From the NCBI GenBank assembly GCA_047967505.1, contig CM106538.1: a stretch of 64,000 nucleotides of DNA. One strand, given 5' to 3'. The notes beneath the pieces are model-generated. The model searched no databases, had not been told where the DNA came from, and saw only the letters and a list, made by a program, of their open reading frames with translations. A program made the position numbers and the translations under genes. This DNA comes from Dipteris shenzhenensis. Lineage: Eukaryota. Below are positions 1 to 64,000 of the stretch, one piece after another (positions within the stretch are counted from its first letter, which is position 1; the number at the start of each line of letters is the position of its first letter).

Positions 1-41
1 CCCTTGGTGGATCTGATCATTTCCAAGGGACACCTTCACAT

Positions 42-706
42 TCACACTCACCACCTTGTACACGCACTCGGGTCCACATGTGCGGGTCTCCTTGGATGGA
101 CGTAGGTTACTACCTTAAGAAATTTTCTTTATTTCTTAAAAACAAGCCACTTGAAGAACAAATTCAGGCTAGGTAATCTCTCAAATAATTGAGATGATCA
201 TCCCAATTAGAGACCCTTTAGAGATGATCATCCCTATCAGAGATGATCATTCCAATTAGAGTGATCACATAGATCATATAGGAAAACTTCTTTAAAATCC
301 CTTAGGTATTACTTTAACGTAGTGATCATTCGCCGTTTAATGTTGCAGGCCCATTGGTGAGTTTGAAGATCATCACACTCACCACCTTGTACATGCACTC
401 ACGTCCACGTGTGCGGGTCTCCTTGATGGACGTAGGTTACTACCTTAAGAAATTTTCTTTATTTCTTAAAAAGAGGCCACTTGAAGAACAAATTCAGGCC
501 AGGTAATCTCTCAAATAATTGAGATGATCATCCCAATTAGAGACCCTATAGAGATGATCATCCCTATTAGAGATGATCATTCCAATTAGAGTGATCACAT
601 AGATCATATAGAAAAACTTCTTTAAAGTCCCTTAGGTATTCCTTTAACGTAGTGATCATTAGCCGTTTAATGTTGTAGGCCCATTGGTGAGTTTGAAGAT
701 CATCAC
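42..706. repeat. ~330-bp tandem duplication in the leader of a decayed gypsy element
   Basis: 42..376 and 373..706 align almost base for base (e.g. cgtaggttactaccttaaga at 101 and 431), with TCAC microhomology at the junction. Confidence 0.9.
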
Positions 707-949
707 TTTTGAAGCGTAGACTCCCCATTCCATGGCAAATGTAGTTTTATGTTGATCTTGAGGTGATATGGACACCTAGTTATACCCTGAGAACCCATCC
801 TAGGAGCTATAGGCTTCTTTGCTTGTGACTCTTTCCAAGACGTACTCTGCAAAAGGCAGTGGATAGTGATCCTTACAAGTTGAGGGCCATCAGGAGGAGG
901 TGGACTGATCGTTCAACCCACCGACGGGGGACAGATGGTGGGCCAAGTT

Positions 950-1790
950 AAATAAACCAAGTTTTTGGGGAAGAAAAGTGATGACCTCGATGCTCATGTC
1001 AAGCAATTTGAGAAGGTGTATGTGGTCAACAACCCACCACCCGTGGTGGCACTCCGACAGGAGGCAGTGTTCAAATTGACCTTGGTGGGCAAGGCATCAA
1101 GGTGGCTATTGAGAAGAATTATTCTGTCACTGAACGAGAAGGACTACGAATTATCTATTTAGTCAAAACAAGGTCATTAAGAGGATGAATTCCTTTGACA
1201 TGGTGATACAAAAGATGTATTCTCCCTATTACCTGCGGATTGGCTGAATCGACCAATCATACATTCAAGCAGATCATCTCATTGCTAGTTAATGTAATGA
1301 GCACTGTATAGATTGGGATGAAAAGTTGTTGGCCACATTATGGGATTTCTGCACATCCTTCAAGGTGGCAAACTAGGCTAAGCTAGTATTTGGGATGGAA
1401 AAAAATCACACCAATCAAGCACGTAGTTTTGAGCTTGCAGATTGTGGTGGAGGATAGGCTTCTTTCATAGGAGTCTGGTGTGTTCTGTCTAGATGTGCTA
1501 GATCAATTGGATGATATGCAGATGGAAATGTATTATCTTACTCTGGAGGTTCAAGTAAGGTAGAAGCAGAGGGTGGATTTGTCTTTGAAACAGAAGCTGT
1601 TTGAGTGATGAAAATTGGTGTTGCTATTCAACAGCCGTCTAGCGTGGATGCCGTGGAAGTTGAAGTTGCAGTAGTTGGGACCATTTTGGATATTTCATGG
1701 GTGTGGCTCTACGTCCTTCTATCTTGCAGACCTACAAAGGCACGATCTTACACATCTAATTAATGGCTTTCGATTGCATCCTTATCATCA
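950..1790 (+). mobile_element. Decayed, internally deleted Ty3/gypsy element (gag fragment fused to integrase)
   Basis: A Gag-like stretch (DDLDAHVKQFE..FKLTLVGKASRW, 965-1110) runs straight into frameshifted integrase motifs: SPYY, GLAESTN, DWDEKLLATLW, LVLLFNSRL..KLKL..GPF, NGFRLHPY. Confidence 0.8.
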
Positions 1791-2574
1791 TGATGGGGCT
1801 TTTTAGTGCCCATTTCCGGTATCTAATGAGGCACAACTTTCTTGGGTCGAGGTGGAGGTGGCGAAGTAATCATAGGAGCACATGTGGTAGTGTGGCAAGA
1901 TGCATGATGATAGAAGTGTTCTGCGAGGTCATGTCCCAGTCGCCATGCAACACCCTATCATCAAGGAGGGGTATTGGCGATCATGAATGCAATCTTTGTC
2001 ACTTTTCTACATGTACCTGTAGCAGTCCTAGCCTTCCTCACCACACTATTAGTTCTTTCAACTTCCTTCTCCTTCCTTGCTCTATTTGCATTCAGCTCTC
2101 TTTGCTTCCCCCTGCTTCACATCGTTGTGGTGATGGCACACGTGCAATTTCATCCTTTCATTCCACTAGTGTATATTGATTCTCAGTCTATTGATGCGTG
2201 TCTGCAAAGGCTGAGGATTAGAAGCTTCAACAGCATTGATTGGATGAAGGTGAACATTCACCCAGCAGCTTTAGCATCTGAGCCTAGGGTGGTCTTTCTG
2301 ACACCCTCGGTTGGATTATCTTTGTGGCTGCAACTGATGCATGTGCAGCTTCAGTTTTGTGTATAGCTGTTGTAATCTTGGCTTGCGATGCAATGTTCTG
2401 CGCGGACCGATCCCTCATGGTGCTAGAGACTAAATTTTTTCAGCTACACAGTAAGAATGAGGCCCTATGAAGTCAAAATGCAAGGATGCAACAACTAGAA
2501 GAGCGGGTTGTAGTCCTAGAAGCCCAAGTCCAGGTAGCCGAAGCTCACTCAGAGGCTACATAACCATTGCATAC

Positions 2575-3730
2575 TATTGGCTCTTTCCTATTGCTTTCGT
2601 AGGAAGAGCTGGGTTTTTCTATGTTGCAGGGTTCCGAGGCTTTTTGTCACCTACAGATATGTTGGGATTGTCGTTGTAGTATATGTGTAGCTTAGGACCT
2701 CGAGTCGTGTTCCGGTGAGAGACGTAGGCTTAAGTGTGGTAAGCGAACAAAGTGCAAGTATGTGTAAAAGGCACGTAAACCATCATTGTTGGGGTAATGA
2801 AGGCTTTCGCCTTCATTGGGGGTTGTAGGGTTTAGGAGGAGTTTAAAGGTTCAGAAGGAGGTTCCAAGGTTTAGAAAGAGTTCAAGGGTTCAGAAGGAGG
2901 ATCCAGGGTTTAGAAAGAGGTTCCAAGGTTTAGAAGGAGTCCAGGGTTAGAAGGAGAATCCAAGGTTCAGAGTAGAGTACATGGTGGAGAACTCGTCTCC
3001 CTCGTAGATCATGGAGTTTAAGGGTTTAGGAAAGCATAGGAGTGGGAGAGGAAGAAGGTGTAAGAGTATGGGTGAAAGAAGAGAGAGGAGGAAGGAGGAG
3101 GAGGGAAGAGGTGGAGGGAGGGGGAGGAGAGAGGAGGAGGAGGAGGAGGGAGGAGGAGGAGGAGGAGGAAGGAGAAGGAGGGAGGAGGAGAGGGAGAGGG
3201 TGGGTTGCAGGGTTGGAGAAGAGGGGAGAAGGGTTGCAAGGTTAGGACATGCTTTTGGACGTGCTGTGCAAGGAAGCATGGACACTTGAGACAAATGCTT
3301 GGAATACCAATGTAGACTCAACACAATGCCCCAAGAGTGTGGGCTTCATTCCATTATGGGGTATTTATACAAGTTGGAGAGCTTCTCTCTCTGCATGTAA
3401 CACAAAGTCGTATCACAAAGTTGTAACACAAAGTTGTATCACAAAGTTGTAACACAAAGTTGTGTCACAAAGTCGTAACACATTCTCTCTCTTCATGTAG
3501 AAGTTGTAACACAAAGTTGTTACACAAAGTTGTAACACAAAGTTGTAACACAAAGTTGTGTCACAAAGTCGTAACACATTCTCTCTCTTCATGTAAACAA
3601 ACTCGTAACACAAAGTTGTTACACAAAGTCGTAACACAAAGTTGTGTCTCAAAGTTGTAACACAAAGTTGTATCACAAAGTTGTTACACCTTCTCTTTCT
3701 TCATAAGTTCATGTTGGCACAGAGTCAACA
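2575..3730 (-). repeat. 3' LTR
   Basis: About 11 substitutions versus 17531..18686 (~99% identical, counted by eye). Ends on + strand read TATTGGCTCT...AGAGTCAACA; the terminal TG has mutated to TA. Confidence 0.96.
3397..3688. repeat. 13-bp tandem array (GTAACACAAAGTT)n inside the LTR
   Basis: About 20 units, periodically interrupted by cattctctctcttcatgta. The same array is at 18353..18644. Confidence 0.92.
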
Positions 3731-3764
3731 TACTCCCGGATCCATTTTATTACCCGTCCTCGGG

Positions 3765-6272
3765 TTATCGCTTATTGCGATCACGTACCTGGGTTGCCAT
3801 GTTTTTAGTCCAGTGGCTGTGGAACTTGTGTCGTGCCAGTCGATCCTGCTGTAGAGCCTTAGCACCATACAATTTTTGCGCAGTGTCCAGGTAACCTGTA
3901 TCTACCATTTGCTCGAACAGAGATATGTGGCGTGCCTCCAAGAAGATTACTCTTTGATAGAGTCGGCTTGTAATCTGAGCATCAATCCGTTCATTGGGAT
4001 TAAAGCTGAGTGGAGGCAAATGGGAATCAAGGTAACATGGGACCTCCAAAATTAATTCTAATGTTTTGCAGAATATGGCACTTTGGCGAAGGAAGCGATC
4101 AATGTTGCCACGCATTGTTTGTTCATGCTGCTGAAGTGCTCGGATCATGGTGCCTTGGATATTCCATTCTACACTAGAGTAGGGTTCGATCATTGGCCAA
4201 TTAATGACTCGATCTTCAGCCAAAGTGTGTATGTTGGCTTCCCATTTTTTACGTCGTGGAACTGCATAGAACTTGGGATGGGTTCTGAGACATGGAGGTG
4301 CCCGTAAGTACTCCTTTAAGAAGCTTACATCAAAGAGCTTGGGACGGCGCCAATCAGGTTGTGGATCCAATTTGCTAATCCAACCTTCACTTATTTGATG
4401 CTGACGAAGGTTGGTAGGAAAGTTACCCAGGGTCCATCCACCGCGAGTTTTCATATCAGGATATTTGCTCCAAAATTCCTTGATGGGGTTACGGGGAAGT
4501 GGTATCTCATCAAAATCATACCCATCATTGGAACTTGGCATGGGTGTACGAATTGGATTATCCGGATCCTGATATTCAAAATCAAATACTGCATCATTTT
4601 CTACTGATGGAAGCACCAGAAGTGTCGGAGGTGATGACGGGGCCGGGAGAGAATCAGGGGACATGGGGGAGAAATATGGTTGAGTGATAGTGGCGGAAGG
4701 GGGAGCAGAGGGGAGGGGGGGAAGAAATGGGCAAATGGTTTGAGCAGCTTGGTAATCCTCAAGGGTAGGATTAGCAAGGGAGGGGGAAAAGCTAGGTGTG
4801 AGGGGCTCATAAGTTTGTGACTGTTGGGTAAGTTGAAAATGGTGAGAGGCATGAGCAAAGAGACGATGGAGGGAATAGATGTTAGGATGGAGCTCGGGGA
4901 AGGTTAAGAGGGTGGTAGCAGCAAGGGGAAGTGAGATTATGATGTTGGCAAAAAGAGTGGTTAGATATGGAAAGTTGGATGTGAGATAGGCCTTGTCATC
5001 TTCCGACACTTCTTTTTGCTGGTGCGATGGGATGATCAGCTGCATGGGTTGGATGTCGGTTATGTTGTGCCGTGCAAATAGTAGGGATGGCCTTTGTAGC
5101 AATGGCAACAAACCTGCAATAACCCTGAGGGGAGGACTACCCATGAGGCAGACATATGCAATGAAAGCATCCGTCCTGAGTGTTATAAACCCGGCATGTG
5201 TAAACATGCAAAAGATATTCTTCTCATCTTCAGACAAGTCTTGGCAAATTATGCGCAGGGTTTTAATCCCGATCGATCGTTTCCAGTTGATTGTTGGATG
5301 AGCAGATATGATCTGGAGTTGGAGTTGCTTCCATTGGATAAGCACGCGTCCGTTGAGGTGATCTTCCATTTGTAGAGCAGCCACAAGCTCTTCATACACC
5401 ACGGTTGTGCATTGTAGTGGGCCATCATTGGTGTTGTCTTCCAATGCCTCATTGTTGTGCACTAGCAATTGGAGTTCAAGCTTGGAGATGGCTATTTTTT
5501 GGGAGTGCATCTCATTCATTTTTTCTTTGTACTGATGGTAGATGGTTGTGTATGCCTCCTTAAGCTTTTTCATTTGCAAGGTGACCTTTGCCTGTTGAGG
5601 AATGTCTTCAGTGGTATTGGACCATTGGTCCAAGAACTGGGCTTGTGAAGTGCTGGCCTCTTGAACAGTAGCAAGTTGGTCTTTTAAGAGTCGGCATTCC
5701 CTTGTAAGCTCATCAATGCTAAAGGCACGTACTGCCAAAGATTGTTGCATGTCTTCAAGCTTGTCCTTGCAATCCTGAAGCTCTTCTTCTTTGTGAATGA
5801 GAGTGAGTCGAGCTTGTGCCACTTCCTCTGTTTGTTGCGCATGTGTAGATGTCAGGGAGTTATAGGAGGTCTGTAGGATTGCCATTGCTTCTACTGCTGC
5901 AGTCAACTGTGTTTGACTTTGGTGGAGGCTGGAGGTCACATCCCTTACGGCCTTTTCTTGAGCTTGGAGAGTCTGGTTCATGCGCACTTCTTCTACCTCC
6001 TTCTCATCTATCTGTGCTCGAAGTGCCTTGACCTCTATGGCAATTGCCTGGAATTGGTCTTCGATTTGTGATGCCGTCTGCCTTTCCAATTCTCTTGCAT
6101 ATGCTTCCTTAGCCAAGCTAGTGAAGAGTTCTGACATTTGGATCATTTGGCTAGCTTGATGTTGGAGAATGACAGACGGTGATGAGGTTTGGCGATATTG
6201 CTGATACAAGTGGTGCCCATGTAGCCATCCCGAGGATTCTGTAGTACTTGGGGGAGGTTGTTCCAATGGCAT
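3765..6272 (-). CDS. Retroelement accessory ORF B, 835 aa: long N-terminal coiled coil, Pro-rich linker, unknown Trp/Tyr-rich C-terminal domain
   Basis: Uninterrupted 2.5-kb ATG-initiated ORF on the gag-pol strand, stopping 34 bp before the 3' LTR. Heptad-like Q/E/L/K-rich segment at about aa 45-280. Confidence 0.8.
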   Translation of the reverse strand: MPLEQPPPSTTESSGWLHGHHLYQQYRQTSSPSVILQHQASQMIQMSELFTSLAKEAYARELERQTASQIEDQFQAIAIEVKALRAQIDEKEVEEVRMNQTLQAQEKAVRDVTSSLHQSQTQLTAAVEAMAILQTSYNSLTSTHAQQTEEVAQARLTLIHKEEELQDCKDKLEDMQQSLAVRAFSIDELTRECRLLKDQLATVQEASTSQAQFLDQWSNTTEDIPQQAKVTLQMKKLKEAYTTIYHQYKEKMNEMHSQKIAISKLELQLLVHNNEALEDNTNDGPLQCTTVVYEELVAALQMEDHLNGRVLIQWKQLQLQIISAHPTINWKRSIGIKTLRIICQDLSEDEKNIFCMFTHAGFITLRTDAFIAYVCLMGSPPLRVIAGLLPLLQRPSLLFARHNITDIQPMQLIIPSHQQKEVSEDDKAYLTSNFPYLTTLFANIIISLPLAATTLLTFPELHPNIYSLHRLFAHASHHFQLTQQSQTYEPLTPSFSPSLANPTLEDYQAAQTICPFLPPLPSAPPSATITQPYFSPMSPDSLPAPSSPPTLLVLPSVENDAVFDFEYQDPDNPIRTPMPSSNDGYDFDEIPLPRNPIKEFWSKYPDMKTRGGWTLGNFPTNLRQHQISEGWISKLDPQPDWRRPKLFDVSFLKEYLRAPPCLRTHPKFYAVPRRKKWEANIHTLAEDRVINWPMIEPYSSVEWNIQGTMIRALQQHEQTMRGNIDRFLRQSAIFCKTLELILEVPCYLDSHLPPLSFNPNERIDAQITSRLYQRVIFLEARHISLFEQMVDTGYLDTAQKLYGAKALQQDRLARHKFHSHWTKNMATQVRDRNKR

Positions 6273-6432
6273 TTCAGTCCCTTGTGTAGAATAGTCATAC
6301 TGCTAACTCTCCTTGGGGCTCATCGACTAGCATGGCGTCGATGGGCGGTTCGAGTGCTGATGTGGTCTTAAGCTCTAGTGCTGATCGTTCCTCAGGTTCG
6401 GGTGCCAACCTTGTCTCGAGCTCGGGTTGGTG

Positions 6433-7515
6433 CTATTGGTGGAGACTTAGTGGTTGCAGTTGTGCACCGCCGAGCTGAAGCATTTCCTTAGGCAATTCTA
6501 CAATCCTACTTTCCAGAATAGGTACTTCTGTTAAGGCATCTGTACTTATCAATGTGATAGCTGGAGCAGTTGATGATGGCTCCCATACTGGTGAGAAGGG
6601 TATGTCCAACTCCTCAATTGGCTTTGGAGACTGGGGCAGAGTCATTTCTCTTTCTTGTAGTTCTTTTTTGATGATTATAGCCAATAAGTGCGGAATTTTA
6701 CATTTCTGGCTTGAAGAACCATCGAGTTTTTTGGTAAAGAAAATGACGAAGTGTTGGACCCAGTCTTGTTTGAGCTTCCTACTCAACAAAACAAATGTGC
6801 GGAGTGGAAGGGAGCGTTCCTTGCCGTTCTTTATTCCCAGGATGGTGGATAGAAATTGTGCTGCTTCCTTGAGGCGAGGGTCAAGGATCGTGCGAAGCAA
6901 GATGCCATCTCTATGGATCAGGGTACCCTTAGTGAGGAGAGACTGTACTTCGATAAACTTTGCATCAGCAGACCGTTTAGGGTATTCGCCACCTTGTTTT
7001 GGCAGAGAGAAAGCCCTTTGAATGACTGTACTGTCGAGGATAATGTTCAGTGGGCTCTGCTGTACAGTGATTGTACCGTACTTGCCATCCGTTGCATTGC
7101 TGGAGTAGTAAGAGTGGAGAAAGTCCTTGATGTAGGTGGTCATGATAGGACTGTCCTCCAAGGATTTGAGGCTCTCATGCAAATTGCCTAGACCCCGTTG
7201 CTCTAAGTAAGATGTTGCTTCCTGGGAAAGAGCATAAGTCGATGTGGGTGGCCAGACAAGTTCCAATGATTGGGCCTTGTTAACGGTTGTGTAGGCCGGC
7301 TGGGGTGGCATTTGTTCTGCTTGGACATGCACTGAATCTTCTTCGGAGCTATCGCTTTGGACCACGAACGCCTGTGGTCTCCGTGGTTGAGAGGATGTAG
7401 ATGGCTGCGAACTCTGGAGAGGGTCCCGTGGTTGAGGCGGTGGGCTCTTTCTACGCATCCTCTTTAGTGGCGGCATCTTTTCTGAACCTGCATCCATGTA
7501 CATGTAGTGTACCAT
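6433..7515 (-). CDS. Retroelement accessory ORF A, 360 aa, resembling the Athila env-like / putative plant transposon protein domain
   Basis: Basic N-terminus MPPLKRMRRK (ATG 7476 is the probable start). YIKDFLHSY..GTITVQ..IILDSTVIQRAFSLPKQG resembles the VREFY..S.VRG..I....I...LGLP pattern (recognised by eye). Confidence 0.7.
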   Translation of the reverse strand: MVHYMYMDAGSEKMPPLKRMRRKSPPPQPRDPLQSSQPSTSSQPRRPQAFVVQSDSSEEDSVHVQAEQMPPQPAYTTVNKAQSLELVWPPTSTYALSQEATSYLEQRGLGNLHESLKSLEDSPIMTTYIKDFLHSYYSSNATDGKYGTITVQQSPLNIILDSTVIQRAFSLPKQGGEYPKRSADAKFIEVQSLLTKGTLIHRDGILLRTILDPRLKEAAQFLSTILGIKNGKERSLPLRTFVLLSRKLKQDWVQHFVIFFTKKLDGSSSQKCKIPHLLAIIIKKELQEREMTLPQSPKPIEELDIPFSPVWEPSSTAPAITLISTDALTEVPILESRIVELPKEMLQLGGAQLQPLSLHQ

Positions 7516-7852
7516 TGATCATTACATTGATTGGCATGCCTGTATGATCTTTCTGTGTGTGTGTGGGAGAGAGATCCTTTTTTTTTTTTTTTGGTTATAC
7601 ATTCTTTGAGAGTGTGGAATGAAAGTGTGGGGTACAATTATTCATGCAATCATCTATGTGTCTAAGCGAAAGCGTGTGAGTGCACGTGACCTAGTAGCTA
7701 AGCAGGAACTAACTATATGCTTTTTTTGCTGGGATTTTCATAGGGCAGCTAGAACTCATCATCACTTCTGAGCTCTAGGTAAAATCGATTGAGGCTACCT
7801 ATATGTGCGAAGATGTACATATGCAAGTGAGTGCTCGTGATACAATCTAATC

Positions 7853-10800
7853 CTAACTAAGGAAGACTTGGTTTCCCAAATCTTCGTTTTTGTCGGGGAT
7901 GGCTCGCGTGTTGATGTAGTAGCGCTTCAGTCGGCTCCCGTTTATTGTTGTGTTGAATTGGACTCCATCTAGTGTTTCAAGTAGCACAGCTCCGATGGGA
8001 TTCATCTTTCGTACTCGGTAGGGTCCTTGACCTAGATACTTCAGTTTTCCCTTGTGTACTTTGGCATTGTATAACAGGACTAAGTCGCCTTCCTTGATGT
8101 CTTTAGCTTTCAGATTCCTCTCAAACCATGCCTTTCTTCGACGTTTTTCTGTTGTCATGGCATGATAAGCGACTAGTCTTGTCTCTGTATGCTTTTCCAA
8201 CTGACAGAGCCTTTCTTTCAAGGACTCATGATCACCCATGCGTTCCTGTATTGCGATGCGCAGACTTGGTATTACAAATTTGAGTGGGACCACGGCTTCA
8301 AGGCCGTACACCAATTGAAAAGGTGTGTTCCCTGTACTAACCTTGAATGTGGTTCTGTATGCCCATAAGGCTGCATTCAATTTCTCTGCCCAATCAGAAT
8401 GCTGTGGTTCTACTACTTTGGTGAGGATATTGCATATGATTTTGTTTGTGGATTCTGCTAGTCCATTCCCTTGGGGGTAGTAGGGTGTGCTTTTTCTATG
8501 GATGACCATGAAGCCAGACAAGAGTTCTTGAATTACCTCATTGACAAAATGTGTGCCTCTATCCGACACAATTTCAAGGGGGCATCCGAATCGGGTGATC
8601 ACATGTTCGTATAAGAATCTTGCTGTTGCTTTTGGCATCTGCCTTTCTGACTGCTTTAGCTTCAGCCCATTTTGTAAAGTAATCAGTGGCCACAATGATG
8701 TAGCGTGCCTGTGTTCCTTTTGCTGCTGGATGTATGGGACCCACATAATCAATCCCCCATTTTTCAAATGGTTGTTGTGCAACAACTGTTGTTAGGGGAT
8801 TGAAGTCTTTGTGTTGTGGTTTAATAGTTCGTTGGCATACATCATAGCCTTTTACATATTCATAGGCATCTGCCCACAGTGTTGGCCACCAGTAGCCTGC
8901 GAGGAGAACTTTTCTTGCTGTGGCTTCCCCTTGGAAGTGTCCTCCTGCAATGCCTTCATGGACTTCACTCAGGATTGGCAGGATCTCATGAGGCATTACA
9001 CATCTTCTTAATATCTGGTCCTTGCCCATCTTGTATAGTTGTCCTGCAATGAGTTGATAGGGTGCAGCCTTTAGAATCAATTTTCTAGCATCTACTGCTT
9101 TCATGTCAGGGGGTGGTCTTCCTGCCATCAAGTACCCAATGATATCTCCACACCATTCTGGAACAGCATCTATTTGAAATAGTGTGGCATCTGGTAAGTC
9201 GTCTTCTACTCCAGTGGCTTCTTCTCCTGTCTTGACTCGAGATATGTGATCGGCAATGTAGTGTTGGGCACCTTTGCGGACCACGATTTTGAAGTTGAAT
9301 TCTTGCAGCAAGAGGAGCCATCTGGTTATTCTTCCGATGGTACACGGACGGTTCACAAGATAAAGCAATGCTTGATGGTCGGTGTAGAAGACAAAATCAT
9401 TTGCGAGTAGATAGTGCCGAAATTTCTTTACACTATACACCATTGCTAGGGCTTCTCTTTCTGTGGTTGTATAGTTGATCTCTGCATCATTGAGTTGTCG
9501 ACTGGCGAAGTAGACGGGGTAGTCTTTCTTATGTTCACCAGGTTGACAAAGCACACTCCCAATTGCATACTTGGATCCATCAGTATGAACATGAAAATCA
9601 ATATCCCAATTGGGAGATATAAGGATGGGTGCTGTGATTAGGTGCCACTTTAAAAGCTCAAAGGCTTGGTCGCACTCTTCGGTCCATAAGAACTCCACTA
9701 ATAATTTGTAAAGTGGTCTAGCTATCATGGCATACCGCAATATAAATCTTCTATAATAGCCGGCATGTCCCATAAAGACCTGTACACCTTTGGAATTTGT
9801 AGGAGGAGGCAATTCCATGATGATTTTGATTTTGTCCATGTCAGTTGCAATCCCATGTTGAGAGACGATGTGTCCCAAAACAACTCCGTGGGTGACCATG
9901 AACTGGCATTTTGTTGGATTTAGGGAGATGCCATACTCCCTGCATTTGATTAGTACTTCTTCCAGACATTTGAAGTGGTCCTGTTTGGTTGAATGGATGC
10001 ACAAATCATCCAAGAACACCTGTAAAAACTTATTCAAAAATGACTTGAAAGCTGTGAACATGACTCGCTGGAATGTGGCTGGGGCATTACAAAGGCCGAA
10101 TGGCATGACTCTATATGCAAAAATACCCCATTCTGTAGCAAATGCTGTTTTTGATTGGTCTTGAGGAGCAATTTGCACTTGGTTATAGCCACTGAAGCCA
10201 TCCAAGAAGCTATATATTTCGGATCCTGCCACCTTTTCCAACACTGTTTCTGTTAAGGGTAGGGGGTAGTGATCCCTAATTGTGGCGGCATTCACATTTT
10301 TCAAGTTTACGCATATTCTGAGCTTCTTGTTGCATTTAGGCACAATGACAATGGGTGAAACCCAATCAGTGTGCTCTATCTCGTAGATGAATCCGGCATC
10401 TAGGAGTTTTTCCAGCTCATCATAAACCATGGCGCCATATTTAGGATTTGTGCGATAAGGTCCACATACCTTAGGGCGAGCACCTTCCCTTATAGGGATC
10501 GTGTGAACTGCCACTTCTGGTGAAATTCCTTTCATCTCTTTGTATGACCATCGCTGGAATGTGGCTGGGGCATTACAAAGGCCGAATGGCATGACTCTAT
10601 ATGCAAAAATACCCCATTCTGTAGCAAATGCTATTTTTGATTGGTCTTGAGGAGCAATTTGCACTTGGTTATAGCCACTGAAGCCATCCAAGAAGCTATA
10701 TATTTTGGATCCTACCACCTTTTCCAACACTGTTTCTGTTAAGGGTAGGGGGTAGTGATCCCTAATTGTGGCGGCATTCACATTTTTCAAGTTTACGCAT

Positions 10801-13800
10801 ATTCTTAGCTTCTTGTTGCGTTTAGGCACAATGACAATGGGTGAAACCCAATCAGTGTGCTCTATCTCGTAGATGAATCCGGCATCTAGGAGTTTTTCCA
10901 GCTTGTCATAAACCATGGCGCCATATTTAGGATTTGTGCGATAAGGTCCACATACCTTAGGGTGAGCACCTTCCCTTATAGGGATCGTGTGAACTGCCAC
11001 TTCTGGTGAAATTCCTTTCATCTCTTTGTATGACCATGCTAGGCAGTCACGGTATTCCATTAGGAGGTCTTTGAGTTTGATTTCATCTTCTTGACGGAGC
11101 CGTTTCCCAATGAAAACCAATTTTTCTTCCTCCCCTTCAAGGGCGAGGTTTATTGTGCGTGTTTTTGCCGGTCCCTCATAGATTGGAGTTTCTCCAATGC
11201 TATCAGTTTCTTGAACTTCAGATTCTCTGATTGGTCTTGGCATTGCTATTGGTGCACTGCCACTTGTATAATTCTTAAAGTATTCTGGCACTTCTCGAAG
11301 ATCGGCCTCTGATGGGGTTGAACTAGCCTGACATGTGTCATATGTACTGGGTGGCATAGTTGCATTTAGTAATTTGTTAGGCTCTTCTTTTCTTTCTTTG
11401 TCTGAAGTCTCTTGATCGAGCTTCATCCGCACATGTGGCTTATATTTCCGAAACTTCTTACGTTGGGAACTGTGGGGTAACTTTTCCACTAGTAAGGTGT
11501 GTCCAAGTAAGGGTTCATGTGCTGCACATACTCCTTCCAGTCCCTCAGGGGACCATTCAAGAGGTGGTGGTTTTGATTTTGTGGGAACTGCCTTTGCAAG
11601 GTACAATTCGACAATCCTTGTTTGGACTCGTTCGAATTCATTGAAGTGCTCGGCCTTGGCTTTTCTGCGATTTCCTCCTGCAGCTTTCTTGCGGGATCTT
11701 CTGCTGTTATGCAACTGTGGAGGTTCAACTTTTGGGAGCTCAATTGCCATTAGGGCATGCAGAATGGCTAGGTCATTATCAAAGATTTGATCTTCAATTT
11801 CAGCATTCGCAGCCTCTGTTTCAAGGTCCCAAGGAAAATCTGAGTCATCATTGGTATGGGTATCTTCTTCAGGTTCATTATCCCATTCGAGGTCAGCCAT
11901 AAAGAATGGCATCTCTAGATCGATTGGTTCTTCATGTGTCGGTGGAGGATCGACCTGTAGTGCGTTAACATCTATCTGTGAGAAGATGGGGTCTAATGAA
12001 TGGCAGTTATCGATGGTTGCCAATGTTTGTATCCAGTTATTGACATTGCTTTGTGAGTCACCTGCTATGGCATGCTGTTGCAAGGGATCTGATTTGCTCG
12101 AGATTGTCGTGGAAGATGTGTCATCCAATGCTCTAGGAACAATTGGTTTAATAACTCCTATCCCCACATTCACCCTGACTGCAGTGTCTCGATTCTAGAT
12201 TGTCAATCTATCCGTTCCCCAGTCATGGAGGACTGATGCTTCCCGTAACCAAGGACGTCCCAGTAAGATTTGATAGGATTTTTTGGGGAGATCCAAGATT
12301 GTGAATTGAAGGGAAAAGCGGACTCCTGCGATCTTTGTGGACACGCCATTCACTATTCCCAAGGGTTTAGCCCGTGAATCATCGGCAAGGCGTATGTTGA
12401 AATTAGCCTTTTGCATTGGTGGGAGACCCCATTCTTCGTAGAGCTCCTTTGATAGGACATTGACACCTGCTCCACCATCCACTATGGCTTGGACTTCATT
12501 ATATGCCTTGTGGATCAAATGCACAGTGATGTTGCGTATGTCATCTCTCTCACCCATCCGCACAGGGATATCTTCAATGTCATTCATAGGTGGAGGGGGA
12601 TTAACGAGTTCAATCCATCCTTTGAAACTCTCCCAGAGATTGGGACAATTTCGTAAGAGGATTCCGATGGGAATTGACACAGGGCAACTCAGGATGCTAG
12701 AGAGTGCAGCTCCTTCAGGTTGACGTGGCGGTACATTCTGTTGTGGAGTCTGTTGTTGGAACAAAGGCTCGAGTACAGTATCAATACTTTGTGGGGCCAA
12801 GTCATGGAGTGGGTCTTGAGCTTGTTTCTGAGCCTCAAATTGAGCTTGTTCATTTTGGACCCATTGTTGAAGTGCCTGAAAACGAGCCTTCTCCACCTCT
12901 GCATTCGGGAATGGAGCTTCTTTTATTCGAGGCTCAGGAGTTGATGTGGATGAACTCGGCTGCTCATTGCTTGGTGGAGGTGGAGGCACTTGTGCTTTCT
13001 TTCTCAGAAGTCGCTTCAGTTGGATTGGAATGATAGGGTCCTTCGTGGCCGCTTTCTGTTGGCGTGTAATTACATTGATAGGTTGTGACCTTAGACTTGC
13101 CGGCGGACCCAGACTTTGATGGTCCACCCCAATGATGCCGATGGGGATGTCAGGCTTAACCTCTGTTTGTTTTGGGACCTTATTTTTCATGGGACAATCC
13201 ATACAGGCATGTCCTATGCCACAATCTCTGCAGAGCGGTTGGAAAGTGGCTGGGCTACCACGATGAGGGCACTCTGCGATCCTATGATTTTCTCCACAAC
13301 CGTAACACTTGATTGGTGCTCGAAATGTATTGGGTCGCACTTGATTTGCATAGACTGGTATTAGACCCTCTGCACCTTCTACTTAGTACACTAGGTACTC
13401 TGCTTCATACTCAAATAGCGAGTCTACTTCCTCAGCTTGTAATTGATGTATGGGAACTGCCTGAGGAGCTGGATTTGGTGCTCTTGGATACGGTCGTGGA
13501 TTCGGATTCCTGAGTAGTTGTGGGACTTGTGTCCGAACGGGAACAGGATTTAGTCTCGGAGCTGGGGGCGCTTGTGGAAGTGCCGGTTGCCTGTATACTG
13601 GCATGGGTGCCGCTTGGTATTGTGGTGGTCGAGGTGGATTGTTGTGCATGTTGAAGATGCAATTGGTCTCATCATGGCCGCCGACGACACAGATATGGCA
13701 CCACAACCGTGGTGGTGGATTTGCTTGTGCAGTGATCCTTGCTCTTAGGACTGGGCATTCATTTGCTGTATGATTTGCCAAGCAGTGTGGGCACCAGACA

Positions 13801-14594
13801 TGTTCTCGCTGTGGATATGTTTGAGTTGGCGGCTGAGACAAGTGAAGTTTTTAATCCATGGCCTGCATCATATCTTCTTTCAGCTTCAAGGTCATGGCCT
13901 CGAGGCGATCTTCATTGGATGTTTCGGCAGTGTCCTTTGATTTACCTTTTTTCAAGCGCTTATCTCGTGTATTTGATCTGGCATCATCACTGCTAGTGTT
14001 TGAATCTGTCATGCCATCTTCGATGTCAATGGCTGCCGCATGAGCGGCACTGAATGTTTCATAGCTACTTATCTTTTTCATATCCTTGCAGATTTTCTTT
14101 CGTAGACCTGCTATGAACCATGCCGTGAGGTACTTTGCATCTGGGCGTGGGTCACATTTGGCGATCAATCTCTTCATCTTTCCCAGGTATGTGTGTACAT
14201 CTTCCCTCCGGCCTTGTTCGATCTTGCTGAGTTGGAGAGCGGGATCATCTTGTAGCCTCTCCGTTTGAAAGCGACGTTTGAATTCGGTTTGAAGTAGGTC
14301 CCATGTGGCACGTTCTTCCACAAGAAGGTCGAGGTACCATTCTGACGCCTCATCAGTTAAGGCCATTGGAAACCAAGCCACCTTAGTTTCATGGGATTGA
14401 TCACCACCTGCTCGACATGCGGCATCAAAATGCTGGAGGAAGCGAGCTGGGTCTCCCCTACCATTATATTTGGGAAGTTCCAGTTTTCCCAAGGGGCGTC
14501 GGCCGTGATTGTTGTGATTTTGTCGATTGAAGAAGTTGTCAGCCTCAGCATTGAGCTCGATATCCCCATCATGCTCATGACGGCGTCCAGCCAT
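7853..14594 (-). pseudogene. gag-pol polyprotein (Gag, zinc knuckles, aspartic protease, RT, RNase H, integrase), recently disabled
   Basis: ORFs 13851..14594, 13383..13841, 12195..13340 and 8574..12173 are in one frame, separated by single TAA/TAA/TAG stops (probably from CAA/CAA/CAG). There is a +1 frameshift in the run at 8630-8633. Motifs: IVDGGAGVN, DGFSGY, PFGLCNAPATFQR, FLDD, TDGSKYAIG, WGIDYVGP, SDRGTHF, GLAESTN, GPY. Confidence 0.95.
10065..11037 (-). repeat. In-frame 486-bp (162-codon) tandem duplication in RT
   Basis: 10065..10551 repeats at 10551..11037; WSYKEMKGISPEVAVH...FGLCNAPATFQR occurs twice in the ORF; about 8 nt differences. Confidence 0.95.
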
Positions 14595-15194
14595 GTTGGG
14601 GCGAGGAGGAGTTAAAGGAAGTTGTTGAATCTCAGGGGGGAGTCGGGGTAGAGGATTGGCGGGGGCGGTTGTTGCAGTGGAGTTAGTTGCGGATGGGGCG
14701 AGCGTTGGAGTCGAAGTCGTTGGCCGGAACGTAACTGCATGCAGATGGTGCGTGATTTGCCAAGGGTGTCGCTACCCCAAGGGCGTTGGTGGAGGTGGTG
14801 TTGTTAGGAGAGTTAGAGTGATGTTAGTTTGTGTAGGGACCGTCGTGTTAATAATGTGCCTAGGATTGTCCTACGTGTGTAGGGAAATGTGCCGGTGCAG
14901 ACGGATCGTTAATCGGAGGTCACGGCGTGAAAATACGAGTGAATTAATGCAAAATGAGGCCCACACGGGGGCGCGAATGAACGTGTGCTAGGGATGTCGA
15001 AATGGTGTGCAATGGGCTGGAAAAATACCCCGTAACGTGGTGTTTCCGTGAGTGAAATCTGGGTTCAAACGGGGTTCAATTTGGGTCCCAAACGGATGAG
15101 TTTCGAGAGGTTAAAGGAGGGGTAAATTTGGCGTTTTGGGGGGGTCCTAATGGTGGTGTGAATGGACTTTAAGTCCAACTGAGGGGTTGAAACC

Positions 15195-15510
15195 AAGTGA
15201 CTCTAGTTAGACTAACTAACCTAGATCCTCCCAGTTATTGTAACTGGAGGTTAACTAACTGTAGTTAGGTACTAACGAAAGAGTTAGTCTAACCTAACTG
15301 AGGTTAAACTAACCGAACCTAGTCTAACTAACTGAGGGTTAACTAAACTAACCTAACTTCAGTTACTACTAACCTAACCGACGTGAACTAATCTAATTGA
15401 GGTTAACTAACTAACCTAGGGTTAACTAACCTAACCTAACCTAACTTAGGTTATCTAACTAACCTAACTGTAGTTAGTCACTAACCTAAGATTAGTTTTA
15501 GGTTAGGTTT
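15195..15510. repeat. Degenerate CTAA/TAAC low-complexity tract with small hairpins in the element leader
   Basis: Dense ctaactaac/gttag units, e.g. hairpin ccagtta-ttg-taactgg near 15230-15248. Confidence 0.75.
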
Positions 15511-15532
15511 TTTTTTTTTTTTTTCAGACGCT

Positions 15533-16866
15533 GGGGGGACGCTCCGACGGCGGCGCCCGGGGGGGGTGGGGGGGGGGGTGGTTTTGCGCAGGGGGGTTAA
15601 CGCGGGGGGTGAGGGGGGGTTTTGCGCGGGGGGGTGAGGGGGGTTTTGCGCGGGGGAGGGCGAGGGGGTGCGCGGGGGGGGAGGGGGGTTTTGCGCGGGG
15701 GGCGGCGGGGGAGGGCGAGGGGGTGCACGAGGGAGGGCGGGGGGTGGCGCGGGGGGCAACAGGGGAGGGCGGGGGGTGGCGCGCGGGGGGGAGGGGTGGC
15801 GCGCGGGGGCGGCGCCGCGCCGCGGGGCGGGGCGGCAGTGGCGCGCGCGGGCGGGGCGGGCCGGGGGTGGCACGCGCGGGCGGGGGCCGCGCGGGGTGGC
15901 GCGCGCGGGCGGGGGGCACGCGGGGGCAGCGCCGCGCTGCGGGGCGGGGCGGGGGTGGCGCGCGCGAGCGGGGCGGGGCCGGGTAGCGGGGGCTAGGGGG
16001 GTGCGCGGGGCGGGGTAGCGAGGGCTGGGGGTGCGCGGGGCGGCGGCGCTGCGTGCGCCGCCGCCGTGGGGCGGGGGGTGGGGGGTTAGAGAGAGGGGGC
16101 GGGGGTTTACAGAGAGGGGGGGGTAAGGGGGAGGGGGTAAGGGGGAGAGAGAGGAGAGGGGGGGGTGGAGGGGCGAGCGTAAGGGGGGAGAGAATGAGGG
16201 GGAGAGAGGAGAGAGTGAGAGAGAGAGAGGGGGTGGGGGAGAGAACGAGGGGGAGAGGGGAGCGAGTGAGAGAGAGAGGGGGTGGGAGAGAGAGAGAGGG
16301 CAAAAAGGGGGGGAGAGGAGAGAGAGAGAGAAAGGGGGAGGGGAAGAGGGAGATGAAGGGGGAGGGGCAGGGGGGAGGGGGAGGTGGAGGGGGAGGGGGG
16401 AGGGGGGAGGGGGAGGGGGAGATGTAGGGGGAGGGGGAGGGGGAGAGGGGGAGGTGGAGGGGGAGGGGGAGAGGGGGAGGGGGAGATGAAGGGGGAGGGG
16501 GGAGGGGGTGGTGGGGAGGTGGAGATGAAGGGGGAGGGGGGAGGGGGAGGGGGAGATGTAGGGGGAGGGGGAGGGGGAGAGGGGGAGGTGGAGGGGGAGG
16601 GGGAGAGGGGGAGGTGGAGATGAAGGGGGAGGGGGGAGGGGGTGGTGGGGAGGTGGTGGTGGAGGGGGAGGGGGAGAGGGGAGGTGGTGGTGGAGGAGGG
16701 GGGAGGGGGAGAGGGGAGGTGGTGGTGGAGGGGGAGGGGAGAGGGGGAGGTGGAGATGAAGGGGGAGGGGGAGGGGGGAGGTGGTGGGGGAAGGGGGAGA
16801 GGGGAGGTGGTGGTGGAGGGGGAGGGGGAGGGGGGGAGATGGTGGTGGAGGGGGAGGGGGAGGTGG
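15533..16866. repeat. 1.3-kb extremely G-rich (+ strand) low-complexity tract in the element leader
   Basis: GGGGCGCGCG-type block (to ~16085) followed by a GGGGAG/GGTGGAG purine block; almost no T. Confidence 0.9.
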
Positions 16867-17510
16867 AAAAAAGAGGAAAAAAACCTGAAAGACTGAAATC
16901 GAAAAGCAGGGAGAAGTGGTCACCTGAACACTCTCCAAGTCTTTCTCGATGTAACGGGATTGTTGCGGAACAATGGACGGTGGGTGGAAGGCTAGGTCAT
17001 CGCTGCGAGAAGGGCTCGATGTCACTTACATGGCGAGGATAGGAGTAAGGGGGTGGTCGATGGAGAGGGAGGAGTGTCTTGCGTGGGGCTCAGAATGAGG
17101 AAGAGAATGGAGGCAAAAGTGAAAGATGAAGAATGAGGGGGGTGGAGTAGGTTTTTATAGGATTGGATTTTAGGTTTAGGGTTTAACCCTAAACTCTTCC
17201 CGAGCCATAACTCTTTATGTAGAGCACGGTTTGCTTTTCTGTAAAAAGGTAAAATGATCGAAATTGAAAGCTCTACGCAACCGTGTCCACTACCTAGCCT
17301 GATTATAGATCATGTGGCTTCTATTTAAGAAATTAAGAAAATTTCTTAAGGTAGTAACCCAAAGTGGATGTTTGGGGTTGATATGTTTGGCTAGAATTGG
17401 AAAAAATTTTTACTCTCCTTGCCCTTGAGTGTTATGTTCGTAAAAGTTTGAAGTAGTGACTTGTTTTACACATACCTACGTATGTTTACTCGCTACTTGA
17501 GACGCTAGTC

Positions 17511-17528
17511 TCCTCGGCAACGGTGCCA
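17511..17528 (-). promoter_or_regulatory. Primer binding site, tRNA-Asp type
   Basis: TGGCACCGTTGCCGAGGA lies 2 nt after the 5' LTR, with 2 G>A mismatches to the Athila-type PBS TGGCGCCGTTGCCGGGGA. Confidence 0.88.
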
Positions 17529-17530
17529 AA

Positions 17531-18686
17531 TGTTGGCTCTTTCCTACTGCTTTCGTAGGAAGAGCTGGGTTTTTCTATGTTGCAGGGTTCCGAGGCTTTT
17601 TTTCACCTACAGATATGTTGGGATTGTCGTTGTAGTATATGTGTAGCTTAGGACCTCGAGTCGTGTTCCGGTGAGAGACGTAGGCTTAAGTGTGGTAAGC
17701 GAACAAAGTGCAAGTATGTGTAAAAGGCACGTAAACCATCGTTGTTGGGGTAATGAAGGCTTTCGCCTTCATTGGGGGTTGTAGGGTTTAGGAGGAGTTT
17801 AAAGGTTCAGAAGGAGGTTCCAGGGTTTAGAAAGAGTTCAAGGGTTCAGAAGGAGGATCCAGGGTTTAGAAAGAGGTTCCAAGGTTTAGAAGAAGTCCAG
17901 GATTAGAAGGAGAATCCAAGGTTCAAAGTAGAGTACATGGTGGAGAACTCGTCTCCCTCGTAGATCATGGAGTTTAAGGGTTTAGGAAAGCATAGGAGTG
18001 GGAGAGGAAGAAGGTGTAATAGTATGGGTGAAAGAAGAGAGAGGAGGAAGGAGGAGGAGGGAAGAGGCGGAGGGAGGGGGAGGAGAGAGGAGGAGGAGGA
18101 GGAGGGAGGAGGAGGAGGAGGAGGAAGGAGAAGGAGGGAGGAGGAGAGGGAGAGGGTGGGTTGCAGGGTTGGAGAAGAGGGGAGAAGGGTTGCAAGGTTA
18201 GGACATGCTTTTGGACGTGCTGTGCAAGGAAGCATGGACACTTGAGACAAATGCTTGGAATACCAATGTAGACTCAACACAATGCCCCAAGAGTGTGGGC
18301 TTCATTCCATTATGGGGTATTTATACAAGTTGGAGAGCTTCTCTCTCTGCATGTAACACAAAGTCGTATCACAAAGTTGTAACACAAAGTTGTATCACAA
18401 AGTTGTAACACAAAGTTGTGTCACAAAGTCGTAACACATTCTCTCTCTTCATGTAGAAGTTGTAACACAAAGTTGTTACACAAAGTTGTAACACAAAGTT
18501 GTAACACAAAGTTGTGTCACAAAGTCGTAACACATTCTCTCTCTTCATGTAGACAAACTCGTAACACAAAGTTGTTACACAAAGTCGTAACACAAAGTTG
18601 TGTCTCAAAGTTGTAACACAAAGTTGTATCACAAAGTTGTTACACCTTCTCTTTCTTCATAAGTTCATGTTGGCACAGAGTCAACA
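17531..18686 (-). repeat. 5' LTR
   Basis: TG...CA ends with a 9/10 terminal inverted repeat (TGTTGGCTCT / AGAGTCAACA); flanked by the PBS and the TSD. Confidence 0.96.
18319..18325 (-). promoter_or_regulatory. Probable LTR TATA box (TATAAATACCCC)
   Basis: TATAAAT on the element strand directly downstream of the 13-bp array; the 3' LTR copy is at 3363..3369. Confidence 0.6.
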
Positions 18687-20949
18687 CATACGGAGCATGT
18701 TGCGGGAATTCATGATGAGCTATTATGATGACATACTACCAATGGACTGGCTCAGTATTTGTGAGTTTTCCTTGGCACGGCCAGTGTCAACATGGGGTAG
18801 ATGGGTTTGCTCCTTGATGCTTTGCAAGGGGACGTGCAAGCTGAGTGGGATAGATAATCACACACTGGCATGAGGCAATGGCTCCGTCGACATGCCATAT
18901 GGTTCCGCACCAATGTTGTCTAGATACGGATGGTGATGCGGGTGCCAGTGGCAGTGCGAGGTCAGTGCCGCAAAGTGGTCCTCAAGTGTAGGCAGTCTCT
19001 AGTTCGATGGGTTTGAGTACTTTCGTAGATGGGAGCGGTAATGCAAAAAAGGGTAAAGGGGTGGTTATGGAGTTAGTACCTACTGAGGAAGATTGGCACG
19101 CAAAGTATGAGGAATTGGTTCAAGACATTGTGGAAGTTGTTGCTCGCTCAGGTAGAAAGGTATAGGTTTCGAAGCGGCAAAAGCGTTCCCTTTGTTTTGG
19201 TTGGAGTTGTGTGCCCACTCCTTGCCCTCCTTGGTGGAATGAAGCGGATCAATTTTTGGAGAAGTTTTAGCATGTCCTTATCTCCTCGCTCTCCTTGGTG
19301 GAATGAAGCGGATCAATTTTTGGAGAAGTTTTACAATAAGCACACTCGTTTTCCTGGGCTGCCTGATCCCCTTTCTTACGAGCCAATTGTAATAGAGCAT
19401 CCAGCTACATAGGAAGAGAGTTGGCAACAAAAACTACCATAGGATGCATGAATTGAAGAGAGACTTCCTCTTGAGTAGTGGCCTGTGCATCAGCCAATGA
19501 ATTGGTCAAAACCGCATCCATTACAGTGGCTGATGGAGATGGAAAAGGATCGGCAGTTGAAGATATGGTTGCAGAAGAGGCAACAAGAGACTACTAATGC
19601 AAGTTTGAGTGGAGCTAAGCCTGCAAAGCAGTTGCTACCGGAGTTGAGTGAACGCAGTGATGTGGGACCAAGCAATGTTGGGGCTCCTAGTGCACACTTG
19701 CAGTGTGGCTCAAGGTTGGATGAAGAGTGAGTTCGCAATAGCAGTGGCTTTTGGGTAGCCTCGCAGTTTGAAGAGCACCCGGAGCGCTGTGTGCTATTGT
19801 ACAAGCAAGCAATGACAGCCCGATTCTTACTTCTTTAGTACAGATAGATTCGGAAAGAGATGCTTGTTTTCATGCATCCTTAGTGATTTGTTCGCATATT
19901 CCTAAGTTGTAGCTAGTTCTCTATCAAGGCTCTACCCAAAATGATTGTTGCATAGATATACGAGCGCATATTGATGTCTGTCATAGGGGATGGGTATCTA
20001 TTGTGGATTCACACAGTCCACCATGAGTGCCATGTGTTATTGCATAACCGTGAGGGTTAGCAGTAGTAATAACTGCGAGGGGTGTGCACAGGTAGGTTAG
20101 TCGCAATGGCTGACAGTTCGGGTCTTCAACGGTTCCTAACCGATATCTTGTTCTTGTATGCATGCTATTACTAGCATTCTGACTCTATTTTGCCCAGAGG
20201 GATATATGAGCTCTTGCTCTGAGTTGTATACATCTTATGCAGTGTTATGGTGATCATCTTCTTTTCTTGTTCTTTGTGTTTTCAGTAGATGATGCCTTGT
20301 ATTCATTTGTATACCCCGTAGTGCCTGTACGGTATCATGATGCTACAATTACCCTCATTCCTATCCACACTGAGGTCAAGATGCCCATCATGACACTATT
20401 ATGGGGTAATCCTACTGTATGGAGAGACCTCTCAGATTGGATGAATGGGAAAATATTGACACCCCAATCTCATGAGAAAGTTGTTGAATCTCCCAATCAA
20501 GCTCAAGACCTTCCAAGGGTGCCAATCAACAAACTCGGCCAATCCTTTGGTCCTGAAGATTCTTGGTATGCTCTTATACCTGAGTTAGAAGACTCACTAT
20601 ATTAGATGCATACATTGGCCACAATAGATCTGCCAAGTACGAAGGGAACTCAATTTATGCACCTTGACAATGATAAACCTACTAGCATTACACCTTTTTA
20701 CACCATAAGAGAGGTACTACCTAGTCAGGCAGCAAAACATTGATAGGGGGTCAAACAGTCATGAAAACCACACACTCCTACTAGTTCCGACTTGGGAGAA
20801 TAATCCATCCATGCTTAGACTTTATCAACGATCCAAAGCCCATAGTGGTTGCCTAGGAGAGAGGAAAGAATGTCCTTTGTGGCTCGGGAAACGACTGGAC
20901 CATGTGCGCATAATGAGTGGCCAAGTAAGAAGCACTTTGAAGACTTTGA

Positions 20950-23900
20950 AAGGAAGAAAAGAACAATGGAAGGAGAGAAGGCTCAAGGGAGGTAATCTGA
21001 AGTGACCATTTCCAATAGAGTGAGACTCTACTCAAATGCAACTCCATATGCTATACACATAATTGATGATGTAATTGATTCTAATGGGATAGATTTGCCT
21101 CCATCTCAACTTTGGGTGGAGTTGACATCAGCAAGTGCAACATGTCAAATACAGGCCATGGAAGATTGGCAAGCAAGCAATAACCTCATCTCTTGGGAAA
21201 CATTAAACCATCTCGGCCAGGTACGCCTTCAAGTATGTGATTCTGAAACGCACTCCATAGAGGGTACCTCTATTAAGGTTTTTGGTTTTTTAACATTGAA
21301 TGTTTCCTTGGACAATTACGTTGTGCCTTGCAAGTTTTTTGTAATTCCTACAAGAGACTCACAAAGGGTTATTTGGTGATGAGTCAACCAACAAAATGTG
21401 CTAAGAACTACCAAAAATCAACCCAACATTCAAGCATCAACATCAATATCCACTTCTACTTCTCAAGCTCAGCAAGCACCTCACCAACAAAGAAAACTAA
21501 GAAGAAGAGAAACCAAGCAATTGTGGGTCTGAAAGGATCTACTAGAGACCCAAGGGTACCTTGAAGTTGAATCATACATTTGAGTTCCAACAAAACCTTG
21601 ACATCAAAATACACCCCAGTATGTAAACAATAAACCCTGACATCGAAGAACCAAACAATGCCATCCAAAAAAGAAGGTACAATACCATTGGCTTACCAAA
21701 AGACTACAAGAGGCTCAAGGATATTACCTTGGAAACACTTATATTTGGGTACCCAAGGTACTTAGAGCAATAAGAGTACCTCCATCATCTTCAAGCAGCA
21801 GCGACAATGTGCTAAATAAAGAGCAAAAGAACAAATGGAGGCCAAAGCCTAAAAAATTGTCATCACCAACAAATGAGAGGCAAACATCAACTTTAGGCTT
21901 ATCAATTATGAAAAATAAAGGCAAATTTTGGAGAGCAAAACCACAAGAACCTACCTTGAAAAAGATAGAACCACAAGAACCTATTCACAAGGACAAGGGT
22001 CAATCACCAATACAAGAAGATCACACAGAAAGATCATCCTCTACCTCCTATCGAGTAGTTACACAAGAACCTGTCTCAAAAAAAGAGACAGTAACACAAG
22101 AACCTACTCGATCACTAATCTATAAAAAAGAAATTGAATTCATTGGATCATCTTCAAGGCAAATGGTAGCTACATAAGAACCTGTCTCCAAAAAAGAGAC
22201 AGTAACAAAAGAACCTGACATGAAAAGAAGGGAATCTACTTTGGGAGCTACACAAGAACCTTCCTTAGTACAAAATTTAGCATCAAGCTTCGTGACAGCT
22301 ACGTGTGTCACACCAAACATGCCAGACACAATGGAGGTCACACAAGAACCTTCCAATGAGAATGATGAATTATTTTCACTAGCAACTTTCTTAGAAGTAG
22401 CTTGGGATCAACAAAAATAGAAGATCTTCGAGACACTCGGTCCTACTCACATTTGCTCCAAAGGACACACATCACTTTATTATGGTGAGACAATGGAAAT
22501 TGAAGAGGCTAGAGGATGTAATTAACAAGGGAACTAGAAAGATGGGATCAAAAAGGACTATTGCAAGCTCAGAGATCTTATGATGGCAATGTGGATCCCT
22601 AAGCATCATCAACACGACAGCCCACCTTCTCGTGCTTGTATCATGGCTAGCTTCACCCCTTTAACAGAGACCTAAAACGTTTGGGTCTACAACACCAACA
22701 ACGAAGCATTCAATGGTAGTAGCTACACAAGAACCTAATCCTAAAAAGGGAGTAGTAACACAAGAACCTACTACAAGCTCCACAAAGGACAAGACAATGC
22801 TCGTTCAAGGCCTTCATTAGTTTTCCCATAAAGAAATACAAACCCACTCCTTTAGTATGGCATTCATCAACTCCATAGCACTACACCCACAAGAACGTAC
22901 TATCATAAAAATGGGGTAGATTTATAAGAACCTGCTGTGAGAAAACATACTGGAGCCCTTCACAACACATTGCTACCATGGAAGAAGCTCCTCGCCAACA
23001 AAAGTCAGAGACACATTCACCCCCAGTATCCCAAGGCACTCCTCCACATACAAAACAATAAGTGATCCTACACCAATAGCTCTACAAGATGATTTTGATT
23101 GCAGGATGACAAAAAAAGGGTCTAGATGAGTTTCTTGTGATCCTCAAAGATTTGTTTTCACTTTCATTTACTAACCCCACGCTTCATCAACTAACTCTAA
23201 CTCTCCCTCCTCTTTTTATTTGTCCTTATTATTATTCTTTTTTATGCTTAACCCTAGTACCCACTTAACCATTTGAGCCTTCCAATGTCATATCAGTTTT
23301 AATTTTAGAGGACTTTCCTAGAACCCAGAATGCAATAAACCTTTTCAACCATAGTTCTCATTTAGGGGTTTGTAGGGTGTATTATCAAACTTCTCTCAAT
23401 TTGATGACTCGGACAAAGCCCTCAATGAAATCTAATCCATAAAATGTATTTTTAAAGAACTTCAAAGCAGAAAAGCAAGGAAAAATGCCATGCAAAACTT
23501 CGGACTTACAAGCATGGCAAGTCAAAGACATAGTCTGATGAGAATCCAATAAAAGTTCCACTCAAATCAAATATGGCTTAAGGAGGGGAATGAGAATACA
23601 TTGTACTTACTCTGATAACTCTAACACCACTAGGATCTTACATCAATCCCTCATAACACCTTCTCCCAACTAACTTAAACATTATATTTTTCTCTTTCTT
23701 CCTCTCTCTTTGAAAGGTCACAAGTACTCATCTATAATCCATCCACCCGATGTCTAACCATTGGAATCCAATCAAGCCATGCCATGCCAATTACAGTGGC
23801 ATCCAATGCTACCAAAGGCAATATCCATCTTTCCAGCAACAATTCCACCACAAAGGATCCAATGAAGACTTGTTATGAGCACTTCAAATGGCAAAATTTC

Positions 23901-24504
23901 ACACGGGTACTCACTAGGAATGATCTTCACCAATAATGAACCAACAACCATGACCTTTACACAATCTAGGGACTGGATCGATATCAGGAAGGGGGGAATG
24001 TTAATTGATTGGTTAACAATATGCCACCATTGGTTAGTGATGTCATTGGCAAGTCTGTAGAGCTAGGATTGTGCCTTGGATGCAAATAGGCCCAAGATGG
24101 TTGTAAAAGATCATATGAGGTCCAAAGAGAGTGGTATAAAGGGAATAGGGTTGGCCCTTGCTTCAGAAGGTTACATGTATAAAAGGCCAAGTGGTTGACT
24201 TTGCTCTTCATTGTTGGATGCACAAGTTTGGAATACAAGATCCCTCTTCTCTTCCAAGAATTTTTGTGGGTGTTCTCTTGTTTCCTTTGTAGTGCCTTCA
24301 TGTTTACCACTCCATCCTCATTCATTCTCCTCTTCTCCTCCCCTTCTCCCTCTCTTCCCCCATCTCTCCCCCCCCCCCCCTCTCTCTCTCTCTCTCATGG
24401 AAATGCATTGCAACAATCTGGAAGTCCCGCTTGATTGACACTTGTGGACAGCTCGTGCTTTGCATTGCTCTCACAGGGAGTAGCATGGAGTGGAGGCTCC
24501 ATCA
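20950..24504 (+). mobile_element. Decayed non-autonomous LTR element: protease-like relic, low-complexity QEP-repeat ORF, PPT and 3' LTR
   Basis: Protease-like HSIEGTSIKVFGFLTLNV..CKFFVIP (21250-21350); two W..K.L.E.QGY motifs; repeated CACAAGAACCT; PPT AGGAAGGGGGGAA (23986-23998) followed by TG. The left boundary is uncertain. Confidence 0.5.
23999..24504 (+). repeat. Probable 3' LTR (~506 bp)
   Basis: Starts with TG right after a polypurine tract; contains TATAAAAGG (~24178) and a CT tract; ends CCATCA. No partner LTR was found in the window. Confidence 0.45.
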
Positions 24505-24547
24505 GCATTCCTTTAAGATCCCCATCACACGTGAGTCATTGTTGAGA

Positions 24548-25430
24548 CTACATAGCATTTGGTACCAAAAGAATTTTATGTTGACATGATTTAGGTGGGA
24601 CTCTTGGAAAAGTGGTGTAATTCCAAGCAAAAACATCTTTGTACCTGGTGAACAATTCGTTGACAACCTGAAGTTGCTCGAAAGAAAGTTTGGCACTTAC
24701 CACAATAGTTGTAGGCTTGTACTCCATTCCAAGGTTTGTTCTTGTGTCGTTCGGCTGTGGAACTAATTGATCAGTTTCATGTCTTGCCAGTTCTCTTTCT
24801 CCTTCAACATCTTTGGTGAAGTTGCTCGAGAATAGATCTTTCTGAGCTGCAGTTTGCTTGGTCTTCATTTTCAGCTTGATATCAATTGTGCCACTTGAAA
24901 GATATTTATTTCTTTGATAGAAAGGATTTTCAATTCCATCAAGCATGATTCTACATCTTGAGGAAATGGGTCTCAACTTTTAAATCCTTAGGCCAGTAAC
25001 TATTCCGTAGCCGGTAACTATTTCGTACCTTTCAGGGGTTAGTGGGAATGCACACTTCCTTGCCATCAAATTTGATGATCATTTCCTTGGATCCCAATTG
25101 TGAAACACCTTAGCCCTCTTGAGCCAAGGCCATCCCAAAAAAATAGGATAGGCATTTGTTTCCATGGCAATCACAATGAGACTAATAGTGTAATGAATTC
25201 ATCCTATAGAAATTACAACATCCTGTAGCATACCTTTGGGGTTAATTGGTTGTTGATTTGCCATTCACACTTTGAAAGGAGATGTCTTGAAAGTCTTAAA
25301 CTTTAGTCATTTTTCAACATCTTTAGAAATAATGTTAACTCTTAAACTACCATCCATGATCACACCTAGTATAAATGTTTCTTGACTTCAATAGTGATGA
25401 GACTGGTACTTCCTCATCTACAAGATCATG
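24548..25430 (-). mobile_element. Decayed gypsy protease / pre-RT fragment
   Basis: GVIMDGS.RVNII..MANQQPINPKGML..YPIFLGWPWLKRAKVFHNW and ELFTRYKDVFAWNY...CQHKILL; interrupted by stops. Confidence 0.75.
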
Positions 25431-25965
25431 GGTATGGTAACCAAGGAATCTATTTCCTTTGGGTGTTCCTTAGATTCCTTGATTTATTGGGAAAAGAATT
25501 CATGGCAATATGGAGCTATTAGAATTAGTTTAGCAAAAGTAAGACTTATCTTCATGTTCTTGAATATTCTTGGTCCACACTTTGTTCTTTGTACTTTGAA
25601 AACTCGCCTAGTTCAATTGTTGAAAGTAGATGGAACTACTTGGATGGCATCTCAAATACCAATGCCTTGCCCTTCAATTCTCTGGCAATTTTAGTAGCTA
25701 CCTTGTTTTGTGACTCCTAGTTTATATCTTTGGCCAATGAATTATTGTCTGTAGAGGTTGCAACCGGCCCTTCAACCTCGTGATCACTTGGGCCTCCACT
25801 ATGTCTGGTAGTTCGGCTACAATTTCTCCACACTTTGGATCCACTTCTTTCCATTCCATATTGGTTTAAGGAACATCAAGCGTTCAGCCCAAATTGGACA
25901 TTCCAAATGAATATGATTCTCTCCATCTTCTCCTTGCCATTCTTGCCTTTGCCTTTATTCTCAAA

Positions 25966-26059
25966 CCCTTTTCTTCAGCCCACAGTGGCTTATATGAGTT
26001 ACCCTTGGACTGTATTATTAACTCATAGACCTATGAGGCCTCTCGATGATGATAGTACA

Positions 26060-26123
<64 letters not shown>

Positions 26124-26599
26124 GCCATGCATGCATGCCAACCCTAAGACATACTGGAGCAGAGTAGGAGGAAATAACTGACATGAGGATAGCATGGTTT
26201 CAATGGGAAGAGACGGTTCAAAGCGGTGGATCTAGGGACACAGAGGCCCGATATGATGCATAGATTTTCCATAGCACACACAATGGAGGTCCAAAGGGGA
26301 CCACCCAAACCAAGGGATACAGATATGATCATTGAGACCATGCCCCCTAACATAGTGAGAGATGACCCAACAAACATAGATAAGAGGAGCCGAGAGGAGG
26401 GCCACCACGACACTTGATTATGTATTCTGGGAACTAGTTTTGAGTTCTATCTTTTGAGTTTTGAGTTTTTGTTTTGTACCATAGCACTCAGCAACAGCCT
26501 TAGCAAGCCCTTTTCTATAGCCCATAGTGGCTTATATGAGCTACCCTTGGATTGTATTTTTGACTCATAGGCCTATGAGGCCTCTCAATGACGGTAATA

Positions 26600-26640
<41 letters not shown>
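25966..26640. repeat. Direct repeat (~100 bp plus (CT)n), two copies ~542 bp apart
   Basis: gcccaYagtggcttatatgagYtacccttgga...tacatctctctc at ~25978 and ~26520. Confidence 0.8.
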
Positions 26641-26642
<2 letters not shown>

Positions 26643-28326
26643 CTCTCTCCTCCTCTCTTATTTTCATAATTCACACTCTCTTCTATGATTATCGTGAGCA
26701 TCTCATTATTCCCTCAATCTAGCATTGTCCTTCAAACACACCTCAAACTTGCTCTTTGGGTACTAGAGGATCCATGCAACTAGACCAAAGGCTTACTTTA
26801 GACTATCGAAAACAATCTATAGTATCTTTATCATATAGAGAAGAATCTAAATTATAGCTAATAGATATACCAAAGTCTTAATTTACCCAATGGAGAACAA
26901 GTCGATACTGGGTCCTAAAGATACTAGGTGTGACTGCAACAGAATTGAAGGCAGAACCAAATGTGAACTATGCATCTAGATTGAATTGAGGTTTTGGATG
27001 CACTCGGTGTGACTATGATTGAATTGAATGTACAACCGAATGTAAACTCTGCATGTGCAAGGCTAGTTGATGCATGTGTGTGCTAAATTTGAGGTGCAAG
27101 ATGTATGACATCAACATTTTTTAAACTCAAACCCAATTACATTTTCCATTTCATGGATTATGATGTGTTGTTGTCAACTTGCATCATCTATATACAAAAA
27201 AAAAATGTCCACGATGTTATTTCAAGATTAACAAATCTCAAGAAATCTCTCTTATTAACAATTCGACTACCCCCTAAATGGCCATTTCCCCTCCTCTCTA
27301 TACACACCCTATACACAACTTAAAGCCAATATAGCATCTTGTAAGTCCAAACAATTTTGTACTGAGAGTGTGTGCCATACCAAGGTTATGTAAATAAGAA
27401 CTAATACTCTTTAATTGCAAGGAAGAATTGTACATATTTCAAACAGGGAAGAAAATAAAATTGCTTTCAACTTTATTATCTAGATACATAGACTATACAA
27501 TGTCTTTATAGATTTAAAGTTGCAGTACATCTACACATTTATCATATAGTTGAGTTTTGAGCTTCTTACTTTTGTTTTTCTTTTCTAAAGGAAAAAGAAA
27601 CAAATGATTGAATCCTAGAATCCTCATTGCGAGTGTCTATCCTCTTATCAAAGATCAACATGCTTTCATGACTAAGAAACTCCGTTAGCGGAATGGGTTC
27701 TGGGTTCATTTAACCATGGAAGCTAAAGAAACACCCTTGTGTAGAGTCCTCATAGTGAGTGCATATCCTCTCATCATTGGCCAACCTCCTTTGATAGTTC
27801 AAAGAACCCATAAGTACCCACTAAGGCCATCCATTGTTCATGGAAGCAAGGATGCACGCTTAACAATATTTGATTGTCATGAATAGGGGATTCCATGCTC
27901 CAACTCCTAACATCGCTTTTAGATATCTATCCTCACACTTAAAGCACCTAGACAAGACAAACTACTTAGAGCTACATGCCCGGTATCCACGTGTGGTTTT
28001 TTAAAATCTACTCCTTCACTACCAGATTGGTAAGTTTCAATCAAGTTTGGAAATTCAGGACATAAATTGAACACCAAACAAGAGTGCATCAATTGCTTGC
28101 ACAATGAGATAGATAAGCACATGTGACTTTAAGGAAATAGTTATATTGTATCACGTTTTTAATTTCAAGAAGCCATAGGCCCAAAAATCAAAGAAGCTTG
28201 CAAAATCGATGCTAATGCATACTCTGTCAGCAGTGTTACCAAAGAAGAGCGGGTTGAAAGAAAAGCAGCTGCCAGACATGGCATAAGCAACCATTGGCTG
28301 AAGCATTATACTCAGCAAAGAGAGGT

Positions 28327-30060
28327 TTACTCGTCAATGTCGTCTCCGTTCTCCTCATAGTCTCCAGTGTCGGCATTGGCATCCTGGTATTGTTGATACT
28401 CCGATACCAAATCGTTCATATTGCTCTCCGCCTCAGTAAATTCCATCTCGTCCATCCCTTCCCCTGTGTACCAGTGCAAAAAGGCCTTCCTTCTGAACAT
28501 GACAGTGAATTGCTCACTCACTCGCCTAAACATCTCTTGAATGGAAGTGGAATTCCCCACGAATGTTGATGACATCTTTAGGCCAGTGGGAGGGATGTCA
28601 CAGACGCTTGATTTTACGTTGTTGGGAATCCACTCCACAAAGTAGGACGAATTCTTGTTCTGCACATTCATCATCTGCTCATCGACCTCTTTTGTACTCA
28701 TCTTGCCTCGGAACATCGCAGAGGCTGTCAGATACCGCCCGTGTCTCGGATCTGCAGCGCACATCATGTTCTTCGAGTCCCACATTTGTTGAGTAAGCTC
28801 TGGCACGGAGAGAGCTCTGTACTGCTGCGAGCCTCTGGACGTCAAAGGAGCAAATCCTACCATAAAAAAGTGTAATCGAGGGAAAGGGATCAGATTGACA
28901 GCAAGCTTCCGCAGATCGGAATTCAGTTGCCCAGGAAAGCGGAGGCAACAAGTCACTCCACTCATGGTCCCAGAGATCAAGTGGTTCAGATCACCGACTG
29001 CAGAAGAGTTCACCAAAACACATGAGACAATGCTTCTTTTTCATGAGACAAAGCGCTACTTCTTATTCTATAACTCTATGGTACTTCATACTTACATGTT
29101 GGCGTGGTGAGCTTCAACGTCCTGAAGCAGATGTCATACAGAGCTTCGTTATCCAGAACCATGCATTCATCTGCGTTTTCAATCAGCTGATGAACAGACA
29201 GTGTAGCATTGTAAGGCTCCACGACCGTGTCGGATACCTTTGGGGACGGGAACACGGAGAACGTGAGCATCATTCTATCGGGGTACTCCTCTCTGATCTT
29301 GGAGATCAAGAGGGTTCCCATTCCCGAGCCCGTGCCACCTCCAAGGGAATGACAGACCTCAAACCCTGAAATACAACGTCAAGGAGGAGCCCTGATGAAA
29401 AATTAGAAGAGACGAGCATTTAAAGTATTTTGTGAAGATATGAGCAATCGGACGTGAGGGACCCAAGTCATGGAATCCCATTCTTATCGAGCGTTCATGC
29501 CCACATATACAAAAGGACCGAAAAGGGGCAAATGCATCGACTCTAACAGGAGATGGCATAGGACTTACACCCAATAATATGGCCGACAGGACGAAGAAAG
29601 CACAAAATGAAACATGGTATGCGGTTTTTTGGGAAACCAGATCGAGCAACGGATTTCGAAACAGACCTTGAAGACAGTCACAGCTCTCAGCCTCTTTCCT
29701 CACGACGTCTAAAACAGAGTCAATGAGCTCTGCGCCTTCTGTGTAGTGGCCTTTGGCCCAGTTGTTGCCAGCACCCGTCTGCCCGAAAACGAAGTTATCA
29801 GGGCGAAAGATTTGGCCGAACGGACCAGAGCGGAGGCTGTCCATTGTTCCGGGCTCGAGGTCCATGAGAACGGCGCGAGGAACGTAGCGACCACCGCTGG
29901 CTTCGTTATAGTAAACGTTGATGCGCTCGAGCTGAAGATCGGAGGAGCCACAGTAGTTGCCGGTCTCGTCGATGCCATGCTCATCGCAGATCACTTCCCA
30001 AAACTTGGCACCGATTTGGTTACCGCACTGGCCGCCCTGGATGTGGAGTATCTCGCGCAT
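28327..30060 (-). CDS. TUB: Beta-tubulin, 444 aa; exons 30060..29667, 29365..29096, 28997..28327
   Basis: [17 protein letters not shown] start; GGGTGSGMG signature; GT-AG introns (301 and 98 bp) giving the canonical plant 394- and 270-nt first exons; the spliced frame is open to TAA. Confidence 0.98.
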
Positions 30061-30399
30061 ATTGCCGGAAGCAAAGATCTACCCAAGGTGACGCTGGATC
30101 GCAAGATTCAGTTGCAATCGCTGGTAAAAGCTTCTCAAAGATTGTGGCCTACGATGTGCTGCTGGATCTTCAAATGGGTGACAAAGAATTTCCGAAATGA
30201 AACTGTGCACTAGGTCTGTGCTAAAGCATTAAGGAGAGCTTGAAATGGGCGCTAGGATCTTCCAGTCTACAGATGCAAGCTTGTGAGGGAACTGGGGGAC
30301 CTTGCAGTCTCTTCTTAAAGATTGCGAGATACGATGAAATTCGGCAGCTGTGAGGACGATGCCAGCGATTTTGAGAGAAAAGATGTCCCAACTTTAGTT

Positions 30400-30830
30400 A
30401 TTTATAATCAGAACAGAAAGCAAAACATCAAAGCAAAGCGTGACGACGCCCATGCGCGAACGATGGCATCTTCTCTAACGTCCTCCAAATTCTGACCGTC
30501 GATCCTCTTGTTCGTCGTCCATCTTGCGGTCCATCGTAGCCGTCCAACAACGACGTTGTCCTAATGGTGGCCGTCCATCTTTACGTCGACCCTGCATGCC
30601 GTTTCTCACCGTCGATTGCGGTGGTCTTCCCCCATCGCGACCGTCAATTATCGTCCATCGATGACCGTCGATCTTCGTTGACGGATTCTGGACCGTTCAT
30701 TCAGCGGAGATCCGGCAGACTGCTACGTGGCAGATGCAACGGAGCCAACAAAATATCCAATTGGGTCGGAGTTTTGCGTTGCCGGCCGGATATTCGGCCG
30801 CCTGCCGGCGGGCCATTCGGCACAAAAAAT
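30400..30830 (-). promoter_or_regulatory. Tubulin promoter: TATAAAT (30400-30406) plus CpG-rich block with clustered CCGT/ACGG motifs
   Basis: CpG-dense island in otherwise CpG-poor DNA; about 10 CCGT/ACGG cores in 30490-30745. Confidence 0.55.
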
Positions 30831-31251
30831 AATGTGCCAAACAAAACACATTAAGTTGAAGGAACCCTCAAAATCTTCCGTCTACGGATAAGTGGGGCTC
30901 ATTTTACTCAAATTCATCAATATCTATCTATTCTACCACCCTAGGGAAAAACAAAAAGGATCGTTTTTTGGCCTGCCACCACGAGGAGGCCTAAGTGAAC
31001 TCAATGCTCAGTAGAAGCCAAAATACCTATTTATTTTATTTTTTGAGACTCTATTTTTCTGTTTGAGTTTAAATTTGAATTTGCATTTGCATTTTTTCCC
31101 TCTTTCCCCTTTCCACACCCCTTTCATCATGTTTCACTTTTTGGCCTGCCACAAGGAGGCCTAAGTGAAGGCGAATTCAGAAGCGAAAATGGCCTTTTTT
31201 TTTTTAAATCACGCTTTTAACGTGCTATTTTTCTCCTCCACATTTTCAAAG

Positions 31252-31295
<44 letters not shown>

Positions 31296-32554
31296 AATTC
31301 ATCATCTCCGCCCTCTTTCGCTATTTAGATCTCCGGCAGGCCTTATGAATTATTTATTATCATTCACCTTGTTTACATGTGATAGCTGTTACCACATGTC
31401 AACCAAGACTCTTGGCTATTGGACTCCCATCCAATGTTTCCTTCAACCGCATTAAACAAGGCGTTCTGAGAGATTTTCATCGTCAACCACATTACCCAAG
31501 GCGTTGCCACATATCAACCACGACCCTTGGCTATTAGACTCCAATCCAACGGTCAAGTGATGACCTTTCACCTTTATCTATGGAGGGTGTGATTGATATG
31601 AGGAGGTGAATGTTGATCATCGGCCTTAGCTACCATGCACAAGTTGAGCTCCTCATTCGGTAACTCCTCAGCAAGCTCATCTCCTACCCCTATGAGTTCA
31701 ACATTGCGGATATTACCTACTTAGGGGAATCTTTGAAAGATTCCACACAAAAAGGGGGCCTTTTTAAAGAGATTAGAGAAGTGCTTTAGTCATGGGTAAA
31801 GGCTTTTTCTACAATGAACCAAAACACAAATAACAAGAAAATTCCAAGAAATGGCATGATTTTTAGAAGAAACTAGATTCAACATAGTCATGAATCTCAA
31901 ATTGAAAGGAAATTGTGCTATTATTGGAAGTAAAGATCATAGACTATAGGTTTAAAAACAAGAAAAGTGATAAGTAACAACAAAATGTCTTCTAGTACAT
32001 GTTCAAATTTGACTACTCTTCATCAGTTTCTACTATTATTGATTACATTGCTTTCATCCTTATATGAAATGGAAGAGGCATCTTCCTCTACTCTATCGAC
32101 AATGAACACCCGCTCTTTAACCTTATGTTTGACTCCTAGTTCTTACTTTTTTTGCACCTTCACAATCCTCTCTCTCCTGCAAGCATGTGATTTTTTCCTC
32201 AAGTGAATATTTATAGTCGAATTTATGAGATGTCTTACCTTTGCAAGGGTGTACATAGTCAACAGGGACAAGTATATCCACTTCATCAAGACTAAGTGTA
32301 TTAGTACTGCGTGTATTTTTGCTCCTTTTCTTTGATATTCTTTGTACATGACATCTCATTTCCAAGCTATAGTTTCATTTGAAGGCATATTCAAGATATG
32401 TTTTATATCGATTTACTATGATAATCTACTATATCCATTTTCTTCCTCAAGGTAATCAAATGAAAGTTACCAATCCAAAATGGATGCCCAAGATTATCAT
32501 ACTTTGACAATGTAGCTAGAGGTGTACCTCCTTAATGTGTTGGGAATGTCCACT

Positions 32555-32670
32555 GAAAAGGCAGAGGTAGAGCACCTCAGACAAGTCATCATCATCAACA
32601 AAACTAGCATCAACAACATCACCATCCGCAGCAGCATCAACATCAGCATCCAAGAGGAAATCATTCCAAA
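32555..32670 (+). mobile_element. Small gag fragment of the copia family found at 44618..50455
   Basis: gcatcaacatcagcatccaagaggaaatcattccaa is shared with ~48019-48054. Confidence 0.6.
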
Positions 32671-32874
32671 CTAGATCTAGGCAGGTAGCTGTATTGAGCT
32701 AGAATATGTATAAATGAATTTAGTGCTATTTCCTAGAAATTTTTAAATAATATTTTCCATTTTGACTTAATTTATAAAGTGAATTTATAACATAGATTTA
32801 TGTAAACTTGGAATTTGAGTAGGTAAAGTTCTCCATGACACTTGGATGACCGCAACATGTATCTATAGGATGCT

Positions 32875-33290
32875 TTATAGAAACACAATTTTCACGAAGG
32901 TATTTTTGGCGCATAGATGGGGGAGAGGAGTCAATAAATGCACAGATTCGCTTCTTTGAATGGTAGATATTTGTAAGCATGACAATGCTGCCTCTGTTGG
33001 AGGTGTTGGCTTTGAAAGAATGTATGCAAATATCATTTTTAATTTAATTGGATCTAGATTATCTAGTCCTAGAAGTTTTACATCACCATGATTCAAGTTC
33101 ATGTGTCCCATGGGTTCAGTTTTCATTGCATATTTTAGAAGGTAATATGATAGGCCTATGTTGATTATTTTTTGAATATTCATATGTGCTTGCCACAAGA
33201 GTAATATTCCTGCATGGTATGGAACGACATTATGATGTTCTAGGGATGGACAGAAGTAGATCCATCTTTGTGTTAGAGGATCCCCAGACC
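32875..33290 (-). mobile_element. Helitron Rep/helicase fragment
   Basis: RWIYFCP..HHNVVPYHAGILLLWQAHMNIQKI...LSYYLLKYAMKTEP matches the Helitron VVPY..LL.W.AHMN.Q....Y..KY..K motif. Confidence 0.7.
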
Positions 33291-33364
33291 AGTCGAAAAA
33301 TGTTAAGCGCTCGTTGGCAGCACATTCATAAGGTGCTTAGATTAGATGATAGTGGACTCAAGTT

Positions 33365-33800
33365 ATGTAAAACTTGGCATTAAAGATCGTATCCATATAG
33401 TCCATTCACTCAAGATATGTAAAACTTGGCACTAAAGCTCGTATCCCTATAGTCCATTCACTCAAGATATGTAAAACTTGGCACTAAAGCTCGTATCCCT
33501 ATAGTCCATTCACTCATCATGCATGAGAGGAGTATATACACTAGGGATGCACTAATAATGGCATTTCAAGAACCCATGTTTTGACGTAGTATTTCTACAA
33601 ACACTGCCCTTACATCGTCTATGGCTATCACACTTTTTATACACTACAGCTCGTATCCCTATAGTCCATTCATTCATCATGCATGAGAGAAGTATATGCA
33701 CTACGGATGCATTGATAATGGCATTTCAAAAAACCTCATTTTGATGTAGCATTTCTACAAACACTGCCCTTGCATTGTCTAAGACTCCCACACTTGTCAT
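33365..33800. repeat. Tandem duplications (52-bp unit x~3, then ~158-bp unit x2)
   Basis: tatgtaaaacttggcactaaagctcgtatccctatagtccattcactca at 33365/33417/33469; 33489.. repeats at 33648.. Confidence 0.8.
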
Positions 33801-33835
33801 ACACATTGATAAGGGCATTTCTCACAGTAATATCT
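33490..33835 (-). pseudogene. PLS-class PPR fragment, minus strand
   Basis: VRNALINVYDKCGSL/DNARAVFVEMLHQNEVF*NAIINAS. Confidence 0.7.
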
Positions 33836-33939
33836 GACTCATCTGACTCAACAATAGAGGCTTGAATCATTGGAATCTATTCTAGGGCTGCCACACTCAC
33901 AGATGCATCCACATCACAAATGAAGATGATCTTGTATAA

Positions 33940-35180
33940 CTATTGGCAATGGATGGGAGTTTGTTGTTATTGCAAGGAATGCCCTCGTCAAGATGTATAT
34001 AAAGTGTAGGAGCCTAGTTGATTCAAGGGCTATGCTTGCAAAGATGTCATGATGGGATCTGGTTTCCTTGAATATGGATACATGTGTTGCTACCTTTTGA
34101 GGAGTTGCACCCAAACCAAGGTCTTATGTGATGGTGAGCTTGTGCATGACTACATGTCTAAACATGGATACATAGGAATAGTTTTCTGAGTAACCTTCTT
34201 GTTTAGATGTATATAGCAACTGTGGGAATTTGGGGGCTGCACGTGCTGTGTTGGATAAAATGCTCCATTGGAATGTGTACTCTTGGACGATTATGATTGC
34301 TACAAGTGCTCAGAATAAGTGTGGTAATTAATCGCTAAATTTGCTTGGTCAAATGCAAATAGAAGGCTTTGAGCCATACAATTTTATTTTCATATGCGCT
34401 TTGGATGCACGTGGCAGTTCAGCAACCCTACAAGATGGTATGGGATGGGAGTCAAAACTTGTGGTGGGAACAACCCCAACATTCCATTTTACTAGCAATA
34501 GATGGGAATTAGACGTAGTTGTGGGGATAGCACTTGCAATTATGTATGCCAATTTTGGGATCTTAGATTATGTGAAGGTAGTATTTCCTAGATGTAGCAT
34601 CCTAGAATGCAATGAACACTGCATGTGTCTAGAATGGGCATTGCAAGGGGCCCTTACAAAGTGATGCCATAACAAAATTTGGTCTCTTGGAGTGCCATGA
34701 TCATTGCATGTTCCTAAAATGGCCATGGCAAAGAGGCGCTACAACTATTTGGCAAAATGTAGATTAAAAGCTTCCAACTACAAAAGATCACTTTCATTTG
34801 TGGTGTGGATGCATCTGCTAGTGTGGCATCACTAAAAGATCTCTAATGATTCATCAGTGTATGTGCTCAGAATGGACATGGCAAGGAGGCCTTGTAACTA
34901 TTTGCTCAAATGGAGATTGAAGGTTTTCAGTCAAACAAGGTCACCTATGTTTTTTTTGTGAATGTCAAGGTAGTACTTGTAGAGCAGCTCACTACATGTG
35001 CCTATCATGGGCATGGCAAGGAGGGATTGTAACTATTTATTAAAATGCATGCTTGAGGCTTTGACCCAAACATGCCCCTTTAACATTATTGAGTTTGCTT
35101 TCTCGTGCAGAATTCATGGTGATGCAGATTGGGCTTTGTGTATTACTAATTTTGTTTTGGAGTTGTATCCAATGAATGGT
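33940..35180 (+). pseudogene. PLS-class PPR pseudogene with an E-domain-like end
   Basis: NALVKMYIKCRSL; MYSNCGNLGAARAVLDKMLHWNVYSWTIMI; QMQIEGFEP..FICALDA; SCRIHGD..VLELYP; many stops and frameshifts. Confidence 0.85.
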
Positions 35181-35789
35181 TTTACGAGTAGTAGGTCGAG
35201 ACAATCTACTCTCAAATCTTATGGAAGTAAACCATAGGGGATGAATGGCAGGGTGGCACAGATATTGAAGAGGATAGCTTTGGGTGGAAGTTGAGTAGAA
35301 GTAGAAGATGATGATAAAACTAATGAATGGAGGTCAAAGAGATGATAAAAGTGCATGGAAAAGTGTGACTGACATGAAGGAAGAGAATGAAATAAAATAT
35401 CCTTTCTAGAGCTTAGTGGGACAAGGATGTACAGGTTTTCTAACACATTAGTTAGATAGAGTATGGTAGGTAATGTATAACCAATCTGGAAGTCCCTTCT
35501 TTCCTCATGCCAATTTCAAATGTATTTCATGTAGAATAGGAGTCTAAATGTAATGTAGGGTGCTCCTCAGTTCAACATCATCCCCTAAACTCCATTGGTA
35601 CTCCATTCTTGACATCGCAAGAGGAGGATGGCCCTTTACATAAGCTGGCATGAATGATGTAACTCGAGAGGGGATTTCACGGATTGTTCAAGACCTTCCA
35701 ATAGAAATAGTCTGCATGCCAACGTGCTAGAAAAGAGAATGGACATTCATGATGTCCATAATACTAGCCTAGACATTCAAGAGTGAAGT

Positions 35790-36670
35790 ATGATCCATGC
35801 TATTTTTACAAGCTATGGATGGGAAAGTGATGTTGTCATTTGTTCTACCCTCATCAATATGTATGGCAAGATTAGGAGCCTAGATGATGCAAGGGTAGTG
35901 TTTTATAGAGATCTCACAATGGGATGTGGTCTCTTTGAATTCTCTGATCACATTGCCTATGCTCAGAATAGGCATGGCAAGGAAGCCATACAAATTATCT
36001 TGGTCAAGGGTTCTAAGATATACAAAATAACCTTCATCTGCATTATGGATGCAGTTGCTACTGTGGTAGCCTTAGTAGAGGTCCACTGATCCATGCTACT
36101 ATTGCATAGCATCCATAGACAAGGGACAAGAAATACATGTTGAGATTGCTAGAAAGGGGTTTGAAAGACATCTACTTAATGGTTACACATTGTTGGATAT
36201 GTATTGCAATGCCTATGCTATGGATGTATGTGCAAGCTTGTCAGCACTTGAGAATGGAAAATTGATCCATGTTGCCATTGTTGGTAGCAGCCATGAGTAT
36301 GAGGTTGTTGTTGCAATTGCATTGGTCAATATGTATGGAAAGTGAGGGAGTTTATGTGATGCAAAACTTGTGTTTGACACTATGCCTTCTAAGGATATTG
36401 TATCTTGGAATGCCCTAATTACAACATTTATTCAGAATAGACATTGCCAGGAAGCTCTGTATACCTTGCAATTGATGCGGCTTACATGTGTTGAGCCAAA
36501 CAATATCACCTTTCTTGCACCCTTGATGCTTGCATTAGCCTAATAGCCCTTCAAGGGGGTAGTAAGTTCATTGTGCCATGATTGATACTAGGCATAAGTT
36601 CGATGGATGGTTGGGAGTACCTTATCCACATATATGGCAAATGTGGCACTCTATCTGATGCAGGGTGGGT
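35790..36670 (+). pseudogene. Second PLS-class PPR pseudogene segment
   Basis: [62 protein letters not shown]; disrupted. Confidence 0.85.
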
Positions 36671-38559
36671 GTAGTTAGTGTGGAAGACTCATGTCTGTAA
36701 GAGAGCCTGTTGCAAAAATTATCCCACAAGTCTAGAAGAGCATTGAGGAGATCACATACCTGCTAATTGGGCATATTCTCATAGATAGTTGGTCTAGCAG
36801 ATGTTTGAGTTGACTTAATGATCATTAATGTTTTGACGGACCTTTCTCTCTCATTTCCTTGTGATATGAGTGGATTGACGTGATTAATATTTTGGAATAG
36901 CATCAAGTATCAATTTTTTGGTGGTTTTTGTAAGTAACTCGCGGGATATTTTGTAGAGATAGATGAACATTTATATAGGTATGATTTTTCTTGTAGATTT
37001 TTTATATGCAAATAGAGAGTGTTTTAAACATGAAGTGTTTTTTGCGGTTAATGGGGCTGCTTCCCTTTCTCTTTGATTTTATGTACGGCGACTTGTTTTC
37101 AATTGTTGCAGGACACCCTTTTCTCAAATATTTTGTTGTCTCCCATTGGTAGCCTTTGTGTGAAAAGCAACATTGAATTTTCTTCTGCTTACCGCTTATC
37201 AAGTCGTTTTTCAGCACTGTCTGCCTTTGCATTATCAGGCTGTTGAAGCTCAACCTCCTGCTGTCAATGTCATTAGTTGTTGCTTTTGGCTGGTGTTAAC
37301 ACACAATTTCCTTCTGATTTTCATTTTCCTGGCCTGCATGTAATATAGCCTGTATGCTTTGTGTTGTTCTTCATAGCCAACAAAGATGCATTTTAATAGA
37401 TTTGGCATCCAAAGTGACACATGTCATCCTCAAGCCTGTTGCTTTTGCTGATGTTGACGAGGCTGAGAGACTCATCAAACACAATATCCCTGCTGATTAT
37501 CAGTTTCATGGCCTGCATGTCATATAGCTTGTATCCTCTCTCTATCTTTATAACTAAGGGTTTGTGCACACACTGTCAAAAATTCATAGCTGTTGCGACC
37601 CTGAGGCTTGGACTGGATTCTCTCGCATTAACAAAATTTGCAGTACTCGCACAGGAGTGTTGTTGGCCATCTGACGACCTGCAGTGAGCTCTGTCTTGCC
37701 TGTAGAGTTCTCCGTGCCATTTCTTATTGGCTAGCCAGATGTAGGAACCACATTCAAAGCTCTGGAGCCTAAGGTCAGAGCCAGATGGCACGCTTCTATT
37801 GGATAAAGACAAATCATGCATTGGTACTGAAATCTGCACCCTCTAGAAATGAGGTGCGAGTTTGAGCTCCAATGGCACTCTGAAGCTGCATTGATATCTG
37901 TGCCGTTCTTGAAAACCCACCACCAGCATCGCATTGCTGGGATCGTGTGCACAGAGCCTAACTAAGATGCATTTGATAGATTTGGCATCCAATTTTACAT
38001 AGTCATGCTTGTTGCCTGTGTCACACCAAAATTAATGCTAGCTTTGGTGGAAAAGCTGATAATCAAACAAGGGAGTTTTAAATGCCTTCCTATGTTTCTC
38101 ATTTTCATTCTTTCATGTCCGGGTTTCTCTTTTAGTTAAGTTCTATGGTAAGTTGTCACTCCTTAGACCCAAAGAAGATTATAATGGCACCTTTTTCTCT
38201 CCATGTACCCAAAATGCTCGAAAGGTACAAAGTAGGTAGAGGCAGAGAAGAGATGGAATTGCAGCAAGGAAGAGGGGACAGAGAGAAAGAGCTTTTTTGT
38301 GGCTTGAGAGAGAGATATACCCATCATTCTTCCAAGTGGTGGGGTTGCTCAAGCTGTTACTCTGGATGTATCTGCCAAAAGATGGGGGTTCTTTTGCACG
38401 ATGCCTGCAATTTTTCATCTTTTTCATGTTATGGTAGGCTCATTTTCCATTTGATAAGTCACTACATAGATCTTGTTCTTATTTTAAATGACTTGCTTTC
38501 TAAAGCCCTTGATTGTTTGTCATGGGCATCTATAGTCCATGGCATTACTTAGCTCCCTA

Positions 38560-39725
38560 TGTGGCAGCCATAGCAAGAAAGGAGCAGATGCAGCAGCTCT
38601 AGGAGCTAGGCAGGCGGCCTGTGTGGCAGCCCCATGGGCAGCTGACAGCAATAGAGACGGAAAGGCTAATAGCACTGGTTTGGGCCATTTTGAGGGCCCA
38701 TAACAGGCCTGGCCAGGTGGCCGCCTATTGGCTGCTGCCCATAAGGGGCCGGGTCACATCAGCAAAAGGTGGTAGCCAATTGACTGCTACCACATGTCAG
38801 TTAGCATAGATGGATCCACAGGTCCCCATCCTAGTCAGCCAGTCTGTCCTTCCCCAGTGGTTCAGCATCCAGGATGAGCTATAAAAGAAGTCTAGCTCTC
38901 ATTCTTCATCAGCCAGGACCTAGCAGCAGAGGCAGCACTTGAGTCCTCAGCTCCAGCAATGCCTCAGCAGCCCTTGTAGTCAGCATAGCTCTCATTGGCA
39001 CAGTTTCCTCACCCCCAAAGTTAGCCGTAGTCCATGTGTCAGCCAGTGTAGCCCGAGCCTTACACACCCAGACCAAGATGAAACACATCAGTAAGAACCA
39101 ACACTTTTTATAGGTATTTGGTGATTCTAGGCCCCATTATAAGAATCAACATAGTAGTTACCATAACTCTCTATGTAACCATGTATCCCATGTGTGTCTA
39201 CAGTATATATCTCTCTTTTTTCATTTAGCAAGCACCATTAGTGAGAGAGTGATGAAGCACCTTGCGTGTTATATTGGTATCGGATTTCAAAGCTCTTCTT
39301 CCTTAAGTTTGTTAGTAGTAAGAGTGCAAGTAGGACACTCCAGATTTGTCTGCTACCTTAGGTAGCCTCTCTATGACTCCCCTCCATCCATCAGGAGATC
39401 TACCAAATCCAGCAGGACTAACTAGATTATCGGCAAGGTCACCTTGTGCTTGACAGTTCATGTGACGAGGAGATGGTGTCCACATCTTTACACCAGCTGG
39501 TGAGGAGTGTAAGTAGGACACTCTGGATTTGTTTGCTACCTTAGTTAGCCTCTCTATGACTCCCCTCCATCCGTCATCCTCGGTGGGAGATCTGCCAGAT
39601 ATTAGCAGGATTGAACAGAGTATTGTGATGACCCTCTCCGGCAAGGTCACCATGTGCCTGACAGTTCAAGTGACGAGGAGAGGAGATGGTGTCCACATCT
39701 GAAGCATTCATTACACCAGCTGGTT
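38560..39725 (+). repeat. Unclassified LTR-like repeat with an internal ~180-220-bp tandem duplication
   Basis: Abrupt shift to GCAGC-rich sequence; TATAAAAG at ~38880; 39322..39501 repeats at 39505..39724. Termini are not securely identified. Confidence 0.4.
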
Positions 39726-41719
39726 TGATTGTAGGTGCAAGAGTCAGAGGCTCTTCTCATGAGTGTCTAACAAGAAGCCCGTGCCCACAGAAGAGCATCA
39801 GGATAGAGAAGTGCGCAGATAAGGAACGGGACCAAAAGGTCAACAATCCAACAAGGAGCATCAGCTGTGTACATGCCATCCAAGGTGGTGACATAGATAT
39901 TTTTAGGAAGCCGATGGAGAATCCAAAGACTGTCCACAAGTGCAGGCATCTCAATTCCTATCAAGTGCAACACAATTGCTATGTAAGAGAAAGCATAAAA
40001 GGTGGGGATCACTTGATATAAGGGGGGCCGAAATTGGGGTTGGTAGGAGGCATGGCCATTGGCAATGTCTTTTGAAAAGAGACAAGGGTGCTAGATCAGT
40101 AGTGGTGTAGATGAGCACTAGAAGTAGGGAATATGGAGCAAAGTATCCAAATAGTAGAGCAGGGGAGTGGATGAGTAGATGAGAGCTGGAAGTGGGGTGC
40201 ATGGAGCAAACTAACTAAATAGAATTCTCTGGTCCGTGGTTAAATAGTAACAATGGAATTGGGAGGCTCTAGATGCCAAATATGAGGGGGGCCAAGCATT
40301 AATTGGTTCTTTGATCTAATTCAGAGTGAGTAACTAACCACTTCCAGCTCTATTATAGTCACTTCCAAGGAAGCTCAATTTAGAGGTATGATGGAAAAAC
40401 AGAACCATTAGTACTCTTGTCTTGGCTCAACCAGCTCAAGAGTTATTTTTTTGTTGTTCAAAGACACGCCAGCTAAACTTGCATCCTCACTTTCCATGAC
40501 TTGATAAGAGAAGCCGTCACTTGGTTGCACAAGCAGTGCACAGGGCACTGCACTGCCTATGTGGATGTAACCAAGTATGATTGGGAAGAGTTCATCATGT
40601 CCGGTCGAGCCTGATTCTTGCCACTATAATACATGGACTATCTGAATGCCTAGTTTGTTGAGTTGACACAACAAACCACGGAATCAATCAACCTCATGCC
40701 ATGCAAGTGGCTATATACTTGCAGGTAGCAGACAGGGACTAGATCAACAATTTTTTTACATGGTATTTGTTCATATATCGAATGGTATGCCCAAAACCTT
40801 TTCGGCCAAAGATGTGTGACATTGCTTATGAGCTTGCATAAAAGGTTTTGCCATAATCTTCCAGCACCTCTCATAGTATACACTAGAGTCTTCCGTTGGG
40901 GCTGGTCTTGCATTGCCTCTCACCAGGAAGACAAAATCTTCCACCGCCTCCCACAATGGTGTCTAGAATCCTCCATCCCAACCATAAAAACCTAAGGCAG
41001 ATTAGAGGCCAAAGCAATTGAGCAGAGGCAACATGCTAGAGAGAGGAAACCCAGAGAGGACGAGCAGCAGAGCAGGAGGTGAGTGAGGGCACAAAGATAT
41101 CACTACAAGAGAGCACATCTGTATTGAATTGTTGCACAAGGAACACAGATTCTGGACCATTGTAAAAGAACAAAACCACGCAAAGATGCGAGCCTCCTAT
41201 CAAATTACTGTCTAAGAATTCATATGAATAGAAAAGCACAAATGATGCGATAGATTATCATGCCTCTGTCGAACCTGGAATACAAATAAATGTCTTCTCA
41301 TGCCTTGTCTATCTCCTGAAGATTACGATGCGATAGATTATGATGCCTCTATCAAACCTGGAATACGAATAAAGGTCTTCTCATGCCGTGTTTATCAACA
41401 AAGGATTAGAGTGTTTTTGACAAGAAGATGTATGCAGGATTTTCAGTAGCCACTCGTAATTGTTGGAAGGGATTTCTCTACGAGTTTGAATCCAAGATCT
41501 ATAGAAGTATAAAGCAAGATGGAGATGGTAGGAGACTAACTAGAGTGAGATGAAATGCAAGACATGTATAGAGGACTCAGGAGAAGTTTTGAACCACAAA
41601 GGAGACATTTTGACAGTTAAGCATCTTCTTATCATTCCCTAAAAATCAGATTTAATAATATAATTTTGAATTCTACATTTATACGTGGCTCAACGAGAGG
41701 AGAGAATTTCTTTTCATCC

Positions 41720-43876
41720 CACAATGCTACCTGCCTAAAGAGGAAGATTTCAAGCATGAGGGAATGCATTCACTAACGTGTCGAACATTCAGTGCAACTA
41801 CTACCATAAGTTTGCACACTACAAAAGAGAATGCTGCAAGAAATAGTACAACCCCGAAGGTCAATCTAGAAGCAATCGAGGTGATTTCCATGGAAGAGCA
41901 AATCATCCTAGTGGACATCCAAGTCATAGTAATTATGCCAATGAACCTCAAAATATATATCTTGCAAGTGAGAATACACAGAAGATTGATATAGTGTATT
42001 TTGACATTGATTCCAATTCAAAAGGGGAATTTATTTATCAAGTTGATCAAGCAGATCAAGATCCTTGGTACATTGACAACGGTGCATCATCGCACATGAC
42101 AAAGCATCATTAATGGTTCACAAAGATGAAACCATTAGAAGGATAGAAGAATGTTATCTACATGATGGATAACACATAGAATCCAGTTCAAGGGAAAGGC
42201 ATAGTCCCTATGAACAATTTCACTGGCACGAAAGGATTGGTGAAAGATGTACTCTGTGTTCCAAAGCTTATCAAAAACCTCTTGTCAATTGAGAAAATGA
42301 TAGAACACAACTCGAGTCATCTTCGATGGAGATGAATGTACAATCATAGACAAATCCAGAGGATATCAGCTACTAGTAGGAAAAGTAGTCAAGGAAGGAT
42401 GCTTGTTCAAAATGCTACCTTCAACACCAAACTTGCATGCCATGTTATCTCATTAGCAACCGATGCCAATTTCTGTAGTATGGCATAAGAGATATGGACA
42501 TGTTAATTCCAAAAGCTTGATGCAAAAATATGGCATTTGGAATTCCTAAGCTATAGTTTCTTCGAAATGTTTGCGAAGCATGTTGCTTGGATAAACAAAA
42601 GAGAACCAATTTTGGGAAAAGCACCTCTTGAATATGAGGTATTCTTAATTTGATACATACAGATGTATGGCGTTACACACCGACCTGCAACATCAATAAT
42701 TAACTTTACTACCTAACTTACATCAATGACTATAGCAGATATTATTGGGTCTACTTTCAGAAAGAGAAATTTGAAGTTTTTTCCAAGTTTCAAGAATTCA
42801 AAGCCATGGTAAAGGACCAAACAGGCAGAAAGATCAAAGTCATGAGATTAGATAGAGGACGTGAATACATGTCTTCAGCATTCATGAACTTTTGCAGACG
42901 TAATGGCATTTGAAGACAATTCACATGTGCAAATACTTGAGAAATACTCCTCAACAAAATGCAATAGCTGAAAGGAAGAATAGTACTTTAGCAGACAGTG
43001 CTAGAGCAATGCTCAATGAAAAGCATCTTTCGAATCAATATTGGGTAGAAGCAATTGCCATTGCAAACTACTTGCTTAATCAGCTTTCAACCGAATTGAT
43101 ATAGCGTATGATACCTTATGAAGATTCACTTAGATACAAGCCACACATTGGACATCTCTGCATATTTGGGCATAGCATATGCCCACATACATGACGATCA
43201 TCGCAAAAAGTTGGATTTTAAGTCACGCAAATGCATCATGGTTGGCTACAGTGTAAAAAGTAAAGCATACAAGTTGTGTATGATCCCATCAACCAAAAGG
43301 TCATAATCTCTAGAGATGTAATATTTGATGAAGAATCAAAATGGAAAACATCAAATGCCCAAGAGATGGACACACTAATTACTCAGTCACCTACAGAAAA
43401 GATTGATGGAAGAAGAGAAAGAATTGCCATATACACCCCGAGAAAAGCAACAGCTCAGATGGTCTACTAGGGAAAGTAGACCACCAGCTAAATTGACATA
43501 TGCTCAAAAACGCAAACCAATTCATATTGAAACTACCAATTATGCTCTTATGACTAGCATCATGGCTAGAGCCAGTGTAATTTGAAGATGCAGTTGACAA
43601 GCTAGAATGGCAAACTGCTATATGAATGAAGAAATGGATTCCAGCTTTGTACAAAAACAATGCTTGGGAATTATGCAACCTTCCACTAGGAAAGAAAGGG
43701 GAGAGTGCTAAGAAGAAAAGGGTTGGAAACCCTAACACTAACCCTAAAGGGGTTTGTATATATTCTTTATTTTTAACTAAATCTAGTGTAACAATTAGTC
43801 ATTTGTGGTGTGCTCTCTACCTGTGTCCTCTCTCCTTATCTCCACTCTTCTCCTCTCCTCTCTCCATATTTGTTCT
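41720..43876 (+). mobile_element. Decayed Ty1/copia element 1, RT/RNase H deleted, ending in PPT plus 171-bp LTR
   Basis: DPWYIDNGASSHMT, WHKRYGHVN, LIHTDVW, TPQQNAIAERKN, KLDFKSRKC, WELCNLPLGKK, then AAAGGGGAGAG-TG. Confidence 0.85.
43706..43876 (+). repeat. Short copia LTR (3' copy of element 1)
   Basis: Homologous to 44618..44787; follows a polypurine tract; contains AAACCCTAA telo-like units. Confidence 0.75.
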
Positions 43877-43884
43877 TTGTGAGC

Positions 43885-44230
43885 ATTCAAGATAGCATTT
43901 AAAGCTAGCATTGGGATGACAACATTCAAATTAGTGTATGGAATAGATGTAGTTAACCCAATGGAGTTTGTCACTGCTAGTTTGCTGATTGCAACACAAA
44001 AGCTAAGTCTGAAGGAGTTGGCAAAATTTTGATGCCATATGTCAGTTTAATTGGAGAAGAATCAACTACAAAAAGCCAATACACAACACAAATAATTCAA
44101 GAGCACAGAAAAGCATGGGTAGACATAAATATTAAATTCAAACTTTTTAAAGAAGGAGATTAGGTTCTCATGTTCAAGTCAAAATTCAATAATTCTCGAG
44201 GAAGCTCAAGTTGAGATATGATGGACCAGC
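43885..44230 (+). mobile_element. Gypsy integrase C-terminal fragment
   Basis: AFKASIGMTTFKLVYGID..PMEF; RKAWVDINIKFKLFKEGD*VLMF; KLKLRYDGP. Confidence 0.7.
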
Positions 44231-44617
44231 CAGGGCATGTGTCAAGTGATAGAAGTTTTTGGGACTTTGAAAGAAGTATGATCCAACTTTAGACTCTAAT
44301 GTTGAAATTCAAGCTTGAACCGATCCAACCGTCAATTGGGATTACAAATCATGCATAAAAGTGGAAATTGTCACACCATGGGGGTGCACCAGTACATGAG
44401 TAAACTAGCGATTCAGCTCTCTCACAAGGGCCATTCTGAGTTTCACATCATCCTTTCTCTTTTTCACCTTGTGCAACATTTCATATTCAATCAATTTCAG
44501 CACATCAGCATGCGAGGAGTTTTAAAAACCATCACAGAAGAGACTGTGGATGGAGAAGGTGTTGAGCAACCATCTCAACATCATGTGTTCAATATTGTGC
44601 ATAGCACTAACATAGAG

Positions 44618-47600
44618 TGCTATGAAGGAAAGGGTTAGAAACCCTAACCCTAACCCTAAAGGGGTTTGTATATATTCATCATTTTCAACTAAATATAGTG
44701 TACAATTAGTCATTTGTGGTGTGCTCTCTAGTTGTGCCCTCTCTCCTCACCTCCACTCTTCTCCTCTCCTCTTGCCATATTTGTTCATGGTATTAGAGCT
44801 CCCTTGCCTTCCATTGAGGCATTGAGATCATCATGAGAGAGATTGACAGATTAAGTGATTAAGAGTTCTCTTTCGTGTGAGAGTATTTTGTCCATTCCTT
44901 TTTCCGTTCATTTTTTCATGACAATGAGCAGTTCTTAGACTCTTTGTGAGAAGGAGAGTTGTTCATGAGAGATTTCTGTTAAGAGAAAGAGAAATTTCTT
45001 TTCAATTCTTTATTTCGTTGTCTATGTGAGAATTAGAAAGAGAGAGAGAGATTGAAATCCTTTAAGAGATTGTCTCAAATAGAGAAAGATTGATTGCTTT
45101 GAGGACAAGATAGAGATATAGAGGTGGTTAACTCATCCTCTACTCTGCAACAACTAAGATGCCCTTCAAGAGTGCTATCAACAACAACCAGCCACCCTAA
45201 GGACCTCACAACCAATTGAAATAGCAAGGCTTCATCACAAACAACTTTCAACAGTCGACTTGGGCACCAGGCATATTGTAGCTCTTCCACAATGATGACA
45301 TCTCCATCTATATCCGTGACCATAGAAATGCCTATTAGCAAACTACGATGGCCCCTAATCCCTTCTATGCTCTATAGCCGGCAAGCACCTCCTACCATCT
45401 ACCACTCTCACTTGTCCAACAACTGCAAAGGCTCAGTACACGGGAAAATGACTCCAAAGCTTCCGCAACAAAGTGCATGCAAAGTGCATGAGGCAAGTCT
45501 TTAACAAAGCTGACTTCTTCTAGGAAGCCAATGCCATCGACTCATTAAAGGCAGGTAAACACTTGATCTAGCTGCATCTTCAATGACAATGCTCCTGATA
45601 GATAATGGAACAAGACCTTATGCGAGATTCTAGCTACACACACCCAGTAAACCGGCCAGAAGAAGGCACAATGGATGGCTCCTCCAGATAGACACGACCA
45701 CCTTCTTCTACACACAACAATGAACAATGCCTGTGACCCAAACGGCAATGCAAAAGAGTATAAGCAACCTCCGAGCTCTCAACAACACCACGGTGACCAA
45801 GTCGCCCATCAACGCTATCCACAAGGCTTCGCCACATAGTCGATGCCAACGAAACAGCTATAGGATCCTGTAAGTTGACAGAATTGTTTCAAGATTTCGG
45901 TGAATCTTTTGCAATTTTGTTGAATCTGAGTGGCTTATCTTACCTCTTAGTCACCGGTGTGACACATGGAGTCTTATCTACCAAGTCACACATACACACC
46001 ATATCATCAGTGGCCCGGTGTTTGCCACATTATCCATTAGACCTTATCTTGAACGGGGTAGCCGTCTACCACTACCACATCAGCAAGAGTGCCATTTACC
46101 TCATCAGCGCAACCAGGTCGGCTTGATAGGTCAACACTGCCATGTAAGCCTCACTGCCACATTAGCACCGAGGTCCCTAGAGCCACATCAATAAGGCCAC
46201 ATCATCACAACCACGTGGCATTGAGCCCATAGAGGCACAATTACCCCTTCGTAGACACACTATGCACCTTGCATGTGCACTCAGATAGTGCCACCTCAGA
46301 GTGCTCCACAAGCATAGTAATCTCTTCATAAACACTACATGTGAACTCACCTGCCATCTTATCATAGTGCTCCATAGACACACCCTTTGGCTAGCACACT
46401 TTCCATGTGACCCCTCTTGCCACATCATCACCTCATCCTTTTTTCCCCCCTCCACCAGATCAAGCAGTATCTGTTGATCAAGGAAGAATTTGAGGGTGCT
46501 CCAAAAAGGAAAAATGCTCGAATTTTTATGCTCCACATGCTCATTACATTATGTGCACATTTTGGCACAAATATCACACACATTTTAGACTTGGTGTCAA
46601 ATCCACTTCTTGCACACACACAAGTCTCTACATTGATGCATCTGACCCAACACCTAAAATGAACAAAGAAAAGGAATTATTTGTTGCTTTTTCATCGCTC
46701 AACAGTTGGTCTAGAACTAGATCAGAGTAGTTAGATCATCCTTAGAGAAGAGAACTCCAAAGCTACCAATCGAAGCCATGCCCAAAAATTCCCAAATAGT
46801 TCCTACTCAGAGTCAATCCCTTCACTCACATACGGTTTCACATCATTACATTTCCTAAAACCTGACCACCATCAGATCAGTGGGCAAACTTTAGAGTTTT
46901 TTGAGGCATTGGCTAGTGGATCAACATGCAAATTTCACATCATTTTATTTTACACTCACATGCCACCATTATAAAGCCTATTGGCTATTTTTCTGCTTTG
47001 TGCACTTTATTTGAGCCTTGTAAAGCCTCTCAGCTATTCCCAGCATCATTTCCCACAAGCCTTGTAATAGGTTGGATTATATATTGCAGTTCTATCTTTA
47101 TCGACAGTTTAGATTGCACTTGATATAGTCAATGTATTGCAGTTGATTCAGGCAGTGATTTTCATAGGCACTTTGAGTACTATCTTGCACCATGTCTACG
47201 ACTAGAAACCTCAATTTGGAGGCATCTGCTAAGCTAGAAAATTAAAATTATGTCAAATGGAAATACCAAATGGAGACCATTCTTGTATTTTAAGACAAAT
47301 GGGAGTATGTAGATGGGTCTACACCTAGACCATCAAACAATCTAACATCCACCACTCTCACCATTGCCACAACACAAGCAATGAGATCTACACCTGCATC
47401 AATAGTGTCCACACCTACCGCAAATCTTGCCATTGCCCCCAAGCAGAGGAATAATGGGACAAGAAAGACAAATATGCATATCATTTGATCAAGAAGAATG
47501 TGCAAGATGTCATGCTTGGACAGCTCCAACACAATCAAGACATCAAAAGAAGCATGGGATATGTTAGCAGCTCTTTACGAGTCTAAGAACACATCCAAGA

Positions 47601-62100: not shown

Positions 62101-64000
62101 TAAGAAATGGATATTCTCAACATCAAGGTGAAAGGGAATAGCGCTTTCGGCTTACCCTCAAACCTTCTCTAGTTTCAAGGGGTTTTATACCTAATGTAAA
62201 ACATAATTTAGGACCAAAACCTCAACAAATACCAAAGCATCAACATTAGCAAAGACTATTTAAACAATCTACAAACAATAGCAAATATGGGGTAAACAAC
62301 AAACGCTATCAAAAGCCACACTATGATCTTAAGACACGTAATTGATTACAACAAATTGAATAAATATTGAAATAAATACAACATGAACACGTACCAAATG
62401 CCTATAATATGACAAAATCAACCTCATATAAAGAAGAAATGAAATTCAATCCATTCTATAATGAAACATATTAATATTTGACAAGAGAATGCTTGAAAAG
62501 TAGACATGTGATCTCATTTTTAGTGCAATTTGCTATAATAGGAATTTTTTTACAAGTCCCATCATCCCAAACCCCATGACATCAAGTTCAAATATTATAC
62601 TCGTTGAAATTGAGGACTCACTAAATTCACATTAGAATGTTGTAAATTTATGAAAAACTGATCATACACATTCCACCATCCAAAGGACTTATGCACTCAA
62701 TCTCCATGGACCTACTTGGAAAAAGTGTCTGCAATGCATCTAAACATCTATCAAGCTTGAAAGGTGAATGAAAGAGGGATAACAATGGGAACTAGGTCCT
62801 AGATGTTAGTTGGCCAAGGATATTCAGATTCATAACAAATGATTCCTGTTGGACTAACTTCGATTAATATTGTCATGTAGGTGAAGACACCAACAATGAT
62901 TTTCATCATAATTTGGTCAGCTGAATTTTAAAGATGGGAGGCACCCCCTATCCTTCATAAGATAAAATTATGTTCAAATTTGTTGACCTTATTCTCCTAG
63001 AGCTCTTTTATAATATTCCTTGTTAGTCCAAAATGCTTGTGATTCTGATCTACCAAATCTAAGGCAAGCATAAGTGAATCTCTCTTTTCCCTCTTATAAA
63101 TGTGGGGTATAGTAGCATCGATGGATGCCAACATAACTATACTTGCCCTTGCCATCTTTCAAATATATGTCCTTCAAGTTTGTGATCCGTTTCTCACACC
63201 ATTGTGATTCTTGTTTTCCTTTTAGATTTATTCTACATGAGTGAAGATAACTTTTACATGTGTCATGAGCATTTCTAAAATTTCCTCTTCCATACCTATC
63301 CGCATACAAAAGCTACACACCAGGTTGTGCCTCATGTAATTGAAGCTAATCTCCGCCCTCATGCACTGCTATGTTAACAAACGTGATACATACAACATTG
63401 ATGAATTATGCCAATCTATGGTCCATATGGACTCATACAGAACCATGTAACACATGAGAGATAAGGGAGCTAAATATGAGTGGGAACTTGGCCATGTTGT
63501 CTAGAGATCCTCATTTAAATAATATCACATGCTTTTAATAAAGGTGACTCTAAATGATGAAATAATTCACCAAAAACTTAATCCACATAAAGTGAGAGTC
63601 ATTTAGGATCTCCACAAAGAAACAAAAACCTGAACGTAAAAAACTCATTACAATGGCCTAAACTACCACGAATCCTAACACTACACACCCATTAACATGT
63701 CAAGGTGACCAAATGAACTACATTTTAAACTATGAGCCAAGATTAACATTCATCATCCCTTAGGACCCTTGCAATCCCTACTTACACGCACACACACATG
63801 GCCAACTACGAGGGCACATTTTCCCATGGCCCAAGAGGGCGGGTTCGAACGCGGGCAGCGAGCTCAGGTGGGCAGCTGCAGTTGCTAGCAGATCCAAACT
63901 CTATTTGGGTGCTCTTGAAATCAACGATCTTAATAGAGCCTCATGGCTTGATGATAGTGCACCATGTAGATTTGCCAAATAAGAGAAAGAGAGAGAGAAA

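Follow-up and report, generated by a model that had tools for sequence, protein, structure and literature searches.

Structure of the element

The window, a 64,000-nucleotide stretch of contig CM106538.1 from Dipteris shenzhenensis, contains on its minus strand a 16.1-kb Ty3/gypsy LTR retrotransposon, recognized by the combination of a TG..CA LTR pair, a 5-bp target-site duplication (TSD), and the order gag-protease-RT-RNase H-integrase. Its features are as follows, in the order of their positions in the window.

2570–2574, minus strand: TSD GTATG on the 3′ side, read directly; the same pentamer stands at 18687–18691
2575–3730, minus strand: 3′ LTR of 1156 bp with a TG...TA end (blastn; ends read)
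3383–3689: 13-nt and 96-nt tandem repeats inside the 3′ LTR
3765–6272, minus strand: ORF B, 835 aa, intact; its stop codon TAA and the 3′ LTR are separated by 34 nt
6433–7515, minus strand: ORF A, 360 aa, intact (ORF listing); NLS-like KRMRRK at residues 18–23 (nt ~7447–7464)
7853–8791, minus strand: C-terminal half of the integrase core, followed by the C-terminal region; rve match, in a frame that differs from upstream pol
8574–12194, minus strand: RT, RNase H, integrase zinc finger and start of the integrase core (Pfam: RVT_1 1.5e-40, RT_RNaseH 1.9e-32, Integrase_H2C2 1e-7)
12195–13850, minus strand: protease-containing part of the polyprotein (aspartyl protease hits), with in-frame stops (TAG, TAA) at 12195 and 13383
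13851–14771, minus strand: gag (Retrotrans_gag 3.9e-13), first ATG at 14594, TAA at 13851, frame shared with pol
14772–17509, minus strand: long 5′ leader with tandem arrays, G-rich on the plus strand, at about 15624–16867 (TRF; GC up to 0.77)
17516–17528, minus strand: primer-binding site (PBS) TGGCACCGTTGCC, separated by 2 nt from the 5′ LTR
17531–18686, minus strand: 5′ LTR, TG...CA (blastn; ends read)
18687–18691, minus strand: TSD GTATG on the 5′ side, so that the pentamer flanks both ends as a 5-bp duplication

The insertion is recent and the element young; its LTRs are 99.13% identical over 1154 bp (blastn, 3′ LTR against 17533–18686). The LTR ends read TGTTGA...CCAACA, except that the 3′ copy terminates instead in ...AATA. 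Along the minus strand, Pfam matches run from gag through protease, RT, and RNase H to integrase. The gag-pol of this copy is disrupted: it contains three in-frame stops, one of which may be native to gag, together with one frameshift and, within the RT-containing stretch, an in-frame tandem duplication of 486 bp (10060–11040).

The sequence-only reading had called the element Athila-like, and its structure agrees with this description. The ATHILA PBS motif, taken as printed in the ATHILAfinder preprint, has a single match in the window at up to one mismatch (the match carries one), with 0.01 expected by chance. No chromodomain was detected after the integrase, where the C-terminal ORF gave only rve and a chance match to RyR (Pfam, E ≤ 10), and no second RNase H of the archaeal type was found, RT_RNaseH and RT_RNaseH_2 being the only such families matched and both falling in one stretch (Pfam, E ≤ 0.1); RNase H families likewise had no Pfam match within ORF A or ORF B. 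According to passages of Neumann 2019, the absence of an additional archaeal-type RNase H separates ATHILA from Tat, and in the Diaspora paper a tRNA-Asp PBS is reported for the Calypso/Diaspora group. Together, the PBS and the lack of both a chromodomain and a second RNase H support the assignment of the element as ATHILA-type, non-chromoviral Ty3/gypsy, insofar as sequence features can place it. The element also shares with members of the ATHILA lineage (Athila, Calypso, Cyclops, Bagy-2) a non-chromoviral gag-pol, a PBS of the tRNA-Asp/Asn type (TGGCGCCGTTGCC) a few nt past the LTR, LTRs longer than 1 kb, a long tandem-repeat leader, a 5-bp TSD, and one or more sense eORFs that follow pol and precede the 3′ LTR. 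It departs from that lineage in carrying not one ORF but two in succession, neither of which matches PF03078 by HMMER, and in that the conserved domain of ORF B is without a named counterpart.

Two open reading frames between pol and the 3′ LTR

The claim that two sense-strand ORFs occupy the interval from the pol stop (7853) to the 3′ LTR is confirmed: under the standard code with ATG starts, ORF A and ORF B are both intact and account for 3,591 nt of coding sequence within the 4,122 nt available. They lie in the same orientation with a gap of 160 nt, ORF A begins one codon past a stop, and the frame of ORF B opens just 10 codons ahead of its ATG, an arrangement that could be taken to mean that the two are exons or cistrons of one spliced gene, with a product of ~1200 aa and an NLS at its start. 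We regard this as improbable, given that the open frames do not overlap (that of ORF A ends at 6433, whereas that of ORF B opens at 6302) and that the homologues found match parts of ORF B only.

The basic, NLS-like start that had been described for ORF A is present; the N-terminus reads KMPPLKRMRRKSPPP and is hydrophilic, without a hydrophobic peak by hydropathy. HMMER returned no homologues of ORF A, and a Pfam search with the whole protein and three sub-windows gave nothing at E ≤ 10, including PF03078 and PF20167. Its language-model neighbours do include the PF03078 ATHILA and PF20167 Transposase_32 clusters, at scores of 0.90–0.92 that shuffled proteins reach 4–10 times in 100, and only 2 of its 10 best family-bearing matches agree. 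We take this as a lead that ORF A probably corresponds to the “ATHILA ORF”/Transposase_32-like protein, which other ATHILA elements carry immediately downstream of pol; of the earlier proposal that ORF A represents the env-like/plant-transposon domain, the part that stands is this lead at 0.90, whereas a HMMER match at E ≤ 10 did not materialize.

A comparable protein is the 3′ sense aORF of sunflower “Athila 14”, described in PMC11728184 as having 487 aa, a partial match to PF20167 Transposase_32, and an NLS. ORF A resembles this aORF(+) in lying directly after pol, in being sense, and in carrying an NLS-like basic motif, but differs in that HMMER matches it to neither PF20167 nor PF03078 at E ≤ 10. 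The ATHILA ORF-1/Transposase_32 domain occurs in only 16% of ATHILA elements according to passages of Neumann 2019, and the ATHILA ORF is present in 673 of 2,322 Brassicaceae elements, about a quarter, and may be non-essential according to the ATHILAfinder preprint; carried by a minority of ATHILA elements in these sources, the domain therefore does not define the clade.

Architecture of ORF B

The open frame of ORF B spans 845 codons; when the same 4.1 kb was shuffled 1000 times, the mean was 126 and the maximum 243. Five regions can be distinguished within it.

5433–6176, minus strand: N-terminal coiled-coil-like region, residues ~33–280 (Pro-free stretch and periodicity)
5091–5342, minus strand: middle segment, residues 311–394, conserved with P0009
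4899–4955, minus strand: hydrophobic segment, residues 440–458, possible membrane helix (Kyte-Doolittle 19-aa mean 1.87)
4473–4820, minus strand: proline-rich linker, residues ~485–600 (pLDDT <50, no secondary structure)
3768–4475, minus strand: C-terminal conserved helical domain with a basic tail, residues ~600–835 (phmmer, alignments, AF2)

The hydrophobic middle, the proline linker, and the aromatic-rich C-terminal part described in the sequence-only reading are all present: hydrophobic segments lie at residues 374–392 (Kyte-Doolittle 1.63) and 440–458, and residues 481–600 contain 25 prolines (13 and 12 in consecutive 60-aa blocks). The coiled coil is a more qualified case. It was called by heuristics rather than by a coiled-coil program, and while residues 33–224 are Pro-free (192 aa) and a 3.5-residue periodicity is raised over about 29–266, Pfam gave only weak, sub-threshold coiled-coil matches in this region.

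The Pfam and structure searches that had been proposed as a check on ORF B returned no Pfam family and, from the C-domain model, no fold match at E ≤ 0.001 in PDB or BFVD, with a best VIA Z of 4.4. The AF2 model of the C-terminal domain is all-helical, with a core pLDDT of 76–89, and is of moderate quality overall (mean pLDDT 64); the model of residues 280–835 is poor (pLDDT 44). Because the models are moderate to poor, the lack of fold matches is weak evidence.

Relatives of ORF B

A phmmer search of 1.84 billion representatives found four relatives of ORF B at E ≤ 0.001 (P0001–P0004), all of which match on residues 600–834, with E values from 3.4e-19 (35% identity) to 2.1e-4. A profile search matched 9 proteins out of 3463 candidates. 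The middle segment is conserved separately: residues 311–394 align with P0009 at E 4e-5 and 29% identity over 87 columns (BLASTP), with GSPPLRVIAGL set against GSMPLRTIAGL. Alignments A1 and A4 contain invariant W/R/P/N/D columns. Overall, unnamed proteins of environmental assemblies retain the C-terminal region of about 235 aa and the middle segment at 21–35% identity. All of these relatives are unnamed fragments that cover only parts of ORF B, and at the three JGI loci that carry relatives, an in-frame stop occurs in two, in the style of decaying repeats. The databases searched, which may under-represent plants and algae, yielded neither a named nor a cellular homologue.

With a neutral probability of about 0.48 that both ORFs stay open since insertion, their intactness is not in itself evidence of selection. 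This figure, the broken gag-pol of this copy, and the possible dispensability of the ATHILA ORF in Brassicaceae would suit a scenario in which ORF A and ORF B are inert leftovers, once coding and now intact merely through the youth of the insertion. The 845-codon frame and the identity of 21–35% across divergent lineages, however, require that the family has been under purifying selection for a long time, which makes such a scenario distinctly unlikely.

One may also postulate that the element acquired ORF B by transduction, as the whole or a part of a host gene; retroelements do take up genes (Vicient and Casacuberta 2020), and the multi-domain architecture of ORF B looks cellular. We consider this highly improbable. 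In addition to the missing named or cellular homologue, with the caveat on database coverage given above, the relatives are unnamed fragments interrupted by in-frame stops in two of the three loci with DNA, and the codon usage and GC3 of ORF A and ORF B resemble those of gag-pol (r 0.45) more than those of the nearby host gene (r 0.25), although this comparison is weak given that one host gene in the window constitutes the whole host reference.

The conserved unnamed relatives, some of them with in-frame stops, therefore indicate that ORF B belongs to a real, old, and probably element-borne family. Judged from its sequence relationships, this small and conserved family seems to be undescribed, in agreement with the suggestion that ORF B might be an undescribed accessory protein, and ORF B itself is very probably a conserved accessory protein carried by the element.

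The envelope question

The position of ORF B, sense and between pol and the 3′ LTR, is that in which an env-like gene lies; like retroviral and errantiviral Env and the plant env-like proteins it follows pol and shows one hydrophobic segment in addition to a coiled-coil-like region. The 3′ ORFs of plant ATHILA/Calypso elements have been named env-like on such features (Diaspora paper; Vicient and Casacuberta 2020). Residues 440–458 could be a membrane helix, and ORF B might on this basis be an env-like membrane protein anchored there, with a fusion-type coiled coil, that serves the cell-to-cell spread of particles; the length of the coiled-coil-like region and the second hydrophobic segment at 374–392 would fit. 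We nevertheless view this as unlikely. The N-terminus is hydrophilic and not signal-like, with no 19-aa Kyte-Doolittle peak of at least 1.2 before residue 353 by hydropathy only, and the hydrophobic segment is not conserved, given that the middle parts of P0009 and P0014 lack an equally hydrophobic counterpart (at most about 1.0). What is conserved is a helical module with a basic tail, for which the search of viral structures gave no match (BFVD best E 0.53). Passages of Ustyantsev 2015 further caution that coiled coils and transmembrane helices are too common to back an Env reading.

The sequence-only reading had argued from the lack of an evident signal peptide for a nuclear or scaffolding role rather than an envelope. 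This is plausible, but the transmembrane-like residues 440–458 leave a membrane reading alive, and we place an intracellular, non-envelope ORF B at about even odds.

A possible role for ORF B

The account that we favour, with a probability of roughly 0.6, is that the locus represents, in a streptophyte genome, the 3′ part of a recent 16.1-kb ATHILA-type plant element with extra sense ORFs, of which ORF B encodes a protein of an old, probably element-borne family. A spliced, subgenomic RNA may give rise to ORF B, as has been described for other 3′ ORFs of plants, and the protein would oligomerize through its N-terminal coiled-coil-like rod, leaving the helical, basic C-terminal domain to bind an intracellular partner such as element RNA or cDNA, Gag particles, or a host factor. 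ORF B would then work inside the cell, in an accessory or scaffold capacity, and not as a membrane-fusing envelope. A more far-reaching version, which we hold only tentatively and consider rather doubtful, is that the middle segment and C-terminal domain represent an ancient, undescribed ATHILA-related accessory family with a fold that has no solved relative, intracellular and selected across lineages, that might, for example, bind element RNA or particles as an oligomer or counter silencing.

Most OTA elements carry eORFs according to passages of Neumann 2019, where 314 eORF groups are distinguished in plant Ty3/gypsy elements and only 21.4% of eORF proteins have a CDD match. ORF B conforms to the commonest case in these passages, with more than 250 codons, a location outside the polyprotein, and no known domain, and its 21–35% identity across lineages exceeds the typical eORF conservation described there.

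Extra 3′ ORFs are thus already familiar in the Ogre/Tat/Athila superclade, none with an established function, and ORF B alone does not alter the understanding of Athila-type elements. Most extra ORFs in the superclade are too divergent for comparison between families, and ORF B is unusual in having recognizable relatives; these provide an alignment, conserved residues that can be mutated, and the boundary of a domain that can be expressed, and therefore a workable entry into the function of such extra genes. The ancient-family version, if true, would add a second conserved class of non-envelope genes to the “endogenous retrovirus-like” elements of plants.

In both LINE-1 ORF1p and the caulimovirus virion-associated protein, an oligomerizing coiled coil is followed by a nucleic-acid- or capsid-binding domain or a basic tail. 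The architecture that we infer for ORF B resembles this arrangement, which suggests a possible analogy of action and not membership in either family.

Structure of the element and its structural assignment as Athila-type

The element lies on the minus strand and is 16,112 bp long. Its LTR pair was aligned by blastn at 2577–3730 and 17533–18686 (99.13% identity over 1154 bp), and reading of the ends gained two further bases, giving the limits used here. As the sequence-only reading had claimed, two sense ORFs occupy the space between pol and the 3′ LTR.

2575–3730, minus strand: 3′ LTR
3765–6272, minus strand: ORF B, 835 aa in the standard code, with a TAA stop 34 nt before the 3′ LTR
6433–7515, minus strand: ORF A, 360 aa in the standard code
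7853: end of the last pol ORF
10060–11040, minus strand: 486-bp tandem duplication within the reverse transcriptase (RT)
14772–17509: leader of ~2.7 kb, from the primer-binding site (PBS) to gag
17516–17528, minus strand: PBS match
17531–18686, minus strand: 5′ LTR

The LTRs begin with TGTTGA and end in CCAACA, with the 3′ copy ending in CCAATA, and a perfect 5-bp duplication (GTATG) stands on both sides of the element. Of the ten LTR differences in the alignment, eight are transitions; CpG observed/expected stands at 0.55. Pfam domains follow the order gag (Retrotrans_gag, 3.9e-13), aspartyl protease, RVT_1 (1.5e-40), RT_RNaseH (1.9e-32), Integrase_H2C2 and rve, with neither a chromodomain nor a second RNase H found in the same scan. 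The ATHILAfinder preprint gives TGGCGCCGTTGCC as the PBS motif conserved in ATHILA elements, for tRNA-Asp/Asn. The 64-kb window has a single match to it, which carries one mismatch and lies two bases past the 5′ LTR, against 0.01 matches expected by chance. The classification outlined by Neumann et al. 2019 recognises, among non-chromoviral plant elements, an OTA superclade beside two small clades, with OTA comprising Tat, which has an extra RNase H, and Athila, which does not; it reports that most OTA elements carry extra ORFs, long non-coding stretches and tandem repeats. The leader with its G-rich arrays and the repeats inside the LTRs fit this description, and on structure we accept the element as Athila-type, as had been proposed.

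The leader arrays, at ~15624–16867, are G-rich on the plus strand, have periods of 6, 32, 45–58, 117 and 134 and reach a GC content of 0.77; low-complexity open frames in the leader, of up to 514 codons, are not genes. Towards its 5′ end, each LTR repeats the 13-nt unit TGTAACACAAAGT ~22 times, with a higher-order repeat of 96 nt (3383–3689 and 18339–18645), and both LTRs contain a 39/59-nt repeat (2829–2971 and 17783–17925).

Condition of this copy

From gag to the start of the integrase core the element is a single frame with in-frame stops at 13851 (TAA), 13383 (TAA) and 12195 (TAG), of which the first may be where gag natively ends; the remainder of integrase lies in a different frame from the upstream gag-pol. 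The stops prompted consideration of an alternative code in which TAA and TAG are sense codons, and this was rejected by reasoning from the frames: those of 835 and 1206 codons are free of TAA and TAG, and ORF A ends in TAG and ORF B in TAA. The units of the RT duplication are 97.8% alike and keep the frame, such that part of RT is encoded twice. They are slightly more diverged than the LTRs (11/498 versus 10/1154 differences, Fisher p 0.03, with several of the differences being alignment-edge effects), a hint that the duplication came before the insertion and that this copy relied on mobilisation in trans.

At an LTR divergence of ~1%, both extra ORFs would have stayed free of a stop since insertion with a probability of ~0.48 under neutrality, so their intactness here is uninformative on selection, and the window holds one copy of the element family. 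The reading of the ORFs as an inert relic has therefore to be weighed against frame length and the existence of relatives, to which the evidence for selection is confined, and we regard it as improbable.

ORF B and its relatives

The open frame of ORF B runs to 845 codons; when this 4.1 kb was shuffled 1000 times, the corresponding value averaged 126 and never exceeded 243. The features noticed from the sequence alone are present in the protein. A proline-free stretch of 192 residues (33–224) and a 3.5-residue periodicity raised over ~29–266 suggest the coiled coil, which is called on simple heuristics and with sub-threshold coiled-coil Pfam matches in the N-terminal region. Hydrophobic segments follow at 374–392 and 440–458, then 25 prolines within residues 481–600, and an aromatic-rich C-terminal part.

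A HMMER pass over 1.84 billion representatives returned four proteins at E ≤ 0.001, with the match confined to residues 600–834 in each: P0001 (3.4e-19, 35% identity), P0002 (2.2e-8), P0003 (7.7e-8) and P0004 (2.1e-4). None of the four has a name; they are fragments in ENA or Logan assemblies. A five-sequence profile found nine proteins among 3463 candidates; one of them, P0009 (537 aa), also aligns to ORF B residues 311–394 (E 4e-5; GSPPLRVIAGL versus GSMPLRTIAGL), and a proline-rich linker separates its two matched parts, indicating that it shares with ORF B an architecture of middle segment, proline-rich linker and C-terminal domain (C-domain). In two alignments of ORF B with its relatives, A1 and A4, identity to ORF B is 21–30% and certain W, R, P, N and D positions are invariant, and a basic tail closes most of the full C-termini in the family. 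ORF B is thus demonstrably a genuine protein conserved over a long time, and the conservation lies in the middle segment and a helical C-domain with a basic tail. The contigs encoding P0009, P0002, P0010 and P0014 are 14–42 kb long.

A search of metagenome contigs with the profile A3 located three JGI loci encoding relatives, all short and lacking upstream DNA. Two of them (L001, 1–798; L002, 2–952) have one in-frame stop each inside the homologous frame, and the third (L003) is open across its entire 1029 nt (343 aa). This pattern fits decaying multi-copy elements. The family's tie to retroelements rests on it and on this window; none of these three contigs extends upstream to where an integrase would be seen. 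A1 proved too divergent to yield search patterns, and no loci were found with P0009 in metagenome contigs, with A3 or ORF B in viral contigs, or with A3 in prokaryote genome contigs. A word-indexed search gave no homologue of ORF B at near lengths, the language-model Atlas gave no usable match, and the A1 profile against PDB sequences gave a chance row only (Argonaute, E 0.032). By hhalign, the C-domain profile matched the element's own gag and ORF A at probabilities of 0.2–0.3%, showing no internal homology to either. Given unnamed relatives and the decay pattern of their loci, we consider it very improbable that ORF B is a captured host gene.

Predicted structure of ORF B

The AF2 model of residues 280–835 (mean pLDDT 44) is too poor for its Foldseek rows to be meaningful. 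Modeled alone from 12 sequences, the C-domain is predicted to be all-helical (mean pLDDT 64.4, core 76–89, pTM 0.59). Foldseek returned no match to this model at E ≤ 0.001 in PDB (best 0.26) or in BFVD, and VIA-align returned none at Z ≥ 5 among 48,161 chains; its best row, a phage integrase N-domain (Z 4.4, rmsd 4.4 Å over 91 residues), belongs to a class that the tool notes describe as uninformative for helical models. The Pfam and AlphaFold/Foldseek comparison that the sequence-only reading had suggested for ORF B yielded no fold match for the C-domain, and no Pfam family was found for ORF B or four of its relatives.

ORF A

ORF A has the basic start that had been noted, in the form of a KRMRRK motif, and shows no hydrophobic peak. 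Neither the whole protein nor three sub-windows matched Pfam at E ≤ 10, the word-indexed search gave no homologue, and PDB sequences gave a chance row only (Actinohivin, E 0.32). The Atlas rates ORF A as protein-like (recognition 2728) and places it nearest to clusters of Streptophyta hypothetical proteins (0.92, 0.91 and 0.91). Its further neighbors include a PF03078 ATHILA cluster (0.90) and PF20167 Transposase_32 clusters (0.90; 19/30 hits), scores of a kind that arise by chance 4–10 times in 100, and only two of the ten best family-bearing hits agree. The proposed env-like or plant-transposon identity thus persists as a lead from these neighbors and gains nothing from Pfam. One sunflower Athila element is described in which the 3′ sense ORF encodes 487 aa, matches PF20167 in part and includes an NLS (PMC11728184); ORF A resembles this ORF in its position after pol, NLS-like motif and PF20167-cluster neighbors, and is probably its counterpart.

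Possible roles and comparison with known extra ORFs

Extra sense ORFs after pol are well documented in the Athila clade and functionally unexplained. Neumann et al. 2019 report that extra ORFs outside the polyprotein (eORFs) of at least 250 codons, drawn from 3,372 Ty3/gypsy elements, form 314 similarity groups, with a known domain in only 21.4% of all eORF proteins, and the Diaspora paper states that env-like proteins resemble one another little in sequence. ORF B is like the documented eORFs as a sense ORF after pol and unusual in having detectable relatives at 21–35% identity. Our literature search turned up no account of its domain, which may nevertheless have been catalogued before, for instance among the eORF groups of Neumann et al. 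2019. Our main reading is that ORF B is a conserved element-borne accessory protein (probability about 0.85). Its proposal as undescribed is supported, within these searches, for the protein, for which they gave no Pfam family, C-domain fold match or named relative, and not for 3′ ORFs as such.

The N-terminal rod of such an accessory protein may serve oligomerisation, and the C-domain with its tail would bind an intracellular partner, whether element RNA or cDNA, Gag particles or a host factor. That ORF B acts inside the cell rather than as an envelope we judge about as likely as not. A membrane-anchored env-like protein, which the two hydrophobic segments might bring to mind, is unlikely: a hydropathy heuristic finds no signal-like N-terminus, in agreement with the signal peptide previously reported as not evident, and the strongly hydrophobic segment has no conserved equivalent in P0009 or in another relative, P0014. 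Translation of ORF B could proceed from a subgenomic transcript, by analogy with that reported for Bagy-2-type ORFs in the review of Vicient and Casacuberta 2020. Splicing of ORF A and ORF B into one gene would be a different arrangement, and we think it improbable. Among the sequencing runs listed as sharing words with the window, eight are DNA runs, each with less than half of the words, and none is an RNA run; one small-share run is labelled algae metagenome, which is uninformative on habitat or host.

Other features of the window

No Rfam family passed its gathering threshold in the window, and ARAGORN gave 0 tRNAs. Four further regions were observed.

42–706: 330-bp tandem repeat in two copies, 95% alike, just outside the element
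24330–26670: long CT/C-rich microsatellite tracts, with a 155-nt repeat pair spaced by 542 nt
28327–30078, minus strand: plant-type beta-tubulin gene, ~9.6 kb from the element
52877–53671: open in all six frames, with ORFs of 142–264 codons on both strands

The last of these is probably low-complexity or repeat DNA, as all six frames are open, and its longest frame has no Pfam match. The beta-tubulin gene marks the genome as that of a streptophyte. It matches Pfam Tubulin (5.1e-32) and Tubulin_C (7.2e-42), and its exon 1 ends in ...CDCLQG.
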